64,000 bases of DNA, taken from assembly GCA_964502355.1 (NCBI GenBank), contig CAZCWK010000002.1:64683-128682 (forward strand), in the 5' to 3' direction. Origin of the DNA: an uncultured Bacteroidales bacterium. Lineage in GTDB: Bacteria > Bacteroidota > Bacteroidia > Bacteroidales > UBA1402. This document shows positions 1-64,000 of this stretch, in pieces. The translations under genes were made by a program, and so were the position numbers. A model generated the notes under the pieces. The model saw only the letters and a list, made by a program, of their open reading frames with translations. It ran no database searches and was not told the origin of the DNA. Within the stretch, counting starts at the first letter, position 1. Every line of letters starts with the position of its first letter.

Positions 1-1548
1 AATTAAAGAAGCAATATCTCCGTTACTGTTAAGAACAACTTTGTAAATACTGTTTTCAATAGAATTTGCAGAAACCTTAAGGCGACTTGCTTTTCCCTTT
101 CCGCCTGTTCTTATGTCATAAACTGCGTATCCCACAGGAGCAACTTCGGCGCAAAATAAAATTTCCGCTATACCATTATTCTTGTTAATTACTTGTGCAT
201 TTACTTCTTTGCCTTTAGGGTCAAAAACCCGAATGGTTTTATTTAATTGTGGAATATTAATTGATGCTTTTACCAGACCTTTATGAGAAACCGAAAGCGG
301 ATTAAAAACAATAACCGGGATACCTGAAGTGTTAGTGTTCATTTCTTTAGCTACCCTGCCGACAGATGAAGTTACAACATCGGCAAAGCAGGATTGTGAA
401 ATCAGTTCGTCATTCCATGAAAAAGTATATGCTTTGGGTATACTTGTACCTGTTAAATCATCATGAAACTGGTGCCAGATAAAACGTCGCCATGATTCAT
501 CGATTTCATCGGAAGGATATTCACTACCTGTTAAGAAATTTGCCACAACAGCGGCTTTCTCAGAAGCAACACCCAATTGTTCATTTCTTCGATTAAAACG
601 TTTCATGGCAGACTGAGAAGTATAACAACCTGTACCATGAATATCCATTAACAATTCACCATCATAAACCGGAAGTTCAGGATGATTTTTAAATGGAAGA
701 TAATCCTTAAAAAGCTGATCAGATGTAGCACTGATAATCTGGATGTCGCCATTGCCTTTTATTCCCTTTTCAACTGATATTACAGAATTGATAGTCGGAG
801 ATCCACCCTGATCACCTGTACCATAATATTTGTATGCAGTTTTATTTGCACTTCCATTTGCCAAACGACGGATGTCTCCATTATTGCTTATATCCTGGCC
901 ATCCCACGAATGAACATAATTTTCAGAGTTTAGTGATGCCATTATTTGGGATCCGTCCAGACCTTTCCACATTCCGGTAAAATAAGGCATTTTAGAATTA
1001 CCATGAAAATTGTTGTGTCTCCATTGCAATTTCTGAGTTGAAAATCCTATAAGTCCGCAATGAGATGCTATTGTTGGAAGAGTATACCCGAATCCAAAGC
1101 AATCAGGCAGAAAAATATCTGTTGACTGGACGCCAAACTCTTTTTTATAAAATTCCTGGCCTAATAAAATATTTCTGAAAAATGATTCAGGTGAAGGTAT
1201 ATTTGGATCTGTTGCATCCCAGGAGCTTCCGCTTATATGCCAGCGTCCATTTTTAATATATTCCTTTACTTTTTCATATTTTTCAGGATAATACTCTTTC
1301 ATCCATTTATACTTTATACCACCTTCGAAGTTAAAAACATAATCAGGGTATCGCTCGATTAATAAGAAATTGCGATCCATGGTATGTCGTACGAATTTAT
1401 TAATTGATGTTTGCACATCCCAATTCCACTGAGTATCAAAATGGGCATTGGATACGACATAGGCTTTGTATTGCTTTTGTGAAAATGCAGATACGCTGCA
1501 TAATACAAAGGAAAGAGTAACGATAAAACTGATTCTTCTGATTCTCAT
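1..1548 (-). CDS. Glycoside hydrolase family 38 alpha-mannosidase, N-terminal part (gene continues past the window start)
   Basis: Absent from the ORF track because it runs off the edge. Manual translation from the ATG at 1548 gives MRIRRISFIVTLSFVLCSVSAFSQKQYKAYVVSNAHFDTQWNWDVQTSINKF...GRWHISGSSWDATDPNIPSPESFFRNILLGQEFYKKEFG...FLPDCFGFGYTLP. That is a signal peptide followed by a GH38 N-domain with the AHxDxxW-type motif. Confidence 0.8.
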   Translation of the reverse strand, partial: MRIRRISFIVTLSFVLCSVSAFSQKQYKAYVVSNAHFDTQWNWDVQTSINKFVRHTMDRNFLLIERYPDYVFNFEGGIKYKWMKEYYPEKYEKVKEYIKNGRWHISGSSWDATDPNIPSPESFFRNILLGQEFYKKEFGVQSTDIFLPDCFGFGYTLPTIASHCGLIGFSTQKLQWRHNNFHGNSKMPYFTGMWKGLDGSQIMASLNSENYVHSWDGQDISNNGDIRRLANGSANKTAYKYYGTGDQGGSPTINSVISVEKGIKGNGDIQIISATSDQLFKDYLPFKNHPELPVYDGELLMDIHGTGCYTSQSAMKRFNRRNEQLGVASEKAAVVANFLTGSEYPSDEIDESWRRFIWHQFHDDLTGTSIPKAYTFSWNDELISQSCFADVVTSSVGRVAKEMNTNTSGIPVIVFNPLSVSHKGLVKASINIPQLNKTIRVFDPKGKEVNAQVINKNNGIAEILFCAEVAPVGYAVYDIRTGGKGKASRLKVSANSIENSIYKVVLNSNGDIASLI

Positions 1549-1645
1549 CTGATAAAATGAATTAATACAATTAGTATTCTACTTATTTGTGATAGAAATA
1601 TTTATTTAATATAGTTCGATAGTGACCTTCATTAAAACCAACAAT

Positions 1646-1697
1646 CATTGCCGGTCCATACGTAAATTGTTATATAAATATCTGGAAACCGGCAATG
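1646..1697 (-). terminator. Possible stem-loop downstream of the phosphoesterase gene (10-bp perfect stem, large loop)
   Basis: cattgccggt (1646-1655) is the exact reverse complement of accggcaatg (1688-1697). The loop is 32 nt and a T-rich tract follows on the minus strand. The loop is unusually large for an intrinsic terminator. Confidence 0.3.
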
Positions 1698-1725
1698 AAG
1701 TTGTAAATTATATTTAAGATATCAA

Positions 1726-3825
1726 TTACTTGATTAAAATAGTTTTTGTGAACTCATTTTGTCCTGCATTTAGTTTAACAAGATAAGCCCCTTCACTAAG
1801 ATCAGATAAATCAATATCAGCATTCGGAGATATATTCAGTTTATTAAAAACTTTAACCCCTTGTAAATTAAACACTGTTAAATTAAAGTTTTCAGGAGCA
1901 TTGATTTTTAAAATACCTTTGGTTGGATTTGGAGAAATAGAGAAATCGAATGTTGTTAAATTTTTATCTTTTAAGCCCATAGGAGTGCGTGGAGCCATTT
2001 CAACAGATTCAATTACACCTATGTAATTACCTGTAGCATCAAAATAATGTAATTTAGAGGTTGCAGTTTCAGGAGTAACTTCCAATGTCAACAAGTGATT
2101 GGAGAGACCATTATTGAAACCTGTAGGATTGTTTTGCTTATTAGTACCAGAAACTATATGAGAATAAGTTTTCGGACCTACCTGAGCATCAACATCCAAA
2201 TTGCTGCATCCACCCTGAGTGATGTATTGTACGCCATCAAGAACTCCTCTTTCATAGCCGTGCATGTGACCACTGAAAACAGCAGTAACACCATATTTCT
2301 TGCTCAACAAAGGAATATTTGTTTTTACAATTTCCATTTCAGCAGATTGCATACGTTCATAAAATGGAGCATTGTGGATGAAAATAAAGCGGAATTTAGC
2401 TTGTTTTGAAACATCAGATTTCAGGAAATTTTCCAGCCATCCATCAGGAACCAAATCTGTATTATAACGTGACCAGTCAATGGAAATGAAAACTGAGTTT
2501 CCATATTCATAAGCGAAGCTGCCACTTATTTTTGAAGCATCAGAATTATAAATTTTAGGTTGAACAATAAAATTGCGAATTATGTCAGTATCATTTGGTA
2601 TAGCATTAACATCCTTGTCTCCAAAACATTCGAAAAATGGAACCTTTGTACCTACTGTTTCCAAAACAGCAGGAATGAATACTTTTCTCAGTTCAACACT
2701 ATCATTTCCGTTAGTAGTTAAATTACCGGTGGAAAAACAGAAGTCAGGACTCAGATTATTCACTAAATAGGAGGTCATGTTCAAGAAAGGATTCAGGTTT
2801 TGACTATCACCCCAGATACCGACTGTAAACACTGCATTAGGATCTTTTGTAGCAGATTTAACACTTTGTATCATATTGGGACTGCTGTTTGAAATAGCGC
2901 GGAAATAATAGGTAGTACCAGGCTGCAATGGTTTAAGGACAGCTTTTTGGATGTAAGTATTTGCACCTGAAGGAATTGCAGTCGCAATTACCTGAGCGCC
3001 TGAAGCTTCAGCATTTGTACCAAAGTTAACCTTATTGCTACCGGGTTTAAGAAAATCGCTTTCCCACATTACAGTTACTGAATCCGGTGTTACATTTTGA
3101 ATATATGGCTTACTCAGGAATGAGCAGAATGTGCGCAATTCTTGTGCATATCCACCTAATTTTTGAGCTTCAGTTTCACTCAAAGCAGTATTATATAACC
3201 AAACATGAGCACAATCAATCTCATTGTCCTCTCCATCATTGTCTGCAAATAGCAAAGCACTGGGTTCTAATGAAAAGTTACCGTCAATCGTTTGGACATA
3301 ACCGTTCAAACCCTTGACTCCATTTATATAAACGGAGAATTCTTTACTATTATTTACAACAACGACTGCACGATTCCAGGTATTGGCTCTGACTGTCTGG
3401 CTGGTATATCCGGTAGCACCTACACCAATATTACCAAGCTTACCAAGAAACACTTCAGCATCATTTGAATTTGTCGAACTAGTTTGTAAAAATGAATAAT
3501 ATCTGCCTAATTGGCTTACTTTAAAATCAAAAACAAAAGTATAGGTATTTACAGAAGCATTTGGACTTGGAGTTATACCATGTGTAACTTTAAAATTACT
3601 GCCTTTACCTATACGTACAGCACCATCTGTCGCTGAAGGACCTTCGACAGCAGCTATTGAAGTTCCATTGGCCACTAAAGGACTGCCAATTACAGCCGCA
3701 CCTAAATCACTTGGATTGTCAAAAGTCCATTCACCTACAGGAGTAAGAGTGCTTTGAGAAAGACTTTCTGCCCAGACATTTCCAAACATCATAAGCATGA
3801 GAGAAAGGAATAAAAGTTTTTTCAT
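1726..3825 (-). CDS. Secreted LamG-like + Fn3 + calcineurin/purple-acid-phosphatase-like metallophosphoesterase with a T9SS C-terminal sorting domain
   Basis: Signal peptide MKKLLFLSLMLMMFGNVWA. Fn3-like PAP N-domain (PYIQNVTPDSVTVMWES...TTYYFRA). Metallophos motifs VGIWGDSQN, FIFIHNAPF and FSGHMHGYER. C-terminal Por tail SISPNPTKGILKI...GAYLVKLNAGQNEFTKTILIK. Confidence 0.85.
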   Translation of the reverse strand: MKKLLFLSLMLMMFGNVWAESLSQSTLTPVGEWTFDNPSDLGAAVIGSPLVANGTSIAAVEGPSATDGAVRIGKGSNFKVTHGITPSPNASVNTYTFVFDFKVSQLGRYYSFLQTSSTNSNDAEVFLGKLGNIGVGATGYTSQTVRANTWNRAVVVVNNSKEFSVYINGVKGLNGYVQTIDGNFSLEPSALLFADNDGEDNEIDCAHVWLYNTALSETEAQKLGGYAQELRTFCSFLSKPYIQNVTPDSVTVMWESDFLKPGSNKVNFGTNAEASGAQVIATAIPSGANTYIQKAVLKPLQPGTTYYFRAISNSSPNMIQSVKSATKDPNAVFTVGIWGDSQNLNPFLNMTSYLVNNLSPDFCFSTGNLTTNGNDSVELRKVFIPAVLETVGTKVPFFECFGDKDVNAIPNDTDIIRNFIVQPKIYNSDASKISGSFAYEYGNSVFISIDWSRYNTDLVPDGWLENFLKSDVSKQAKFRFIFIHNAPFYERMQSAEMEIVKTNIPLLSKKYGVTAVFSGHMHGYERGVLDGVQYITQGGCSNLDVDAQVGPKTYSHIVSGTNKQNNPTGFNNGLSNHLLTLEVTPETATSKLHYFDATGNYIGVIESVEMAPRTPMGLKDKNLTTFDFSISPNPTKGILKINAPENFNLTVFNLQGVKVFNKLNISPNADIDLSDLSEGAYLVKLNAGQNEFTKTILIK

Positions 3826-3847
3826 AGAATTATTTTTTTATTAAAAA

Positions 3848-3865
3848 TTGAGAGATTCATCTCAA
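3848..3865 (-). terminator. Rho-independent-type hairpin after the GH92 gene
   Basis: ttgaga/gattca/tctcaa forms a perfect 6-bp stem, followed on the minus strand by TTTTT. Confidence 0.45.
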
Positions 3866-3887
3866 GTATTAATTATTGAGAATTTTT

Positions 3888-6008
3888 TTAGTTGTTTTTC
3901 CTACAGTTATATTTAAGACTTCCTCCATGACGAATCTTTTCCCAGTCAATCCAATTAGAGGTAGACTTCTGATTATTAATTTCTATAGATTTAAAGTCGG
4001 TAGCCGTAAATGAACCACCTTTAATCTCTAATACATTACCGGAGAAATCGATTTTAATATTTTCAAATTGAGGCAAATTGATACTGAAACCGGCCACACC
4101 CGGTATCATAGGATAAAGTCCTATTGATGCAAAAACATACCATGCCCCCATAGATCCTGCATCATCATTTCCGGGCAATCCGTTTGGCTTGCCTGTGTAC
4201 ATCTGGCTTAGAATTCGGGAAATCACCTCAGAGGTTTTGTCAGGTTTGTCTGTCCAGTTATAAATCCATGGAACCTGAAAGTCCGGTTCATTTCCTGCAG
4301 CAAAATAATGATCATCATAACCAGCATCCAGTTGTAAAAATAGGCTATCCAGCCTCCCTGAAGCCGCTTTTTTGCCACCCATCGTATTAATCAGCGTCTT
4401 TAAATCAAAGGGTACCATCCAGAAATAATTTTCTTTTGTTGCTTCACGCCAATCCTTATCAGGATCTTTCCATGACATATCATTGTTATTTCTGGAACGA
4501 AGCCATTTTGTTAATGGATCATACAAATTTTTCCAATTCCCGGCTCTTTTTATAAAATAATCAGCCTCATTCTTATCATTCATAGCCTGCAAGGCAAACT
4601 GTCCGATTGCATAATCGGAGGATGCATATTCCAGACACAAAGAAGCGTTCTCGATACCTTTATTGATATAATTGCTCAAGCCCGGTCTGACTTCGACATT
4701 CTGACAATAAGTTCCCGGCTCCATGGCTCCACGTATCATGTGCTTATATGCGGTTTCAGTGTCAAAATCCCTGCCTCCAAAAGCATAAGTATTTGAAATT
4801 ATGACAGGAATAGGATCGCCATGCATAACGCCGGTCTCAATATTCGCAAGAACCCAGCGTCCATATCCACCGCATTGCTCTGCAAAATCTACAACTGACT
4901 GCATCATATCTGAGCTTTCTTTCGGGAATAGCATTGCTACCAATTGACATTGTGTACGATAAGTGTCCCAACCGCTATAGGTTGTATAATAATCCCTTCC
5001 TTTTTCAGTTTTATGAACATTAAAATCTGAACCCATATATTCTCCGTTTATGTCACTAAAAATATTTGGGTGAATCAACGAATGATAGAAGTGGGTATAG
5101 AATTGTTTTACACGATCGGTATTGGATGATTCAATCTTGATTTTACCAAGGCAACGGCTCCATTCATTTTCCGTGTCATTCCTTACCGTCTCAAAGTCAC
5201 GTCCTTTATTATCCAGAAAAAGGTTTTCACGCGCATTCTCAACTGATACATAAGATATCGCAATCTTATATTCAACAGTTTGATTACTTTCAGTATCAAA
5301 CGTGAAATATGCTCCTGAGTTTTTTCCACCAATAATCAACCTGCCATTTCGCATGTCGGAATTAATCCAGGTACCACAGACTTTGGCTTCACGATTGAAT
5401 TCTGCTGCAAAATATACTTTATAATCAGTCTGATAACCACAAAACTCGCCTCCTTCAGCATACCCTTCGCAGGAGTTTGGAGAAGTAATTTTTATTTGGG
5501 CATTGGATACAAAAGTTGAACTTACCCCCGAACCAATAATTACAGTACCATTTGTTTCATTGTCAGGAAATCTGAATTGAACGATACCGCTTCTCTTTGA
5601 TGTAGTGGTTTCACATATAACCTTATCCTTCATTGTAATCGAAAGGTAGCCGGCACTTGATTGATTAACAGTTTCATAGCACGGGAAAACATCTATTTTA
5701 TCTGGTGAATGCCTGAGAGTGCCGGCAATTGGCAATACAGGGAAATTTCCCATATGCGGACATCCGGCTCCTGATATTTGATTGACAACCAACCCCTTCT
5801 GTGGAGAAAAGAAAGAGGGAGTTAGTTGTATCATACCAAATGGATAGGTTGCTCCGACGAACGTATATCCGCAAGCCAGTCCCCGTCCTTCAGTACCAAT
5901 GCGTGTATCCACCAGTTGGGCATAATTTGTCTTGTATTCCGCTTTGATTACCTGGCAGGAAATAAAAACACTGAAGAATATTATAGTTATGTATGAAAAA
6001 AACTTCAT
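3888..6008 (-). CDS. Glycoside hydrolase family 92 alpha-mannosidase
   Basis: 706 aa with a signal peptide. GH92 hallmarks: VDTRIGT, YSGWDTYRTQ, GNEPDFQVPWIYNW, GLPGNDDAGSMGAWYVFASIGLYP. Confidence 0.92.
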   Translation of the reverse strand: MKFFSYITIIFFSVFISCQVIKAEYKTNYAQLVDTRIGTEGRGLACGYTFVGATYPFGMIQLTPSFFSPQKGLVVNQISGAGCPHMGNFPVLPIAGTLRHSPDKIDVFPCYETVNQSSAGYLSITMKDKVICETTTSKRSGIVQFRFPDNETNGTVIIGSGVSSTFVSNAQIKITSPNSCEGYAEGGEFCGYQTDYKVYFAAEFNREAKVCGTWINSDMRNGRLIIGGKNSGAYFTFDTESNQTVEYKIAISYVSVENARENLFLDNKGRDFETVRNDTENEWSRCLGKIKIESSNTDRVKQFYTHFYHSLIHPNIFSDINGEYMGSDFNVHKTEKGRDYYTTYSGWDTYRTQCQLVAMLFPKESSDMMQSVVDFAEQCGGYGRWVLANIETGVMHGDPIPVIISNTYAFGGRDFDTETAYKHMIRGAMEPGTYCQNVEVRPGLSNYINKGIENASLCLEYASSDYAIGQFALQAMNDKNEADYFIKRAGNWKNLYDPLTKWLRSRNNNDMSWKDPDKDWREATKENYFWMVPFDLKTLINTMGGKKAASGRLDSLFLQLDAGYDDHYFAAGNEPDFQVPWIYNWTDKPDKTSEVISRILSQMYTGKPNGLPGNDDAGSMGAWYVFASIGLYPMIPGVAGFSINLPQFENIKIDFSGNVLEIKGGSFTATDFKSIEINNQKSTSNWIDWEKIRHGGSLKYNCRKNN

Positions 6009-7358
6009 TTATTGAATTTCGTAAGATATACCTAATGCTTTAAAATTTAATTCCTTTATGCAGAATGCCCGGTTAGCCGTATTTATACCGTCTCCACTAT
6101 AAAATCCTCCTTCAGTACCAAAATACTTGTCAGCAGGTACAGGCACCACATCCGGGGTCAGAACGCTCATTACTCTGAACATAATATATCGTGGCTTGAT
6201 GCTACGGTCCACTTCTGTGAGTACACACTTGCTTTTTTGAGGATTCCCACGCGGCATGGTATATTTAAACCAACCATTACCCACCTTTGTCCATTTGCGG
6301 GTGTTGGCTTCCTTAACAAAGTTCGGATCCCTGCTACCTGACATAATATAATATCCTGTAGATCCGTATTTACCGTCATCAATAGACTCGCGTCCCCAAA
6401 TTTCAAATTTAACGATATCCCATCCGGGATAATCTAATCTACCTATGATAGAAGCTTCAGACAAGTATGTCTTAACCCCTAAATCAAAACAAAAATGTCC
6501 GGGAGCACTGATATTCTGACCCCAACATTCAGCTTCTCCATTATCAAACAAAGCCGCAACACCTTTAGCACCATAGGATGTGCCAGGATCATCATTCTTG
6601 GTCATTACCATTGGTACTATTCTTGTCTTATCTACATCATAATTCACGATTATTTGTTTGCCTGATTGAGTCACTGTTGGCAATACAATCGTATCTATTC
6701 CCATTTTATCTGATGGAAGAATATAGGTTGTAATCTTCAAATTAAGTTTATTGTAATCGCTCCAGTTCTGAATAACCAGCTTCCCTCCTGTGCCATCAAC
6801 ATCAATGACTTTCTCTTTGTCATTGTCTCCCTGATAAGTAAACCTGAACTTTACCGCCATTTTGGATGTTGAAAAGGCAATCTGTGCAGCATTATTATCA
6901 TCTACATTAATTGAGTTGACAATAATCTTTGGTTGAATTCTGGCATAAACCTGACCATAAGATGACCCATGACAAGTAACTGTCAATGATTTATTTCCCC
7001 AATCATCGGAGTTATAGATATAAAAATCATAATCCCCTTCCGGCAATGAATCGATGGTCATACGAGTGTAGTCTCCGGAAATATGATCCTTAATGTTAAA
7101 GCTTTTTTCGCACGAAACACCCTGATAATCAACCCACCTGACATTGCATTTAGTAGCTGTACGCAAATATGTGTTTTTAGTAACAATAACAACTCTGCCA
7201 TAGCCTCCAAGAGCAGTTGCAGAATCCATTCTGCCGACATAACTTGTCTCACCCATATCCAGATATTTACGTTGAGTATCTGTAATGTCAGAACATGAGG
7301 CTACTATCAATAAAACAGCCAATAGACCTATAAAAGTCAGCCATTTGTTATACTTCAT
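6009..7358 (-). CDS. PUL-associated surface lipoprotein with a discoidin-like C-terminal domain (DUF4998-type as recalled)
   Basis: Lipobox LLIVASCSD. C-terminal FCFDLGVKTYLSEASIIGRLDYPGWDIVKFEIWG resembles F5/8 type C. The start was chosen at MKYNKW (7358); the ORF track allows 7379. The stop abuts the GH92 start with zero gap. Confidence 0.7.
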   Translation of the reverse strand: MKYNKWLTFIGLLAVLLIVASCSDITDTQRKYLDMGETSYVGRMDSATALGGYGRVVIVTKNTYLRTATKCNVRWVDYQGVSCEKSFNIKDHISGDYTRMTIDSLPEGDYDFYIYNSDDWGNKSLTVTCHGSSYGQVYARIQPKIIVNSINVDDNNAAQIAFSTSKMAVKFRFTYQGDNDKEKVIDVDGTGGKLVIQNWSDYNKLNLKITTYILPSDKMGIDTIVLPTVTQSGKQIIVNYDVDKTRIVPMVMTKNDDPGTSYGAKGVAALFDNGEAECWGQNISAPGHFCFDLGVKTYLSEASIIGRLDYPGWDIVKFEIWGRESIDDGKYGSTGYYIMSGSRDPNFVKEANTRKWTKVGNGWFKYTMPRGNPQKSKCVLTEVDRSIKPRYIMFRVMSVLTPDVVPVPADKYFGTEGGFYSGDGINTANRAFCIKELNFKALGISYEIQ

Positions 7359-7393
7359 AATGTTATAATTTAGTATCATATCTATTTATTCAA

Positions 7394-8590
7394 TTATCTC
7401 CATTGAGCCCAAAAACTTAATTCAGAGAAACAAATTGAGTTCCCTCCATTAAAGGCATCATAGTATTTTATACGGAAGTACCTGATTGCAGGGCGTGGAA
7501 ATGGTGTATCTATGGTAAACATTACACCTTTTTCAGCAGCTTGAACATCTTCAGTAGTCGAAGGTTCTCCAAACGGACGTCCTGATGGTCGTTTCAGTTC
7601 AAAAGTCTTGTCATTTAATTTTGTCCAACCCTCCAGAGGACTGGCATAATTTACAGGTGGCAATTGTAGGGCTCCGTATACATCAAAATGAAGTGGGTTA
7701 GCACCATTAAATACACCACGTTGTTGCAGTAAGATACGTCCTACAGGCACAGTATCACCCAGATCTATACAGAAATATTTCGGGAAAGTACAACCGGGAC
7801 CGGTGGATGCAAAGTTCCATTCACCTATAACATCATCCCATAAAGTTTCAGGTCTGCCACTCCATGAATACCAGTCGTCAGTATCCACCACCTTAGGTTT
7901 TCCTACATACTTGAACAATTTCTTATTCAGATATTCCTCTCTCCAGGGTTTCTCTTCAAACTCCAAAGTGCTGGATGTATTCCCGAATTTATCCCTTACG
8001 AATACTCCGAATTTATTGGAGTCATTGGGAAGTCCCACCACCTGATAAGTTCCCTTTGCTTGTGAAAATACTCTTGCCTGATAAAATATCAATTTTTGAG
8101 AAACACTGTCTTTTCTTAAAAAGTATATAGACAATTCTGATTTGGAAGGATTCTCGAAATCTACTCTGAAACCACCAAAATCGACATTTACCTTAAGGCT
8201 TTTACTCATGACATTCACCGGAGATTCTTCAGGATAAATTGTTACACGCACAGGATCGGATAGATTGCCGCTCTTGTCAACGCAATATAAATCCACATCA
8301 TAATTCTTTCTATCAGGAAGTCCTTCCAGAATAAGATCAGTGTTATATTGTGAAGAAAGTGCACTTTTCTTATCATCGCCAATATAGTATTCTGCCATTA
8401 CATAAGACAGGTCTTTGTCAAGCGGAAGGACATATGTGAATCTAGCTCCACCCGGTAAAGCTGTATAAGTGACATCTGTTAAAACTCCGGGAGGAGTATC
8501 ATCTTTTGGACCAAATGGCCTTAACAGGTCATCATCAGAGCAAGCAAAAAATGAAGCTACTACACTAATTATCAATATTATTTTTTTCAT
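7394..8590 (-). CDS. PUL-associated surface lipoprotein (DUF4959/DUF5000-type as recalled) with a discoidin-like C-terminus
   Basis: Lipobox SFFACSDD. PPGVLTDVTYTALPGGARFTY is the motif typical of the proteins that follow SusD. C-terminal YFCIDLGDTVPVGRILLQQRG...HFDVYG. Confidence 0.7.
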   Translation of the reverse strand: MKKIILIISVVASFFACSDDDLLRPFGPKDDTPPGVLTDVTYTALPGGARFTYVLPLDKDLSYVMAEYYIGDDKKSALSSQYNTDLILEGLPDRKNYDVDLYCVDKSGNLSDPVRVTIYPEESPVNVMSKSLKVNVDFGGFRVDFENPSKSELSIYFLRKDSVSQKLIFYQARVFSQAKGTYQVVGLPNDSNKFGVFVRDKFGNTSSTLEFEEKPWREEYLNKKLFKYVGKPKVVDTDDWYSWSGRPETLWDDVIGEWNFASTGPGCTFPKYFCIDLGDTVPVGRILLQQRGVFNGANPLHFDVYGALQLPPVNYASPLEGWTKLNDKTFELKRPSGRPFGEPSTTEDVQAAEKGVMFTIDTPFPRPAIRYFRIKYYDAFNGGNSICFSELSFWAQWR

Positions 8591-8612
8591 ATGATTTATA
8601 ACTTTACTAATA

Positions 8613-10616
8613 TTACCAACCCATGTTTTGTACTAACTTGTGATTTGAATCCAGACTCTTTTGACGAATCGGCCAGAAATAATCTTTGGTAGCAAATGTC
8701 CTTTGATAAATATATGTTTCCAGATAATAATCAACTTCCGTTGCTCCTGACACATTCCAGCCACGAATAGGTCTGTTCAGATAGTCCTCTGAAAGCATCC
8801 AGCGCTTCAGATCCCAGTAGCGTTGACCTTCAAAAGACAACTCAACCATTCTTTCCTGACGGATGATATCTCTCATACCTTCCTTAGTGAGAGGCTTGGT
8901 AGGATTTGAGCTGTATTTTGCCCATGTTTGAACCAAACTACCCGTTTCTTTGTCCAATCCGGCCTTTGTTCGTATAGGTTGAAGATATTCATATACTTCA
9001 TCATCAGGTTGTGATTTTGATTCATTTAGTGCTTCAGCACACATCAGATAAAGATCAGACAAACGAATGATAGGAAAAAAATAGAGCGTTTCGCCGATAT
9101 TATCAACTGCCGGAGTGGTAGTCCATATTCTATTCCATGGTATCAATTTCTTGCAGCTATAGCCGGTAATACTGTACATGCCGGCTCTCATACCTGCAAA
9201 GTCTTTAGCTTTAGAATGAACCACATAACTATTATAATCGTCGGGGATTTCTTTACAATAATAGCGTCCCTGATCAAAAGCCAGATAAGCATAAAAACGG
9301 GGCTCTCTTGCAGTGTTATAAACTGGAACCTTAATGGTAGTATCATCATTGAAGTATAGTTGATCTGCTTCAGGTACTCTGATTAATTTAAATCGATTAG
9401 AGTAATCGTAAGTCTTGTCTTCTTCGATGGGAAGACCTTTATTTGTATAAAATTGATCAACAACGTTCATTGTTGCCCCGTGAAGATTATTGAATCCCAA
9501 CGGACGACCACCAATTTGTGCAGAAGAAGGCGGACAAGAAGCATAATATATCAAACGTTGAACATCCTGACGACCTACGCCCCAAACCAACTCAGGATTG
9601 TCGGTGTTTTCAGTAATTTGTCCACGCAGATTTAATTCAAGCTGTGTCGTGTCTGTTACGATAATTCCATTCAATTTTTGATTGAAGGTATAGAAATCCA
9701 ATGATGCGTCATGAGCAGCATCTATGGCTGCTTTGCAGGCTTTAGCAGCAGCTTTCCATTTATCTGCTGAATAAACAGGATTCATAAAAGGCACACCTGC
9801 CTTATTCTTAAAACTGCTGAATTTGATGTTTCCGTTAAACATCGGACTAGCTGCAAAAACCAGCACTTTTGCCTTGATTGCCATTGCTATAGGTAGATTG
9901 ATACGTCCCAGTTCCTGCTTGCGGGCAGTATAGGTAGGAGTCAAAGCTTTACTATTGATCGCTTCATCCAGTACCTCCACCATTTGGCTTACAACCTGAT
10001 CAACTGGTTCCCTTTCTCTTTGCACCTCTTCAGGTGTCAGGGAAATGTCAAGATTCTCTCCCATAAATGGAATAGGACCATACATCTGAAGAAGATAAAA
10101 ATGATAATAGGCTTTTAAAACCTGAGCCTCAGCTTTCCATTGTGCTCTTTCTTCAGGAATCATATCGGGCACCTGGTCAACATTATCAATAAATGTATTG
10201 CAATTGCGGATACCTGCCCAAAGACTCTTGATCACAGTCTTTTCATCATAATCGCCGAATTTTTGATTCAAATTTGAATAATCACCTCCGTCCCAATAGT
10301 TCAAAAACGGATCTGTTGCATTTAATTTGCCTTTTGCAATTAACTCGGTAGTCTTGTTTCTGTAATAATAGAAATTTGGATCAAACTCAGGATTCCAGTT
10401 TTCATCCCCACACAACAGCGCCGGATTTTGAAAAACATTTGCAGTTCTTGGAAGATAATCGTAGCATGTGTACAACATCTTGAATGCATTCTCACGTGTG
10501 TCAAAAACCTGCTGTATGCTGGGAATATTGTCAGGAACAATATCCAGATAGTCTGAGCAGGAAGTTCCAAATAAGATGGATGTAGCGAATAATGCAGAAT
10601 ATATGATTTTTTTCAT
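8613..10616 (-). CDS. SusD/RagB-family nutrient-binding outer-membrane lipoprotein
   Basis: 667 aa with lipobox GTSCSDYLDIVPDN. Typical SusD features are present (RSDLYLMCAEALNE, ERMVELSFEGQRYWDLKRW) and it lies directly downstream of SusC. Confidence 0.92.
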   Translation of the reverse strand: MKKIIYSALFATSILFGTSCSDYLDIVPDNIPSIQQVFDTRENAFKMLYTCYDYLPRTANVFQNPALLCGDENWNPEFDPNFYYYRNKTTELIAKGKLNATDPFLNYWDGGDYSNLNQKFGDYDEKTVIKSLWAGIRNCNTFIDNVDQVPDMIPEERAQWKAEAQVLKAYYHFYLLQMYGPIPFMGENLDISLTPEEVQREREPVDQVVSQMVEVLDEAINSKALTPTYTARKQELGRINLPIAMAIKAKVLVFAASPMFNGNIKFSSFKNKAGVPFMNPVYSADKWKAAAKACKAAIDAAHDASLDFYTFNQKLNGIIVTDTTQLELNLRGQITENTDNPELVWGVGRQDVQRLIYYASCPPSSAQIGGRPLGFNNLHGATMNVVDQFYTNKGLPIEEDKTYDYSNRFKLIRVPEADQLYFNDDTTIKVPVYNTAREPRFYAYLAFDQGRYYCKEIPDDYNSYVVHSKAKDFAGMRAGMYSITGYSCKKLIPWNRIWTTTPAVDNIGETLYFFPIIRLSDLYLMCAEALNESKSQPDDEVYEYLQPIRTKAGLDKETGSLVQTWAKYSSNPTKPLTKEGMRDIIRQERMVELSFEGQRYWDLKRWMLSEDYLNRPIRGWNVSGATEVDYYLETYIYQRTFATKDYFWPIRQKSLDSNHKLVQNMGW

Positions 10617-10628
10617 GATTAGTAATGA

Positions 10629-13600
10629 TTAAAAATTTAAGCTTAATCCAATATTGAATACTTTCTGGATGGGATAATTAAGTCCACTTGCTCCCATTTC
10701 AACATCCCATAGTTTAAAGGCATTGAAACTAAACAGATTCAAACCGCTTCCATAAATACGTAATTGCTGAACACCGATTTTTTTTGTCAGATTATCCGGC
10801 ACTGTATATCCGAATTCCACAGTCTTCACTCTTAAATAACTTCCATCACGCAACCACCATGTACTGGCTTTTTCATTGTTTGGTCTTGACGTATCGGATA
10901 AACGGGGCCATTCAGCGTAGCAGTTTCTGTTTGTTTCTGACCAGTGATCGTCTGCCCATGCTTTTATCAGCGCATGATTGTTCAGGAATGGCGCAGTACC
11001 AATATTTCCACCGCTCCAATCACTATTTGCAGATGGATCTATCCTGAAAGTAGTCCTTGCCGCACCTTGCATAAAAAAGTTAAAGTCAAATCCATGAATA
11101 CCAAATGAGACTCCCAGACCACCTTCCAGCTGGGGTGTACCTGAATAACCGATGGGAACAATATCACGTGAATCGATGATGCCATCCCCGCTGACATCCT
11201 TATATTTAATATCACCCGGCATTACAGGGATATCATTGACTTTATCAAATGTTTGTATAGGTGAATTTGCTATATCAGCTTCATCAATAAATAAACGCTC
11301 TGCAATAAGACCTTTTTGTTGACCTATATATGTACCATCTGTTTTCAACCAATCCATACCTGCAGGAACCATTTCTTCAAATTTGCTGTATCTGTTTACT
11401 GCATACGTGAAAGTCATATTGGTCCTTAACCATATGTCTTTGTTAAAATAGTGATTTTCAGTTATCGTTAATTCAAGACCATGCGATTTGGCTTCACCAA
11501 CATTAGCACGAACGTCTGCCGGAGCCTTTCCATCTGCGGCCGGTAAGTCTGACAAACCTAACGTGGTAGGAATAGCTGTACGGTTTATAAGAATATTGGT
11601 TCTGTTTTCGTGAAACCAATCAAACTGAAACTCCAGTTCATTAAAAAATGTCATTTCCAATCCCAGATTTAGCTTTGCCGCTTTTTCCCATGTAATGCTT
11701 GTATTTGCATAACGGTTGAACTTGATACCGGCAGAGTTCCCTCCTCCTGATTCCCCAAAATCATTGCTCAAACCCTTGTTCATATCCACTCTGTCAAGGT
11801 AGAAAAAACGGTCATTTGAATCACCGATAGCATCATTACCCACCAGACCATAAGTTGTTTTAAGTTTCAAATTGGTAATTATGTCATTGGTATTCCAGAA
11901 TTTTTCATTTGTAAGAATCCATCCTGCACCAAATGACGGGAAAAATCCAAACTGATGATTTCTGGCAAATCGTTCAGCACCATTGTACCCAAAGTTCCCT
12001 TCCAGAAAATATCTGTGATCATATGCATAAGTAAAACGTCCGGATAAACCAAGATTTCTTGTCGGAAGTGAGCGTTGCAAATCATTACCGAAATCGGAAC
12101 TGATTAATTCCCTTATAGTTCCGACAAGCATGGCAGAAAAACTATGCTTTTCATTATAAACATGTTCATAATTGCCCGCTAATTCACCATAAGATGTTGA
12201 GTAAATACTTTTATCACCTCCCGAAAAACCTAAAGATTCATTTCCTCTGTAGAAATTATTCAACTTAAAATATCCTGTGATTGGATTGTAAGTACTCATT
12301 GTATAATAATACGGTGTATATGAACGATTTATAGAATATATTGATTGACGGGTGGTACTTGCCATGAAGCGTGCAGACAAACCCGGTAAAAGGAAGTCAA
12401 GTTTTTGTCTGAACTCTATCTGAGCGACCAAATTGGTTTGAGTTGACTGTTGATAACCCTTCACCATGTCAGCATAAGGATTGATAAAACTATATGAAGG
12501 AGTACCTCCAAATAAAATATGTTTGGTATTCAAATTGATTTCATCGGGTTTATAATACGCCGGAAAATCAACAGGATTAGTCAACATTACACGTCCATAC
12601 ATCTGATTACCTGTGTACATTGGTCCACTTGCATCTCTGAAATTCGCATTGAATCTTACAGAACCTGAGGTCGTAGGTGTAAAATTGATATCAGTATTTG
12701 AACGGAGATTTATATTTTTAATATTGATATTGTTATTGAAATTATTGTGTTTATCCACTTTCAATACACCATTATCCTGAGTAAGAGCGCCCGAAATGTA
12801 AAACTTGACATTTTTGGATCCTCCACTTAAATTCAAATTATAACGTTGATTTTCTGCCTGATCCTTAAAAAGCAGTTCCAACCAGTCATTGGCCGGATAG
12901 TAATAAGGATTAATACCGGACTCAACACCTGCAATCTGATCGTCACTATATCTGCGATTGTAGTTAGGATGACGGGTGATAATGGCTTCATTGTTCAATC
13001 TCATATAAGTTAAAGGATCAGCAAACTCAACAGTACGTGTAGGTTGACTAGTTGACCTTTCAAACCTGAAGTTTAATTTTGTTTTTCCTTCAGCACCTAT
13101 CTTTGTAGTGACCAATATCACACCATTTGCACCGCGTGAACCATAAAGAGAGGTGGCAGTAGCATCTTTCATAATTGAAAAGCTCTCGATATCGTCCACT
13201 GACAATCGTGCCAAATCGCTGGCAGAAAGCTCCATATTATCAATTAAAATCAGTGGTCCTCTTGAGTAGTTATTGAATGTGGCCACACCACGAATGAAGA
13301 ATTGCGCATTGTCAGCACCGGGTTCACCCGAGGTTTGCATAGTAATCAAGCCGGCAATACGTCCACCTAAAGCTGTTGTCAGGTTACTGGATGGGACACG
13401 CAAATCCCCGGGCCTTACAGTAGAAACCGCCGCAATTACGCTTTCTCTTTTCTGAGTTCCGAAAGCTACCACTGCAACTTCATCAAGAGCATTTACAGTT
13501 TCAGTCAAAGTAATCTTAAGATCTTTGGGACTTGTTACATTTACTTTTTTAGTCTCATATCCAAGAATACTTACTACAAGAACATCCCCTATTTTTGTGT

Positions 13601-13811
13601 TTATGGTGAAACCTCCAATACTGTCAGTTATCGAACCTCCTTTTGGATTTGACAGAGCTACAACAGTAGCACCAACTATAGGTTCTGATTTGTCAGAAAC
13701 GATTCCTTTCACTTTAATATCTTGCGCAGATGCTTCACCCACGCATAACGAGAAAAAAATCATAATTAAAATGGCAAAACCATACCTATCTTTTCGTTTT
13801 AAGTTTCTCAT
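10629..13811 (-). CDS. SusC/RagA-family TonB-dependent outer-membrane transporter (no STN domain)
   Basis: 1060 aa. Carboxypeptidase-regulatory-like N-domain (IKVKGIVSDKSEPIVGATVV), plug region (FGTQKRESV, ALGGRIAGL, IRGV, SIMKDATATSLYGSRGANGVILVTTK), C-terminal beta-barrel ending in F. Confidence 0.95.
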   Translation of the reverse strand: MRNLKRKDRYGFAILIMIFFSLCVGEASAQDIKVKGIVSDKSEPIVGATVVALSNPKGGSITDSIGGFTINTKIGDVLVVSILGYETKKVNVTSPKDLKITLTETVNALDEVAVVAFGTQKRESVIAAVSTVRPGDLRVPSSNLTTALGGRIAGLITMQTSGEPGADNAQFFIRGVATFNNYSRGPLILIDNMELSASDLARLSVDDIESFSIMKDATATSLYGSRGANGVILVTTKIGAEGKTKLNFRFERSTSQPTRTVEFADPLTYMRLNNEAIITRHPNYNRRYSDDQIAGVESGINPYYYPANDWLELLFKDQAENQRYNLNLSGGSKNVKFYISGALTQDNGVLKVDKHNNFNNNINIKNINLRSNTDINFTPTTSGSVRFNANFRDASGPMYTGNQMYGRVMLTNPVDFPAYYKPDEINLNTKHILFGGTPSYSFINPYADMVKGYQQSTQTNLVAQIEFRQKLDFLLPGLSARFMASTTRQSIYSINRSYTPYYYTMSTYNPITGYFKLNNFYRGNESLGFSGGDKSIYSTSYGELAGNYEHVYNEKHSFSAMLVGTIRELISSDFGNDLQRSLPTRNLGLSGRFTYAYDHRYFLEGNFGYNGAERFARNHQFGFFPSFGAGWILTNEKFWNTNDIITNLKLKTTYGLVGNDAIGDSNDRFFYLDRVDMNKGLSNDFGESGGGNSAGIKFNRYANTSITWEKAAKLNLGLEMTFFNELEFQFDWFHENRTNILINRTAIPTTLGLSDLPAADGKAPADVRANVGEAKSHGLELTITENHYFNKDIWLRTNMTFTYAVNRYSKFEEMVPAGMDWLKTDGTYIGQQKGLIAERLFIDEADIANSPIQTFDKVNDIPVMPGDIKYKDVSGDGIIDSRDIVPIGYSGTPQLEGGLGVSFGIHGFDFNFFMQGAARTTFRIDPSANSDWSGGNIGTAPFLNNHALIKAWADDHWSETNRNCYAEWPRLSDTSRPNNEKASTWWLRDGSYLRVKTVEFGYTVPDNLTKKIGVQQLRIYGSGLNLFSFNAFKLWDVEMGASGLNYPIQKVFNIGLSLNF

Positions 13812-14079
13812 TAAATATTTGATTTAAGTACTCAATAATAATTTTAATTAAAATCTAAAGTTTATAACTTTATTAAGTTCTATTGTACATATTCCCCGCC
13901 CTATGGCATCAGGAAGAATAAATACATTTTTGGTTGCTACTTAAGTTTCTGAATTTCTCATTATAAGTTTTTTTAAATTTTGATTATGTAAAGTAATTTC
14001 CGGTGAATTAAAAATGAGATTAAAAAGAGATTAATCGGAATATCAATCTTTTTAATCCGAAGCATTTTTAATCATCTTT

Positions 14080-16458
14080 TTAGTTAAAACAAACTATCTC
14101 ACTCACCTCAAAACTGCCTATCAGTCGAATATCCTCAGATGAACTACCCAACATAACGGTAAATGACCCGGGCTCAACAACAAATTGATTATCTTTATTC
14201 CACAAACCCAGATCCTGAGGTGTCAGTGTAAAACTTACACATTTCTCTTCTCCCGGGAGCAAATGAATACGTTCAAATCCCCGAAGCATTTTGACGTAAG
14301 TAGTAACAGAGCTGTAATCATCTCTTATATAGAGCTGAACCACCTCATCGCCAGCCACTTTACCTGAGTTTCTAATTGTACAGCTGATTTTGTTTACAGA
14401 CTGAGGACCTATAACCGGATGCTCAATGAACAGGTTATCATATTCAAAAGTGGTATAACTTAAGCCATAGCCAAATGGGAAAAGAGATCCATCGACACGG
14501 ACATTTCCTTTTGAGTCTGAACCGGGTTTAAACGGAAAAGCAAAAGGGATTTGCCCGACAGTTTTCGGAAAAGTGACCGGCAGCTTTCCCCCGGGATTAT
14601 AATCTCCAAACAAAACCTGAGCTATAGCATCCCCTGTAAATTCCCCGGGGAAACCGCAATAAATAATAGACGGGATATATTTTTTTGCCCAGTTTATTGT
14701 TACAGCCCGACCGTCAATTAAGATTAAAACAACAGGAACTCCTGTAGCATAAACGGCTTTCAACAACTTTTCCTGACGTCCGAAAAGATTTAAACTCGTG
14801 CGGGAATACTCTTCCCTTACAGTCTTTTCATTTCCACCCAAAACCAAAACTGCAACATCCGATTTACGAGCTACCTCAACAGCATTATCAATCATTTTAT
14901 TTTCAGCAGAATCGAGAGGTATATCGTATAGCTCACTTTCAGGAAAATGACTATCAATAATATCACATCCCTTAGTATAAGTTACTTTAGCGTTTGGAAG
15001 ATATGATTTAATGCCCTGATATACCGTTCTGACAGGTGCGTTAGCCGGACCATATCTACAAATCAGATTTTTGGTTTCATCAGCATTAGGACCTATAACA
15101 GCAACCGTACTAATTGTTCTATTTAATGGCAAAAGGTTTTTTTCGTTTTTAAGCAGCACAACGGATTCTAAAGCCGCTTTTAAAGCAACCTTCTGATTAT
15201 CTTTACTATGTACAATCTTTTCAGCAAGTTTCTCATCACCTTTGTAAGGATTGTCAAAAAGCTTCTCTTTGAATTTCACCCTCAAAACATCCAATACACG
15301 ACTATCTATTGTCTTTTCAGAAACCTTTCCATCAGAAACCGCTTGCCTTAGTGGAATGATAAAATGCTCCGGTTTCGTGAAATTGGTACGGACATTTAAC
15401 CCGGCATTAATCGCACAGGCTACAGCGTCTTCTGCAGTAGGAGCGACCCTATGCTTGGTATTCAGGAATTCTACAGCTTCGCTGTCTGAAACAACATATC
15501 CTTTAAATCCCCATTCATTACGGAGAATAGAAGTAAGAAAATAATAACTGCCCGTAATGGGTTCACCATCATAATCGTTATAAGAGCTCATCACACCCAA
15601 AGCCCCTGCTTCCTGAATAGCCTTTCTGAAAGGCTCAAGGTATAAAGTACGCATTTCTTTAGGAGCGACATGAGGATCAGTACGGGTACCTTCATCACGA
15701 CCTCCGACTGGTACGCTGTATACAGCAAAATGCTTAGGGGTTGAAACCAACCCATTGATTTGTAAACCTAATACCATCTTCTTTCCTAATTCACCAACAA
15801 GAAAAGGATCTTCCCCATAGCATTCTACCACTCTTCCCCAACGCGGATCCTGAGCCAGGTCCAAAATCGGAGAATAAATATTTGTATAACCCAAAGCATT
15901 TGCCTCATTGGCAGTGACTTCAGCAATTTGCTTAATTAACTCTTTATCCCAGCTTGCACCCTGACCACATTGAGCCGGAAACAATGTAGCCCTGTCTGAA
16001 CATAATCCACGAATTCCTTCATTTGTAAAATCCACAGGTATTCCCAAACGTGTTTCTTCGACAAACCACCTTTGAATTGTGTGTCTGTTTCGAACACCTG
16101 CTGCATAAGGAAAAGAAATTTTTGAGCCAAACTTTCCCAGACCATTAGCCTGCTCATCAATATTTCCGATACCATCCTTCCAGACTTCATTCTTCCAGTT
16201 TGGAGTTGGTCCTATATCCTCCAGGACTCTTCCCGAACCATAGAGAGTAGCAAGCTGACATGTCTTTTCTTCAAATGTCATTTGAGAGAGAAGATCAAGG
16301 GCTCTGGCTTCAATGGATTCAGAAGGATTTTCAAATACATCCTGTACTCCATTTTTGTTGAAATCTATCCAACCTTGCTTATATATATTTTTAGTCTGCG
16401 CAAATGCTGAAAAACCAATAAAAAGCGCAGCAAGAACCAAATTAATCTTACGAATCAT
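14080..16458 (-). CDS. Glycoside hydrolase family 3 (BglX-like beta-glycosidase) with an Fn3-like C-terminal domain
   Basis: 792 aa with a signal peptide. GH3 motifs KHFAVYSVPVGGRDEG and GYVVSDSEAV. The start overlaps the MFS stop by 11 nt (ATGATTCGTAA). Confidence 0.9.
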   Translation of the reverse strand: MIRKINLVLAALFIGFSAFAQTKNIYKQGWIDFNKNGVQDVFENPSESIEARALDLLSQMTFEEKTCQLATLYGSGRVLEDIGPTPNWKNEVWKDGIGNIDEQANGLGKFGSKISFPYAAGVRNRHTIQRWFVEETRLGIPVDFTNEGIRGLCSDRATLFPAQCGQGASWDKELIKQIAEVTANEANALGYTNIYSPILDLAQDPRWGRVVECYGEDPFLVGELGKKMVLGLQINGLVSTPKHFAVYSVPVGGRDEGTRTDPHVAPKEMRTLYLEPFRKAIQEAGALGVMSSYNDYDGEPITGSYYFLTSILRNEWGFKGYVVSDSEAVEFLNTKHRVAPTAEDAVACAINAGLNVRTNFTKPEHFIIPLRQAVSDGKVSEKTIDSRVLDVLRVKFKEKLFDNPYKGDEKLAEKIVHSKDNQKVALKAALESVVLLKNEKNLLPLNRTISTVAVIGPNADETKNLICRYGPANAPVRTVYQGIKSYLPNAKVTYTKGCDIIDSHFPESELYDIPLDSAENKMIDNAVEVARKSDVAVLVLGGNEKTVREEYSRTSLNLFGRQEKLLKAVYATGVPVVLILIDGRAVTINWAKKYIPSIIYCGFPGEFTGDAIAQVLFGDYNPGGKLPVTFPKTVGQIPFAFPFKPGSDSKGNVRVDGSLFPFGYGLSYTTFEYDNLFIEHPVIGPQSVNKISCTIRNSGKVAGDEVVQLYIRDDYSSVTTYVKMLRGFERIHLLPGEEKCVSFTLTPQDLGLWNKDNQFVVEPGSFTVMLGSSSEDIRLIGSFEVSEIVCFN

Positions 16459-17656
16459 GCCTGATTTTTAAAACAAATGAACTAAACAACAAATAAAGCG
16501 CACACAACAAAATAATTAAAACAGAACCAATCTGAGAACCAATCATATCAGAAGCAAGACCCATCACAAAAGGTATAACTGCACCACCAAACACACCGGT
16601 TATCATCAAACCTGAAATCTCATTTGCTTTATCGGGTTTAGATTGGATTGCAAACGAAAATATGATTGGAAAGATGTTTGCTACAAAGAATCCCAGGAAA
16701 GCAAGCAAAACAAAAACTGATATTTTGTTACTCATAAAGAACAGTAATGCCAAAGCCAAAACCGTGACAACAGTATTGATTTTTAAAAACTTTGCCGATG
16801 AAAACTTTGATAATATGATTGCTCCTATAAAGGCACCAAGAGTACGAAACGCAAAATACATACTCGGACCATATCCTGCAGAAATAGAGTCAACACCACA
16901 ACGCTCCATCAGAATCTTTGGAGCGGCAGTGTTTAAACCAACATCAATGCCAACCACAAAAACGATACCCAGAAATAAAAATAATATTGTTTTATCCTTT
17001 AAAAGCCCGAACACACTTCCATAAGAACTTGCTTTATCATTAACAACTTCCTGTTTGATAGGAGTCAACATCAACCATATTGTAGAAACCAGGGTTATTA
17101 AAGCATAAATTGGGAAAATATATTGCCAGTTTCCTAATTGCGATGCGGCAAAAGCAGCAATAAACGGCCCGCAGAACGACGAAATTGCTTTCACAAACTG
17201 ACCGACAGTTAGACTTGAAGCAAGCTTCTTCCCATCTACAATATTAGCTAAAAGAGGGTTTAGCGATACCTGCAGTATAGTGTTTGCAATCCCCAGTAAA
17301 GCAAATGCCAATAAAGACATTACAAAAGTGTATTGTATTAATGGGATAAACATCGCGATGATTGTAATTATATTACTCAGGAGTACAGTCTTCTTACGAC
17401 CAATTTTGTTCATCAATATTCCCGTAGGTACTGAAAATATAAGAAACATCGAAAACAAAGCTACAGGTATCAGATTTGAAAGAGTATCCTTAAAAGCCGG
17501 ATTGTAGCCTCCCAATAAATCTTCTTTAACATGCATAGTGGTAATTCCCACAACATCGCAAAATCCCATTATGTAGAAACCAAATAAAACCGGCAGGATT
17601 TTAGAAATATTACTCTCGTTTTTCATTGTATCATTATTTTGAATTATGTTTTTCAT
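16448..17656 (-). CDS. Sugar MFS transporter (glucose/galactose/fucose-permease-like)
   Basis: 402 aa, about 12 predicted TM helices. It sits between the ROK kinase and GH3. Confidence 0.8.
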   Translation of the reverse strand: MKNIIQNNDTMKNESNISKILPVLFGFYIMGFCDVVGITTMHVKEDLLGGYNPAFKDTLSNLIPVALFSMFLIFSVPTGILMNKIGRKKTVLLSNIITIIAMFIPLIQYTFVMSLLAFALLGIANTILQVSLNPLLANIVDGKKLASSLTVGQFVKAISSFCGPFIAAFAASQLGNWQYIFPIYALITLVSTIWLMLTPIKQEVVNDKASSYGSVFGLLKDKTILFLFLGIVFVVGIDVGLNTAAPKILMERCGVDSISAGYGPSMYFAFRTLGAFIGAIILSKFSSAKFLKINTVVTVLALALLFFMSNKISVFVLLAFLGFFVANIFPIIFSFAIQSKPDKANEISGLMITGVFGGAVIPFVMGLASDMIGSQIGSVLIILLCALYLLFSSFVLKIRHDS

Positions 17657-17709
17657 TAATTATAAAATACCGGACAGACCATCACAAATGGTGCCGGATT
17701 CTTCTTTTA

Positions 17710-18810
17710 TTATTTACTATCAAGACAATTCAGCGCAAAAGCATAAGCACCCAGAGCAATAGCTTTACTTGCTCCAAGCCTGGAAATCGCAACACCTATA
17801 CGTTTTGAGCAATCATAAAAGGCTTTTTTATCACTACCTGGTATATCAACATACTGAGAGCTGGTTTCCAGGAACTTGTCTAATTGATCTTTATCGTCCA
17901 GATTTAACGCCTTCATCTGTAATCTGCTAAAAACCTCCCCATTTAATCTTCCGATAGTTCCGTTCAATTCAGACATCAAAGCAGGCATTAAATATTTTGA
18001 AGCTCCGGTAAGTCCTCCACCGATTACAACAAGTCCATCAATAACAGTAATAGCATGAGCTATAGTATCACCTGCTTCTTCACCTAATTCATTAAAAGTT
18101 TTTAATGCAGCAGCTTTATTACCTGATCTTGTTCCTTCCGCAATATCAAAAATATTTTTTGGGGATAAATCATTATCCAAAGCACCGGAAAGCTCAGCAT
18201 ATATCCTCTTAATTGCGCCAATGCCCACGCTCTCTTCAGTAATACAATCTCTGTATTTTTTATGTCTGAATACCCAAACATCTCCGCCACAACCATTATC
18301 GCCCATATGAAGTTTACCATTTGTAACAACTCCGGCACCAAATCCGCTTCCAATAGTCACACCCAGCAGGTTTTTATACTGTTTCGGATTCCCTGCCTCT
18401 TTAAGTTTGCTGTTAATTTCAGGCAAAATACCACCAATAGCTTCACCATAAGCAAAAAGATCACCATCATTATTGATGAAAACAGGTATCCCGAATTTTT
18501 CTTTCAGAAACGGACCCAGGGCAATTCCACCTCTGAACGCCTTTAGATTAGGTAAATCACCGATAATGCCGTTTTTGTAATCAGCTGGGCCGGGGAAAGC
18601 AAAACTTATTGCAACCGGAGGCTCTTTTAAAGCTTCTTTGACTTTTGTAAAACCTTGGAGCAGACTCTCCAGACATTTAGTTAAATCATCCGCATTTGAA
18701 GCCAGACAAATGGGTTCAACTATTTCCTTGTTAGCCTGCATTGCAGAAAAAACGAAGTTTGTCCCACCTGCATCGAGCGTCATAACTATTCTTTTATCAC
18801 TTTGATACAT
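17710..18810 (-). CDS. ROK-family sugar kinase
   Basis: N-terminal LDAGGTNFVFSA ATPase motif plus GVTIGSGFGAGVV; 366 aa. Confidence 0.8.
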   Translation of the reverse strand: MYQSDKRIVMTLDAGGTNFVFSAMQANKEIVEPICLASNADDLTKCLESLLQGFTKVKEALKEPPVAISFAFPGPADYKNGIIGDLPNLKAFRGGIALGPFLKEKFGIPVFINNDGDLFAYGEAIGGILPEINSKLKEAGNPKQYKNLLGVTIGSGFGAGVVTNGKLHMGDNGCGGDVWVFRHKKYRDCITEESVGIGAIKRIYAELSGALDNDLSPKNIFDIAEGTRSGNKAAALKTFNELGEEAGDTIAHAITVIDGLVVIGGGLTGASKYLMPALMSELNGTIGRLNGEVFSRLQMKALNLDDKDQLDKFLETSSQYVDIPGSDKKAFYDCSKRIGVAISRLGASKAIALGAYAFALNCLDSK

Positions 18811-18818
18811 ATAGAAAA

Positions 18819-21119
18819 TTATTTGTCAGAAAATGAATATGGGAAACTCTTTTTATTAGTTCCACGTTGATAATTAGGTTTAGAGATCATCTGAAAAACA
18901 ATATTGCCACCTTGCTGCAATTGTTGATTAGTAAAGTAATTATAATTATAAGCCTTACCGTCAATATCTATTTTGTCAATATATATGTTTTCTCTGCTGT
19001 TATTAATTGATTTAAGTAAAAGTTTCCGGCCACTTTCCATAGTAATGTTCATATTTGAAAATAGTGGCGAACCTAAAGCATACTGACCTGATATCGGAGA
19101 AACCGGATAGAAACCCATTGCTGAAAAGACAAACCATGCTGAGGTTTGACCATTATCTTCATCACCGCAATATCCGTCGGGTGCTGGTCTGTAAAGGCGA
19201 TCCATAATCTGACGAGTCCAGTATTGCGATTTCCATGGTTCACCGGCCCAATCATACAAGTAAGTCATATGTTGTATTGGCTGATTTCCATGAGCATATT
19301 GGCCAAAATTCATAATCTGCATTTCACGAATTTCATGTATCACCTGTCCATAATAAGATTCATCAAAAACAGGAGGAAGTACAAATACAGAATCAAGCAT
19401 GGCTACAAATTTCCTTCGTCCACCCATCAAATCAATCAGTCCTGCAGGATCATGAAAGACACTCCATGAATAATGCCAGCTGTTTCCTTCGGTGAAATCA
19501 CCTCCCCATGAAAAAGGATTGAAGTCTTTACGAAACTCTCCTTTAGTATTTCGTCCTGCCATCAAACTATATTTAGGATAAAACAGGTTTTTATAATTCA
19601 GCGAACGTCTGGCAAAGGTTTCAATGATATTATTGTCCTTTTTAAGCTCTTTTGCCAACCGATAAATACAATAGTCGGCATAGGCATATTCCAGAGTACG
19701 GGCTGCACTCTCATTAACACTGATGTCATTTGGTAAATAACCAAGCGTGGCATATTCTTTTGCTCCTGCACGACCTACAGAAGTAAGAGATGGATGAGAG
19801 TTATAAGCATTCTTGATAATACCATCCCACAAAGTATTAATATCTACATCTTTCACTCCATTGAGGTATGCTGAGGCTATCACAGAAGTTGAATTTGAGC
19901 CAACCATTATATCTATATGACCGGGAGCCGCCCATTCAGGCAACCAGCCGCTTTCTTTGTAAGTATTGGCAAGACCCTCCAGAATATATTTGCTTTGAGT
20001 AGGGTAGAAGAGATTAAAAAATGGATGTACCGCTCTGAAAGTATCCCAAAAGCCATTGTCCGTGTACATTCTTCCCGGGCTAATCTTGCCATTATACGGA
20101 CTGTAATGTACGATATTGCCTTTAGCATCAATCTCATGAAACTCCCTGGGAAACAACAACAGTCTATAGAGGCATGTGTAAAATGTCCTTACTTTATCCA
20201 AATCGTTTAATTGCGCATCCTCTATCGAAAAACGGGATAATTGTTTATTCCAAATACTTTTACTAGTTGCACTGATTTCATCGAAGTTTTTGCCGCCAAT
20301 TTCATTTTTAAGGTTTATTTCAGCCTGATCCCAACTTATAAATGATGATGAAATTCTTGCCTGTATGGATTCTCCATTACTTGTTTTAAAAGTAATTACG
20401 GCGCCACTATGCTTGCCTGATGTTTCAGTAATACCCTCTTTAAAAGCCCCTTCCTTCCATAGGGAGTAGTTAAGGATGGTTTTGTCGAAATAAATAACAA
20501 AATAATTTTTGAAATTTTCAGGAACACGCTGATTTTCGTAGCCTATACGATCGGTGGAATAACCTATGACTTTGTTTTCTTCAGGTATGACTTTTATATA
20601 TGACGCTCTTTCAAATGCATCAATTACAATATTTGCCTGTTTTGTTTCAGGAAAAGTGAAACGCATTACTGATGATCGTTCGGTAGGAGTGAGTTCGGCT
20701 GTTACGTTATAATCAGCAAGATATACTTTGTAATAATTAGGTAACAAGGTTTCGGCTTTATGTGAAAACCAACTTTTGCGGCTTTCTTCCGTAAACTTCT
20801 TTTCTCCGACAGTCGGCATTATGGAGAATACTCCGTAATCACCTGTCCACGGGCTTGGCTGATGAGTCTGTCTGATTCCTGTAAAAAAATGACTGTTATA
20901 TGAATAAAACCATCTTTCACTGTTATTAAGAGCTGTCTGAGGTGACCAGTGGTTCATACCCCACGGGAGAGCTATCGCCGGATACAGGTTGCCGTTAGAT
21001 AAAGCAAATTCGCTCTGGCTTCCCATGACAGGCATTACATATTGAGTATAATCCTTTTGTGCAAATGTGTAAAGTGAAATAAACGCACAAATCATCAGCA
21101 GGGAAGTCCTTTTTTTCAT
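18819..21119 (-). CDS. Glycoside hydrolase family 92 alpha-mannosidase (second copy)
   Basis: 766 aa with a signal peptide. GH92 motifs GFWDTFRAVHP, HGNQPIQHMTYLYDW, GYCGDEDNGQTSAWFVFSAMGFYPV. Confidence 0.92.
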   Translation of the reverse strand: MKKRTSLLMICAFISLYTFAQKDYTQYVMPVMGSQSEFALSNGNLYPAIALPWGMNHWSPQTALNNSERWFYSYNSHFFTGIRQTHQPSPWTGDYGVFSIMPTVGEKKFTEESRKSWFSHKAETLLPNYYKVYLADYNVTAELTPTERSSVMRFTFPETKQANIVIDAFERASYIKVIPEENKVIGYSTDRIGYENQRVPENFKNYFVIYFDKTILNYSLWKEGAFKEGITETSGKHSGAVITFKTSNGESIQARISSSFISWDQAEINLKNEIGGKNFDEISATSKSIWNKQLSRFSIEDAQLNDLDKVRTFYTCLYRLLLFPREFHEIDAKGNIVHYSPYNGKISPGRMYTDNGFWDTFRAVHPFFNLFYPTQSKYILEGLANTYKESGWLPEWAAPGHIDIMVGSNSTSVIASAYLNGVKDVDINTLWDGIIKNAYNSHPSLTSVGRAGAKEYATLGYLPNDISVNESAARTLEYAYADYCIYRLAKELKKDNNIIETFARRSLNYKNLFYPKYSLMAGRNTKGEFRKDFNPFSWGGDFTEGNSWHYSWSVFHDPAGLIDLMGGRRKFVAMLDSVFVLPPVFDESYYGQVIHEIREMQIMNFGQYAHGNQPIQHMTYLYDWAGEPWKSQYWTRQIMDRLYRPAPDGYCGDEDNGQTSAWFVFSAMGFYPVSPISGQYALGSPLFSNMNITMESGRKLLLKSINNSRENIYIDKIDIDGKAYNYNYFTNQQLQQGGNIVFQMISKPNYQRGTNKKSFPYSFSDK

Positions 21120-21261
21120 GTGATATTAAATTTTCTGCTGCAAATGAAGGATCCTGCGATTAAAATTGAGATTAAATCGCGTTTAAATGGCACAGAAATT
21201 TATTTAATCGATTGAAAAAAGACTATTATCTTTCAAATTTCAATATTGAAATAATAAAATG

Positions 21262-21289
21262 AAGGTGCCCCGAATTATTGGGACACCTT
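21262..21289 (-). terminator. Rho-independent terminator at the distal end of PUL2 / the DUF3795 fragment
   Basis: On the minus strand aaggtgtccc / ggggcacctt form a 10-bp stem (one G-U pair) with an 8-nt loop, followed by cattttattatttc. Confidence 0.6.
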
Positions 21290-21336
21290 TATCAAGTTTA
21301 TACGGATTACATTGATTTCAAACAGGAAAATTACAT

Positions 21337-21399
21337 TTAAAGCGATAGCAGATTTGCTTTGGCTTGCGGAACGGCATTTAATAAAACTATATCACAAGA
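21337..21399 (-). pseudogene. Orphan 3'-terminal fragment of a DUF3795-like gene (about 20 codons, no 5' part)
   Basis: The minus-strand frame reads SCDIVLLNAVPQAKANLLSL*. The intact gene at 36022-36357 ends TCATVGFILNAVPQAKANLSKL*. The core tta aat gcc gtt ccN caa gcN aaa gca aat matches at 28 of 30 nt. Confidence 0.6.
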
Positions 21400-21417
21400 T
21401 TAAGTATATCTGCTTTG

Positions 21418-22098
21418 CTAGTCTTTTAGTAATTTTAAAATTGATGAGCACATTGTTTCAATAATGATTGAACATGAAGCTGCACCTGCATCTATATGGC
21501 CTATTGTTCGTTCACCAAGTCTGGAAGAACGTCCGATTTTAGATAACATATTTCTGGTTGATTCTTTCCCTTTCTGTGCACCAATAGAACATTCATTCAG
21601 AACTATATCAAAAGGTTTTTTATTAACTATTGCATCATTTATATAGTTGAGAGCGCTAGACAAAGTATCGATTAACGATTTGTCACCTGGTTTAGCATTA
21701 CCCATTTCCATAACTTTCTTTGTGGCTTCAAAAATCATTTTTTGGAAAATATCTGATGTAATTATTACTTCATTTTTTGAAACTTTAGCCATTGTCTTGA
21801 AGAATGTTCCGTATAATGGGCCCATAGATCCACCAATTTCATCCATAAGCGTTTCTCCAACGATTTCTAATGAATCGGAAAAATTAAATTTATTTGATTC
21901 CAGTTGATTTAATGACATTAAAAAGCCTTTATTCATATTAACTCCATGATCTCCATCACCGATTATTCCATCTAAATCACATAAATAATCTTTATTCTGA
22001 ATAACTGCATTAGCAATATCTTGTACTATAATTAATCCTGATGTATTTAAGAAAAATGCTTTCATATGGTTTTTATAATTGTTTATAACAAACTGCAT
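21418..22098 (-). CDS. dhaL: Dihydroxyacetone-kinase family, L (ADP/ATP-binding, Dak2) subunit
   Basis: DGIIGDGDHGVNMNKGF is the Dak2 signature. An alternative start MKAFFLNTSG at 22065 would remove the 26-nt overlap with dhaK. Confidence 0.85.
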   Translation of the reverse strand: MQFVINNYKNHMKAFFLNTSGLIIVQDIANAVIQNKDYLCDLDGIIGDGDHGVNMNKGFLMSLNQLESNKFNFSDSLEIVGETLMDEIGGSMGPLYGTFFKTMAKVSKNEVIITSDIFQKMIFEATKKVMEMGNAKPGDKSLIDTLSSALNYINDAIVNKKPFDIVLNECSIGAQKGKESTRNMLSKIGRSSRLGERTIGHIDAGAASCSIIIETMCSSILKLLKD

Positions 22099-23071
22099 CT
22101 GCTGGGAAATCTATTAATGTTTTCAATTCTTCATCTACTTTCATTAATGTAAGAGTTACACCCATCATATCCAGAGAAGTGAAATAATTTCCAACAAGTG
22201 ATTTGTACATTTTAATTTTATTTTTTTCAAGAATTTTCGAAACTTCATTAAAGAAAACATAGAGTTCCATAACAGGTGTAGAACCCAATCCTGATACTAA
22301 AACTACAACTTCATCATTTTCTACAAAAGGGAGATCGGGCAACAATATTGAAATGCAGTACTCAGCCATTTCTTTTGCACTTTTCAGTTCTGATATCTTA
22401 ATGCCTGGTTCGCCATGATGGCCAATTCCAATTTCCATTTTACCGGGAGCAATCGAAAAATTTGGTTTACCAGCTGAAATTATTGTGCATGGAGATAATC
22501 CAATGCCAACACTTCTCGTATTGTCAATGGCTTTTTGTGAAACAATAATTACCTCATCCAGCGTTGCACCTGAAGCAGCCTTAGCTCCTCCAACTTTCCA
22601 CATAAGCACTTCTCCTGCCACTCCGCGACGTTTATATAATTCATTTTTGGGCGCAGAAGCCACATCATCATTTGCTATTACTTTTTTTACTGTAATTCCA
22701 ACTTCTTCTGCTTTTTCAATAGCCATTCGGACATTCATATTGTCTCCTGAATAATTACCGTATAAACATGCTACACCTTCTCCTGAATCTGCTGACCTAA
22801 AAGCTTCCAGAAATGCTTTTGCTGAAGGAGAACTGAATATTTCTCCGACAGCAACTGCATCACACATATTTTTTCCAATGTAACCGATAAATGCCGGTTT
22901 ATGTCCTGAGCCTCCACCAGTAACAATACCTACTTTCCCTTTTTTAGGAGCTTGTTTATATTTTAGTACTCTTGGATTTGAGGTTAAACTGACAATATTA
23001 TCATTGTTTTTTACAAATCCCTCAAGCATCTCATCTACAATTTTATCAGGATCATTATAAATTCTTTGCAT
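22073..23071 (-). CDS. dhaK: Dihydroxyacetone-kinase family, K (substrate-binding, Dak1) subunit
   Basis: 332 aa. GIVTGGGSGHKPAF matches the Dak1 GGGSGHEP-type motif. It lies directly upstream of dhaL. Confidence 0.88.
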   Translation of the reverse strand: MQRIYNDPDKIVDEMLEGFVKNNDNIVSLTSNPRVLKYKQAPKKGKVGIVTGGGSGHKPAFIGYIGKNMCDAVAVGEIFSSPSAKAFLEAFRSADSGEGVACLYGNYSGDNMNVRMAIEKAEEVGITVKKVIANDDVASAPKNELYKRRGVAGEVLMWKVGGAKAASGATLDEVIIVSQKAIDNTRSVGIGLSPCTIISAGKPNFSIAPGKMEIGIGHHGEPGIKISELKSAKEMAEYCISILLPDLPFVENDEVVVLVSGLGSTPVMELYVFFNEVSKILEKNKIKMYKSLVGNYFTSLDMMGVTLTLMKVDEELKTLIDFPADAVCYKQL

Positions 23072-23088
23072 CTTTTATTTGTATTTTA

Positions 23089-23466
23089 TTATTCGGAAAA
23101 AGAAATATCTTCATAAAATAAGTAATCTTCCAATTTTACTGGAGAAGTGAAATAACAGATCAATTTCAAATCAGAATCACCAGTGTTTTTTACCATGTGA
23201 ATTGAATTTTGAGGGAAAATAATAACTGATCCCATACTTATTCTAGATGTTTCATTGTCAATCATAACCTTCCCTTCTCCGGAAACTACATATACAACTT
23301 CTTCATCATTTGGGTGAGAATGAGCAGGTTTTACTGTTTCACCACTATGAATCAGGACTGTATTTAGAGAGAATTTATTAGAATAATTACTATCCGGATG
23401 GACAAGCCATTTAAGATCTCTTCCCGGGAGTTTTATGTATTTAATTTCAGATTCGTTAATTACCAT
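23089..23466 (-). CDS. Cupin-domain protein
   Basis: 125 aa with cupin motifs PAHSHPNDEEVVYVVSGEG and IIFPQNSIHMVKNTG. Confidence 0.75.
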   Translation of the reverse strand: MVINESEIKYIKLPGRDLKWLVHPDSNYSNKFSLNTVLIHSGETVKPAHSHPNDEEVVYVVSGEGKVMIDNETSRISMGSVIIFPQNSIHMVKNTGDSDLKLICYFTSPVKLEDYLFYEDISFSE

Positions 23467-23471
23467 AATTT

Positions 23472-24494
23472 TTAATATTTTATTTCATAAAGACTAACTT
23501 CATTTTTGTTTTGATTAGAACTGACAAGGTAGTCTCTGTTATCAATTTTGAAACTAATAATTTGAGTGGGACCAGCATCTTCTTCAATTATAATTTTATC
23601 AAATGTCCATGATTTAAAATTAAAATTGCGAAAAGCAAGTAATTCTTTTTTACCACGACGGTTCCCAACAAAAACAACAGGTTCTTTCCTAATATAATTT
23701 GTAGTTAATCCATGCCCAAATTCAAGTTCAGTTTCAAAAATTCTATCCCAAAAACCATGAATATTTTTATAAATAGCCAACGTATTGCCATGAAAAGGTT
23801 CGATAGTAACTATTTCATTATTGCCATCACCATCAACATCTATTAACGCAACTTCACTAATTTCTGATGATAGCATTTTTTCAACTTTCCATCCTTTTTT
23901 AGTTGAATTCCAGTTGATGCGGAATAGACCTTCAGCAGCAGAAACAAATAAAGTATCTATCCCAGCATAACTTATTTTTGTCATTCCGTGATTTCTAGTC
24001 AAGTTTTCAATAATTGGTTTTGTAATCCATTTTTCAAAACATTCATTTGTTGATACTTCATACAAAGCTCCCGGATTAGACCAGTCAAGTGGATTCTCTT
24101 TATATTTACTTATACTTGCAATAAATAAAACAAGATGATCATCTATATTCATCCATTCTATTCGATGTGCAAATGGGATATCCAAAATTTTATAATCTTT
24201 ATATGACTCACTTACTCTTTCGTGATAATAGACTCCAGCATTATAACCAATAAATGGAGGATAAACACCCATAATAGAGATAAGATCATCTTTTTTATTC
24301 GGTACATCATGTATGCTCATTGTCCCTCCGGGACCTTCAGCGAATTTTCTAGGTACAAAATCCGGTAAGCTTAATAAATAACACGGTCCATGTCCTTCAC
24401 TTCCAGCTGCTATCATTTTTGATTCATCTACATTTACTAAGGATATGGCATATCCTTTATCAATACTAAATGAATTTACTTTCTTGAAAATCAT
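23472..24494 (-). CDS. Cytoplasmic hypothetical protein, beta-propeller-like with an FG-GAP/VCBS-like DxDxDG motif
   Basis: 340 aa with no signal peptide. Contains IDVDGDGNNEIVTIEPFHGN. The stop overlaps the rpiB-like start (shared base 24494). Confidence 0.6.
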   Translation of the reverse strand: MIFKKVNSFSIDKGYAISLVNVDESKMIAAGSEGHGPCYLLSLPDFVPRKFAEGPGGTMSIHDVPNKKDDLISIMGVYPPFIGYNAGVYYHERVSESYKDYKILDIPFAHRIEWMNIDDHLVLFIASISKYKENPLDWSNPGALYEVSTNECFEKWITKPIIENLTRNHGMTKISYAGIDTLFVSAAEGLFRINWNSTKKGWKVEKMLSSEISEVALIDVDGDGNNEIVTIEPFHGNTLAIYKNIHGFWDRIFETELEFGHGLTTNYIRKEPVVFVGNRRGKKELLAFRNFNFKSWTFDKIIIEEDAGPTQIISFKIDNRDYLVSSNQNKNEVSLYEIKY

Positions 24495-24958
24495 TACTCA
24501 TTTTTCTTTATATGTTTTTCTTCGAACTGCTTAATCCTATCAATTTTTTCATCAGAACGTCCACCTGGTTGATATTCATAGCTCAACCATTTCGTTATAA
24601 TAGTTTTTGCTAACTCTATTCCCACTACTTGTGATCCTAATGTCAGGATATTAGCATTATTACTTTTAATTGACCTTTCAACAGAATATGAATCAGTACA
24701 ATTTACAGCTCTTGCTCCCAGTACTTTATTGGCAGCCAAGCATACACCTATACCGGTACCACAAAACAATAAACCTCGGTCAAAACTGTGATTTGAGACT
24801 GCCTCTGCAACTGAAAAGGCAGTATTTGCATAAATAGGATCATCATTTCCAAAATCTTTTATATCATAATTTAACGTTTCAAGATATTTTATTATCTCTT
24901 TCTTGAGTTCTTTTGCATTCGGATCGCAACCAATAGCAATCTTATAATTTTTGTACAT
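24494..24958 (-). CDS. RpiB/LacA/LacB-family sugar-phosphate isomerase
   Basis: 154 aa. IAIGCDPNAKELKKEI and LFCGTGIGVCLAANKVLGARA are typical of the RpiB family. Confidence 0.85.
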   Translation of the reverse strand: MYKNYKIAIGCDPNAKELKKEIIKYLETLNYDIKDFGNDDPIYANTAFSVAEAVSNHSFDRGLLFCGTGIGVCLAANKVLGARAVNCTDSYSVERSIKSNNANILTLGSQVVGIELAKTIITKWLSYEYQPGGRSDEKIDRIKQFEEKHIKKNE

Positions 24959-24976
24959 ATTTATTTATAATTATAG

Positions 24977-25657
24977 TTATTCAGATATTTCCAGTAACTT
25001 TCTAACCATTTCAATACCGGTTCTCCCACTATTAAAAACCGGTATTTTAACATTTTTCAGTGCAGGTTCAAGCGCACTCATCGATACTTGAGCTAATACG
25101 ATTGAGGAAACACTTTTTGATAGACTATCAATCACATCAATTAAAATTGAATTATGTTTTTCCACATCTCCTTTTTTTAATACTTCAAATGCTTCGGAAC
25201 ATAAGACAGTTGTAATTTCAATTTCTTTTCCTGCTTCATGAGCTGCTAATTTTAATAAACGTTCTGAAGCAGGCACTGTAGTTGGTACTGTTGCAAGTAA
25301 CCCTATCTTTCTGCCACAACTTACTGCCAGATCCATCATCGGTCTGTCTATTTGCAACATTGGTATGTTGATCATCGGTCTTGCATTTTCCACTGCTTTA
25401 TTAAAAGTTGAGCAAGCTAATAATATCAAATCAACTCCATAATTCTCCAGATTATGTGCATATTGAGCAAACTTTAGATAGTTTTCCTTTGGAATTATAC
25501 CTGGTTCACAGTTAAAATTGGTATTCTGGATAGTATCATCAACAATGTGTACAACCTTTACTTCAGGCATAATTTCATCAATAAATTGTTGTACTCCTTT
25601 AGTTGAAATAAGAGCAGCGTGAATAATTCCTACTGTTTTATTTTTAAGATCTTTCAT
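24977..25657 (-). CDS. Asp/Glu/hydantoin-racemase-superfamily protein
   Basis: 226 aa. DLILLACSTFN is a first-site Cys motif. GLLATVPTTV and IVLAQVSMSAL lie where the second motif is expected. Confidence 0.6.
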   Translation of the reverse strand: MKDLKNKTVGIIHAALISTKGVQQFIDEIMPEVKVVHIVDDTIQNTNFNCEPGIIPKENYLKFAQYAHNLENYGVDLILLACSTFNKAVENARPMINIPMLQIDRPMMDLAVSCGRKIGLLATVPTTVPASERLLKLAAHEAGKEIEITTVLCSEAFEVLKKGDVEKHNSILIDVIDSLSKSVSSIVLAQVSMSALEPALKNVKIPVFNSGRTGIEMVRKLLEISE

Positions 25658-25668
25658 TTTTAATTCTT

Positions 25669-26949
25669 TTAATTGTCAACATATTCCTGAAGCCTTTTAT
25701 CTTTTGTAAGTGGCCCCATAAAAAGCATTATTATTAAACCTATTATTGCGGCTACACCAAAAATTAAGAATATTGTATTATATGCAAATACATATCCGTG
25801 TACTGCTTTAACAGTTTTGATTGTTAATCCGGAAACAGTTTGGAAAATAGCGCCTCCAATCCCTGTACCAATGCATGCGAGTCCCCATACTGTAGCCGTA
25901 GCACTTGAAGGAACCACATCAGCAGGCATAGCCAAAGCGTTTGCAGTATATGATGTATATCCAAAACCTACAATACCAAAAATTATAATTGCAGTTATTG
26001 GTGAATGTATTGTAAATGGGGCTGCAATAAGAGGTATTGCCATAAGGCATGCGGAAATACATACCGAAACCAGTCTTGCTTTAGGTATTGGTACACCTCT
26101 CTTAATAATATATTGTGTAAAATAACCACCTGCAATATTACCAATATCGGCAACTATGAACGGTAGCATTGCATACCATCCAATCTGTTTCATACTCAGG
26201 GAGTGTACATCTACGAGATATCTTCCGATCCAGAATGTAACAAAATACCAGACCGGATCCAGAAAAATTTTAGACAAAGTGAACATTAATACAAATCTGT
26301 TCTTAAAAAGTTCGTTTGGCGGTATTATCTTTTGTTTTATATCATTAATCGATTTTTCAGGCGTATAATAGCTAAACCAGAAAGCGACTAACCATAAATA
26401 TCCAAGAATGGCAAGAATTACAAAAGTCATTTTCCATCCGTAATTCAAACCAAGAAATGCGACTAAGGGAGGAACAATAATTGCACCTAAAGCTGAACCA
26501 CTATTAAAAATTCCTGAAGCAGTAGAGCGTTCATTTGGTGGAAACCATTCTCTTACAAGCTTTATCCCTGCAGGCCAGTTTCCAGCTTCACCAATCCCAA
26601 GAAAAAATCTGACTATTCCAAATTGTAATGGCGTAATAACAAATGCATGAAATAAGCCTGCAGTTGTCCAGAAAGCCATAACCAAAGAATACCCGATTTT
26701 TGTCCCGAGTTTATCAATTATATAACCAGAACCAGCATTTGAAATAGTATAAGCAATAAAAAAGGCTGTACCAATATATCCAAATGCTTCATCTGATAGA
26801 ATTTGTCTTAATTCTCCATCAGAACTCAGGTAATTAAATGATAACCTATGTACGTAATTAAGGAGTGTGGCTAAAAATCCGAATGAAATCATTAGCCACC
26901 TCATTCTTAATTGCTTGTCAACATTTTTATTTTCTATTTTAAAAACCAT
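25669..26949 (-). CDS. MFS transporter, ACS / hexuronate-transporter-like
   Basis: 426 aa with 12 TM helices. N-terminal RMRWLMISFGFLATLLNYVHRLSF resembles ExuT/ACS-family openings. Confidence 0.8.
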   Translation of the reverse strand: MVFKIENKNVDKQLRMRWLMISFGFLATLLNYVHRLSFNYLSSDGELRQILSDEAFGYIGTAFFIAYTISNAGSGYIIDKLGTKIGYSLVMAFWTTAGLFHAFVITPLQFGIVRFFLGIGEAGNWPAGIKLVREWFPPNERSTASGIFNSGSALGAIIVPPLVAFLGLNYGWKMTFVILAILGYLWLVAFWFSYYTPEKSINDIKQKIIPPNELFKNRFVLMFTLSKIFLDPVWYFVTFWIGRYLVDVHSLSMKQIGWYAMLPFIVADIGNIAGGYFTQYIIKRGVPIPKARLVSVCISACLMAIPLIAAPFTIHSPITAIIIFGIVGFGYTSYTANALAMPADVVPSSATATVWGLACIGTGIGGAIFQTVSGLTIKTVKAVHGYVFAYNTIFLIFGVAAIIGLIIMLFMGPLTKDKRLQEYVDN

Positions 26950-27023
26950 TTTGACAGTATTATAGTATACTCACAAAAAAGTAATTATTGTGAGACACAT
27001 TTTTTATAATATTTTTGAATTTT

Positions 27024-28754
27024 TTACCAGGTAATCTCGATAAATGAGACTCCCTGCCTTGGAAGATTAAAACAGACTTCCTGTTTTCCATTCTTGGTAT
27101 CAATCCATTTCGGAGAATTTAATAACTGGAGTTGACCGGCTTTCTCGAGTTTATTTATTTGTTCTATTGATGGTTTTTGAGGTGAACCCATTTCTTTCCA
27201 TAACGTGTATGAGTTACTGTGGTTCTGATCAATTCTGTAATGAGTTAGTAAAACTTTGTCTGAAGGAATCTGACTAATATTTAATCTTACTGGTGAATCA
27301 GGTACATTGATATCGTTTATATCATGATAATTCCAAACTATAATTGTTGCTGAATTTCCACCTGATGATGCAATTGCATTAATGTCTGGAAAAGAATCTT
27401 TTACTCCATTATCACGAACCTTAATAAAGTTATATGCCAAATTGTCTTGGCGTACTTCGACTTTATCATCTTTCATAAGTCCAAACATTCTGAAAACATT
27501 TAATACCGGTTTGTCAACACCATTTGTTGACATATCTCTGAAACCGGCAAACCATTGTTGATCTTCAAATTCAAAACCCCAGGTCACTGCGCCCTTTAAA
27601 TTAACCCCCCAAAATTCAGCTAATTCATATATTCTTGCATAGGAAGCAGCCGTATAACTGGAATACATAGTCCCATTACGATAGGCATTACTTGGATAAT
27701 CTGCCTCAGAGCAAGCTGCACATCCTTCAGGATCGCACTCGCCAATTATTATCGGAAGATGCTTTATAGTAGGATATGATGCAATAACCTCAAAGCCTTT
27801 GCTAACATCACGTAGTTGCCTACTTATATTCATTTGAACAACACCATTAATAACTTTGGGATCTCCTTTTGCATGAAAAGTAATGAAATCCAATGGTGAT
27901 CCTTTTTTGCCTGTAGCATAATTTTTACCTGATACAACATGGTCAAGGAAGTTTCGTAAAAACGCTTCAGCTTTTTCTCCGGCAGGTCCTGTTGATTCAG
28001 GTCCTCCAATCATAGCAGTCGGTAAAGCTCTTTTTACAGCATCAGCTGAATAATCATATAATTTATGATATTCTTCTGCTGTACCACGCCAATATCCAAT
28101 ATTTGGTTCGTTCCAAACTTCCCAATACCAACTTTCAACCTCTTCTTTCCCGTATCTTTTTACAGAGTGTAATACCCAATTATAAATCAAGTCCGCCCAT
28201 TTTTTATAGTTATTTGGAGGATATGACCATCCGGTATATATATCATTATATTTTGCGCCTGGTTTCCAGAAGTGTTTGTATGGATCAGGATTTGTCGACA
28301 AAGCCTCTGGCATAAATCCAATTTGTGCTATTGGCTTCATCCCTCTTTCAATAAAGGAATCAAAAATACGATCGATGATATCCCAGTTATAAATCGGATT
28401 TCCTTTTTTATCTTCGGTATATACATTTGTAGATCCCCATTTTAATGATGCGGTACCATCACCTGTGACCAATAAACTATGAACCCTTACGTAAACAGGA
28501 ACCGGACTTAAATCAGACAATTCAGACAATAGCTTTAATCCATCTTTCATGTATGTGTAATTAGGTTCGTCATATCCCCAGAAAGACCAGATCTTATCCA
28601 GTGGTCCCAATTTTTTGTTTAAGTCTACATTTATTGTGATTGGATCATTGTAACTTGTATTATTGTTTTCTGCCATACTCTGTTCACAATAAGTAATAGC
28701 AATAAAAAACATTATCAGAAAAAATCTATTAAAAAAAGGATATATATAATTCAT
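27024..28754 (-). CDS. Glycoside hydrolase, GH39-like (clan GH-A)
   Basis: 576 aa with an N-terminal hydrophobic signal. WYWEVWNEPNIGYW is the acid/base NEP motif and LPIIIGECD holds the candidate nucleophile Glu. Confidence 0.7.
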   Translation of the reverse strand: MNYIYPFFNRFFLIMFFIAITYCEQSMAENNNTSYNDPITINVDLNKKLGPLDKIWSFWGYDEPNYTYMKDGLKLLSELSDLSPVPVYVRVHSLLVTGDGTASLKWGSTNVYTEDKKGNPIYNWDIIDRIFDSFIERGMKPIAQIGFMPEALSTNPDPYKHFWKPGAKYNDIYTGWSYPPNNYKKWADLIYNWVLHSVKRYGKEEVESWYWEVWNEPNIGYWRGTAEEYHKLYDYSADAVKRALPTAMIGGPESTGPAGEKAEAFLRNFLDHVVSGKNYATGKKGSPLDFITFHAKGDPKVINGVVQMNISRQLRDVSKGFEVIASYPTIKHLPIIIGECDPEGCAACSEADYPSNAYRNGTMYSSYTAASYARIYELAEFWGVNLKGAVTWGFEFEDQQWFAGFRDMSTNGVDKPVLNVFRMFGLMKDDKVEVRQDNLAYNFIKVRDNGVKDSFPDINAIASSGGNSATIIVWNYHDINDINVPDSPVRLNISQIPSDKVLLTHYRIDQNHSNSYTLWKEMGSPQKPSIEQINKLEKAGQLQLLNSPKWIDTKNGKQEVCFNLPRQGVSFIEITW

Positions 28755-28946
28755 AAAAAAAATTTAATATGTATTAAAAAACAACATAATATTAACTCAG
28801 CAACCCTCAATATATCAACTAATACCTGTTGGTTAACCTATTTAAATGAGATCTGAGTTTGGATACAGCAAAGTTGGTATCAAAATCAGAACAAATTCAG
28901 ATATATTTCAGGCTGCTGAGTATTTTATTTCAATAATACCGGATAA

Positions 28947-30503
28947 TCAATACCCGGATAACTGGTGGAGATTTTTGTTATTTGAAACTTCGTCTGATGG
29001 AATTGGTTGACGTTGAGATACTCCGACAACAAAATTATTAAAATCCGGATCTCTGACTTTTAAAGTTTCAAGTTCCGCTGGATCATTATAGAGTTCCCAT
29101 CTTTTTATATCAAACCATCTTACACATTCGCCATTAAGTTCCAAAACGCGTTCAATTCTTAATCGTTTAGCAAATAGTGTTTTATCATTTCCTATTTCGG
29201 GATAAGCTGTAGCTAAAGGCCTCATTCCAACTCTTGCTCTGACTCTGTCTACATATGGATATGCTTCATTAGTTTTGCCAAGCTCATTTAGACATTCAGC
29301 ATACATTAACAAAACATCTGAGAAACGGATTATTCTGAAATTTATCGGGCAATTTCTATCTTCAACTAAAGACGTTTGATCTCTTGAGTATTTTCTATAG
29401 TAAACATCATTATCCCATGCGCTCTGCCATGTTTTACCATAAAACTTACCTGATTCTTCATTTGGAAAATCTTTCAGAATATTTTTATAAATCAAACTAA
29501 TCCTTAATCGAGGATCAAGTTTCCCGTCAGCTGTTTTTTCTTTATAGTATTCATCTCGAATCCAGCTTCTGGCTACTCCATCTCTGAATCCAACGCCTTT
29601 CAAACCAAAAATAATTGATCTCTGATGACCATTTGTAGCACCTTTAGAGTCACTTTCTCCTCCTATCAAATTACCCGCAAATTGGATTTCAAAAACAGAC
29701 TCAATGTTATTTTCTTTGGCTTCAGAGAAATTATCCGAATAATTACTTACCAGACCATAATACTTTTTACCTTCTCCTTCAATAAGCCAATTTAATTGAT
29801 CCTTAGCTTGGCTCCACTTATGTTGTTGCATGTAAACACGAGCCAACTGAGCTTTGGCTGCACCTTTTGTTATTCTTCCCTTCTCGGCACCTGTCCATTC
29901 TTCAGGCAATAAATCAATAGCTTTTAAAAGATCATTCTCAGCTAAATCCCATACTTCCTGGAGTGATCCTTGTATAGGTTGATCAGCAGGTTGTTGGATT
30001 TTTGTGACAAGAGGAACTTCTTCCCATAAGATTGCTAAATGGAAATAATTATAAGCTCTAAGGAAATAAGCCTGTCCAAGATAAGAATTCTTTTTATCAT
30101 CAGACATTTCTATATTTGGCACATAAGTAAGTACTTGATTAGCGCGGAATATTTGTCTATAAGCTTCTCTCCAAATCCAGCAATTATTTTCATTATGATT
30201 ATAATCATTGTAAATAAACTTAGTCCATGCACTGGTGTTAACCATAGGGCTCAAACTATATCCTTCATCAGACAACAAATCAAAACGCCAATGTAAATAA
30301 CGGTGCCAGGAACCTGTTCTGTAAAATATTGCATAACAGGCATTAACGCCGGCTTTAGCATCTGATTCAGTTTTCCAAAACATATCAGAAGATAAGTTAT
30401 TGGGATTGGTAACGTCTAAAAAGTCTTCTTTGCAAGATGTAAGTGAATACCCTAATAGACAAATTATTAATATATAAAGTATATTTTTCATAATAACATT
30501 CAT
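28947..30503 (-). CDS. SusD/RagB-family lipoprotein
   Basis: 518 aa, lipobox SLTSCKEDFLDV. FSDVLLMYAECLNELG and ERVLELNGECVRWFDIKRW are SusD signatures. Confidence 0.92.
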   Translation of the reverse strand: MNVIMKNILYILIICLLGYSLTSCKEDFLDVTNPNNLSSDMFWKTESDAKAGVNACYAIFYRTGSWHRYLHWRFDLLSDEGYSLSPMVNTSAWTKFIYNDYNHNENNCWIWREAYRQIFRANQVLTYVPNIEMSDDKKNSYLGQAYFLRAYNYFHLAILWEEVPLVTKIQQPADQPIQGSLQEVWDLAENDLLKAIDLLPEEWTGAEKGRITKGAAKAQLARVYMQQHKWSQAKDQLNWLIEGEGKKYYGLVSNYSDNFSEAKENNIESVFEIQFAGNLIGGESDSKGATNGHQRSIIFGLKGVGFRDGVARSWIRDEYYKEKTADGKLDPRLRISLIYKNILKDFPNEESGKFYGKTWQSAWDNDVYYRKYSRDQTSLVEDRNCPINFRIIRFSDVLLMYAECLNELGKTNEAYPYVDRVRARVGMRPLATAYPEIGNDKTLFAKRLRIERVLELNGECVRWFDIKRWELYNDPAELETLKVRDPDFNNFVVGVSQRQPIPSDEVSNNKNLHQLSGY

Positions 30504-30506
30504 TAA

Positions 30507-33500
30507 TTAGATTTCTATTTGAATACCGACATTAACTGCTTTTGGATTTGGATAAGCATCTATTCCTCGATTATTCCTGTTCCAAATATTATCTTTTCTA
30601 TACTCAGGATCTCCCATGCTAAATTTCGTTAAGGTGATAAGATTCTGCCCATTAACATACATTCTGCAGGAATTGACTCCAATTTTATTTAGCAAGGATT
30701 TGGGTATATTATAACCAATTGAAAGTGACTTTAATTTTAAATAACTACCATCCTCAAGCCAGTATTCACTATCTCTGCTATTTTGTTTTGTTCCGATAAC
30801 TGGTCTGGGATTTTTAGATGAATTATTTTCAGGTGTCCAATAATTAGTACTGAAACCTTTAATAAAACCAGAATCCGAACCGGAATCCAAACCAATCATA
30901 TATCTTCTAAGTGAATTAAAAATATCACAACCAAAATCACCAAACCAATTCATTTTTACATCAAAGTTATTCCATGAAATACCGGCATTAAATCCTGCCA
31001 AAAATAATGATTCAGCGTTGCCAACTATCTGACGGTCAGCGTCAGTAATTTTACCATCATCATTATAATCGACATACTTTATGTCTCCTGGTTTTGCAGT
31101 TGGTTGAATTACTGTACCGTTTGAATTTACATATGATTGTACATCCTCATCACTTTGGAAAAGACCATCTGTCCTGATTAAAAAGAATTCTGAAACAGGA
31201 CGTCCAACAGCAGTTCTGGCTTGGTTGACAATTATAGCATCTCGGCCGTAGCCTAACCCTGTAACTTTATTTCTCATAATATTAACATTAAAGTTGGTAA
31301 AATATGAGAATTTTTCTTTGCTGTCTCTCCAACCAACTGATATTTCCAAACCGCTGTTTTTTAAAGATGCAGCATTTACGATTGGATCACCTGCTCCATT
31401 TCCTGTAGTCAATAAAATTGGCATTGAGACCAGAATATCATTAGTGTTGGAAATGTAATAATCAATGTTTGAAGTTAACCTATTATCCAAAAACGACATA
31501 TCTAAACCGAAATTTGTCTGTGTCTGACTTTCCCACTTAATATCTTCATTTGTCAGATTAGTTTGAATCGAAGCTTGTTGTTGTTTTTGATCCGTACCAA
31601 ATGTTGCAGTAAGGTTTGTATTAATCAATGGAAGATAATCGTAATAACCTATATTCAAATTTCCCAAAGTCCCATGACTTGCTCTTAGTTTTAAATCGGA
31701 TATCCAGTGCAAATCTTCCATAAACTTCTCTTTTTGGATTCTCCATGCTCCTGAGAATGAAGGGAAATACCCCCATCTGTTTTCTTTCTTAACTCTTGAA
31801 GATGCATCAGCTCTAAGTGTTAATGATAATAAATACTTATCATCATAAGTATAGTTTGCACGTCCAAGATAAGAAAGCATCGCGCCAATATTTGCATAAC
31901 CACCAACTACTGCATTATCTGTTCCAGCTCCAAGTACTTCGTAGTACTTACCACTATCGGTCCTTAGAATGTTGTAGATTTTTCCATTTATGGTTTCATA
32001 ATTTTCTTTCTGGAATGTTTGACCTAGTACTGCATTTATCGAATGCTTACCAAATGTATTTATATAAGATAGAGTGTTTTCAACAAGTGGGCTATCAAAT
32101 CTTCCTCTTGATTCATACAAACTTGAAGGTTCATAAGCCATATTCATACGCCAATCTCCTTCTTTTCTAAGAGTTTTCTGTCCATCAAAATTAAGAGTAT
32201 ACCCTGTGTTTAACTTATATGTCAGACTCTTTAGTATTTTTAGTTCTGCCCATAGTCCGACCATTATTCTGAAATTTGTATTAATTGTCTTGTTAAGGTT
32301 CTCAACCGCGATAGGATTTTCTCCAATGCAGTTGTTTGTGTTCGGATCTCCAAATCCATAACCCCCGACATGGTTTTCATCATAAACCGGAATTAGTGGG
32401 CACATACCCAACCCTAAACCACTTGAATTGGGATCAACAACATTATTACTCATATTTAATGTCTGGCCGTAACTTAGTATTCCTCGAACTCCACTTGTAT
32501 TAACTCTAAAATTAAACCTATCATATTCTGTACCGTAGTAAATACCTTTGTTTTTAAAATATTCGCCCGAAACATAATATTTCCCTGTATTGGAACCACC
32601 GGATACACTCAGATTATATTGTTGAATACTACCATTGTTCATTACTTCATCTATCCAATCGGTGTCTACACCTGAATTGTATGTTAAAGGTGATAAACCG
32701 GCATTCTCACGACCAATTTTGTTTAAAAGAATGTACTCTTCAGCATTGGCAAGTTTGATAGGAGGAGTTCCGTCCTGAATTGTATATGAAGAAGAAAAAT
32801 TTATACGCATAGGTCCTTCACTACCACTTTTAGTTGTGATGACAATAACGCCATTCGCTGCTCGAGAACCATAAATGGCTGCAGCAGAAGCGTCTTTTAG
32901 TATTTGAATAGATTCGATATCAAGAGAATTAATATCTCTTATATTTGTTGTCAGGATTCCGTCAATAACATAAAGTGGCGTAACACTCGTGAAATTATTT
33001 ATTCCACGTATAGTCGCGAAACCGGTATCTCCAGGTCGACCGTTCATATTAATCTCAACTCCAGGGATTGAGCCACTAATAGATTCAAGTATTGAAGTTG
33101 TTGGTGCATTACTTAAAGTTTTTGTATTTACTACAGAAACAGCACCAGTAAGATCTTTCTTTTTTAGCGTACCATAGCCGACAACTACCACAGCATCCAA
33201 ACTTTGAACATCTTCTTCAAGAACAATTTTTAATGGATGTCTATCAGAAACTTTGATTTCCTTTTTAATATACCCAAGATAACTAATCTGCAAAACGTTG
33301 TTTACCTCGGCATTGATTATAAACTTACCGTTTTCATCAGTAAAAGCACCTTTTTTAGTACCTTGAATTGATATATTTGCTCCAATTACCGGATTATTGG
33401 ACTCATCGGTGACCATACCCGATACTTGTCCAGTTTGTTGTGTAGGTTGTTGTTTTTCAGGAGAAATACTCCCTTTACTTAAGATAATTTTTTGATCAGA

Positions 33501-33824
33501 AAATTTAGATTCAATATTTTTACCTTTAAAAACTATTGCTAATGCATCAAAAATTGTTTTGTCCTGAAATTTGACAGTAACTTTTTCATTTACATTAACG
33601 ATACTATTGTCATAGATGAATGTATAAAGAGTCTGCTTTTCTATTTCGTTTAAAATATCACTAATGGAAGTGTTTGTTACGTTAAGAGTAACTTTTGCCT
33701 GTCCTTTTTTTGTATTGTTTTGTGCATGTGAAGCGTTTGTAAAAACAAAACATAAACTCACTAACAATGTTACAAGTAACAGGGATTTTCTTGATGATTT
33801 TTTTTTAATTAAATTTTTATTCAT
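30507..33824 (-). CDS. SusC-family TonB-dependent transducer with an N-terminal STN signalling domain
   Basis: 1105 aa. STN region VTLNVTNTSISDILNEIEKQTLYTFIYDNS, then a carboxypeptidase-regulatory-like domain, plug (ILKDASAAAIYGSRAANGVIVITTK) and barrel. It is paired with FecR and an ECF sigma. Confidence 0.95.
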   Translation of the reverse strand: MNKNLIKKKSSRKSLLLVTLLVSLCFVFTNASHAQNNTKKGQAKVTLNVTNTSISDILNEIEKQTLYTFIYDNSIVNVNEKVTVKFQDKTIFDALAIVFKGKNIESKFSDQKIILSKGSISPEKQQPTQQTGQVSGMVTDESNNPVIGANISIQGTKKGAFTDENGKFIINAEVNNVLQISYLGYIKKEIKVSDRHPLKIVLEEDVQSLDAVVVVGYGTLKKKDLTGAVSVVNTKTLSNAPTTSILESISGSIPGVEINMNGRPGDTGFATIRGINNFTSVTPLYVIDGILTTNIRDINSLDIESIQILKDASAAAIYGSRAANGVIVITTKSGSEGPMRINFSSSYTIQDGTPPIKLANAEEYILLNKIGRENAGLSPLTYNSGVDTDWIDEVMNNGSIQQYNLSVSGGSNTGKYYVSGEYFKNKGIYYGTEYDRFNFRVNTSGVRGILSYGQTLNMSNNVVDPNSSGLGLGMCPLIPVYDENHVGGYGFGDPNTNNCIGENPIAVENLNKTINTNFRIMVGLWAELKILKSLTYKLNTGYTLNFDGQKTLRKEGDWRMNMAYEPSSLYESRGRFDSPLVENTLSYINTFGKHSINAVLGQTFQKENYETINGKIYNILRTDSGKYYEVLGAGTDNAVVGGYANIGAMLSYLGRANYTYDDKYLLSLTLRADASSRVKKENRWGYFPSFSGAWRIQKEKFMEDLHWISDLKLRASHGTLGNLNIGYYDYLPLINTNLTATFGTDQKQQQASIQTNLTNEDIKWESQTQTNFGLDMSFLDNRLTSNIDYYISNTNDILVSMPILLTTGNGAGDPIVNAASLKNSGLEISVGWRDSKEKFSYFTNFNVNIMRNKVTGLGYGRDAIIVNQARTAVGRPVSEFFLIRTDGLFQSDEDVQSYVNSNGTVIQPTAKPGDIKYVDYNDDGKITDADRQIVGNAESLFLAGFNAGISWNNFDVKMNWFGDFGCDIFNSLRRYMIGLDSGSDSGFIKGFSTNYWTPENNSSKNPRPVIGTKQNSRDSEYWLEDGSYLKLKSLSIGYNIPKSLLNKIGVNSCRMYVNGQNLITLTKFSMGDPEYRKDNIWNRNNRGIDAYPNPKAVNVGIQIEI

Positions 33825-33893
33825 ACCTTTAACCGTTTTTATTTACACATCATAAATAAATTCACTTTAGCTGTTGTTACAGCTTACTTTATT

Positions 33894-33935
33894 ACATACG
33901 GAAAGTCGGGCCATCGTCTTTCCGTATGTTTTTTT
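33894..33935 (+). terminator. Strong plus-strand intrinsic terminator in a minus-strand operon junction (anti-sigma/susC intergenic)
   Basis: acatacggaaag (33894-33905) and ctttccgtatgt (33918-33929) form a perfect 12-bp stem with a 12-nt loop, followed by TTTTTT on the plus strand only. No T-run follows on the minus strand. Confidence 0.65.
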
Positions 33936-33993
33936 AATTATATTTTTCCATAGGCACTACATGTTTTTTGGTAAAAAATTAAGGTTCTCACGA

Positions 33994-35022
33994 TTAGTGT
34001 TTGAAAACATTTATACATTTATTTTGTTGTCCATTTGATAAATCTGTTTTATATTCAATAAAATCCAGACCTGATGCAATCTCAAGGCATTCCAATATTT
34101 GTGGTAATTGCTCATTTGTAAACTTTCCAGTAATTCTCGAGTTCAAAACATCGCTATCTTTGACACAAAATGTCACATTGAATTGACGGCTTAAGACATC
34201 AATAACGTGTTGCATATCGTGTTTATTAAATAATATTTCCCCGTTAATCCATGCAATATCATATTTTGGGTTAACATTGGAAATTTTTAAATTATCATCG
34301 TCATTTTTATTATAAACAGCTTTTTGACAAGGCTTTAACAATCTGCTAAAAACTGTTTTATCATCTTTAGTCAAATTAATTCTTACAGATCCCTTTATTA
34401 ATGTCGTCTCTATCTCGTCATCACTCTGATATGCCAGTACTCCAAACTTCGTACCCAAAACCTCAACATTATAATTATGAGCTGCTTTTACAATAAAAGG
34501 GTGTTTTTCGTTTCGAGTTACTTCAAAATATGCCTGACCATCAAGTTCAACCTCTCTGATTTTACCGGAAAATTTTGTAGGGTATTTTAGTTTACTGTTA
34601 GTGTTAAGCCACACTTTAGTCCCATCTGATAATGTGAAAGATGTAGTCATCCCCGGATTAGTGCTAATTGTAGCATATAGTGAAGGCTCATTTAAGTTAT
34701 TATGCAAAACAAATAAAGTGATTAATAATACAGGGAAAAATAAAATTGCAGCTACCTTTTGAAGTATACTAAAGTATTTTTTAATAGTGATACCTTTTTT
34801 TCTTCTTTTGATTTGGTCTTTGAATTCTAAAAATGATTTTTCCTGATCAAGCGAGTGTTTAAATTGAAGCACATTTACAGCTTTAATAGTAATATAAATG
34901 TCTTCAAGTCTTTTTTCATTATCAGGAGATTGTTTTCTCCATTCCTGAATCAAAGTAACTTCATCTTCAGTACTCGTACCTTCGATAAATCTTATAAGTA
35001 TTTCTTCTTCTACTTCAACCAT
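33994..35022 (-). CDS. FecR-family anti-sigma factor
   Basis: 342 aa with a single central TM helix (VAAILFFPVLLITLFVL). FecR-like periplasmic domain, and C-terminal DIAWINGEILFNKHDMQHVIDVLSRQFNV. Confidence 0.9.
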   Translation of the reverse strand: MVEVEEEILIRFIEGTSTEDEVTLIQEWRKQSPDNEKRLEDIYITIKAVNVLQFKHSLDQEKSFLEFKDQIKRRKKGITIKKYFSILQKVAAILFFPVLLITLFVLHNNLNEPSLYATISTNPGMTTSFTLSDGTKVWLNTNSKLKYPTKFSGKIREVELDGQAYFEVTRNEKHPFIVKAAHNYNVEVLGTKFGVLAYQSDDEIETTLIKGSVRINLTKDDKTVFSRLLKPCQKAVYNKNDDDNLKISNVNPKYDIAWINGEILFNKHDMQHVIDVLSRQFNVTFCVKDSDVLNSRITGKFTNEQLPQILECLEIASGLDFIEYKTDLSNGQQNKCINVFKH

Positions 35023-35156
35023 TTTTTAATTGCTACATAGTTAATACAATTGTGATACAAAACATCCTAAACGAAATTTCAAATATTTTCTGAAAATGTT
35101 TTTTTATTATCAAAAGGGATTATCCGGCTTTAATGCTATTTATTAAGCCGAAGAAA

Positions 35157-35714
35157 TTATAATAGTAATAACAGATACTCTTTGAGAGCCACTCTTAGTA
35201 TTTTGATTGCATTTGAAATGCGATAGGATATTGTTTTTGGCGAAACGCCAAGTATTTCAGCGATTTCATCATACTTCTTGCAATCATATCTGTTTAAAAC
35301 AAAAGCAGTACGATAATCTTCAGGCATATTGTTAACAGTGGTTTCAATTATATTCTGTAATTCATCAGAAATATAGAAATCAGGATTATCTAAGGGATTT
35401 TGATACTTATCAAATAGTTCTTGATGTACCCTGTTTTTTACTCCTTTTTGAGTAATTACATTCAGGCACTTATTTTTTACAACTGTAAACAGGAATGATT
35501 TTAACTGGTAATCAGGTATTAGCAAACGTCGGTTTTCCCACAACCACAACATAGTTTCCTGTACTATATTCTCACATTCTGATTCTTCGATATAATTTGA
35601 TGCAAAAGCACATAGTGGAGCATAATATTTCTTGAAAATGTACTCGAATGCATCTTCGTTACCTTCTCTGATAAGGCTAATTATATTAATGTCGTTATTA
35701 TCAAATTCCATCAC
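35157..35714 (-). CDS. ECF-type RNA polymerase sigma-70 family factor
   Basis: 185 aa. Region 2 (FEYIFKKYYAPLCAFASNYI, IVQETMLWLW) and region 4 HTH (YDEIAEILGVSPKTISYRISNAIKILR). Confidence 0.9.
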   Translation of the reverse strand: MMEFDNNDINIISLIREGNEDAFEYIFKKYYAPLCAFASNYIEESECENIVQETMLWLWENRRLLIPDYQLKSFLFTVVKNKCLNVITQKGVKNRVHQELFDKYQNPLDNPDFYISDELQNIIETTVNNMPEDYRTAFVLNRYDCKKYDEIAEILGVSPKTISYRISNAIKILRVALKEYLLLLL

Positions 35715-35868
35715 AATTTTTGCTGAATATAAACCTTAACCGAGAAGCAGTTTTTTTATTTGGTAGGAGATTAAAGGTATGCAAACAAAAAACGCGTTGG
35801 TCAGCATTTGGTAAATAGTGAAATAAAAACCATTCAATAATTAATGACCAGTGTTTTCTGAAACCCCA

Positions 35869-35876
35869 CAAATTTA
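35869..35876 (-). promoter_or_regulatory. Candidate Bacteroidota -7 box (TAAATTTG) upstream of the ECF sigma gene, inside an 8-bp inverted repeat (35867-35888)
   Basis: The minus strand reads TAAATTTG, matching TAnnTTTG. It is flanked by cacaaatt / aatttgtg with a 6-nt spacer. Confidence 0.35.
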
Positions 35877-36021
35877 TACTAATTTGTGATTTAACCAAAA
35901 TCATGAAGATTTTTGTGCAAAAATATAATTTGCCTCTTTTTTAATTACTCAGCATCCATCAACAGCTTGATTTCATTGAGGCGAAGATCTTAATGTTCAA
36001 GATAACCCAGTATAATACTTT

Positions 36022-36357
36022 CTATAGCTTAGATAAATTTGCTTTAGCTTGTGGAACGGCATTTAAAATAAAGCCTACTGTGGCGCATGTATCCATCTCG
36101 CCACACTCAGCACAAGTAGTGAAATTTTTAGATTGAGCACATTTGCGGATCTGGCATTCATAGCAATATCCGATTTTAGGTCCTTCTATACGGCAACCTG
36201 TACAATTTATCATCTCAAGAGTAATTTCAGTTGAATTATATTCTTCGCGCCATTTTTTAGCAACCACTTCACGAAGTGCATTGTCATTATTGGCAGTTGC
36301 GATCCTGGCTTCACACTCTTCACAATTTAAACCACAGCAAGCAATAAGGTCTTTCAT
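36022..36357 (-). CDS. DUF3795-like Cys-rich small protein
   Basis: 111 aa. CGLNCEECEARIAT opens the protein, and repeated CxxC pairs follow (CTGCRIEG, CYECQIRKC, CAECGEMDTC). Confidence 0.75.
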   Translation of the reverse strand: MKDLIACCGLNCEECEARIATANNDNALREVVAKKWREEYNSTEITLEMINCTGCRIEGPKIGYCYECQIRKCAQSKNFTTCAECGEMDTCATVGFILNAVPQAKANLSKL

Positions 36358-36526
36358 TTTTATAGTATTTTTTAAGTTAAGGGCTAAATGAGTGGTATCA
36401 CAAAGATATTATAACCCCTGTTTGAATCCACATAAACTCCCTTAATCTTCCATTAAAAATATTTTTCATTAAAAATGAAGTACAACTTAAAAAATTAAGT
36501 ATATTAGCAGACGATAATTATGTTTT

Positions 36527-37078
36527 ATGAACAGGATAGGTGAAAGGATAAAAAAGAAAAGGGAACAGCTTAATTTACAGTTAAATGAATTAGCTGAGAA
36601 GGTAGGTGTCAGTCCGAGTGCTCTTTCGCAAATAGAAAAAGCAAAGTCATTTCCATCAATAGTGACATTAAAAAATATTGCTGATAAGTTACACACAACT
36701 GTCGGTGAACTAATTGGAGAAAATGATTCACTTGCGAATAATCCGGTTGTATATAAGTCGGATATAAAATTTATTGATCAAAACAAGTCGGGGACTATGT
36801 TTTATCTGCTTTCTCAACATGATGTAAACAAGCAGATGGATACTTATCTGGTGAGGTTTTCTAAAGCTTCAGCCGTTGATGGTTTTTTTTCACCATCTTT
36901 TGGCCAGATTTTTTCTTATGTACTTTCTGGAGAGGTCAGGTTTGATCTGGATGGGAAAAGCTTTGTTTTGAAACCTGGAGATAATATATATTTCAGCGCT
37001 AAATCACAGTTTAATGCCATAAATTATAATGATGGTATAAGTGAAATCCTTTGGGTCCAATCGCCTCCATATTTTTAA
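36527..37078 (+). CDS. XRE-family HTH transcriptional regulator with a C-terminal cupin sensor domain
   Basis: 183 aa. IGERIKKKREQLNLQLNELAEKVGVSPSALSQIEKAKSFPSIVTLKNIADKL is HTH_3-type. The C-terminal half has a cupin pattern (YVLSGEVRFDLDGKSFVLKPGDNIYF). Confidence 0.85.
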   Translation: MNRIGERIKKKREQLNLQLNELAEKVGVSPSALSQIEKAKSFPSIVTLKNIADKLHTTVGELIGENDSLANNPVVYKSDIKFIDQNKSGTMFYLLSQHDVNKQMDTYLVRFSKASAVDGFFSPSFGQIFSYVLSGEVRFDLDGKSFVLKPGDNIYFSAKSQFNAINYNDGISEILWVQSPPYF

Positions 37079-37159
37079 TTTATCAGATTAAGCAGAACTT
37101 TATTAATTAAGTAAAATATCATATAAATTGAAGTAAGTATTCATTAATAATATACAGAA

Positions 37160-39100
37160 ATGAGTAATCTATTAAGTGTTTTAAATGAGAAGAATATTAT
37201 TTTACCCGATAATATTCTGAGTGTTCTGCAGGAATGCAAAAGCTATAAAGTTTATAATGCTACAAGTGAACTTTCAGATGCTGCTACAAATGGAAAAGAA
37301 AATCTTGAATATGAAGTTAAGTATGATGTACCGGGCAAAGGTCTTTATACAGAAGTAATCGTCCAACGTGTTAAAAACGGGATTTCAGCAAATTATACAG
37401 AAGCCTACATGCGCAGGAGGGATCCTGACACAATGGTTATAGCAGATAATAATCCGACAGACAAGGAAATTTTTTTTGATAAGTATGGTTATGAGTTTTC
37501 AGGTTTGCAGGAAGAGACATATGAATGGCTAAAAAAACAAGATCTTGCTGTATTCTTTTATTTCGCCGGCAGAGAGAATATTGGTTCTCTTGGTATTGCC
37601 ATAGCTCCAGCAAATGCAGCTTTCTTTGCATTGGGTTTGTCTATGCTTCAGGAAATGGTTGCTGTGGATGATTTAAAACATAATTCTGAGCTTAAATCAG
37701 TGATTTTTGTTGCTCCTGTTTTCAGACATACGCATTTTAGTGGTAAACAGGTGGTTGTCCATAATCGTACTGAGACTGTTCACGAGTTATATTCATATAA
37801 CTTATATCCGGGACCCAGTGCTAAAAAAGGTCTTTACGGAGTAATGTTAAATCATGCTGAAAAGGAAGATTGGGTCATTGCTCACTGTTCAGCTGTACAA
37901 TCTGTAAGTCCTTATGATAATCTTACAACTTTTATGCACGAGGGTGCCAGTGGAGGAGGCAAGAGTGAAATGCACCAGCATATTTTGAGGGAATCAGATG
38001 GTCAGGTATTGTTGGGACGTAACCTTATTTCTTCTGAACAAAGATATATAACTATACCCAGATCTTGCTCGTTTAATGCTGTCGCGGATGATATGGCCTT
38101 TTGTCACCCTTCGGTTCAGAAAAATGACGGAAAGCTACGTATTATTGATGCTGAAAACGCCTGGTTCGTGCGAGTGGACAGTGTAAAACAATATGGAGAT
38201 GATCCAACTTTGGAAAAAATGACAATAAATCCCTCTTCTCCTCTATTGTTTTTAAATATTGAAACCACACCCGGATCAACTGCCCTGATTTGGGAACATA
38301 TTCAGGATGAGCCGGGCAAGTCCTGTCCTAATCCCAGGGTAATTATACCACGAAAGTCTGTTTCAAACGTAGTTAACAGACCGGTTTCAGTTGATATCAG
38401 AAGTTTTGGTATACGTACTCCGGCTTGTTCAAGAGAGAATCCCTCCTATGGTATTATTGGATTATTCCATATTTTACCACCTGCGCTGGCATGGTTATGG
38501 AGACTTGTTGCTCCCCGTGGTCATAACAATCCAAGCATTGTAAGTTCGGGTGGGATGGAAAGTGAAGGTGTAGGCTCATACTGGCCTTTTGCTACAGGTA
38601 AACGTGTACCACAGGCAAATATGTTATTAAAGCAAATCATTGATACTCCGCGTACTACTTTTACTCTTGTCCCTAATCAGAACATTGGTGTGTGGCAGGT
38701 CGGTTTTAAACCTCAGTTATTAATGCGTGAGTATCTGACCAGGAGAGGTGCTGCTCAATTAAGGACTGATCAGTATCAGGCTGCCCGTTGTCCGCTTTTG
38801 GGTTATGAACTCAATTATCTGACACTTGAGGGTTCAAAAATACCTTCCAGGTTTTTGAAAGTTTACAATCAGTCTGAAGTTGGTTTCGATGGTTACGATG
38901 CAGGAGCCGAAATACTTACTGACTTCTTTAAATCTGAATTGCAGAAATATCTTAAGGAAGATTTATTGCACACAGGAAAAAGAATTATTGATGCTTGTTT
39001 ATCAGGTGCAAGTATTGAAGATTATAATGAAATCATACCGATGAGTTACCAGTATGAATATTCCTTCAACAAAATCGAAGATTATGAGCAAATAGGGTAG
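37160..39100 (+). CDS. Large uncharacterised P-loop protein (DUF4914-like as recalled; PEPCK/HprK-like motifs)
   Basis: 646 aa with no signal peptide. HEGASGGGKSEM is Walker-A-like (cf. HprK GxSGxGKSE). GLFHILPPALAWLW...SSGGMESEGVGSYWPF resembles the PEPCK DAFGVLPPV...AGTE-G region. Confidence 0.7.
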   Translation: MSNLLSVLNEKNIILPDNILSVLQECKSYKVYNATSELSDAATNGKENLEYEVKYDVPGKGLYTEVIVQRVKNGISANYTEAYMRRRDPDTMVIADNNPTDKEIFFDKYGYEFSGLQEETYEWLKKQDLAVFFYFAGRENIGSLGIAIAPANAAFFALGLSMLQEMVAVDDLKHNSELKSVIFVAPVFRHTHFSGKQVVVHNRTETVHELYSYNLYPGPSAKKGLYGVMLNHAEKEDWVIAHCSAVQSVSPYDNLTTFMHEGASGGGKSEMHQHILRESDGQVLLGRNLISSEQRYITIPRSCSFNAVADDMAFCHPSVQKNDGKLRIIDAENAWFVRVDSVKQYGDDPTLEKMTINPSSPLLFLNIETTPGSTALIWEHIQDEPGKSCPNPRVIIPRKSVSNVVNRPVSVDIRSFGIRTPACSRENPSYGIIGLFHILPPALAWLWRLVAPRGHNNPSIVSSGGMESEGVGSYWPFATGKRVPQANMLLKQIIDTPRTTFTLVPNQNIGVWQVGFKPQLLMREYLTRRGAAQLRTDQYQAARCPLLGYELNYLTLEGSKIPSRFLKVYNQSEVGFDGYDAGAEILTDFFKSELQKYLKEDLLHTGKRIIDACLSGASIEDYNEIIPMSYQYEYSFNKIEDYEQIG

Positions 39101-39115
39101 TGCCGAATCTTTTGA

Positions 39116-39138
39116 TACCTGACAGGATAATTATACTT
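39116..39138 (+). repeat. 23-bp exact direct repeat, copy 1 (tacctgacaggataattatactt), core of a promoter-like element
   Basis: Identical to 43175-43197. Similarity extends upstream (aatcNtttga) with a 12-bp indel. TTTG at 39111-39114 lies 19 bp upstream of TACTTATG at 39134-39141. Confidence 0.85.
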
Positions 39139-39189
39139 ATGCATAAATTTAAAATTCTGATTTTTTTGAGTTCGGCAAACTCTTTGCGT

Positions 39190-39210
39190 AGTCCTGGCGG
39201 GATTCTTTTT
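39190..39210 (+). terminator. Hairpin + T-run (B-type), homologous to 43899-43917
   Basis: agtcc/tggcg/ggatt forms a 5-bp stem with one G-U pair, followed by cttttt. It is similar in sequence to tagtccgggtggactttttt. Confidence 0.4.
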
Positions 39211-39234
39211 ACAAATAAACATTATTTTCGATAA

Positions 39235-39268
39235 GCCATCTTCTTTCGTGAGCGGGTGGCTTTTTTTT
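39235..39268 (+). terminator. Hairpin + T8 (A-type), homologous to 43846-43880
   Basis: gccatcttc...gagcgggtggc forms a bulged 9-bp stem followed by tttttttt. About 32 of 37 nt match the copy at 43.85 kb, and the substitutions preserve pairing (C-G to U-G). Confidence 0.6.
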
Positions 39269-39411
39269 AATTTTACCTTTGGCTCTGAATCTTTCCGCTT
39301 TGATGGATAGAGTTTTAATGGATTGTTTATTAGAGTTGCAGTATTGAAATAAAAAATTATCGGAAAACAAAAATTTTAGAGAACCCTTCAACTTGTCAGT
39401 TTTATTAAAAA

Positions 39412-39720
39412 ATGAAATGCCAGTTTTCAGGAATATTACAAGAACTTGTCGATAAAGCCCGGATAGGTAATAAAGAAGATATCGACTTAATTATGAGTAA
39501 TCTTACAAGTGAATCTGATTTTGCAATGACCAGATACGTAGATTATGCATTAAGTCTTGTGGTAAATCCTGTCGGTTTCGAGCAAATTAAATATTATCTC
39601 TTTAATGGTACGTTGATACAGCGTAACTATGCAAGTTTATATCTTAATCGCCTTGGAGAATGGAAGATTGTAAAAGAAGCTTTTAATCAAGGTCTGATTG
39701 ATGAAATACAGGCATATTAA
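39412..39720 (+). CDS. Hypothetical protein (102 aa)
   Basis: Called from the ORF alone. No motif recognised. Confidence 0.45.
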   Translation: MKCQFSGILQELVDKARIGNKEDIDLIMSNLTSESDFAMTRYVDYALSLVVNPVGFEQIKYYLFNGTLIQRNYASLYLNRLGEWKIVKEAFNQGLIDEIQAY

Positions 39721-39755
39721 ATTTGGTTTCATTATTAATGTAGTGTGTTAATTAA

Positions 39756-39845
39756 ATGGACGATCAAAAGCAGTATTTCGTTGAATTGATTGAGCAAAAC
39801 AAATCAATCTTTTTTAAGTTTTGCTATATGTATTCTACCGATAAG
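39756..39845 (+). pseudogene. Truncated N-terminal fragment of a small sigma-70/ECF-family sigma factor
   Basis: MDDQKQYFVELIEQNKSIFFKFCYMYSTDK resembles the conserved N-terminus of Bacteroidota sigma-70-family factors (..LIxxNxGIIYKxCYxY..D). The reading frame then degenerates and runs into the 3' end of the convergent GtrA gene. Confidence 0.45.
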
Positions 39846-39874
39846 AAATGGTCTATAATTTTCGGTAAAAATAA

Positions 39875-40261
39875 TTACTTAAAAGTAATAAGATAATTCA
39901 TAATGAAGTTCCAAATCGTAACAACACAAACAGCAAAAAGTTTGGAGAGATAGAAGTTTAGTTTGAATTTATTTGTCAGTATATAAATTATCAGGTTATT
40001 GATACCCAAGCCAATCAACGATATTCCGATAAATGAAAAATATTCCGTCGCGATTTGCTGGTTGTGGCTGTGAAAAGTCCAGATTCTGTTGAAAAAATAA
40101 TTGGAAGTCGCCGCTAAAACAAAACCTGTAGAATTGGCCAGGTATTTGTTTGCTTTGACTTTCTCTTTTAACACCCAGGTAGTTCCAAAATCCACAAACA
40201 TACCGGAAAATCCGACCACGCAGAATTTGATCAATTTTAAGATCAAAAAACTATCTATCAT
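39875..40261 (-). CDS. GtrA-family membrane protein
   Basis: 128 aa with 4 TM helices. KFCVVGFSGMFVDFGTTWVL and YFFNRIWTF are typical GtrA motifs. Confidence 0.85.
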   Translation of the reverse strand: MIDSFLILKLIKFCVVGFSGMFVDFGTTWVLKEKVKANKYLANSTGFVLAATSNYFFNRIWTFHSHNQQIATEYFSFIGISLIGLGINNLIIYILTNKFKLNFYLSKLFAVCVVTIWNFIMNYLITFK

Positions 40262-41946
40262 TATTTTACAATTTTCATTTTAATCAGTTCGTTCTCAAGT
40301 GCAGGCCCAAAAACATTGTTGGTCGTAATGCTAAAAGAATAATCTCCTTCGGGCAGATCGGGTACAATGGTATATAGCACTCCTGAAATCTTCTCAAACG
40401 GCTTCATGACGGAAATATCCACATTGCTTGCCACAGGTCTGATTTCTTTGATTTTTTTGGTAAAATAACACGCGCAAACGCTGACAGGAAACGTTTTATC
40501 TTTAAAATTTATGTCATAGTCATAAGGATTGTAAACCGAAAAAGCCGTACGGATGGTATCTCCGCTACGCTGATTTATTTCCACAGGCAACTCGACTTTC
40601 ACTTTCAGTCTCAAGGATGAGTGAAAACGATCAGTAAAAAAGCCCTTGAATGTTTGTCCATCTACCTGGTACATTTTGCTCAATCCGTTCACGTCAGCAC
40701 AAACAAAGACAGACTGACCTTCTAATGCCAGCTCCTTTTTCCAAACATCAAACTGCGTCCGACGGTTGAAAATGGAACTGATCGTTGTCGAAGGTTTACC
40801 GGTAAAAAAGGTATAAAGTGACGGTTTCTGAAACGACCCGGTAAACACCACAGGCTTATCTCCGGCTACAGCCTGAATGGCTCTGATTTTTTTCTCTTCG
40901 TCAAAGCCTGCTATTCCGGCTACCGGAGGAAAGATAATCGCTATCCGGATAATCAGAATAAAAAGCATTGAAGCAAACACATAACTGTTTATATATTTTC
41001 TGATAGCATCGTTTTCTTTGGCTTTATGATACAGGAGAATAATCATGGGAACAGAACAAGCTACCGTCCAATGAGGCTCTACATGGCCTCGATAAGCCAT
41101 AACTCCGAAAAAAGAGATAAAGCCGATAATTAAGAAGTACAATCCCCGCTCAAACACATCTCTGCTTCTGTATTTTATCAGGATATAAACAACCAGTCCC
41201 AATGTAAAAGGATTGAATACAGCCAGCTGATTGGGCAGATACTCCAGAAAAAATTTCCATTGAAAGTGGTTGCTCCTGTCTACCAAATGATACTGAAAAC
41301 TGGGAAAATTGTTACTGTATTGCCAATAAAAATGGGGACTCAGAAGCAACAAGGCACTAATCCCTGCCAACCAGAATTTTGGCTTTAACAACAAGCGCAT
41401 ATTTGATAAAACAACCAAACCGATCACCAGACTCGATTGATATTTACTGTAAACCATACCAGACATTGCCAGACATAGCAACAAGGTATTGAGGAAGCTT
41501 TCTTTTTTTAGAAAAATCTTATAGGAAAATAAAAAGAAAGCAGTGAAAAGCAACAATGGAGCATCGGGTGTTGTGATAAAACCCAAAGCAACAAACATCA
41601 CCAAGGATGCCGCAATAATAAAGAAAATATTAACCTGACTGCAATCCGCTTTGCGGTCATCAATGATACGCCAGGTAAGCAAAAGGGTAGCAAGCTGTGC
41701 CACTATGGTCACAAAACGCACACCCAGATTTCCACCAAAAAGCAGCGAACTGAGAAAGTTAAACACGGCCACCATCGGTGGATGGTCAAAATAGCCCCAG
41801 GCCAAATTTTGCCCCCAGATTGCGTAATACGACTCATCGTTTATTATCCCCGTAAATATCGCCTGTAAAAGGTTCACCACAAACCACAAAGCCAACAGCA
41901 GGAAAAAACTTTTCCTGGCTGAGATATTTTTTTTGAAAATGCGCAT
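40261..41946 (-). CDS. ArnT/PMT_2-like (GT39/GT83-type) polyprenyl-phosphate-sugar-dependent glycosyltransferase with an extra C-terminal soluble domain
   Basis: 561 aa. INDESYYAIWGQNLAWGYFDHPPMVA is the DExYY...GYFDHPP signature. About 11 TM helices, then about 170 aa non-membrane. Confidence 0.8.
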   Translation of the reverse strand: MRIFKKNISARKSFFLLLALWFVVNLLQAIFTGIINDESYYAIWGQNLAWGYFDHPPMVAVFNFLSSLLFGGNLGVRFVTIVAQLATLLLTWRIIDDRKADCSQVNIFFIIAASLVMFVALGFITTPDAPLLLFTAFFLFSYKIFLKKESFLNTLLLCLAMSGMVYSKYQSSLVIGLVVLSNMRLLLKPKFWLAGISALLLLSPHFYWQYSNNFPSFQYHLVDRSNHFQWKFFLEYLPNQLAVFNPFTLGLVVYILIKYRSRDVFERGLYFLIIGFISFFGVMAYRGHVEPHWTVACSVPMIILLYHKAKENDAIRKYINSYVFASMLFILIIRIAIIFPPVAGIAGFDEEKKIRAIQAVAGDKPVVFTGSFQKPSLYTFFTGKPSTTISSIFNRRTQFDVWKKELALEGQSVFVCADVNGLSKMYQVDGQTFKGFFTDRFHSSLRLKVKVELPVEINQRSGDTIRTAFSVYNPYDYDINFKDKTFPVSVCACYFTKKIKEIRPVASNVDISVMKPFEKISGVLYTIVPDLPEGDYSFSITTNNVFGPALENELIKMKIVK

Positions 41947-41951
41947 ATAAG

Positions 41952-43049
41952 TTAGTTTAACAATTTGTTACGCAGCGATCTGGTCCATGAACTCCATATG
42001 TAACGATATGGTTTGCTCAATTTCTTCTCCAGATTGCTCATATTGAAGGAAACATAGAGCGATTGCTCGTTGTACATCTGGTTTTCCACAAAATGCAGCG
42101 TAAACATCAGTTTTGTTTTAACAACATCCGTATGGAAAAAATTCACATAAAGATCTGCCCGATCATATTCATTTGCCCTATAAATGCGATCACCCCAATA
42201 TAGATTCATTCCGTGATCGTTATAAAATGACATTTGTCCTTCACCTTTATAGTAGCTGTTCTCCAGGCCAAGACCGCGATACTCTATTTTTGTCTCAACC
42301 ATCAAGGCATTATTAATAAACCATTCCGATCTTCCATCTCTGGCATCCTCTACCCCGACTGCCCATCCCAAATTGGTTTCGAGCTTGTCAAATCCTGTTC
42401 GTTTTGCAAGATCCACTCCCAAAGATGTTAAATACAACCCGTTGTCGTGCAAGGCTTCAGGAATCAAAGGATCTATTAAACCGGCATAATGATACATGTA
42501 GCCAAAATGTTGCGCATAAAAATCACCAAAATTCAGACGAACGGATTCTCCAATTAAAAAGGTTTCATGACGTTCGCGTGTCTGCCTGCTGGTCCAGTCT
42601 AGCCAAGCCCTGATGTAAGAGCTACCCTGAGCATATTCCCAACAGATTCCGTTGATGTTTGGACGATAATTATTAATGGAATCCGTGAAAAAAATACGGG
42701 GATAATCATTCAAAATTTGTTTACGCGGAAAAGCACCCATGATAAATCGGAATGGTGCTGAATTATACTCATAATAGGCAATCGGGTCAATATAATCAAT
42801 CGTCTTGTTGCTGCCATATTCGTGCATAGCATCCACACCGACAAAAATCCGATGAATGGTATCCCAACTTAGCCCAATCTCAGGAGCCAAATGCACTCCG
42901 GCCATTGTTTGAGGTATCTGAACTTTTGAATGCATGAATTCGGTATTGTCAAAAAAAGAATTTACACCAACTTTCCAGACCTTTTGTTGTGCAGAGATGG
43001 GCAAAAGCAAACACACAAAGGGTATCATTATTAAAAAAATCCGTTTCAT
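41952..43049 (-). CDS. Secreted hypothetical protein, probable outer-membrane beta-barrel
   Basis: 365 aa with signal peptide MKRIFLIMIPFVCLLLPISAQQ. Aromatic-rich alternating pattern. It is the first gene of the operon with the ArnT-like and GtrA genes. Confidence 0.6.
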   Translation of the reverse strand: MKRIFLIMIPFVCLLLPISAQQKVWKVGVNSFFDNTEFMHSKVQIPQTMAGVHLAPEIGLSWDTIHRIFVGVDAMHEYGSNKTIDYIDPIAYYEYNSAPFRFIMGAFPRKQILNDYPRIFFTDSINNYRPNINGICWEYAQGSSYIRAWLDWTSRQTRERHETFLIGESVRLNFGDFYAQHFGYMYHYAGLIDPLIPEALHDNGLYLTSLGVDLAKRTGFDKLETNLGWAVGVEDARDGRSEWFINNALMVETKIEYRGLGLENSYYKGEGQMSFYNDHGMNLYWGDRIYRANEYDRADLYVNFFHTDVVKTKLMFTLHFVENQMYNEQSLYVSFNMSNLEKKLSKPYRYIWSSWTRSLRNKLLN

Positions 43050-43073
43050 GATGTAATCTTATTATTAACAGGG

Positions 43074-43081
43074 CAAAGATA
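43074..43081 (-). promoter_or_regulatory. Candidate -7 box TATCTTTG for the OMP/ArnT-like/GtrA operon
   Basis: The minus strand matches TAnnTTTG, about 25 nt upstream of the start at 43049. Confidence 0.45.
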
Positions 43082-43174
43082 TATAAAAGATTGATGAGAT
43101 ATATCACCTGCGAAAAGTAGGTGAATTTCCATAAAAAATCTAAAAACGTTGTAATCATTTGATGTAGATGTTGC

Positions 43175-43197
43175 TACCTGACAGGATAATTATACTT
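43175..43197 (+). repeat. 23-bp exact direct repeat, copy 2; overlaps the -7 box TACTTTTG (43193-43200)
   Basis: Identical to 39116-39138. It lies immediately upstream of the 177-aa secreted protein gene. Confidence 0.85.
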
Positions 43198-43222
43198 TTG
43201 TGGAAATTTGAATATTAAGGAT

Positions 43223-43756
43223 ATGAAGAAGTTGCTTTTGCTGGTGTTGGTATGTTTGAGTATGTCTGTCGTGGCGCAGGATAAGAATAGTAGTTTTAAT
43301 CAGCTGGTTACTTTGAAAGGCACTGACTGTGTGGTAACTACTTATGACAATTTTAACAAGATGGTCAAGTCAGACGAGTCAATGAGTGTAATAAACACTA
43401 AGACATTGCTGACAACACCTGTCAAATTCCCGCAAAAGATCTTCAATATAAAGATTAAACAAGCTAGGATTAAGGCTTTGAATATTAATACAATGATAGT
43501 ATCTGCTCAGCAGGTTGATGCCAATAAACTGATTCCTGACAGCAAAACAGTCTTGTTTATTGTTTCGACGGATGGTCTCAACGTCAAACGCATTAGTGAA
43601 GGTAATTATTTTCCATGGGAGTGGGCGGTTAATAAGAATACCGGTACTCTTGTCATAACCGGGCAGACTGATACAAACAAGAATGGTCGTTTGGATAATT
43701 ACGACAAAAACGAAGTTATCATCTATGACCTCAAGACTCAAAAACGAATAAAATAA
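43223..43756 (+). CDS. Secreted hypothetical protein
   Basis: Signal peptide MKKLLLLVLVCLSMSVVAQ. The ATG at 43223 is preferred over the TTG at 43208 used by the ORF track. Confidence 0.65.
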   Translation: MKKLLLLVLVCLSMSVVAQDKNSSFNQLVTLKGTDCVVTTYDNFNKMVKSDESMSVINTKTLLTTPVKFPQKIFNIKIKQARIKALNINTMIVSAQQVDANKLIPDSKTVLFIVSTDGLNVKRISEGNYFPWEWAVNKNTGTLVITGQTDTNKNGRLDNYDKNEVIIYDLKTQKRIK

Positions 43757-43845
43757 TTTCCCAACGGTTAAGGATTATTTTGATTGAGCGAACATATTGT
43801 TTGTGTAGCATTAGCTGAAGACTGTTTGTAAAAAAATATTAATGA

Positions 43846-43880
43846 GCCATCCTCTTTTGCGAGCGGGTGGCTTTATTATG
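43846..43880 (+). terminator. Hairpin (A-type) after the secreted-protein gene
   Basis: gccatcctc...gagcgggtggc followed by tttatt. Homologous to 39235-39268. Confidence 0.5.
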
Positions 43881-43898
43881 TCTTTTTGCCTGAATTAT

Positions 43899-43917
43899 AG
43901 TCCGGGTGGACTTTTTT
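43899..43917 (+). terminator. Hairpin + T6 (B-type)
   Basis: agtcc/gggt/ggact is a perfect 5-bp stem followed by tttttt. Confidence 0.5.
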
Positions 43918-43985
43918 GTTAGCATTTTATATGATTTTTGTCTAAAATGGCCCTTTTAACGTTTAAAGGGCGTCATATATATAAC

Positions 43986-43993
43986 TATTTTTG
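43986..43993 (+). promoter_or_regulatory. Candidate -7 box TATTTTTG for the LamG-GH127 gene
   Basis: Matches TAnnTTTG, 48 nt upstream of the ATG at 44042. Confidence 0.45.
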
Positions 43994-44041
43994 TCATGCG
44001 TCGTTCCATATGACCTAAATGTAAAAAACAAAAAATGATAT

Positions 44042-47000
44042 ATGAAAATCGGTAAACTGCTTGTCGCAACTGTAATTAGTTTTTGTGCTTTTCTTCCTCC
44101 ATCTGTCTCTGCACAGTCTGGTGATCAGATCCTTGATGGTATTGGTGAAACCGGACTGATATCACGTTATACATTAAAAGCTGATGCAAGAGACTGGTCA
44201 AGAAATAATTTGCATGGTAATATAAACGGCACAGATTTTAAATTTGTGACGGACTCACTATTTGGAAATGTCCTTGACCTTAATGGCAAAAGCGCTACTT
44301 ATATTTCACTTCCCGGAGATTTGGCTACAGGTGAAGAGTCATTTACTATGACAGGATGGGTATATCTGCGCTCAATACAAAACGGACAGGTATTTTTTGA
44401 TTTTGGCAAAAGCAGCAAATCACGTATTCAGGCTGTTTTGACCGGCTCTAAAAATAAAGAAGGGTTTCAGGCTCAGGTAATGAGTGATTCAAAAAGTTAT
44501 ACTTCAACAGCTAAGTTTTTGTCGATAAATAAATGGCATTTCCTGACAGTGATTTTTGATATGCCTTCAAAATCTTTGATAACTTCTGTTGATGGTCAGC
44601 CTGTTAGTAAGGTTACGAATGTTGATATAGAGCTTTCACGTCTGTTTGATTATGACTCGGTCAATAATAACAAGATTTTGATAGGTAAATCTCCCGAAGG
44701 CCAAACTGCATTGAATGCGAAATTGTATGATTTTCGTATTTACAGGATTCCATTGACCGAAAGGCAAATACAAAGGATTTATAATATAGCGTTAAAAAAG
44801 GAAGAGCCTGTTTCAAGAAGACGCTTTGAGCCTGAACGTAATCAGGCATTTTCTGATTCAACACCGCAACTTTACAATGCGTTTCTTAAAAGTGTTCCTG
44901 ATATTGATGTTGTTACCGAAGTAAAGAGTCTTCCGCGATTGCCCCGTTTTGTAAAAGGCGTTTACAAAGACGGCATTAATGGTCCTGATGTCAGAGTTTT
45001 ATGGCCTGCTCCTGTTGATAACAGTCAGGTGCTGACTGCAGGAACTTATAAGATTAAAGGTAAAGTGCCGGGTACTAAGATTGAGCCGGTAGCAATCGTC
45101 AAAGTTATTGAGGCTTCAAAATATGAGGCGCCAGTACGCAAACTTGAAGCTTTCAAACTTGATCAGGTTTCTCTCAATAACGACTCTCATAAAGATAAAA
45201 CCAGATTTATTGAAAACCGTGACAAGTTTATTGAAGGTCTTTCAAAAACTAATCCTGATAATTTCCTCTACATGTTTCGTAATGCTTTCGGTCAGAAGCA
45301 ACCTGCAGGGGCTGAGCCGCTTGGAGTTTGGGATAGTCAGGATACGAAATTACGCGGTCATGCCACAGGTCATTACCTGAGCGCTATTGCTCAGGCTTAT
45401 GCGAGCACCGGCTATGACAAACAGCTGCAGGCAAACTTTGCAGGCAAGATGGTTTACATGGTGAATATTTTGTATGAGTTATCACAATTGTCGGGTAAAC
45501 CTCAGACTCAGGGTGGATTATCTGTTTCGGATCCTTCGCTTGTACCTCCTTTAGAGGGTAAAGGTAGTTTTGATTCTGACCTGAGTGAGAATGGTATAAG
45601 GACTGATTACTGGAACTGGGGTAAGGGTTTCATCAGTGCTTATCCACCGGATCAGTTTATCATGCTTGAAAATGGTGCAAGTTACGGCGGTTCAAATGCT
45701 CAGATCTGGGCTCCTTATTATACTTTACACAAGATTCTAGCCGGACTGATGGATGTTTATGAAATCAGCGGCAATAAAAAGGCTCTTGAAATCGTGAAAG
45801 GCATGGGTGACTGGGTATATGCACGTTTAAGTAAGTTGCCGCAAGCAACTTTGATAAGTATGTGGAATAAGTATATTGCCGGTGAGTTTGGCGGAATGAA
45901 TGAGGCTATGGCAAGGTTGAGCCGTATTACCTGTGAATCCCGCTATCTTGAAACCGCTAAAATGTTTGATAATATCAGGGTGTTTTATGGTGATGAAAAT
46001 CATAGTCACGGACTGGCTAAGAATGTTGATATTTTCCGTGGATTGCATGCAAACCAGCATATTCCCCAGATAATCGGTGCTCTTGAGATTTATCGTGATA
46101 ATCATGTTTCTGATTATTATCATATCGCTGACAATTTTTGGGATATGGTGACTGGTGATTATATGTATAGTATTGGTGGTGTTGCCGGAGCCCGTAATCC
46201 GAATAATTCCGAATGTTTCATCGCTCAGCCTTCAACAATTTATGAAAATGGTTTTAATAATGGTGGACAGAATGAAACCTGTGGTACATACAACATGCTT
46301 AAGCTGACAAGTGGTTTGTTTATGTTTGATCAGAATGCTGAGTTAATGGATTATTATGAGCGTGGTCTTTACAATCATATTCTTTCTTCTGTTGCTGAGC
46401 ATAGCCCTGCTAATACTTATCATGTTTCGTTGAGGCCGGGTTCTTACAAACAATTTGGAAACCCGGAAATGGACGGTTTCACTTGCTGTAATGGTACAGC
46501 TCTGGAAAGCAGCACTAAGCTTCAAGGTTCTGTTTATTACAGAAGTGCAGACAACAAGGCTTTGTATGTTAATCTTTACATTCCTTCCACTTTGAACTGG
46601 ACTGAAAAAGGTGTAATTATTACTCAGACTACTGCTTATCCTAAAGAAGATAAAACGAAACTGACTATAAAGGGTCGTGGTAAGTTTGATATCAATGTAC
46701 GTGTGCCTCACTGGGCTAAGAAAGGTTTCTTCGTGAAGATTAATGGTAAAGATGTCAAGGTCAATGCTATTCCGGGAAGTTATCTGACATTGAGCCGTAA
46801 ATGGAAAGATGGTGATACTATTGAGCTTTGTATGCCTTTTGGCTTTTATCTTGAGCCTGTTATGGATCAGCAGAATATCGCGAGTTTGTTTTATGGCCCT
46901 GTCCTGCTGGCTGCTCAGGAAACTGAACCCCGTACTGAGTGGCGTAAAGTGACTTTGGATGCAGTAGATATAAGCAAATCCATTAAGGGTGATCCGCAAA

Positions 47001-47092
47001 AGTTAATATTCGAAATTGACGGGGTGGTTTACAAACCGTTTTATGATACTTACGGTAGACATTCGGTTTATCTCGACGTCACTCTAAAATAA
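44042..47092 (+). CDS. Secreted LamG/concanavalin-like domain + GH127-type (DUF1680) beta-L-arabinofuranosidase-family glycosidase
   Basis: 1016 aa with a signal peptide. HATGHYLSA, GQNETCGTYNMLKL and GFTCCNGTALES match the E-x-C ... C-C zinc/catalytic cysteine pattern of GH127. Confidence 0.85.
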   Translation: MKIGKLLVATVISFCAFLPPSVSAQSGDQILDGIGETGLISRYTLKADARDWSRNNLHGNINGTDFKFVTDSLFGNVLDLNGKSATYISLPGDLATGEESFTMTGWVYLRSIQNGQVFFDFGKSSKSRIQAVLTGSKNKEGFQAQVMSDSKSYTSTAKFLSINKWHFLTVIFDMPSKSLITSVDGQPVSKVTNVDIELSRLFDYDSVNNNKILIGKSPEGQTALNAKLYDFRIYRIPLTERQIQRIYNIALKKEEPVSRRRFEPERNQAFSDSTPQLYNAFLKSVPDIDVVTEVKSLPRLPRFVKGVYKDGINGPDVRVLWPAPVDNSQVLTAGTYKIKGKVPGTKIEPVAIVKVIEASKYEAPVRKLEAFKLDQVSLNNDSHKDKTRFIENRDKFIEGLSKTNPDNFLYMFRNAFGQKQPAGAEPLGVWDSQDTKLRGHATGHYLSAIAQAYASTGYDKQLQANFAGKMVYMVNILYELSQLSGKPQTQGGLSVSDPSLVPPLEGKGSFDSDLSENGIRTDYWNWGKGFISAYPPDQFIMLENGASYGGSNAQIWAPYYTLHKILAGLMDVYEISGNKKALEIVKGMGDWVYARLSKLPQATLISMWNKYIAGEFGGMNEAMARLSRITCESRYLETAKMFDNIRVFYGDENHSHGLAKNVDIFRGLHANQHIPQIIGALEIYRDNHVSDYYHIADNFWDMVTGDYMYSIGGVAGARNPNNSECFIAQPSTIYENGFNNGGQNETCGTYNMLKLTSGLFMFDQNAELMDYYERGLYNHILSSVAEHSPANTYHVSLRPGSYKQFGNPEMDGFTCCNGTALESSTKLQGSVYYRSADNKALYVNLYIPSTLNWTEKGVIITQTTAYPKEDKTKLTIKGRGKFDINVRVPHWAKKGFFVKINGKDVKVNAIPGSYLTLSRKWKDGDTIELCMPFGFYLEPVMDQQNIASLFYGPVLLAAQETEPRTEWRKVTLDAVDISKSIKGDPQKLIFEIDGVVYKPFYDTYGRHSVYLDVTLK

Positions 47093-47096
47093 TTTG

Positions 47097-47135
47097 AAAA
47101 GCTCCTTCCGGTTAATCGCGAGGAGCTTTTTAATT
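47097..47135 (+). terminator. Rho-independent terminator of the GH127 gene
   Basis: aaaagctcct / aggagctttt form a perfect 10-bp stem with a 14-nt loop, followed by T-rich sequence. Confidence 0.65.
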
Positions 47136-47243
47136 TTATTACGGCAATCCGCACTTGCGGCTTCCGGTACATTAAGATCATGAACAAGAGGCAACACGTC
47201 TGACCAAGCTGGTTGCCCCGGGAGCTTGAACACGCTCGTTTTT

Positions 47244-47822
47244 TTAGTAAACCCTGTAAGTGCCGTTGAAGTCTTCAGAGCCCGAGTTTATGCTTTCAAT
47301 TATTTCGAAGCATTGATTGATGTCTTCAGCAACAATTATCGGTTTTGGCAGGAAATCGTGCAGGAAATGTTCTTCCTTGAGTTTTTCCAGAAACCCGATG
47401 AGTGGTTCGTAGAAACCTTCGATATTGGCAATGATAATCCTCTTTTTGTGGTAATCCAGGTTGTATGAAGCCCATGCATCAAAAAGTTCGTCAAGAGAAC
47501 CGACTCCACCGGGAAATACGATGATTAAGTCGCTAAGGTTCTTGATGGTTTCTTTCCTGTCGCTGAGGTTTCCGACAAATACGGTTTCATCATTCTTGTC
47601 ATTATACCAACCTCTTTGCTTGAAATCTTCGGGAACTACTCCTATGCTTTTGCCTCCGTTTTCGTGTATGGTACTTGAGAAAATTTCCATCAATCCTTGT
47701 GTTGAACCTCCGTTAACTACGGTCATACCTTTTAGTCCCATCCACTTGGCAAGTTGCCTGGCATTTTCATTGAAAACCGGATTTATATGTGTGCTTGCTG
47801 AGCAGTAAATACCTATGGTCAT
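47244..47822 (-). CDS. LOG-family (TIGR00730-type) nucleotide 5'-monophosphate nucleosidase / cytokinin riboside phosphoribohydrolase-like protein
   Basis: GGSTQGLMEIFS and FPGGVGSLDELFDAW match the PGGxGTxxE motif. The start was chosen at MTIGIYCSAS (47822); the ORF track extends to 47891. Confidence 0.85.
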   Translation of the reverse strand: MTIGIYCSASTHINPVFNENARQLAKWMGLKGMTVVNGGSTQGLMEIFSSTIHENGGKSIGVVPEDFKQRGWYNDKNDETVFVGNLSDRKETIKNLSDLIIVFPGGVGSLDELFDAWASYNLDYHKKRIIIANIEGFYEPLIGFLEKLKEEHFLHDFLPKPIIVAEDINQCFEIIESINSGSEDFNGTYRVY

Positions 47823-47927
47823 TGATATGTTTTTATTTATTGAGAAATAGTATTTCGCAGGATTTTGTTTTGCAATTATTAAGTGATGCAAATATCCTCT
47901 TTTTAATCGTTTAATGCAAAAATTAAG

Positions 47928-47935
47928 TACTTTTG
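47928..47935 (+). promoter_or_regulatory. Candidate -7 box TACTTTTG for the M16 peptidase gene
   Basis: Matches TAnnTTTG, 26 nt upstream of the ATG at 47962. Confidence 0.45.
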
Positions 47936-47961
47936 CCGGTCAGATTCAGTCTGCATAAATA

Positions 47962-49317
47962 ATGAAAAATTATAATTCCGAACAAAATATTTCTTTTCAT
48001 ACGCTTTCAAATGGTATAAGGATTATCCACAGGCAGTGCGATGGAGAGGTTTCATGTAGTGGTTTTGTGGTGAAAGCCGGTACCCGCGATGAGCTCATTA
48101 GTGAGCAGGGTCTTGCCCATTTCACCGAGCATATGCTGTTTAAAGGTACTCCTTCAAGGTCTTCTAACAACATACTTAACTTTATGGATAAAGTGGGTGG
48201 TGAAGTTAATGCTTATACTACCAAGGAAGAAATTTTCCTGTACTCTGTGTTTCTCCGTAAGGATTATGAAAGGGCTATTGCACTGATGACAGATCAGTTT
48301 TTTAATTCATACTTTCCTGCCGATGAAATCGACAAGGAGAGAGATGTTATTATGGATGAAATCGATTCGTACGAGGACTCTCCGTCTGAATTGATTTTTG
48401 ATGATTTTGAGCAATTATTGTTTCCTGATCATCCTGTCGGGAGAAGGATTCTTGGTACTGAGCAATGTCTTGCGGGGATTAAACGTGATGACTTCATCGA
48501 TTTTCATTCGAGAAATTTTACTACTGATAGTATCGTTTATTATTCTCAGTCAGCAATGCCGATGAGTAACGTAGTGCGACTTGCCGAAAAATATATTGGC
48601 GGGATTAAGGCTTCTATCAGGCAAAACGGCAGTAATATTTCTTCCGCCCATAATGGCCTTTTGTCTGTTGACAGAGGGTTCGCCCGTAATTTTGCTACTC
48701 CAAAGGATGCAATTGCGGCTGATGGCAGTGGGTTTGCACCAAATATTTCTCCTGTACCTGCAAGAGGTGTCAGGAAAACCATAGACAAGGATACTCATCA
48801 GGCTCACGTTATCATAGGCAATACCAATTACTCTTTGTTTGAAGAAGAGGACAGGATGTGCATGTACTTCATCAATAATATCCTTGGTGGCCCGGGCATG
48901 AACAGTCGTTTAAACATGGCTCTCAGGGAAAAGTCTGCTTTGGTTTATTCGGTTGAATCCGGTGTAACTTCTTTTACTGATGCCGGTGTTTTTACCGTGT
49001 ATTTTGGCACTGACACTGAGCATGTCAACAAGAGTATTAAGATTGTTGAAAAAGAGCTTAAGTCCTTCAGGGAAAAGCGTCTTTCGGATGCTCAGTTGCA
49101 TGCGGCCAAAAGACAACTCTATGGTCAGATACTGATTTCATCGGAGAATAAGGAGAACCAGACTTTGAGTATGGGTAAAAGCATGCTTTATTTCAATTAC
49201 TATGATTCTATCGAAGAAATAGTCTCTAAAATCGAGTCAATCACCTCCGACAAGATTATAGATGTAGCCAGCAGGATATTTGCCCCCGACGATCTATCGG
49301 TGCTGATCTATAAATAA
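47962..49317 (+). CDS. M16-family (pitrilysin-like) zinc peptidase
   Basis: Inverted zinc motif HFTEHMLFKGT (HxxEH); 451 aa. Confidence 0.9.
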   Translation: MKNYNSEQNISFHTLSNGIRIIHRQCDGEVSCSGFVVKAGTRDELISEQGLAHFTEHMLFKGTPSRSSNNILNFMDKVGGEVNAYTTKEEIFLYSVFLRKDYERAIALMTDQFFNSYFPADEIDKERDVIMDEIDSYEDSPSELIFDDFEQLLFPDHPVGRRILGTEQCLAGIKRDDFIDFHSRNFTTDSIVYYSQSAMPMSNVVRLAEKYIGGIKASIRQNGSNISSAHNGLLSVDRGFARNFATPKDAIAADGSGFAPNISPVPARGVRKTIDKDTHQAHVIIGNTNYSLFEEEDRMCMYFINNILGGPGMNSRLNMALREKSALVYSVESGVTSFTDAGVFTVYFGTDTEHVNKSIKIVEKELKSFREKRLSDAQLHAAKRQLYGQILISSENKENQTLSMGKSMLYFNYYDSIEEIVSKIESITSDKIIDVASRIFAPDDLSVLIYK

Positions 49318-50060
49318 AGTATTGATTCCGGACCCATATTAAACAGCAGGTCAATTATGCTCAGGTTTGGGATGAAACCAAACTTCCTTTCGAAAACCTG
49401 ATAATATGGCCTAATGATTTTTTCAGTAAGTCTGCTGTCAAGTATGGCTTTGGGCTGAAGGATTTGCCTCAAATCAATCATTTTATTTTGTGCAATCTCT
49501 TTGACCGAATCGCCTGTTTTATTTAAAGAAGTTATTACTGAAGACTTTTTCACAGAACCTGAGTCGGTGGTGGTAATTTTATGGAACAAATCCGATTGTT
49601 CGTATCCTGCACTAAAGTCTTCAATATAAGTTTCGGTAAGCTGGCATTGAGGGTCTATTTCCAGGAGCTCGCAGAGTTTCAACCTGATTTCTTCGTTGAA
49701 ATCAAACAGCCACTTTTCTTTTTTCTCAAAAAAAGGTCTGATGTCATCGGCGTAATACTCGAAAAACGGGCTGGAATTGTAGGCCGACTCGATGCTGTAC
49801 CAATGCATCCTATGCCAGTCTCCATGGTCAGATAGCTTGATATCTCTAATTTTAGTCTTGACGTTGCCGGTTTTTTCGACAGGTATAGTCAGGCTCATCC
49901 GTCCGTTAGCTGAGGCTATCTCAAAACGGTTTCGATATGTCTGTTTGATATAGTTTTCATGGCTTTCAATATATCTGACATCTGCCCGGTTGAAAAGTGC
50001 ATAATATGCTACCGGTGCGAAGCATGCTGTCGTGAATATGGCTTGAGACTTTTGTTCCAT
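49308..50060 (-). CDS. WbqC-family protein
   Basis: FAPVAYYALFNRADVRYIESHENYIKQTYRNRFEIASANGRMSLTIPV is typical of WbqC-like proteins. The 3' end overlaps the convergent M16 gene by 10 nt. Confidence 0.8.
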   Translation of the reverse strand: MEQKSQAIFTTACFAPVAYYALFNRADVRYIESHENYIKQTYRNRFEIASANGRMSLTIPVEKTGNVKTKIRDIKLSDHGDWHRMHWYSIESAYNSSPFFEYYADDIRPFFEKKEKWLFDFNEEIRLKLCELLEIDPQCQLTETYIEDFSAGYEQSDLFHKITTTDSGSVKKSSVITSLNKTGDSVKEIAQNKMIDLRQILQPKAILDSRLTEKIIRPYYQVFERKFGFIPNLSIIDLLFNMGPESILYL

Positions 50061-50114
50061 TTTTGCATAATCGTATTAGCCGCTTTTATTTTTTTTGTGT
50101 AGTCGGGAATAGTT

Positions 50115-50122
50115 CAAATATA
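50115..50122 (-). promoter_or_regulatory. Candidate -7 box TATATTTG for the WbqC-family gene
   Basis: The minus strand matches TAnnTTTG. Confidence 0.35.
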
Positions 50123-50223
50123 CTTAATAAATAATCCTCGTTACCTGCGGCGAGGGGTTTCACGTTACGAAAATTGAGAGACAAATATATTCAATCTTTT
50201 GCTTTGTACTTGAAGTATTTTGT

Positions 50224-50231
50224 TAAGTTTG
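50224..50231 (+). promoter_or_regulatory. Candidate -7 box TAAGTTTG for the aminopeptidase gene
   Basis: Matches TAnnTTTG, 22 nt upstream of the ATG at 50254. Confidence 0.4.
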
Positions 50232-50253
50232 TATTCAACTAAATCATTATACT

Positions 50254-51642
50254 ATGTTTGCAAAAGATATTTACGTTAATAGACGCAGTGATTTGTGTCA
50301 GTTAGTTCAATCAGGTATCATTCTGTTGCCGGGTAATGCTGAGGCTTCAATGAACTACCCTGAAAATACTTATCATTTCAGACAAAACAGTCATTTTATA
50401 TATTTTGCAGGGATTGATATCCCTGACCTGTTTGTGGCTATTGATGCCGACAACGGTGAAACCATTCTTTTTGCTGACGAGCTTACTATGGACGATATCA
50501 TCTGGACAGGGCCAAAAGAAAGCTACAAAGATATTGCCGCAAAATCAGGTATTTATAAAGTTCAACCAAGCAATACAATAAGCAGTTATGTGGCTGATGC
50601 TATCTCCAAAAAACGTGAGATACACTATCTGCCGCCTTACAGGATGGATACCGCTGTGATGATATCCGGACTTACAGGGATCAAGTTGGCTGAAATAAAA
50701 GAAAAGGCTTCTGTAAAGCTTATAAAAGCAGTTGCTAAATTGCGTTCAATTAAAAGTGCTGAGGAGCTGGCTGAAATTGACAAAGCTGCGATTTTGGGGT
50801 ATGAGATGCATAATGCTGTGATGCATAACACATTGCCAGGTGTTACCGAAAGGCATCTTGCTGCGATAGCAGAAGGTATTGCTCTCTCAAAAGGGCAGGG
50901 GATGTCTTTTCCGATAATTCTAACTCAAAGAGGAGAGGTTTTGCATGGACACAGTCACGATATGACATTAGTTGAAGGCAGTCTGATGATTTGCGATGCT
51001 GGTGCGGAGAGTCTTGAGCATTATGCTTCTGATTTTACAAGGACAATCCCTGTAAGCGGTTCTTTCACTCCTATACAAAGGGATTTGTACCAGATTGTGC
51101 TTGATGCTAACAATAAAGCCTTTGAATTGATCAAACCTGGTGTATTCTATAAAGATGTACATTTAGCTTCATGCCGTGTGCTTGCTGAAGGACTGAAATC
51201 TCTTGGTGTTATGAAAGGTAATATCGATGAAGCCGTGGCTAATGGCGCGCACGCTCTTTTCATGCCTCATGGTCTGGGCCATATGATGGGTCTTGATGTG
51301 CATGATATGGAAGATATCGGTGAAAATTATGTTGGTTATGACGATGAAATCAGTCGCAGCAGCCAGTTTGGTCTGAAGAGTCTGAGGCTGGGCAAAAGGC
51401 TTCAGCCCGGTTTCGTCCTGACTGTAGAGCCCGGTATGTATTTTATCCCTGCCCTGATCGAAAAGTGGAGAGCTGAAAAAATCAATGCTGAATTTATCGA
51501 TTTTGATAATGCCACTCAGTTGATAGGCACAGGAGGTATCCGTATCGAAGATGATGCCATCGTTACTGAAACCGGTTGCAGAATGCCGGGAGAAAAGCGA
51601 CTCCCTGTTACTGTAAGTGAAATTGAATCAATATATCTTTAA
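50254..51642 (+). CDS. M24B-family Xaa-Pro aminopeptidase (aminopeptidase P family)
   Basis: 462 aa. HGLGHMMGLDVHD, TVEPGMYF and GGIRIEDD are M24B metal-site motifs. Confidence 0.9.
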   Translation: MFAKDIYVNRRSDLCQLVQSGIILLPGNAEASMNYPENTYHFRQNSHFIYFAGIDIPDLFVAIDADNGETILFADELTMDDIIWTGPKESYKDIAAKSGIYKVQPSNTISSYVADAISKKREIHYLPPYRMDTAVMISGLTGIKLAEIKEKASVKLIKAVAKLRSIKSAEELAEIDKAAILGYEMHNAVMHNTLPGVTERHLAAIAEGIALSKGQGMSFPIILTQRGEVLHGHSHDMTLVEGSLMICDAGAESLEHYASDFTRTIPVSGSFTPIQRDLYQIVLDANNKAFELIKPGVFYKDVHLASCRVLAEGLKSLGVMKGNIDEAVANGAHALFMPHGLGHMMGLDVHDMEDIGENYVGYDDEISRSSQFGLKSLRLGKRLQPGFVLTVEPGMYFIPALIEKWRAEKINAEFIDFDNATQLIGTGGIRIEDDAIVTETGCRMPGEKRLPVTVSEIESIYL

Positions 51643-51693
51643 AAGTAAACGGTTTTTCGGATAACTGCATTTTAATATCGTCCAAGAATAAAT

Positions 51694-51725
51694 AATAAAG
51701 CCCCGGAAAATTCTGAGGCTTTATT
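51694..51725. terminator. Bidirectional hairpin between convergent genes
   Basis: aataaagcc / ggctttatt form a perfect 9-bp stem with a 14-nt loop, T-rich on both sides. Confidence 0.5.
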
Positions 51726-51743
51726 ATTTAATGCTATACAGGA

Positions 51744-52700
51744 TTACCTGATTTTTCGAAACAAGTGCTTGTTTTCAGGCGAATATAATATCAGCAATGC
51801 CTTACCAATTATCTGATTTTCAGATATTGGACCAAGAGATCGGGAATCATTCAGGAAACCCTGATGGTCATTTAGCATCCAGTAATAATCATGTTTGAAG
51901 GTATAATAATCGGATTCAATACCGTTGATTTCGTATTTGCCGGAACCGGATCTGCTTATTGTGATATTTTCATATCTGTCAAGCAATTCTCTCCATTTTT
52001 TTACTGATTTTTTATCAAGACTAATTTTGTAACCTTTGCAGGGAACGATGATTTGTTTATCGTCTTTGTAAGAAAGATAAGGCTTCAATGGGAATTTATC
52101 GCTACTGTGTTCAACCGATATTTTCATAAACTCAAACTGAGTCATGAAAACAAATCCTGTATCATTCCTGTGGTATAATTTTTTTTCAGGGTATTCCTGT
52201 TTAATGCTATTTTCAACCAGCTTAATGTTTTTAAGATCAAACATAAAGCATGCTGTAGCATCCATAGGTCTTTCAATCAACTTCCCGTTAGCTCTAATGG
52301 TGTTTTCGAAAAATAACAGAGTATCTCCGGGTAGCCCGATACATCTGCTGAAAAGAGCAGGCGATAGCTCCAAAGGCAGGTTAGGGTGTTTCCTTGGATC
52401 ATTAAAAATTAAAAGGTCATTATGTCTGATTTTAGATATACCGTTAATCCTGTAAGGCTCTTCATTTATACCAATCAAGTGCTTTTCCCTGACACCGCTT
52501 TCATTTTTGGATCTTATCTTCAGCTTATAAGGCATTCTTGGGCCAAGGGTCCATTTTTCGACAATAATCTTGTCTCCGGGTTTGAAACTCTCCAACATCG
52601 CTTTGGAAGCAATGTCAATGGTTTCAAACACGAAAAGTCTTAGTATGAACGCGATTACAAAAGCTATGAACAGTATTATGAAAAGTCTCTTGATTCTCAT
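51744..52700 (-). CDS. S26 signal-peptidase-I-like paralogue lacking the Ser/Lys catalytic dyad
   Basis: 318 aa with an N-terminal TM helix. It aligns with the adjacent LepB (IDIASKAMLESFKPGD vs IPSSSLEKSLLVGD; FSRCIGLPGDTL vs VKRCVGLPGDTL; NDSRSLGPI vs ADSRAWGFV). Confidence 0.8.
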   Translation of the reverse strand: MRIKRLFIILFIAFVIAFILRLFVFETIDIASKAMLESFKPGDKIIVEKWTLGPRMPYKLKIRSKNESGVREKHLIGINEEPYRINGISKIRHNDLLIFNDPRKHPNLPLELSPALFSRCIGLPGDTLLFFENTIRANGKLIERPMDATACFMFDLKNIKLVENSIKQEYPEKKLYHRNDTGFVFMTQFEFMKISVEHSSDKFPLKPYLSYKDDKQIIVPCKGYKISLDKKSVKKWRELLDRYENITISRSGSGKYEINGIESDYYTFKHDYYWMLNDHQGFLNDSRSLGPISENQIIGKALLILYSPENKHLFRKIR

Positions 52701-52720
52701 AAATCATTAATAAATAACCG

Positions 52721-54187
52721 TCAGGATGCCTTCATGAACAACCTCTTCCATCTGATTTTACCTTCAAACCATTTTTTATCCTTGTCAAGTGAAAGCCATA
52801 CAAGGATTGGTTTGCCGACAACGTGATCTTCAGGAACAAATCCCCATGCCCTTGAGTCGGCTGAGTTGTGCCTGTTATCTCCCATCATCCAGTAATAATC
52901 CATTTGGAATGTGTATTTTGTGGCTACCTTACTATCGATATAAACAACTCCGCCTTTAACCAGTATGTCTCTTTTTTCATAATGTCTGATGGCATGTGCA
53001 TAGAGTATTATATTGTCTTCTGTCAGATTAATTGTTGCACCTTTCTTTGGAATCCACAGAGGACCGAAATTATCGCGTGTCCAGGTGAATTTTGCGTTGA
53101 GTGGGAATGTGGATCCTCCGATATTTACACCTCCGATAATATCCGGTTCGATAAACACTGTGTCAATCAGGGGATTGCTCAGCACCATAGCCAGCGATGA
53201 CTTAGTTAAAGGCATATGATAAACAGGATTGGCTTTGCCGTTCATATCTCTTTTGAAAGGGAAATACTGCAGCAAATAATCTCCGTCAGGTACCATATAT
53301 CTGTCAGTGTCACTTATGCCCCATTCGTCGAATTGTTTTTCTCCGAGATAAGAGCCTTTTGTCTGTATTAAATAGTTGTATTCGACACCTGGTCTGTCAG
53401 GATTAAGTACTCCGTTTATATAGATCTTATTGTTTATTATTTTAAGGGTATCTCCCGGAAGGCCTACACACCTTTTGACAAAGTTCTCGCGACGATCAAC
53501 AGGTCTGTAAACAACTTTACCATACTGGTTAGGGTTGTTTTTAATGTACTGGGCTGCTTGTTCAAGTGTTACACCACCATTATCGGCAATGTAATGACAT
53601 AGAGAATAATAGTCCGGATTAGACATCTTAACCGGTACTGTATCTCCTGTCGGGAAATTAAACACTACAATGTCATTACGCTTGATATGTCCGAAACCTT
53701 TAACTCTTTTGTAATCCCATTGTGGTTTTTCGATATAAGACTTGCAGTTTAATATCGGTAGTGTGTGCTGCGCTAACGGAAATGAAAGTGGAGTCATTGG
53801 AACTCTGGGTCCGTAACTTAGCTTACTTACAAAAAGGAAATCGCCTACCAGCAATGATTTCTCAAGCGATGAAGAAGGTATCTGATAATTCTGGAAGCAA
53901 TAAATGTTGATTATATAAACAGCCACAAGAGCAAAGACTATGGCATCTACCCAGTCCATTACGCTTCTGAAAGTCTTGTTATTAGACTTCTTCCAGAACC
54001 CCCAGGGTATGTATCGCGTGATGTACAAATCAAAAAACAAAGGCAGCGCCAGAAGCCACCAGAGGCTTACAGTCCAAACAGTAAAGAAAATGGTTATTAA
54101 TCCCCAGATTGAGAACCTGATCCATTTGGATTTAGGTACTGATAAGCGTTTGATGAAACTCACCTTTTTTTCTTTTGAGGCATCCAT
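52721..54187 (-). CDS. lepB: Signal peptidase I
   Basis: 488 aa. Catalytic Ser region IPSSSLEKSLLVGD, Lys box FVKRCVGLPGD, and GDNRHNSADSRAWGFVP. Confidence 0.92.
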   Translation of the reverse strand: MDASKEKKVSFIKRLSVPKSKWIRFSIWGLITIFFTVWTVSLWWLLALPLFFDLYITRYIPWGFWKKSNNKTFRSVMDWVDAIVFALVAVYIINIYCFQNYQIPSSSLEKSLLVGDFLFVSKLSYGPRVPMTPLSFPLAQHTLPILNCKSYIEKPQWDYKRVKGFGHIKRNDIVVFNFPTGDTVPVKMSNPDYYSLCHYIADNGGVTLEQAAQYIKNNPNQYGKVVYRPVDRRENFVKRCVGLPGDTLKIINNKIYINGVLNPDRPGVEYNYLIQTKGSYLGEKQFDEWGISDTDRYMVPDGDYLLQYFPFKRDMNGKANPVYHMPLTKSSLAMVLSNPLIDTVFIEPDIIGGVNIGGSTFPLNAKFTWTRDNFGPLWIPKKGATINLTEDNIILYAHAIRHYEKRDILVKGGVVYIDSKVATKYTFQMDYYWMMGDNRHNSADSRAWGFVPEDHVVGKPILVWLSLDKDKKWFEGKIRWKRLFMKAS

Positions 54188-54207
54188 AGCTATTTAAAAT
54201 TATATTA

Positions 54208-54921
54208 TTAGAAACCAAGCATGTCTGACATGGTCAGGAAGCCTGTTTTACCTTTTGTAAATTCTGCTGCAAGGACTGCACCCAGTGCTAATCCTTTTCT
54301 TGATTTAGCATCATGAGAAATCCTGATAGTATCGACTTCAGAATCCCATGTCACTTCATGATACCCTGGCACTTCTCCTGTTCTTTCAGAAACTATTGCA
54401 AGCTCTTCTGCTGACATTGCTTCTTCCTTGACCCATCTGTCTTTTCTGTCCAGATTCTCAAGAATATCTTCAGCTATTGTAATGGCGGTTCCTGAAGGTG
54501 CATCAAGCTTATGAATGTGATGTACTTCTTTCATTGATACATCATAAGCAGGGAATGGGTTCATCATTTCTGCAAGTTTCTTATTGAGTGCAAAAAATAT
54601 GTTGACTCCAAGGCTGAAGTTTGAGGTATAAAAAAATGTTTTACCTTTTGCACACGCTTCTTTGACAGAATCTATTCTTTCAAGCCAGCCGGTAGTACCT
54701 GAAACAACAGGAACATCAGCTTTGAAGCATTTAAAATAATTGCTTAACGCTGTTTCCGGTCTTGAAAACTCTATGGCTACATCTGCAGATTTGAAAGCCC
54801 CGGATTCAAATTCATTCTGATTATCTATATCAATGATACAAACTATTTTATGGCCTCTTTCAAGGGCTATTCTTTCGATTTCATGGCCCATTTTGCCATA
54901 TCCAATCAAGGCAATATTCAT
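54208..54921 (-). CDS. dapB: 4-hydroxy-tetrahydrodipicolinate reductase
   Basis: 237 aa. MNIALIGYGKMGHEI is the NAD(P) motif; EVHHIHKLDAPSGTA is the DapB signature. Confidence 0.9.
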   Translation of the reverse strand: MNIALIGYGKMGHEIERIALERGHKIVCIIDIDNQNEFESGAFKSADVAIEFSRPETALSNYFKCFKADVPVVSGTTGWLERIDSVKEACAKGKTFFYTSNFSLGVNIFFALNKKLAEMMNPFPAYDVSMKEVHHIHKLDAPSGTAITIAEDILENLDRKDRWVKEEAMSAEELAIVSERTGEVPGYHEVTWDSEVDTIRISHDAKSRKGLALGAVLAAEFTKGKTGFLTMSDMLGF

Positions 54922-54967
54922 AGATTAAAAAAGCTGATTATTATTTGGATGTTTCTGATATTTGGCT

Positions 54968-54975
54968 CAAAGATA
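54968..54975 (-). promoter_or_regulatory. Candidate -7 box TATCTTTG for dapB
   Basis: The minus strand matches TAnnTTTG, 47 nt upstream of the start. Confidence 0.4.
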
Positions 54976-55062
54976 CATAAAAAATTAACCTTTGATTTTA
55001 AAGGAATATTACAAACTGTTAAAAAAGGGTAACTAATGGCGGATTGGTACATAAAATACTTG

Positions 55063-55070
55063 TACATTTG
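55063..55070 (+). promoter_or_regulatory. Candidate -7 box TACATTTG for the Ig-like lipoprotein gene
   Basis: Matches TAnnTTTG, 46 nt upstream of the ATG at 55117. Confidence 0.4.
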
Positions 55071-55116
55071 CAGTTCAGATAAAATTTAAGCAATAATTAA
55101 TTGCCGGATACAGTAA

Positions 55117-56964
55117 ATGAAGCATTGGAGAACCATACTATTGTTTTTAATTCCTGTCCTTTTTTCAGGATGCGCGAATACCGGAACACCCGGCGGTGGT
55201 CCTAAGGATGAAACACCTCCCAGGTTGATAAAGAGTATTCCTGAGATTAATAAGACAAATTATAAGGACAAAAAGGTGGAAATTTATTTTGACGAACTCA
55301 TTTCAATAGAAAGTCCGTCTGAAAAAGTTATTATTTCACCGCCCCAGGTGATATCGCCGATTGTAAAAGCTATTGGTAAAAGGGCATCTGTTACTTTCAT
55401 GGACAGCCTTGTTGATAATACTACTTATACAATAGACTTTACAGATGCTATTGTTGATTATAATGAAAAAAATAAATTCGGGGATTTTGCATTTACTTTT
55501 TCTACCGGATCACAGATTGATTCGTTAAGACTTGGTGGAAGGCTTCTGGATGCTTCTAACCTTGATCCTGTCCCCGGTGTTTTGATTGGTGCTCACAAGG
55601 ATTTAAATGATTCAGCTTTTGTCAGGACCGGTTTCAGAAGTATTTCGAAGACTGATAAAAACGGTTTGTTTACTATAAAAGGCCTTTCAAAGGATTCTTT
55701 TCATGTTTTTGCTCTTGGTGATAAAAACAGGGATTATAAGTTTGATCAACCGGGTGAAGCTATTGCTTTTACGGATTCTGTTTTCGTGCCATGGACTGAG
55801 CCATGCCTTAAGTCTGACACAATATGGAAAGACAGTATTACCGTAGACTCTGTCTGGACAAGGACTGTCACATGTTACAAACCTGACAATATTGTACTTC
55901 TTTATTTTAACGAGGAGTTTGGAAGGCAGTACCTGGCTAAAAAAGAAAGATCTTCACGCGAAAGGTTGACATTTACTTTTGGTTATAAATCGGATTCTTT
56001 GCCTAAACTGAGATTGCTCAACAGTGAAGCTAAAAGCTGGAATCTTCTTGAAACCAATCTGACGAAGGATACTTTGGTTTACTGGATTACTGATACTGCT
56101 GTGGTCAATATGGACACTTTACATATTGAAATCTCTTATTTAAAGACGGATTCGACCAATAACCTTAGTCCTGCAGTGGATACCCTTAATTTAATTTCAA
56201 GGAAAGTTGTGCATAAAGCTCCTTCAAAATCTTCAAAGAAAGCTGATGAAGAGAAGAAGAAAGAAGAAGAAGAAAAAGCTAAAGTTATTCCCTTAGAATG
56301 TAATATTTATGCTCCTGCAACTATTGATATTGGTTTTGAACCATATGTGGAGTTTTTCACACCTGTTTTAAAAGTTGAGGGTAATCCGTGGCATTTGAAA
56401 AAGAAGAAAAGTGCGGATAAAAAGGATTCTACCTGGATTGATGTGCCTGTCAAAATGATACAGGATAGCTTAAACATAAGATTTTATAATCTTAAGGCGA
56501 AGATTGATCCCGCAGGAGAGTATAAGCTGAGTCTGGATTCCGGTAAAATAACCGATGTCTATGGTCATTTGAATCTTCACTCTGAAGTAAGTTTCAAGGT
56601 TAGAGAAGAAAAAGAATATGCCAGACTTATGCTGACTGTAAATGGTATTAATACAAAATCTTTTGTTGAATTGCTTGATAAGTCAGACAAGGTAGTCAGA
56701 AGGGAAAGGGTCGTAAAAGGTCTGGCTGATTTTAAATATGTGAAACCGGGCACCTATTTTATCCGTGCAATAGAAGACAGGAATGGTAATTTCAGGTGGG
56801 ATGTCGGAAACTACAGGAAAAAAATGCAGCCTGAAGGTGTATTTTACAGGAGAGAACCTCAGGAGATGAGAGTGAATTGTGACTATGAGGAAACCTGGGA
56901 TGTGATGAGCGTGCCTTTGGAATTACAGAAGAACCTGGATTCGGGAAAGAAAAACAAAGATTGA
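55117..56964 (+). CDS. Ig-like (SbsA/Big_5-type) domain lipoprotein with a K/E-rich linker
   Basis: Lipobox LFSGCANTG. N-terminal DETPPRLIKSIPE...IYFDE pattern. Internal KKADEEKKKEEEEKAK stretch. Confidence 0.7.
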   Translation: MKHWRTILLFLIPVLFSGCANTGTPGGGPKDETPPRLIKSIPEINKTNYKDKKVEIYFDELISIESPSEKVIISPPQVISPIVKAIGKRASVTFMDSLVDNTTYTIDFTDAIVDYNEKNKFGDFAFTFSTGSQIDSLRLGGRLLDASNLDPVPGVLIGAHKDLNDSAFVRTGFRSISKTDKNGLFTIKGLSKDSFHVFALGDKNRDYKFDQPGEAIAFTDSVFVPWTEPCLKSDTIWKDSITVDSVWTRTVTCYKPDNIVLLYFNEEFGRQYLAKKERSSRERLTFTFGYKSDSLPKLRLLNSEAKSWNLLETNLTKDTLVYWITDTAVVNMDTLHIEISYLKTDSTNNLSPAVDTLNLISRKVVHKAPSKSSKKADEEKKKEEEEKAKVIPLECNIYAPATIDIGFEPYVEFFTPVLKVEGNPWHLKKKKSADKKDSTWIDVPVKMIQDSLNIRFYNLKAKIDPAGEYKLSLDSGKITDVYGHLNLHSEVSFKVREEKEYARLMLTVNGINTKSFVELLDKSDKVVRRERVVKGLADFKYVKPGTYFIRAIEDRNGNFRWDVGNYRKKMQPEGVFYRREPQEMRVNCDYEETWDVMSVPLELQKNLDSGKKNKD

Positions 56965-56973
56965 TATTGTAGC

Positions 56974-57795
56974 ATGGCAAGAGTAACTTTGACAGCGATT
57001 TGCCTTATGATAATCTGTTACAGTGGATTTGCAAAAAACAACTGTAGTGCCGGAACAAAATGTTTTGTTGCCGGGGAATCCATCAATTATCTGGTCTATT
57101 ATAACATGGGTTTAATATGGATTAATGCCGGCAGTCTGAATACTCGTGTAGGAAATGCTTTAGTTGAGGGTAAGCTCATGCATCAACTGACTTTAACAGG
57201 CAGGACCTCAGGCTCATTTGATTCTTTTTTTTCTGTAAGGGATACCCTGATCTCGTATGTGGATACTGCTGACCTGACTCCTGTAAGAGCTATAAAATCA
57301 TGTCATGAAGGTAAGTGGTCCGGTGTGGATTTTTTTACTTTTGAACCCCGTAATAACGGATGGAGCGTTACAACATCCCTAAAAAGAAAAGACAAGTGGG
57401 GGGAGCGAATAAATTATTTTACTGAAAACTGTGGTTTTGACATGGTTGCAAGCTTTTTCAGATTAAGAACTTCGATAAATTATGAAACTCTCAGAGTGGG
57501 AGATAAGTTTACTATACCAGTCAGACTTGATGATGGTGAATATAATGTTTACCTCACTTATAAAGGCAAACAAACAATCAAGCTGCATGGAAATGGCGGA
57601 TATAAGTCAAGGCTGTTTGAACTGACTCTGATACAGAGTAAACAGTTTAAACGGGGAGACGTTATGAAGTTATGGGTTTCTGATGATGAAGCCAAAGTCC
57701 CTTTACTTGTTGAGTCTCCTATAGCTATTGGCGCTATTAAAGCTGTTTATAAGAGCTCCAAAAATACACGCAATAATATGCAACCTGCATCCTGA
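56974..57795 (+). CDS. DUF3108-like secreted protein
   Basis: 273 aa with a signal peptide. GESINYLVYYNMGLIWINAGSL and PLLVESPIAIGAIKAVY patterns, as recalled for DUF3108. Confidence 0.6.
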   Translation: MARVTLTAICLMIICYSGFAKNNCSAGTKCFVAGESINYLVYYNMGLIWINAGSLNTRVGNALVEGKLMHQLTLTGRTSGSFDSFFSVRDTLISYVDTADLTPVRAIKSCHEGKWSGVDFFTFEPRNNGWSVTTSLKRKDKWGERINYFTENCGFDMVASFFRLRTSINYETLRVGDKFTIPVRLDDGEYNVYLTYKGKQTIKLHGNGGYKSRLFELTLIQSKQFKRGDVMKLWVSDDEAKVPLLVESPIAIGAIKAVYKSSKNTRNNMQPAS

Positions 57796-57892
57796 GGGAT
57801 TATGCGAATTGCATATCATAGCTGCTTGCAGATGGGAGAACAATCTTCTTCAGGAATTCCGGTCAACGGCAATTAAAAATACTAAATATTTA

Positions 57893-59386
57893 TCAATGAG
57901 TGATTTTCCACTCAAATCCGTCTTTTGTATCCTTAATCTCGAATCCTAATTTGGTAAGTTCGTTTCTTATCAGGTCTGATGTTGCCCAGTCTTTATTTTT
58001 CTTGGCTTCAAGCCTCATGTTCAGAAGCAGGTCTATGGCACCTTTAAATGAGTTTACGTCCTGAGTGGCTGCTGAATCACCGGTTTCAGAGTAAAGACCA
58101 AGTATTTCAATCATAAATAGATCAAATACTGCTTTGAGCTCGTCAAGGTCTGACTGGCAAATGGTTTCTTTGCCATCAAAAACTGAATTAATTGCCTTAC
58201 TGGCATCAAACAGATGCGATATGACTATAGGGCTGTTAAGATCGTCACTAATGGCTTCAAAACAGAGCTTGCGCAGATCTTTAGTTTCAACTGTTGAAAC
58301 AGGAGATGCTATAAGCTTACCAAGCCTTTGATATGCATCGAGTAGTCTTTCATAACCTTTTTCAGATGCCTGTAGTGCTTCATTGCTGAAATCAACGGTA
58401 CTTCTGTAATGAGCCTGAAGGATAAAGAAACGTATGGTCATAGGGCTGTATGCTTTTTCAAGCGAGGTATGACTGCCGTTAAAGAATTCCTCAAGAGTAA
58501 TGAAATTGCCAAGAGATTTACCCATTTTCTGGCCGTTGATGGTAATCATATTGTTGTGCATCCAGTAATGTACGCTTGCATGACCGAGTGCACTTACAGA
58601 TTGAGCTATCTCGCACTCATGATGCGGGAAAACAAGATCCATACCACCTCCGTGAATGTCAAATTCATCTCCGAGGTATCTTGTTCCCATTGCCGAACAT
58701 TCAAGATGCCATCCTGGGAAACCATCACTCCATGGTGAGGGCCACCTCATAATATGTTCAGGCGAGGCTTTTTTCCAAAGAGCAAAATCCACAGGATTCC
58801 TTTTTTCGGACTGACCGTCAAGCTCCCTGCTATTATGCTGAAGATCATCTATATTTCTGCCCGAAAGACTTCCGTAATTATATTTCCCGTTGTATTTTAC
58901 TACATCAAAATAGACTGATCCGTCACTTATATAGGCATATCCGTTTTCCAGAATCTTTTTAACAAATTCAATCTGTTCGATGATATGTCCGGATGCGTGT
59001 GGCTCAATGCTGGGTGGAAGGACATGAAGTCTTTCCATAGCCTGATGATACCTGTTAATATAGTACTGGGCAACTTCCATTGGCTCAAGCTGCTCTATGC
59101 GTGCTTTTTTCTGTATTTTGTCTTCTCCTTCATCAGCATCGTTTTCAAGATGGCCAACATCTGTTATGTTTCTGACATATCTTACTTTATAACCGGTTGC
59201 TGTAAGATATCTGAATAATAAATCAAAAGTAATAGCAGGTCTGGCATGTCCTAAATGTGGATCGCCATAAACCGTAGGTCCGCAGACATACAGACCAACT
59301 TTATTCTCATGTATGGGTTTGAATACTTCCTTCTTGCGTGTGAAGGTGTTATAAAGGACAAAATCCATTTTAAAATTATTTTCCAT
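57893..59386 (-). CDS. cysS: Cysteine--tRNA ligase
   Basis: [12 protein letters not shown] (HIGH), KMGKSLGN (KMSKS), and [19 protein letters not shown]. Confidence 0.95.
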
Positions 59387-59401
59387 ATAATCTTGTTACT
59401 G

Positions 59402-60442
59402 TCAGACCAGGATAAATCTGTAGGGATCTTTACTTACAAATCTCAGATTAGGGCCATCAGATTTGTATCTCCACAATCCTGAACAATTTGTTATGACAGG
59501 CTTATAGTCAATATTTATATCAATATCTTCCAAAGGAACTGGTTCAGCAGCGTTGTCACTGACCGGTAAAAATTCGTAAAATATGCTAAGATCAAGCATC
59601 AGAAGATAACTACTAACATCCGGTTCATCCTGAATACCGATAAAACCTTCGGGACTCATATAATGGCTTATTACAGGTACCGGTAATTGTAAAGACGATT
59701 TAATCGAATCCAGCTGACTGTTTGTTGAAACAGTTTTGTGTAACAGCACCTCTGCTTCTGTAAACAGAGATGGATCTAATTGTTTTGAAGAAGATTTAAG
59801 AAATTTAAATAATCCTTCAGGAGATCCTCTGAAACAGGTTATTTTGCCTGAATCAATTTCTTCTGCCAGCTTTGAAAATCCTGTTTCTGAAGTAGATACA
59901 GCTTCAGCTTTCTTTGGAATGTTTAACAACGAGAAAAAAAACAATTCTTTTTTTCTGATAAGAGTGGAAAGCTCACAAAGGAACTCCTGTTCGCCATCAT
60001 CACCTACAGACAGAAAATATCCGCCGAATAATTTGCTGTCAGGATTCCGCCTGATATATAAAGCTAAAAGGTCATAAGTCCCATGGTTAAGTGATTCGGC
60101 TATAAGCTGTTCACTTACCGGTATCTTATTTCCGTTGAATGATTTAAGTATTCTGGGAGCTGCTCCGGGCCATAAAAGATTGGTTTCTCCCTTTTCTATT
60201 TTTTCAATAAATGGCAGCATGCCTGAAGCGTCTGTAACAGGTATTCTTTCTCTGAAATCCTGATAACTGAAAATAGTCTTAAAGTCGTATTTCCTGCCAG
60301 CAACAGTATCTTTAGCTTCATGCAAAAGATCAAACATCTGCTCATTTTGAATGTCAGAAGCGTTTGATTTGTATTCTTCAATTTCTGCAATACGATCCTT
60401 GAAGTATATGCTTGCAATATTTGTAATTAAGTCGTAAGCCAT
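59402..60442 (-). CDS. GH3 (auxin-responsive promoter / JAR1-like acyl-adenylate) family protein, short form
   Basis: The N-terminus DRIAEIEEYKSNASDIQNEQMFDLLHEAKDTVAGRKYDFKTI...FRERIPV is typical of the bacterial GH3 family. It is only 346 aa. Confidence 0.65.
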   Translation of the reverse strand: MAYDLITNIASIYFKDRIAEIEEYKSNASDIQNEQMFDLLHEAKDTVAGRKYDFKTIFSYQDFRERIPVTDASGMLPFIEKIEKGETNLLWPGAAPRILKSFNGNKIPVSEQLIAESLNHGTYDLLALYIRRNPDSKLFGGYFLSVGDDGEQEFLCELSTLIRKKELFFFSLLNIPKKAEAVSTSETGFSKLAEEIDSGKITCFRGSPEGLFKFLKSSSKQLDPSLFTEAEVLLHKTVSTNSQLDSIKSSLQLPVPVISHYMSPEGFIGIQDEPDVSSYLLMLDLSIFYEFLPVSDNAAEPVPLEDIDINIDYKPVITNCSGLWRYKSDGPNLRFVSKDPYRFILV

Positions 60443-60531
60443 ATTCTCTTTTGCATAGGTTAAATGCCAAAGTTACTTCTTTTTTATGCTTTCTGAAACA
60501 CTTTAGTTGTCAAAAAGTATTTTGATGAAAA

Positions 60532-61278
60532 TCATTGTCTGTTTATATGCTCAAGTGCATTTTTTGAAGCATTCTGCTGGGCTTCTTTCTTTGTCTTTCC
60601 TGATCCTGAAGATATCTGTTTATCATTCAACATCACTTTAGCGACAAAACGGAAATCATTTTCGGAGTTGATAGCGGCCTCTTCTGTGATGAACTCAACA
60701 TTGTTTTTTTCTTTTTGACCCCACTCCAGTAAAGCGGACTTGAAATTTGCATCAAATGAAGCTATACTTTCAATATCTATAAACTGATCAAAAATCTTTT
60801 GTTCAAGAAATTGCCGACATCTTCTGTAGCCCTGGTCAAGATATATAGCACCAATCAAAGCTTCAAGGGCATTGCCGTAAATTGTCAAATGCGTGGTTTC
60901 AAAAGATGTGTTGGTGACAACAAGATTATTGAGACCAAACTCAACGGCAATTTTATTTATACTATCTCTTTGTACTATTCTTGCTCTTGTCTTAGACAGG
61001 AAACCTTCAGAAGCATTCTTGTAGTGTTTGAAAAGTATGTCGGAAACCAAAGTATTTAATACGGAATCACCGAGGAACTCCAGGCGTTCGTTATTCAACT
61101 TCAGTCCTTTATCATCTCTGGTTGACAATGATTTATGTCTTAATGCAAGCTCGTATAATTCGATATTTTTTGGATAAAAGCCCAAAATTTTATGAAACAA
61201 CAAATAAGGCTCCTTCTGTTTAACAGTCAGGAGCCTTATTTTATATATAATATCGTTTATCAGGAATTTGGGATCCAT
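60532..61278 (-). CDS. rnc: Ribonuclease III
   Basis: NERLEFLGDSVLN signature and a C-terminal dsRBD (GSGKTKKEAQQNASKNAL). The start overlaps the fabF end by 19 nt. Confidence 0.93.
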   Translation of the reverse strand: MDPKFLINDIIYKIRLLTVKQKEPYLLFHKILGFYPKNIELYELALRHKSLSTRDDKGLKLNNERLEFLGDSVLNTLVSDILFKHYKNASEGFLSKTRARIVQRDSINKIAVEFGLNNLVVTNTSFETTHLTIYGNALEALIGAIYLDQGYRRCRQFLEQKIFDQFIDIESIASFDANFKSALLEWGQKEKNNVEFITEEAAINSENDFRFVAKVMLNDKQISSGSGKTKKEAQQNASKNALEHINRQ

Positions 61279-62525
61279 TTTTTCACGATAACGCTGGCGT
61301 TATGCCCGCCAAATCCAAATGTATTTGAAAGAGCAGCATTGACAACTCTTTTTTGAGCTTTGTGAAATGTGAAATTCAATTTGTAATCAATTTCAGGATC
61401 TTCATCTCCCTCTGTGAAATTAATAGTTGGAGGTACGATATCTTCGCAAACAGCCTTTATACATGCAATAGCCTCAATAGCTCCGGCAGCTCCAAGCAGA
61501 TGACCTGTTTGTGACTTAGTTGAGCTAATGTTCATTTTGTAAGCATGATCTCCAAAAACTTTAGCAATCGCTTTCAACTCAGCAACATCACCAACAGGAG
61601 TAGAAGTACCGTGAACATTGATATAGTCGATGTCTTCCGGTTTCAAACCTGCATCCTGGAGTGTGCTTAGCATTACTTCTGAAGCTCCTAATCCATCAGG
61701 ATGTGGTGCAGTCATATGATATGCATCTGCTGACAATCCGCAACCGGCAACTTCTGCATAAATCTTTGCTCCTCTTGCTAATGCATGTTCAAGTTCTTCA
61801 AGAACAAGGCATGCGCCGCCTTCAGCAATCACAAAACCATCACGGCTTTTACTGAAAGGTCTGGAAGCTGTCATAAAATCATCATTTCTTGTCGAAAGCG
61901 CATGCATCGCATTAAAACCGCCGACTCCGGTAACTGTGATCGCTGCTTCGGAACCTCCGCAGACAAATACATCAGTTTTACCAAGTCTGATAAGATTAAA
62001 AGCATCAGCAATAGCGTTTGTAGATGAAGCGCATGCAGCAACAGTACAATAATTCGGGCCTCTGAAACCATAAGACATAGAGATATGTCCTGCAGAAAGG
62101 TCAGAAATCATTTTAGGAATGAAGAAAGGATTGAATCTTGGTGTTCCGTCCCCCTTCGTGAATTCAACTAATTCCTGTTCAACTGTATATATACCACCTA
62201 TACCGGCACCCCATATAACCCCAATCCTTGAAAGATCTTCTTCTTCGGGTTTCAGGCCGGAGTCGGCAATAGCTTCGTTTGCGCTTATAATGGCAAATTG
62301 TGCAAAAAGATCGTATTTCCTTACTTCTTTTCTTTCGAAATAGTCAGTAGGGTTGTAATCTTTTACCTCACAAGCAAATCTGGTTTTAAACTTTGACGCA
62401 TCAAAGCGCGTAATAGGCCCGGCACCACTTACTCCTTTTACCAACGAGTTCCATGTATCAGGAACATTGTTACCCAAAGGAGTAATTGCGCCCAGACCTG
62501 TTACGACTACTCTTCTTAATTCCAT
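61260..62525 (-). CDS. fabF: 3-oxoacyl-ACP synthase II
   Basis: 421 aa. Active-site region TVAACASSTNAI, plus INVHGTSTPVGD and GHLLGAAG. Confidence 0.95.
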   Translation of the reverse strand: MELRRVVVTGLGAITPLGNNVPDTWNSLVKGVSGAGPITRFDASKFKTRFACEVKDYNPTDYFERKEVRKYDLFAQFAIISANEAIADSGLKPEEEDLSRIGVIWGAGIGGIYTVEQELVEFTKGDGTPRFNPFFIPKMISDLSAGHISMSYGFRGPNYCTVAACASSTNAIADAFNLIRLGKTDVFVCGGSEAAITVTGVGGFNAMHALSTRNDDFMTASRPFSKSRDGFVIAEGGACLVLEELEHALARGAKIYAEVAGCGLSADAYHMTAPHPDGLGASEVMLSTLQDAGLKPEDIDYINVHGTSTPVGDVAELKAIAKVFGDHAYKMNISSTKSQTGHLLGAAGAIEAIACIKAVCEDIVPPTINFTEGDEDPEIDYKLNFTFHKAQKRVVNAALSNTFGFGGHNASVIVKKWIPNS

Positions 62526-62549
62526 AATTTTTTTAAAGTCTCTCAGCTA

Positions 62550-62792
62550 TCAAGCGTTTTCACTTTTGGCTTCGATGAATGTGATGGCATCGCCAACTGT
62601 GGAAATTTTTTCAGCTTGATCGTCAGGAATTGATAAACCAAATTCCTTTTCGAACTCCATGATCAGTTCAACGGTGTCAAGAGAGTCAGCTCCCAAATCG
62701 TTGGTGAAACTAGCTTCCGGAGTAACTTCAGTTTCTTCTACTCCTAATTTATCTACGATAATAGCTTTGACTCTAGCTGCAACATCAGACAT
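62550..62792 (-). CDS. acpP: Acyl carrier protein
   Basis: 80 aa with the [17 protein letters not shown] phosphopantetheine site. Confidence 0.95.
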
Positions 62793-62948
62793 AATGGTCG
62801 TTTTTTTAAGTTAATAATCAAATTTGTTTTTAATTTTGCGGTGCAAATAAACAAATAAAATTGTATATCCCCTAATTTTTGGAGCAGAAACTGCAAAAAA
62901 AATGCACAAAAATTCTTTTAGTGTGCAATATAATTGATAAAATAAAAT

Positions 62949-63542
62949 ATGTCAACAGTCAAAATAGCCATTTTCGCATCAGGTTCCGGATCAAATGCTG
63001 AGAATATTTATAATTATTTTTTAAACAGGAGTGATGTTGAAATCTGTATAGTTATTTCCAACAAATCTGAAGCTTTTGTTCATCAGAGGGCATCCAGACT
63101 TGGTATCAGATCCATAACTTTATCAAAATCTGAAATTGAGAATGAGCAGGTTTTACTTGGTGTACTTGAAGATTCAAAAGCTGATCTCATCGTGCTGGCA
63201 GGTTTTTTACTTATGATTCCTGCATTTCTTGTGAAAGCCTATAAGGACAGGATTGTCAATATACATCCTGCGTTATTACCAAAGTTTGGAGGTAAGGGTA
63301 TGTATGGTGACAGGGTTCATAAGGCAGTCGTTGAAGCCGGGGAAAAAGAATCCGGTATAACAATACATCTGATAGACGATAAGTATGATGAAGGTAAGAC
63401 CATTTTTCAGGCAAAATGTTCTGTTAATGAAAATGACACTCCTGATGATGTTGCATTAAAAGTTCATGCTCTGGAATATGAGTATTTTCCAAAAGTAATA
63501 GATACTCTGGTAGAAAAAATAAAAACAGAATATAAGAAGTAA
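62949..63542 (+). CDS. purN: Phosphoribosylglycinamide formyltransferase
   Basis: IAIFASGSGSNAENI, NIHPALLPKFGGKGMYG, and GITIHLIDDKYDEGKTIFQ. Confidence 0.92.
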   Translation: MSTVKIAIFASGSGSNAENIYNYFLNRSDVEICIVISNKSEAFVHQRASRLGIRSITLSKSEIENEQVLLGVLEDSKADLIVLAGFLLMIPAFLVKAYKDRIVNIHPALLPKFGGKGMYGDRVHKAVVEAGEKESGITIHLIDDKYDEGKTIFQAKCSVNENDTPDDVALKVHALEYEYFPKVIDTLVEKIKTEYKK

Positions 63543-64000
63543 TCAGAAGTTTTTGCTTCTGTGCTTATCCTGAGTATGTTGGGGAGACTGGAAACCAAAT
63601 GCTTTCAATAGATCAGAATCTTTTTCGTTTAAATTCTGCACAGTATAAGCTTTGTAGTCTCTTCTTAACGGATAGTTTTTTCTTATATCTTCAAAACTTC
63701 CTGGTGAAGCCTTGAGTATTTCTGTGTCTTTCAAAGGATCGTAGGAAAACAATAATGCAGCTGCTATTTTGTTTTTACAGTTTTTTGAGATTTTAAGTAA
63801 ATGATTGTCGGGAACCGGAAGTTCCTGCAAACTTGTTGTAATGCTTAACTGAAAGAATAATATTAACTGGTCAAGTATCGTTTTTGTGGCAATAGCTTTA
63901 CCATCAAATGAATATCCGGATATATGCGGAGTGGCAATCATGCTTTTGTCTAACAATTCTCTGTCGAGATCAGGTTCGTTTTCCCAGCAATCCAAAGCGC
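63543..64000 (-). CDS. pdxB: 4-phosphoerythronate dehydrogenase, C-terminal part (gene continues past the window end)
   Basis: DCWENEPDLDRELLDKSMIATPHISGYSFDGK matches the PdxB/2-hydroxyacid dehydrogenase catalytic-His region. The frame stays open to base 64000. Confidence 0.8.
   Translation of the reverse strand, partial: ALDCWENEPDLDRELLDKSMIATPHISGYSFDGKAIATKTILDQLILFFQLSITTSLQELPVPDNHLLKISKNCKNKIAAALLFSYDPLKDTEILKASPGSFEDIRKNYPLRRDYKAYTVQNLNEKDSDLLKAFGFQSPQHTQDKHRSKNF

Follow-up and report, generated by a model that had tools for sequence, protein, structure and literature searches.

The window, by which we mean the whole 64-kb stretch of gut Bacteroidales DNA analyzed here, carries a glycan-utilization locus on its minus strand in the order ECF sigma factor, FecR, STN-SusC, SusD, GH39, MFS, racemase-fold protein, RpiB-like protein, propeller, cupin, DhaK, and DhaL. 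The last eight open reading frames, which occupy positions 21418-28754 and all lie on the minus strand, were confirmed, and the distances between them from GH39 to DhaL are 74, 11, 18, -1, 5, 17, and -26 bp, the last being a 26-bp overlap of dhaL with dhaK. The features are as follows, with the supporting matches in parentheses.

35157..35714, minus strand: ECF sigma factor (Sigma70_r4_2 5.7e-15, plus Sigma70_r2 and Sigma70_ECF)
33994..35022, minus strand: FecR-type anti-sigma factor (FecR 1.5e-18, FecR_C 8.6e-13)
30507..33824, minus strand: SusC-like TonB-dependent transporter with an N-terminal STN signaling domain (STN PF07660 5.6e-12, CarbopepD_reg_2, Plug)
28947..30503, minus strand: SusD-like glycan-binding lipoprotein (SusD_RagB 1.8e-32, SusD-like_3 1e-31)
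27024..28754, minus strand: GH39 glycoside hydrolase (PF01229 1.8e-52)
25669..26949, minus strand: MFS importer of the anion:cation symporter (ACS) type (MFS_1 1.1e-45)
24977..25657, minus strand: Asp/Glu-racemase-fold protein with one catalytic Cys (PF01177, Asp_Glu_race, 7.5e-18)
24494..24958, minus strand: RpiB-family isomerase (PF02502, LacAB_rpiB, 8.3e-43)
23472..24494, minus strand: seven-bladed beta-propeller of an uncharacterized family (AlphaFold2 model, pLDDT 91.7)
23089..23466, minus strand: single-domain metal-binding cupin (Cupin_2 2.8e-17)
22073..23071, minus strand: DhaK subunit of a two-subunit Dha-type kinase (Dak1 7.6e-112)
21418..22098, minus strand: DhaL nucleotide-binding subunit (Dak2 3.6e-44)
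21262..21289, minus strand: intrinsic-terminator-like hairpin (10-bp stem, 6 GC pairs, T-rich tail)

The hairpin lies ∼130 bp past the DhaL stop codon, ahead of the next gene (GH92), and is predicted to close the operon. No gap exceeds 74 bp, and SusC, SusD, and GH39 together with the seven genes that follow make up a single unit that is conserved, runs in one direction, and is closely packed. This supports the tight linkage noted in the preliminary description of this DNA, and its statement that dehydrogenase and KDG genes are absent also stands: the interval 21418-28754 contains no dehydrogenase, aldolase, or KDG gene, and queries with the GarR-like dehydrogenase, GntP, and TRAP proteins discussed below gave no tblastn match across the whole window. 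The STN (PF07660), FecR, and Sigma70 family domains matched in the upstream genes agree with the proposed control by an ECF sigma factor, FecR, and STN.

Orthologous loci are found in Bacteroides oleiciplenus YIT 12058, other Bacteroides, and Muribaculum (SusC 59%, SusD 72%, GH39 62%, and sigma factor 50% identity). GH39 is 60-63% identical to its counterparts in five loci, in four of which SusC is 59% identical; SusD is 72% identical to its orthologs, and the sigma factor is 50-52% identical to the one that closes the B. oleiciplenus-type loci. The GH39 translation contains a WNEPN motif and begins with a signal peptide with a lipobox-like sequence; among solved structures it is closest to bacterial beta-xylosidases (1px8, 6.5e-35), with alpha-L-iduronidase at 6e-12. 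A single GH39 had been described as characteristic of the locus, which is correct for this window and does not extend to the orthologs, since B. oleiciplenus and relatives add a GH3 and the Muribaculum locus has two GH39 genes. The best NCBIfam match of the MFS importer is TIGR00893 (D-galactonate/ACS transporter subfamily), at 1.2e-56 and under its cutoff, and the protein is 71-75% identical to the MFS importers found inside the module in six other loci. In B. oleiciplenus-type loci a TRAP transporter (DctPQM) takes the place of the MFS, and its binding protein is nearest to glucuronate-, galacturonate-, and KDG-binding proteins, which bears out the earlier suggestion of an organic-anion importer. 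All importers of the module loci are organic-anion carriers, whether ACS-type MFS, TRAP, or GntP.

The module recurs in Bacteroidota, Verrucomicrobiota, and Spirochaetota; with dozens of loci in these three phyla carrying the same gene set, chance does not explain the linkage. Among 67 dereplicated propeller loci, DhaK, DhaL, and RpiB each occur in 42, a GarR-like beta-hydroxyacid dehydrogenase in 47, and the cupin in 15, with dehydrogenase and cupin never found together (0/67). The racemase-fold protein is present in 13 of the 67, always with the cupin and never with the dehydrogenase, and 11 of these 13 loci have an anion importer. Twenty-five of the 67 lack the full DhaK and RpiB pair within range, which counts against the route proposed below: 19 have the propeller and dehydrogenase with neither gene, 5 are partnerless, and 2 have one gene only. 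Spirochaetes and Bacteroidales of the rumen and gut carry a sister variant, with a GntP permease instead of the MFS and the GarR-like dehydrogenase in place of the racemase-fold protein and cupin. This dehydrogenase passes the NCBIfam tartronate-semialdehyde reductase equivalog cutoff (441 > 397 bits) and is ∼60% identical to GarR. Spirochaete loci add an SDR of the GolD/DthD family (D-threitol dehydrogenase family), in keeping with a pathway that ends in a tetrulose. A literature search found no paper describing the module, consistent with the earlier view that the route is undescribed.

DhaK and DhaL are linked with the RpiB-like protein in 41-42 of 42 loci, which supports the pairing singled out in the preliminary description. 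DhaK identity is 63-75% throughout the module variants of the three phyla; the protein scores below the cutoff of TIGR02363 (343, cutoff 406), and its best solved relative is the DhaK 3ct4 (2.3e-72). DhaL scores above the cutoff of TIGR02365 (160.4, cutoff 138.3). We propose that DhaK is a subunit of a tetrulose kinase. The RpiB-like protein is under the cutoffs of both the rpiB equivalog (118 < 138.65) and the DerI equivalog (142.5 < 240). It retains Cys66, and His10, His99, and His134 are replaced, the latter two by Ser, matching Rhizobium EryI (reference taken from an annotated Rhizobium erythritol locus); the likeness to EryI noted earlier thus extends to the identical three histidine replacements, and all module RpiB-like proteins share with EryI a residue other than His at these positions. 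Based on this signature of the EryI/DerI type, we propose that the protein is a D-erythrulose-4-phosphate isomerase. Overall identity of the RpiB-like proteins is 38-42% with EryI and 42-44% with ordinary RpiB, so they are no nearer to the former, and the signature could be convergent or have another meaning. Those of variant B also lack Arg133, which weakens the case for a phosphate-binding site.

Across 25 orthologs of the racemase-fold protein, the motif LACSTFN (Cys82) does not vary, and an invariant Gln, in the motif AQVSMSALEP, stands where the second catalytic Cys would be. Lacking this second Cys, the protein is probably not a racemase, and we propose that it acts on the imported acid as an isomerase or by one-base catalysis. 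The cupin has a complete metal motif (HxH...E...H) and is proposed to be a keto-acid or aldo-keto isomerase supplying the propeller.

The propeller matches no Pfam or NCBIfam family above threshold and has no PDB sequence match, and a Foldseek search with the model returned only nonenzyme propellers. The family comprises 969 clusters at 50% identity, and the catalytic-looking residues E33, H110, R111, D137, H169, H235, H261, and R279 are invariant in all its clades. Natural fusions are of three kinds: propeller-cupin (with the cupin C-terminal in P0081), propeller-dehydrogenase, in which the partner is GarR-like, and HAD phosphatase-propeller. Where the beta-hydroxyacid dehydrogenase (∼60% identical to GarR, 1VPD) is fused to or adjoins the propeller, it would be expected from its sequence to yield a beta-keto acid. 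The HAD-propeller combination, fused in L170 and L171 and encoded by two separate genes in L172 and L173, lies within ula-like operons with UlaG-like, PTS EIIA/EIIB/EIIC-GAT, UlaE-like, and UlaF-like genes, and UlaD is missing from all four of these operons. In L170 and L171, its location, flanked by the PTS genes and ulaF, is that expected of ulaD. On account of the fusions and these UlaD-less ascorbate operons, the most likely role of the propeller is that of a new type of beta-keto-acid decarboxylase, and we propose specifically a metal-dependent decarboxylase of a 3-keto sugar acid. An FGGY kinase is encoded nearby in L170; there is no kinase near the HAD-propeller in L172 and L173, and the propeller might therefore act on a phosphorylated acid, or the HAD protein might have another role.

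Taken together, the six-gene module probably converts an imported acidic sugar via a four-carbon ketose to erythrose-4-phosphate. We envisage a glycan-utilization locus regulated through the cell envelope, whose distal six enzymes and importer would form a self-contained cytoplasmic route to the pentose-phosphate pathway. SusC/SusD and the surface GH39 would capture and trim the glycan, and the freed acidic sugar would cross the inner membrane via the ACS-type MFS. The one-Cys racemase-fold protein and the cupin would then turn it into a 3-keto (beta-keto) sugar acid without redox chemistry, as judged from their strict alternation with the beta-hydroxyacid dehydrogenase of the sister variant, which we predict oxidizes an aldonate to the 3-keto acid. 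The propeller, with its conserved His/Glu/Arg center and a metal, would remove one carbon from the 3-keto acid by decarboxylation and leave a free 2-ketose (most likely D-erythrulose), which DhaK and DhaL would phosphorylate with ATP and the RpiB-like isomerase would convert from erythrulose-4-phosphate to erythrose-4-phosphate. The earlier tetrulose idea is thus largely upheld by the DhaKL/RpiB linkage, the EryI signature, and the relatives in an apiose cluster (see below), with the decarboxylation step missing from it; the propeller, cupin, and racemase-fold protein had been held merely to rearrange the sugar, and the evidence instead indicates carbon loss. As a whole, this explanation, from envelope-regulated glycan locus to a cytoplasmic route from acid sugar through erythrulose to erythrose-4-phosphate, is our best one, and we put it forward tentatively, as a reading that may well turn out to be wrong. 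We know of no glycan constituent whose formula is that of a C5 keto- or aldo-acid, as the model would demand, which counts against it. The GarR equivalog status of the sister dehydrogenase argues for a textbook role rather than aldonate 3-oxidation, and C6 acids are the ligands of the TRAP binding protein's relatives; both observations also run against the best explanation.

An unlikely alternative is a nonphosphorylative uronate route in which the propeller is a metal-dependent aldolase splitting a 5-keto-aldonate to give tartronate semialdehyde and dihydroxyacetone. The imported hexuronate would be isomerized to this 5-keto-aldonate by the RpiB-like protein, the cupin, or both, the racemase-fold protein would set the C5 configuration (e.g., of L-iduronate freed by an iduronidase-like GH39), DhaKL would form DHAP, and a GarR-type reductase D-glycerate. 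The two cleavage products do sum to the hexuronate formula, iduronidases belong to GH39, DhaL is above the DhaL equivalog cutoff, the TRAP binding protein is nearest to glucuronate and galacturonate binders, and the dehydrogenase fused to the propeller is a GarR equivalog. One Mariniphaga-type locus, where a GudD-like enolase-superfamily dehydratase adjoins GntP, propeller, and reductase, mirrors garPLRK, and one Spirochaete locus (L079) adds a Zn-ADH and an amidohydrolase_2, a combination that occurs in the L-galactose to tagaturonate module. However, the window belongs to the cupin/racemase variant, in none of whose 15 loci the reductase is found, and the whole window lacks it; the RpiB-like protein is left without a role that explains its EryI-type signature; and neither the D-apiose cluster nor the replacement of UlaD, a decarboxylase and not an aldolase, by the propeller in ula-like operons is accounted for. 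It is improbable that the propeller and cupin are instead a counterpart of the Phanerochaete aldos-2-ulose dehydratase (AUDH), dehydrating and then isomerizing a 2-keto sugar (acid) whose product passes to DhaKL and the RpiB-like protein. AUDH has the domain order propeller, then cupin, which the natural propeller-cupin fusion resembles, both proteins look like metal enzymes, and the window protein has a weak match to AUDH_beta_propeller (PF22301, E 0.001), which is also precomputed for three homologs. Against this, the score is under the cutoff (19.4 < 27), AUDH is not in the top 50 Foldseek matches, the module has no lectin domain, and no enzyme is present for the deoxy-diketo product; the genomic logic differs as well, as a dehydratase would explain neither the alternation with the beta-hydroxyacid dehydrogenase nor the UlaD slot.

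The nearest module relatives (RpiB 72%, cupin 70%, DhaK 73%, DhaL 61%, and propeller 51% identity) are set among three GH140 apiosidases and an apionate-lactonase homolog, and another relative lies between two GH127 genes, a family that includes aceric-acid hydrolase and is represented in the window at 44042-47092. These neighborhoods raise the prospect, to our mind a doubtful one, that the module is dedicated to D-apiose or to sugars of rhamnogalacturonan-II and that the window's locus is aimed at apiose- or aceric-acid-bearing pectin. A survey of about 170 loci, the window among them, shows no GH140 outside the apiosidase cluster; the window shares anion importers and the racemase-fold protein with most variant A loci and, like them, lacks oxidative apiose genes; and the CAZymes flanking the module vary (GH39, GH3, GH31, GH127, GH43, and GH4, plus sulfatases). 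By chemical reasoning only, aceric acid would give a 5-deoxy-pentulose, which an EryI-type isomerase could not use. Ordinary housekeeping, with DhaKL acting on glycerol-derived dihydroxyacetone, RpiB in the pentose-phosphate pathway, and the other genes as unrelated neighbors, fits the domain assignments to the DhaK, DhaL, and RpiB families and is otherwise hardly credible. The synteny statistics already contradict it: gene order and overlaps are kept across three phyla, the propeller takes part in three fusions, and the restriction of DhaKL to dihydroxyacetone from glycerol, which the preliminary description had named as the contrary case, is at odds with the lack of linkage to glycerol genes (0/42 DhaK loci have a glycerol dehydrogenase). 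The RpiB-like protein, under the rpiB equivalog cutoff and without three conserved histidines, also speaks against this role.

The proposed route to erythrose-4-phosphate follows a known decarboxylation-tetrulose logic, here built on a new enzyme family, the propeller. In the oxidative D-apiose pathway, a beta-keto acid intermediate is reportedly decarboxylated to L-erythrulose, which then passes to a Dak-type kinase and an isomerase of the RpiB type; the enzymes of this and the erythritol/threitol pathways are reported to include the decarboxylase OiaC, the Dak-type kinases LerK and DerK, and the RpiB-type isomerases DerI/EryI. The existence of these D-apionate/tetrulose enzyme families is attested by the NCBIfam models NF051858 and NF049900. 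The module would resemble these pathways in passing from a beta-keto acid to erythrulose and, by Dak-family kinase and RpiB-family isomerase, to erythrose-4-phosphate, and it shares the EryI histidine replacements and has one relative in an apiose cluster. Unlike them, it belongs to a SusC/SusD locus and is served by an anion importer, the window has no homologs of ApnO, OiaC, OiaK, RLP, or LerI, a one-Cys racemase-fold protein and a cupin would carry out the early steps, and the proposed substrate is an acid imported as such, not apiose or a tetritol. OiaC is a TIM barrel of the xylose-isomerase fold, whereas the candidate decarboxylase of the module is a beta-propeller.

The L-threonate, D-erythronate, and D-ribonate pathways, as outlined in the part of PMC12994016 that summarizes Zhang et al. 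2016 and Luo and Huang 2018, employ the beta-hydroxyacid dehydrogenase LtnD, the isomerase OtnI, OtnK, and OtnC. In that outline, a small sugar acid likewise becomes first a 2-oxo and next a 3-oxo acid, which is decarboxylated to a triose or tetrulose derivative. A dehydrogenase of the same superfamily would open the sister variant of the module. Measured against the same outline, the module would decarboxylate before phosphorylation, with a Dak-type rather than a DUF1537 kinase, and its propeller and cupin are not homologous to the class II aldolase fold and PF01261 proteins. With the tartronate-semialdehyde branch of garPLRK/gud and with hyi-glxR, the module has in common the GarR equivalog of the sister variant and the GudD-like dehydratase of one locus; GarL, Gcl, Hyi, and GarK are absent, as is the reductase from the window's variant.

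The decarboxylation of a 3-keto sugar acid to a 2-ketose that we predict for the propeller has parallels in L-ascorbate utilization (ulaG, ulaABCDEF) and in the animal conversion of L-gulonate via 3-keto-L-gulonate to L-xylulose, where L-gulonate 3-dehydrogenase and the decarboxylase, identified in humans in 2025 as C11orf54 (PMC12337341), would correspond to the dehydrogenase and propeller of the sister variant. Distant members of the propeller family reside in the UlaD-less operons described above. The propeller is unrelated to UlaD, which has the OMP-decarboxylase fold, and its lack of Pfam matches above threshold includes the C11orf54 family. The window's module is without PTS, lactonase, and pentulose epimerases, and its ketose would pass to DhaKL and an EryI-like isomerase, a fate that implies a C4 and not a C5 sugar.

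Profile searches bear out every gene family assignment of the preliminary description, which had proposed a tetrulose-type glycan route at 21418-28754 under ECF-sigma/FecR/STN-SusC control. The locus lies on the minus strand of the window and comprises the following genes:

35157-35714 (-), ECF sigma factor (Sigma70_r2, r4_2 and ECF profile matches)
33994-35022 (-), FecR anti-sigma factor (FecR and FecR_C profile matches)
30507-33824 (-), SusC (Plug, CarbopepD_reg; STN PF07660 at 5.6e-12)
28947-30503 (-), SusD (SusD_RagB profile match)
27024-28754 (-), GH39 (PF01229, WNEPN motif)
25669-26949 (-), ACS-type MFS transporter (profile search)
24977-25657 (-), Asp/Glu-racemase-fold protein (PF01177)
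24494-24958 (-), RpiB-family protein (profile search)
23472-24494 (-), 340-aa beta-propeller without a family match (predicted structure)
23089-23466 (-), cupin (profile search)
22073-23071 (-), DhaK (Dak1 at 7.6e-112)
21418-22098 (-), DhaL (Dak2 at 3.6e-44)

By profile search, SusC, SusD and GH39 form a contiguous PUL on one strand, and the claimed trans-envelope control set is present, comprising an ECF sigma factor, a FecR protein with FecR_C and an STN domain on SusC. The GH39 protein matches PF01229 at 179 bits (cutoff 26) and carries in WNEPN the NEP acid/base motif of clan GH-A. Genes from GH39 to DhaL are spaced by at most 74 bp and include two overlapping pairs (dhaK and dhaL by 26 bp), and a strong hairpin with a T-rich tail at 21289-21262 (-) separates DhaL from the next gene, GH92; the tight gaps, overlaps and hairpin make it plausible that the proposed unit is a single operon ending at DhaL. 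As had been stated, the GH39-DhaL interval is free of dehydrogenase, aldolase and KDG genes, and GarR-like, GntP and TRAP genes are absent from the entire 64-kb window. A weaker terminator-like hairpin (28939-28957, -) overlaps the end of susD; hairpins between susD and downstream genes are frequent, and this one could reduce how much transcription continues into GH39 and the module. A sigma-70 promoter scan, a method uninformative for Bacteroidota, returned 83 sites against 77 expected.

The propeller has 308 close homologs, all labelled “hypothetical”. Loci were gathered from propeller homologs (80 from species-representative genomes, 80 from metagenomes), the window proteins and recurrent neighbors were mapped onto them, and dereplication at 95% identity, with at least 4.5 kb required on either side, left 67 loci. 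This gene-neighborhood comparison recovers the same gene set as a conserved module, with DhaK, DhaL and the RpiB-like gene each present in 42 of the 67 loci, a GarR-like beta-hydroxyacid dehydrogenase in 47, a GntP permease in 28, the cupin in 15 and the racemase-fold gene in 13. The dehydrogenase and the cupin never occur together (0/67), defining two forms of the module. Variant A, which includes the window, has the order racemase-fold, RpiB-like, propeller, cupin, DhaK, DhaL, together with an ACS-type MFS transporter or TRAP DctPQM, and is carried by Bacteroides, Muribaculum, Rikenellaceae, Paludibacter, Verrucomicrobia and Opitutales. Variant B has the order RpiB-like, DhaK, DhaL, GntP, propeller, dehydrogenase, often with GH3 behind it and with SusC and a hybrid two-component regulator ahead of it; it is very common among rumen and gut Bacteroidales, and in Spirochaetes it gains an SDR of the GolD/DthD family. 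In a further 19 loci the propeller and dehydrogenase stand alone or with GntP.

Five loci are orthologous to the entire window locus, one of them from Bacteroides oleiciplenus YIT 12058, three from uncultured Bacteroides and one from a Muribaculum (identities of 56-59% for SusC, 71-72% for SusD, 60-63% for GH39 and 39-52% for the sigma factor). All five have TRAP in place of the MFS transporter, and the Bacteroides loci have an additional GH3. The GH3 of the window (14080-16458) was rejected as a member of the locus: it shares only 36% identity with the GH3 that the orthologous loci carry, and a terminator and a GH92-ROK-MFS unit stand between it and the module. CAZymes beside variant A vary by lineage (GH39 with or without GH3, GH31, GH127, GH43, GH4, sulfatases); the acid that the module consumes may be a minor substituent of several glycans. 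Elsewhere in the window, at 44042-47092 (+), lies a 1016-aa protein of the GH127 family with Laminin_G_3 and Big_4 domains, and GH127 genes also flank the module in another locus (L085). Divergent from the sigma factor at 36527-39100 (+) lie an HTH_3-cupin regulator (183 aa, 36527-37078) and, behind it, a DUF4914 protein (646 aa, PF16260 at 5.5e-287); the former, considered as a candidate regulator of the module, is only 30% identical to the conserved HTH-cupin regulator found ahead of other variant A modules.

The downstream end of the proposed route is its best-defined part. DhaK and DhaL form a two-subunit Dha kinase, with Dak1 and Dak2 on adjacent genes; DhaL passes its equivalog cutoff (160 > 138) and DhaK falls below its own (343 vs 406 for TIGR02363). 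Neither a DhaM/PTS partner nor a glycerol dehydrogenase, one of which would accompany a true DHA kinase, is found in the window or the related loci, and DhaKL is linked to the RpiB-like gene in 42 loci. The RpiB-like protein of the window scores below both the rpiB equivalog (TIGR01120, 118.4 vs cutoff 138.65) and the EryI/DerI equivalog (NF051858, 142.5 vs cutoff 240). In an alignment with E. coli and Clostridium thermocellum RpiB (E. coli numbering), the catalytic Cys66 is kept in 53 of 53 module RpiB-like proteins, and His10, His99 (to Ser) and His134 (to Ser) are replaced. All variant A and B proteins share these three replacements with the one reference EryI, taken from Rhizobium pRL12, whose annotated erythritol locus carries it downstream of eryA, eryB, eryC and a TIM-like eryH; overall identity to this EryI is 38-42%. 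The loss of His99, the ring-opening residue of RpiB, fits an acyclic tetrose phosphate as substrate. Dak-family kinases phosphorylate free hydroxy-ketones. Taken together, the RpiB-like linkage, the EryI-type signature and relatives in an apiose cluster make erythrulose roughly twice as probable a DhaKL substrate as dihydroxyacetone, and the analogy with tetrulose metabolism drawn in the preliminary description is upheld. In one sulfatase-rich locus that holds a propeller-cupin fusion (L003, 12453-14708), a single 751-aa gene call joins Dak2 (DhaL) to a GH43 catalytic domain and GH43_C2, and may be either a genuine fusion or an artefact of assembly or gene calling.

The apiose-cluster relatives are the closest to the module overall (locus L084; RpiB 72%, cupin 70%, DhaK 73%, DhaL 61% and propeller 51% identity). 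There the module sits between three GH140 apiosidases and neighbors a full-length apionate-lactonase homolog (NF049900, 288 bits), a Gfo/Idh/MocA dehydrogenase, a Zn-dependent alcohol dehydrogenase and a PF01261 protein. The oxidative D-apiose pathway, as reportedly described by Carter et al. in 2018, proceeds from a beta-keto acid by decarboxylation to L-erythrulose and then, via a Dak-type kinase and an RpiB-type isomerase, to erythrose-4-phosphate. Only the Dak and RpiB-like components are shared with the window, which lacks apiose dehydrogenase, ApnL, ApnO and OiaC/RLP, the ApnL-like gene being confined to L084. An apiose-specific reading of the module was rejected, the GH140 and oxidative genes occurring in this one related locus only.

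The 340-aa propeller, which has no signal peptide, is modeled as a seven-bladed beta-propeller (pLDDT 91.7). A sequence profile search of the PDB returned no match, and Foldseek against the PDB retrieved only non-enzymatic propellers (LGI1 EPTP, integrins, WD40), which is uninformative. Gene fusions and operon context are more telling. The propeller is fused to the cupin in a 472-aa protein (P0081), to the GarR-like dehydrogenase in one 636-aa ORF found in the genomes of three rumen Bacteroidales (L041, L048 and L053, at 9965-11875), and to a HAD Cof-type phosphatase in a 624-aa protein (P0201). Apart from the HAD-propeller fusion itself, the operon around it has the composition of an L-ascorbate (ula) operon: a UlaG-like metallo-beta-lactamase, PTS EIIA, EIIC-GAT and EIIB, two epimerases (UlaF-like of the class II aldolase fold and UlaE-like of PF01261) and a DeoR regulator, with an FGGY kinase close by. 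UlaD is absent from it. Separate HAD and propeller genes occur in an independent ula-like operon, likewise without UlaD, and a third relative follows a PTS EIIB gene. The ula-type propellers are located as follows:

L170, 8001-9875, and L171, 2475-4349: propeller fused to HAD
L172, 5750-7663, and L173, 2189-4102: propeller and HAD as separate genes
L175, 743-1771: distant propeller relative in a UlaD-less ula-like set

A tblastn search of plasmids with a ula-type propeller gave no match. In E. coli, UlaD decarboxylates 3-keto-L-gulonate-6-phosphate to L-xylulose-5-phosphate, and the only unassigned catalysts of the ula-like operons are HAD and the propeller. In the simplest reading, HAD would dephosphorylate the intermediate, the propeller would decarboxylate free 3-keto-L-gulonate and a kinase would re-phosphorylate the product; alternatively, the propeller would decarboxylate the phosphate ester directly. 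The UlaD-less operons suggest an undescribed variant of ascorbate fermentation.

With overall propeller identity at 25-30%, eight residues (E33, H110, R111, D137, H169, H235, H261 and R279) are shared without exception by the ula-type clade and those of variants A and B. Judged from the alignment, this conservation fits a single chemistry with a metal center and carboxylate-binding arginines. The beta-hydroxyacid dehydrogenase superfamily includes 6-phosphogluconate dehydrogenase and L-threonate dehydrogenase, and a member of it that is fused to the propeller or lies beside it would yield precisely a beta-keto acid. Based on the UlaD-less ula-like operons, the three fusions, the invariant His/Glu/Arg residues and this beta-keto-acid-making partner, we lean somewhat towards the view that the propeller decarboxylates non-phosphorylated 3-keto sugar acids with release of a free 2-ketose. 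More tentatively, it may found a large family (~1000 clusters at 50% identity) of metal-dependent decarboxylases, and the locus of the window would then stand for a hitherto unrecognized route in gut, rumen and sediment bacteria from an acidic sugar of dietary or host glycans to erythrose-4-phosphate.

In variant A the 3-keto acid would have to arise by another route. The cupin of the window has a complete metal-binding motif and, because it substitutes for the dehydrogenase beside or fused to the propeller, would deliver the 3-keto acid without redox, in the role of an isomerase of the keto-acid or aldo-keto type. The racemase-fold protein matches PF01177 at 65.5 bits (cutoff 31), has hydantoin racemase 2eq5 as its best solved relative and is 65-76% identical across phyla. 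It is unlikely to be a true racemase, since of the two catalytic cysteines only Cys82 is retained, the second position being an invariant glutamine in 25 orthologs; it may instead act beside the carboxylate as a one-base isomerase, an eliminase or a decarboxylase-type enzyme. The racemase-fold gene is confined to cupin-bearing loci, has an anion importer in range in 11 of 13, and is missing from L084, the sole module relative within a neutral-sugar cluster.

An anionic-sugar importer had been proposed for the locus, and the importers agree with this: all three types (ACS-type MFS in the window, TRAP in the orthologous loci and GntP in the sister variant) carry organic acids, from which the substrate is predicted to be an organic anion. 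By sequence search, the closest solved relatives of the TRAP binding protein are 4N8Y, 4X8R and 7BBR, which bind galacturonate, glucuronate and 2-keto-3-deoxygluconate, respectively (PMC11668362). For the model to hold, the imported acid must be at the keto- or aldo-pentonic oxidation level. The main weakness of the model is that we can name no known glycan constituent that fits this level. L-iduronate, 4-O-methyl-glucuronate, aceric acid and Dha, as well as penturonic acids and ascorbate- or erythroascorbate-type compounds, are candidates on chemical grounds, none of them established.

Our earlier leading idea was that the propeller is an aldolase cleaving a keto-hexuronate into dihydroxyacetone and tartronate semialdehyde. 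Such a reaction would explain why the variant B dehydrogenase scores above the GarR equivalog cutoff (441 > 397 bits, ~60% identity to 1VPD), why the TRAP relatives are hexuronate-like and why the glycosidase belongs to the iduronidase family GH39. We have demoted it in favor of decarboxylation because the GarR reductase is found only in the sister variant, being absent from the window and from all 15 cupin loci, because it leaves the EryI signature of the RpiB-like proteins unexplained, and because the UlaD slot in the ula-like operons calls for a decarboxylase. In a Mariniphaga-type genome (L087 and L005, ~7050-11920), a GudD-like enolase-superfamily dehydratase and an aldo-keto reductase adjoin GntP, the propeller and the GarR-like dehydrogenase; this resembles the gar operon for glucarate/galactarate, except that the propeller takes the position of GarL. 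An AUDH-like dehydratase was also considered and rejected, as the propeller matches PF22301 below cutoff (19.4 vs 27) and AUDH is outside the top 50 Foldseek matches. Ordinary housekeeping roles for the DHA kinase and RpiB are contradicted by the conserved synteny.

The preliminary description holds for the most part in outline, but its mechanism was incomplete. The predicted route shares with apionate, threonate/erythronate, ribonate and ascorbate catabolism a common logic in which a sugar acid is converted to a beta-keto acid and decarboxylated to a small ketose phosphate that enters the pentose-phosphate pathway, but the catalysts of those systems are non-homologous to the propeller, the cupin and the one-Cys racemase-fold protein. 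New here, besides these three catalysts, would be decarboxylation ahead of phosphorylation, a Dak kinase paired with an EryI-like isomerase in Bacteroidota, and placement in a SusC/SusD locus under an ECF sigma factor; no published description of the module was found in the literature searched. UlaD, OiaC and C11orf54 are likewise non-homologous to the propeller, which would be a replacement for them if a decarboxylase, and there is a fair chance that it founds a new enzyme family.

If correct, these predictions would give a function to a conserved hypothetical family whose members are spread over hundreds of genomes from the gut, the rumen and the environment, extend the sugar-acid decarboxylases by a new fold and account for ascorbate operons without UlaD. 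They would also point to an acidic glycan constituent, possibly a sugar with currently unknown catabolism, and expose a catabolic module that is over-represented in the Bacteroides cellulosilyticus group. The nearest mention in the literature searched is of Dak1 and Dak2 domains, whose enrichment in Bacteroides cellulosilyticus genomes comes from a human intervention study with arabinoxylan oligosaccharides (PMC7781564). Bacteroides oleiciplenus YIT 12058 is a cultured carrier, and the TRAP binding protein of this locus type (L062, 13175-14242) is suited to ligand screening.

Beyond the module, the window contains a second SusC/SusD locus within 1726-21119 (-), with SusC at 10629-13811, SusD at 8613-10616, DUF4959/DUF5000 and DUF4998 proteins, a T9SS-tailed protein and a GH92 (3888-6008). 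A unit of GH92, ROK kinase, MFS and GH3 (14080-21119, -) is located upstream; both probably target mannosides and are separate from the module. At 59402-60442 (-), an ORF of 346 aa, seemingly short for its family, has matches to the N-terminal and middle domains of the acyl-acid amido synthetases of plant-type GH3 (Gretchen Hagen 3).

Follow-up and report, generated by a model that had tools for sequence, protein, structure and literature searches.

To our knowledge, few mechanisms are known that control polysaccharide utilisation loci (PULs) post-transcriptionally, and antisense RNAs of the DonS type are among them. DonS of Bacteroides fragilis (Cao et al. 2016, as reported in PMC7366714, PMC10994844 and PMC11697453) lies opposite the susC leader in a PUL controlled by an ECF sigma/anti-sigma pair, and the account in PMC11697453 gives its mechanism of action as unknown. 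RNAs of the DonS family, as they are presented in PMC7366714, measure 78-128 nt, are divergent to susC homologues and repress them. The members from Bacteroides thetaiotaomicron are 81-140 nt long, mostly have a canonical PM1 promoter and in some cases an annotated terminator (PMC7366714, Supplementary Data 2). Some antisense RNA-PUL pairs of this organism correlate positively, so that repression is not universal (PMC10994844).

The window analysed here is a stretch of 64,000 nucleotides from the 2.9-Mb genome of an uncultured Bacteroidales bacterium. It contains a PUL in which the genes for a FecR-type anti-sigma factor and a SusC-type transducer are separated by 169 bp (33825-33993). The gene calls and Pfam agreed with the original prediction that both genes lie on the minus strand on either side of a gap of this length. 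We consider it probable that the plus strand of the gap encodes a DonS-like, PUL-associated cis-antisense RNA of about 100 nt. The features of the locus are as follows.

27024-28754, minus strand: GH39 gene
28947-30503, minus strand: susD
30507..33824, minus strand: susC-type TonB-dependent transducer gene (Pfam STN, CarboxypepD_reg-like and Plug)
33824..33831, plus strand: candidate sigma-ABfr -7 box TACCTTTA, matching 7/8 positions of TAnnTTTG
33835..33936, plus strand: predicted cis-antisense sRNA of ~100 nt (5' end deduced from the -7 box, 3' end in the U-run; matched by covariance model R2)
33838..33860, plus strand: 5' A-U hairpin, UUUAUUUA / UAAAUAAA, from the fold of the predicted sRNA
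33869..33884, plus strand: middle hairpin AGCUGU-UGUU-ACAGCU, read from the sequence, with a homologous hairpin in orthologues
33894..33935, plus strand: intrinsic terminator, a 12-bp stem with three inner pairs (one of them G-U), then U6
33948..33974, minus strand: conserved sense blocks TTACC-N13-TGCCTATGG, in the stretch that separates the terminator from the FecR stop codon
33994..35022, minus strand: FecR-type anti-sigma factor gene (Pfam FecR, FecR_C)
35157..35714, minus strand: ECF sigma factor gene of the PUL (Pfam Sigma70_r2, Sigma70_r4_2, Sigma70_ECF)

Compared by description with the published DonS/PUL-associated class, as set out in PMC7366714 and PMC10994844, the window element agrees in position, in orientation and in its terminator, and its predicted size and candidate promoter would fit the class as well. 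Like DonS as reported, it lies opposite the susC leader of an ECF-sigma/anti-sigma PUL, and in common with the described family it is divergent to susC, highly structured and closed by an intrinsic terminator at its 3' end, with a predicted length of ~100 nt between deduced ends that falls within the 78-128 nt range. Repression of the cognate PUL would be expected from the likeness to DonS for an RNA that is here predicted only. In contrast to the DonS systems covered by these accounts, the host is an uncultured Bacteroidales bacterium with a 2.9-Mb genome rather than a Bacteroides species, the PUL has a GH39 gene and has so far given no indication of being an N-glycan or mucin locus, and the -7 box is off consensus. 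The six 'PUL type A' RNAs of B. thetaiotaomicron (BTnc009, BTnc077, BTnc123, BTnc136, BTnc210 and BTnc249; Ryan et al. 2020, PMC7366714, Supplementary Data 2) are likewise antisense to the susC leader, with a transcription start site outside the start codon and coding sequence. Their promoter is of the canonical PM1 type (TAnnTTTG), BTnc009 has an annotated terminator, and BTnc009, BTnc077, BTnc123 and BTnc249 measure 102-140 nt, comparable with the length predicted here. Their 5' ends have been mapped and these four RNAs have been detected on Northern blots, whereas both ends of the window RNA are inferred.

Resemblance to other antisense systems was looser. CopA/CopT of plasmid R1 and RNAI/RNAII of ColE1 also pair a short, stem-loop-rich RNA with the leader opposite to it, and their mirrored hairpins permit pairing to start by loop-loop (kissing) contacts; unlike them, the window element is chromosomal and faces a transporter operon instead of a replication function. 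The FopS sRNA family of B. thetaiotaomicron (PMC11697453) similarly consists of small RNAs that repress susC-type glycan transporters post-transcriptionally, but these RNAs use a short seed, mostly against targets in trans, and RbpB antagonises them, whereas the window element is in cis, fully complementary and has a single target. Taken by itself, the window is ordinary, being a known type of regulator at its expected site; it adds a predicted DonS-type member in an uncultured Bacteroidales bacterium with a small genome, and the comparison across the family was more useful than this single member.

Terminator and hairpins in the FecR-susC gap

The arms of the terminator hairpin, ACATACGGAAAG (33894-33905) and CTTTCCGTATGT (33918-33929), are separated by a 12-nt loop and followed by TTTTTT (33930-33935). 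Read on the minus strand, the same hairpin is followed by AATAAAGTAAGC and has no T-run, so that it is a terminator for the plus strand only, as originally claimed for a perfect 12-bp hairpin with T6; the small hairpin agctgt/tgtt/acagct reported at 33869-33884 is also present. The standard terminator scan gave the small hairpin only, because it allows loops of at most 8 nt. A sense or bidirectional terminator of the sigma/anti-sigma operon was ruled out, since the minus strand lacks a T-run. A 63-aa plus-strand open reading frame (33664-33855) was rejected as the gene served by the terminator, as it runs antisense inside the SusC N-terminus (MNK..., also found in orthologues), and the reading frames listed for 28000-38000 included no larger one on the plus strand upstream of the terminator. 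The junction element is present in a single copy in the genome, which rules out a repeat or REP-like element.

Antisense-only terminators were counted with a purpose-written scanner (cut-off dG <= -14). Of the 512 co-directional gaps between genes in this genome, 5 had such a terminator, the window locus being among the five; elsewhere, it was present at 13/26 FecR-susC junctions of other Bacteroidota (Fisher p ~5e-16); chance is therefore ruled out as the origin of the terminator hairpin.

The plus-strand segment 33800-33945 folded at -33.1 kcal/mol (z = -7.4), with none of 200 shuffles as good, and the predicted sRNA (33835..33936) formed three hairpins at -29.7 kcal/mol (z = -7.1). The terminator hairpin by itself was more stable on the plus strand (-20.3 vs -18.1 kcal/mol on the minus strand). 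Over the full 100-nt region of the window copy, the two strands folded equally well (antisense -29.7 vs sense -30.0 kcal/mol), the 12-bp stem consists of Watson-Crick pairs throughout, and it is chiefly the T-run and the family that indicate the strand for this copy. These folding energies would also fit a sense-strand role, in which the hairpins belong to the susC leader, for instance as an attenuator or to stabilise its 5' end, while the T-run has no function and the plus strand yields no antisense RNA. Each of the three hairpins in the window is a Watson-Crick palindrome, and the susC leader would include them if the motif TAACC...GCCyATGA is an ECF promoter. We nevertheless regard this alternative as very unlikely, given that the T-run is on the antisense side only at 13/14 junctions, that the conserved -7 box is oriented for the antisense strand, and in view of the strand asymmetry of the family described below.

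Conservation and covariation of the junction element

In all eight loci fetched by FecR protein homology alone, the antisense strand of the junction has a homologous sequence, each time with the box, an AGCTG...CAGCT hairpin and a terminator ending in ...TTCCGTATG plus a T-run. The counterpart of the window middle hairpin in these orthologues is AGCUG-CGUCAA-CAGCU and that of the window terminator is (C)GUACGGGAGAAUG...CAUUCUUCCGUAUG plus a U-run; the region matching the 5' A-U hairpin is A/U-rich and aligns poorly. The CGUCAA loop motif occurs in both hairpins of the orthologues and is missing from the window copy. Covariance model R2, built from the FecR-relative loci only, with the window left out, matched one place in the complete 2.9-Mb genome, the plus-strand segment 33820-33939 (62.1 bits, E 1.9e-9), and the runner-up in the window had an E value of 0.7. 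The search for the same hairpin at orthologous loci, which had been suggested as a check, thus returned a homologue at the junctions of all eight loci. The window element is a homologue, in sequence and structure, of a conserved antisense-strand element at FecR-susC junctions.

A second model, R1, gave 13 matches in 11 of 401 Bacteroidales genomes, 12 of them between FecR and SusC homologues and on the opposite strand. It found two matches in one Bacteroides sp. genome and none in the Dysgonomonas mossii genome; R1 is subfamily-specific and unfit as a census of the whole class. Rfam contributed no family over the whole window at the gathering threshold, and only chance-level matches for 33780-34000 at E values up to 10. 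The junction RNA design is recognisable by covariance model, present in many families and missing from Rfam, and such recognition would allow these RNAs to be annotated in genomes that lack transcriptomes.

Close relatives of the locus were scarce. The FecR orthologue search in the same family of genomes reached at most 35% identity, and the DNA search there gave no match. In FecR searches of genome contigs and metagenome contigs, the best hits were 36% and 34% identical, respectively, with no close orthologue of the junction element. A large protein search placed the nearest FecR relatives at 42-47% identity, in Parabacteroides-like sequences. This genome has two FecR genes, the second of which overlaps its receptor gene and leaves no gap, so the window PUL is its sole FecR-SusC PUL with an intergenic gap.

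In the 29-sequence alignment, 94.7% of cells were paired, compared with 42-47% in slid controls. Compensatory changes were found in 19/19 stem pairs of this alignment, and counted by helix they covered 5/5 pairs of the middle hairpin (alignment A4) and 14/14 pairs of the terminator, counts that rest on a model-fitted alignment of related sequences. The window carries both family helices, followed by the U-run. Across the family, G-U/U-G pairs outnumbered A-C/C-A pairs by 47 to 5 (p = 1e-9), and in 8/8 orthologues tested the terminator stems were weaker on the sense strand by 0.6-8.6 kcal/mol. From this G-U excess and the greater stability of the antisense terminators it follows that the family helices are selected on the antisense (sRNA) strand. 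Both observations speak against sense-strand leader structures, in which such G-U pairs would be mismatches.

The perfect 12-bp arms would also suit an inverted repeat acting as a DNA operator for a dimeric PUL regulator, or a remnant of recombination or of a mobile element. Such an origin is scarcely credible here: the element is single-copy in the genome, compensatory changes keep the pairing and not the sequence, the G-U asymmetry points to RNA, and the T-run is always on one side. So far as sequence can do so, the homologous element and the strand-specific covariation support the proposal that the anti-sigma/susC junction encodes a cis-antisense sRNA of the DonS type.

Candidate antisense promoter box and predicted action

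The original prediction had named TAAATTTT near 33810 as the nearest candidate promoter box. This sequence (33810-33817) lies outside the family register and was discarded as the main box; TACCTTTA at 33824-33831 stands in register, its first T being the complement of the A in the susC ATG. An exact TAnnTTTG, fused in the same register to the complement of the susC start codon, was present in 26 of 28 distinct family sequences. Such a box was found at 10/26 FecR-susC junctions, compared with 12 of 2091 genes (0.6%) in this genome (Fisher p = 6e-15). The design of the class is fixed: the -7 box is fused to the start codon of susC, two hairpins covary, and the terminator stops just before a conserved motif of the sense strand. 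We consider it highly improbable that the terminator is an insulator only, which stops spurious antisense transcription from the AT-rich susC 5' region before it enters the sigma/anti-sigma genes and leaves a short transcript without a role of its own. Ryan 2020 (PMC7366714) cautions that AT-rich genomes often contain spurious promoters, and some antisense RNA-PUL pairs show no anti-correlation (PMC10994844); an insulator, however, would need neither a box conserved in the exact register of the start codon nor a second, internal hairpin that covaries.

The window box deviates from TAnnTTTG by one mismatch, the last position being A instead of the near-invariant G, and no exact TAnnTTTG was found within 220 nt upstream of the window terminator; it is therefore possible that the antisense promoter of the window has little activity or none. 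The locus could accordingly be a decaying relic of a DonS-like gene that inherited the terminator and hairpins and lost its promoter, so that the RNA is unmade or irrelevant here. Apart from the box, which is exact in most of the family, this alternative is favoured by the loss of the loop motifs conserved in orthologues, by the position of the PUL as the only one of its kind with a gap in the genome, and by the failure to find a close orthologue of the PUL in the genus, a hint that the locus was acquired and may be drifting. On the other hand, a perfect 12-bp stem, a long U-run (T6-7) and the intact state of both small hairpins would be unexpected after loss of function. Furthermore, one of the 28 distinct family sequences (L029) likewise has A at this position of the box, and Bacteroidetes promoters tolerate departures from the consensus. 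On balance, we consider a relic unlikely.

If the antisense RNA is made, the housekeeping sigma factor sigma-ABfr would initiate at the -7 box, which overlaps the susC start codon on the opposite strand. Transcription would head away from susC, pass through the two small hairpins and end at the intrinsic terminator formed by the hairpin 33894-33929 and U6. Because the box lies at 33824-33831, the RNA is predicted to span about 33835-33936 and to be perfectly complementary to the susC leader over ~100 nt (about -11 to about -112 relative to the ATG). The earlier expectation of complementarity to the leader is thus retained, whereas the start codon, which had been included, would be spared by a start near 33835. 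Pairing, which may begin with contacts between the loops of the mirrored hairpins, would make the susC-susD-GH39 operon less expressed through duplex-dependent decay or blocked initiation. Transcriptional interference might add to this effect, the antisense transcription converging on a candidate ECF-dependent susC promoter just past the terminator. The net result would be a threshold, with the PUL silent until the pathway of ECF sigma factor, anti-sigma factor and SusC transducer is strongly induced.

The sense blocks at 33948..33974 belong to a motif, (T)AACC-N13-14-TGCC[C/T]ATGA, present at ~20/27 junctions. No recognition motif of PUL-type ECF sigma factors is known in B. thetaiotaomicron (Ryan 2020, PMC7366714), and the comparison supplies a concrete candidate for an ECF-dependent susC promoter, although the blocks could also be the start of a mini-uORF. 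A more speculative joint reading, which we put forward tentatively and regard as possible but rather doubtful, is that the junction is a conserved convergent-promoter switch in Bacteroidales and beyond. An antisense promoter for the housekeeping sigma factor, fused to the susC start codon, would then face the sense motif ~110 bp away, and this motif would be the one recognised by PUL-type ECF sigma factors. The antisense RNA would work mainly via interference with, or occlusion of, the sense promoter and not by RNA pairing alone, and the RNA family with CGUCAA in both loops might have a protein partner or a target in trans as well.

Hairpins of the FecR-susC gap

The element studied here is a plus-strand RNA predicted at about 33835-33936, opposite the susC leader. 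The original prediction had placed it in a 169-bp gap between minus-strand neighbours, and the ORF listing and Pfam confirmed this arrangement, with all surrounding genes on the minus strand. The locus, with genes from these two sources and the remaining elements read from the window sequence, is organised as follows.

35157-35714, minus strand, ECF sigma gene
33994-35022, minus strand, FecR anti-sigma gene
33825-33993, FecR-susC gap (169 bp)
33930-33935, plus strand, T-run TTTTTT directly 3' of the large hairpin
33894-33929, plus strand, large hairpin: ACATACGGAAAG (33894-33905), 12-nt loop, CTTTCCGTATGT (33918-33929)
33869-33884, plus strand, small palindrome AGCTGT-TGTT-ACAGCT
30507-33824, minus strand, SusC-type transducer gene with STN domain
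28947-30503, minus strand, SusD gene
27024-28754, minus strand, GH39 gene

Both hairpins were thus present as predicted, the larger one with its 12-bp stem and T6. On the minus strand the same region reads as an A-run, the hairpin and AATAAAGTAAGC, so the hairpin-plus-U-run geometry of a terminator exists on the plus strand only. The large hairpin, located 69 nt from the susC ATG, was absent from the built-in terminator scan because that scan is limited to loops of at most 8 nt. The plus-strand fold of 33800-33945 reached -33.1 kcal/mol (z = -7.4), a value equalled by none of 200 shuffles, and the gap sequence was unique in the genome. A rival explanation of the inverted repeat is that it serves as a DNA operator.

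Homologous elements and the strand under selection

No close orthologue of the element was found in same-family genomes, genome contigs or metagenome contigs. A large protein search retrieved FecR relatives of 42-47% identity, some named Parabacteroides. Eight of the encoding contigs were analysed, and all eight carried FecR followed by STN-SusC. The search for the hairpin at orthologous loci was successful: each of the eight gaps contained an antisense-strand element alignable with the window (71% mean column identity) and composed of four parts.

Part 1, antisense strand, TTCATAnnTTTG
Part 2, antisense strand, A/U-rich stretch
Part 3, antisense strand, AGCTG-CGTCAA-CAGCT (window AGCTGT-TGTT-ACAGCT)
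Part 4, antisense strand, (C)GTACGGGAGAATG-CGTCAA-CATTCTTCCGTATG plus T-run (window ACATACGGAAAG...CTTTCCGTATGT plus T6)

In the orthologous sRNAs L063-L069 and L071, the loops of both hairpins carried the hexamer CGUCAA, in the contexts GCUG-CGUCAA-CAGC and GAAUG-CGUCAA-CAUUC. The hexamer may serve in kissing-loop contacts or in protein binding; the window copy has lost it from both loops, which read UGUU and UCGGGCCAUCGU. No FecR orthologue above 35% identity to that of the GH39-containing PUL (window 27024-35714) occurred among 28 same-family genomes, and the best FecR identities (42-47%, including Parabacteroides-labelled proteins) are consistent with acquisition of this PUL from outside the genus.

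The covariance model R2, built solely from seven orthologue sequences that protein homology had identified, leaving out the window, returned a single match in the whole 2.9-Mb genome, at 33820-33939 on the plus strand of the window (62.1 bits, E 1.9e-9); the next-best matches within the window had E values of at least 0.7. A second model that included the window, R1, was searched in 401 genomes sampled evenly from the same order and gave 13 matches in 11 genomes and 10 genera, 12 of them between FecR and SusC homologues on the strand opposite to both. The R2 match shows that the window element belongs to a family of junction RNAs missing from Rfam. The 13th match, which was borderline (L080:1501-1607, minus strand), has its box fused to a start codon (TTCATACGTTTG) and is antisense to the 5' end of a gene other than susC (Flg_new_2 repeat), which immediately follows a BT_3987-like/GH18 gene; the box-hairpin-terminator design may accordingly extend beyond susC. 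R1 also revealed a weaker-scoring second subfamily, marked by the terminator GTGCCAAAAAATGTTGC[A/C]GCATTTTTTGGCAC, in Dysgonomonas, Prevotella, Bacteroides and Saccharicrinis. In its members (L024, L026, L029, L031, L032, L034, L049 and L050) the terminator GUGCCAAAAAAUGUUGC[A/C]GCAUUUUUUGGCAC was near-invariant, and the internal hairpin, GAUUGAUAC...GUAUURAUU, contained many G-U pairs.

The pattern of substitutions indicated which strand is folded. RNAalifold recovered both helices from the window-orthologue alignment, with compensatory changes in 6 of 19 pairs, and in each of the eight sequences the antisense strand formed a more stable terminator stem than the sense strand did (-18.7 versus -10.1 kcal/mol for the junction L065; -20.3 versus -18.1 for the window). 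In the 29-sequence model alignment, 94.7% of cells were paired, versus 74% in shuffles and 42-47% with slid partners, and two-sided changes affected 19 of 19 pairs. Where one strand forms a G-U pair, the opposite strand has an A-C mismatch. The paired cells comprised 47 G-U/U-G and 5 A-C/C-A combinations (binomial p = 1e-9). The figures from this alignment overstate independence, the alignment being model-fitted and the sequences related, but the direction of the result is unambiguous. The helices are therefore maintained as RNA on the antisense strand. This asymmetry, together with the side of the T-run and the -7 box, argues against the structure belonging to a sense-strand leader. As the window stems are all Watson-Crick apart from one inner G-U pair, the strand assignment of this copy rests on its T-run, box register and homology.

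Antisense terminators and the start-codon box

Background frequencies were obtained with our own terminator scanner (single hairpin, outer 4 bp paired, RNAfold dG, T-rich tail) from 512 intergenic regions, 60-400 nt long, between co-directional genes in the window's genome (2.9 Mb, 37% G+C) at dG <= -14. Sense terminators were detected in 85 of these, antisense terminators in 15 and antisense-only terminators in five, including the window locus. The same scanner was then run on 26 non-redundant junctions between FecR and SusC genes in other genomes, namely same-genus genomes, Dysgonomonas, Prevotella, Bacteroides, Muribaculaceae, Saccharicrinis, Carboxylicivirga and Cyclobacteriaceae. Here, antisense terminators were present in 14 (antisense only in 13), with the hairpin usually 45-70 nt from the susC ATG, and sense terminators in 4. 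The enrichment (Fisher p about 1e-13 to 5e-16) refers to a background of one genome and to junctions several of which are mutually related. Such a terminator might alternatively do no more than insulate against spurious antisense transcription. Further strong antisense-only terminators lay elsewhere in the genome, outside the window, in co-directional intergenic regions at C8:27200-27462, C8:68841-68925 and C19:33890-34277 (dG -22.2, -16.1 and -14.0, respectively), and could belong to additional sRNA genes, antisense or intergenic, or to overlooked small genes. In the genome's only other sigma-FecR-TonB receptor set (contig C57:8278-12383, also outside the window), the end of the FecR gene and the start of the receptor gene (9669) overlap, so that no gap exists in which an antisense RNA could be encoded.

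When the junctions were read on the antisense strand, CAT, complementary to the susC ATG, was seen to be fused to an exact Bacteroidetes -7 box, e.g., cATAGATTTG, cATATTTTTG and cATAAATTTG. The exact box was fused at the first ATG in 10 of the 26 junctions and at an in-frame downstream ATG in 3 more. Its sense-strand form, CAAAnnTATG, occurred at 12 of 2091 gene starts of the window's genome (0.6%; Fisher p = 6e-15) and at none of its 20 other SusC-like genes. This family register moves the window's candidate away from the nearest box originally named, around 33810.

33824-33831, plus strand, candidate -7 box TACCTTTA, matching 7 of 8 positions (final G to A)

The sequence TAAATTTT (33810-33817) was rejected as the main candidate, being 14 nt out of register. 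A start near 33835, a few bases past the candidate box, would yield an RNA of ~100 nt with three hairpins (-29.7 kcal/mol, z = -7.1). From the sequence, its pairing partner would be the susC leader between about -11 and -112, excluding the ATG; complementarity to the 5' UTR was thus retained from the original prediction, and that to the start codon was not. The altered final base of the box would suit a relic of an antisense gene with a dead promoter, a reading against which the intact, perfect stems argue.

A candidate susC promoter motif, the proposed mechanism and DonS-type RNAs

A sense-strand motif, (T)AACC-N13-14-TGCC[C/T]ATGA, located past the FecR stop codon but ahead of the hairpin, recurred in about 20 of 27 junctions belonging to many families (seen in the window and among L063-L083 and L022-L034).

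33974-33948, minus strand, TTACC-N13-TGCCTATGG, window copy of the motif, outside the predicted sRNA

The motif is best read as an ECF-dependent susC promoter and may be the sequence that PUL-type ECF sigma factors recognise; alternatively, its conserved ATG may open a mini-uORF of 2-7 codons (MEKYN* in the window). No ECF motif was known for B. thetaiotaomicron (Ryan 2020, PMC7366714). If the motif is the susC promoter, transcription of susC would begin a short distance upstream of the hairpin, and the mRNA would include the full sRNA complement. Most likely, a promoter read by the housekeeping sigma factor and overlapping the susC start codon would produce the ~100-nt RNA, which would pair along the susC leader, aided in initiation by the mirrored hairpin loops, while antisense transcription would run head-on into the ECF promoter. 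Pairing and collision together would keep the PUL off until a strong trans-envelope signal arrives.

The mechanism of DonS, the cis-antisense sRNA of Bacteroides fragilis, has been called unknown (Rüttiger et al. 2025, PMC11697453). Ten further RNAs of DonS-like orientation were described in B. thetaiotaomicron, five of them Northern-confirmed (Ryan 2020, PMC7366714). According to the supplement, they measure 81-140 nt, mostly have a canonical PM1 promoter and in some cases terminators, and fall into type A, type B ('TSS overlaps start codon') and type C ('antisense to CDS'). The count was later raised to 32, with both anti-correlated and positively correlated pairs (Ryan 2024, PMC10994844). 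By class description, the window element resembles these RNAs in location, orientation, predicted length, secondary structure and terminator, but differs in its imperfect promoter box. The originally proposed DonS-type antisense sRNA at the anti-sigma/susC junction is supported by the R2 match, the orthologous junction elements and the strand-specific pairing, which point to the element as a predicted member of this already known class.
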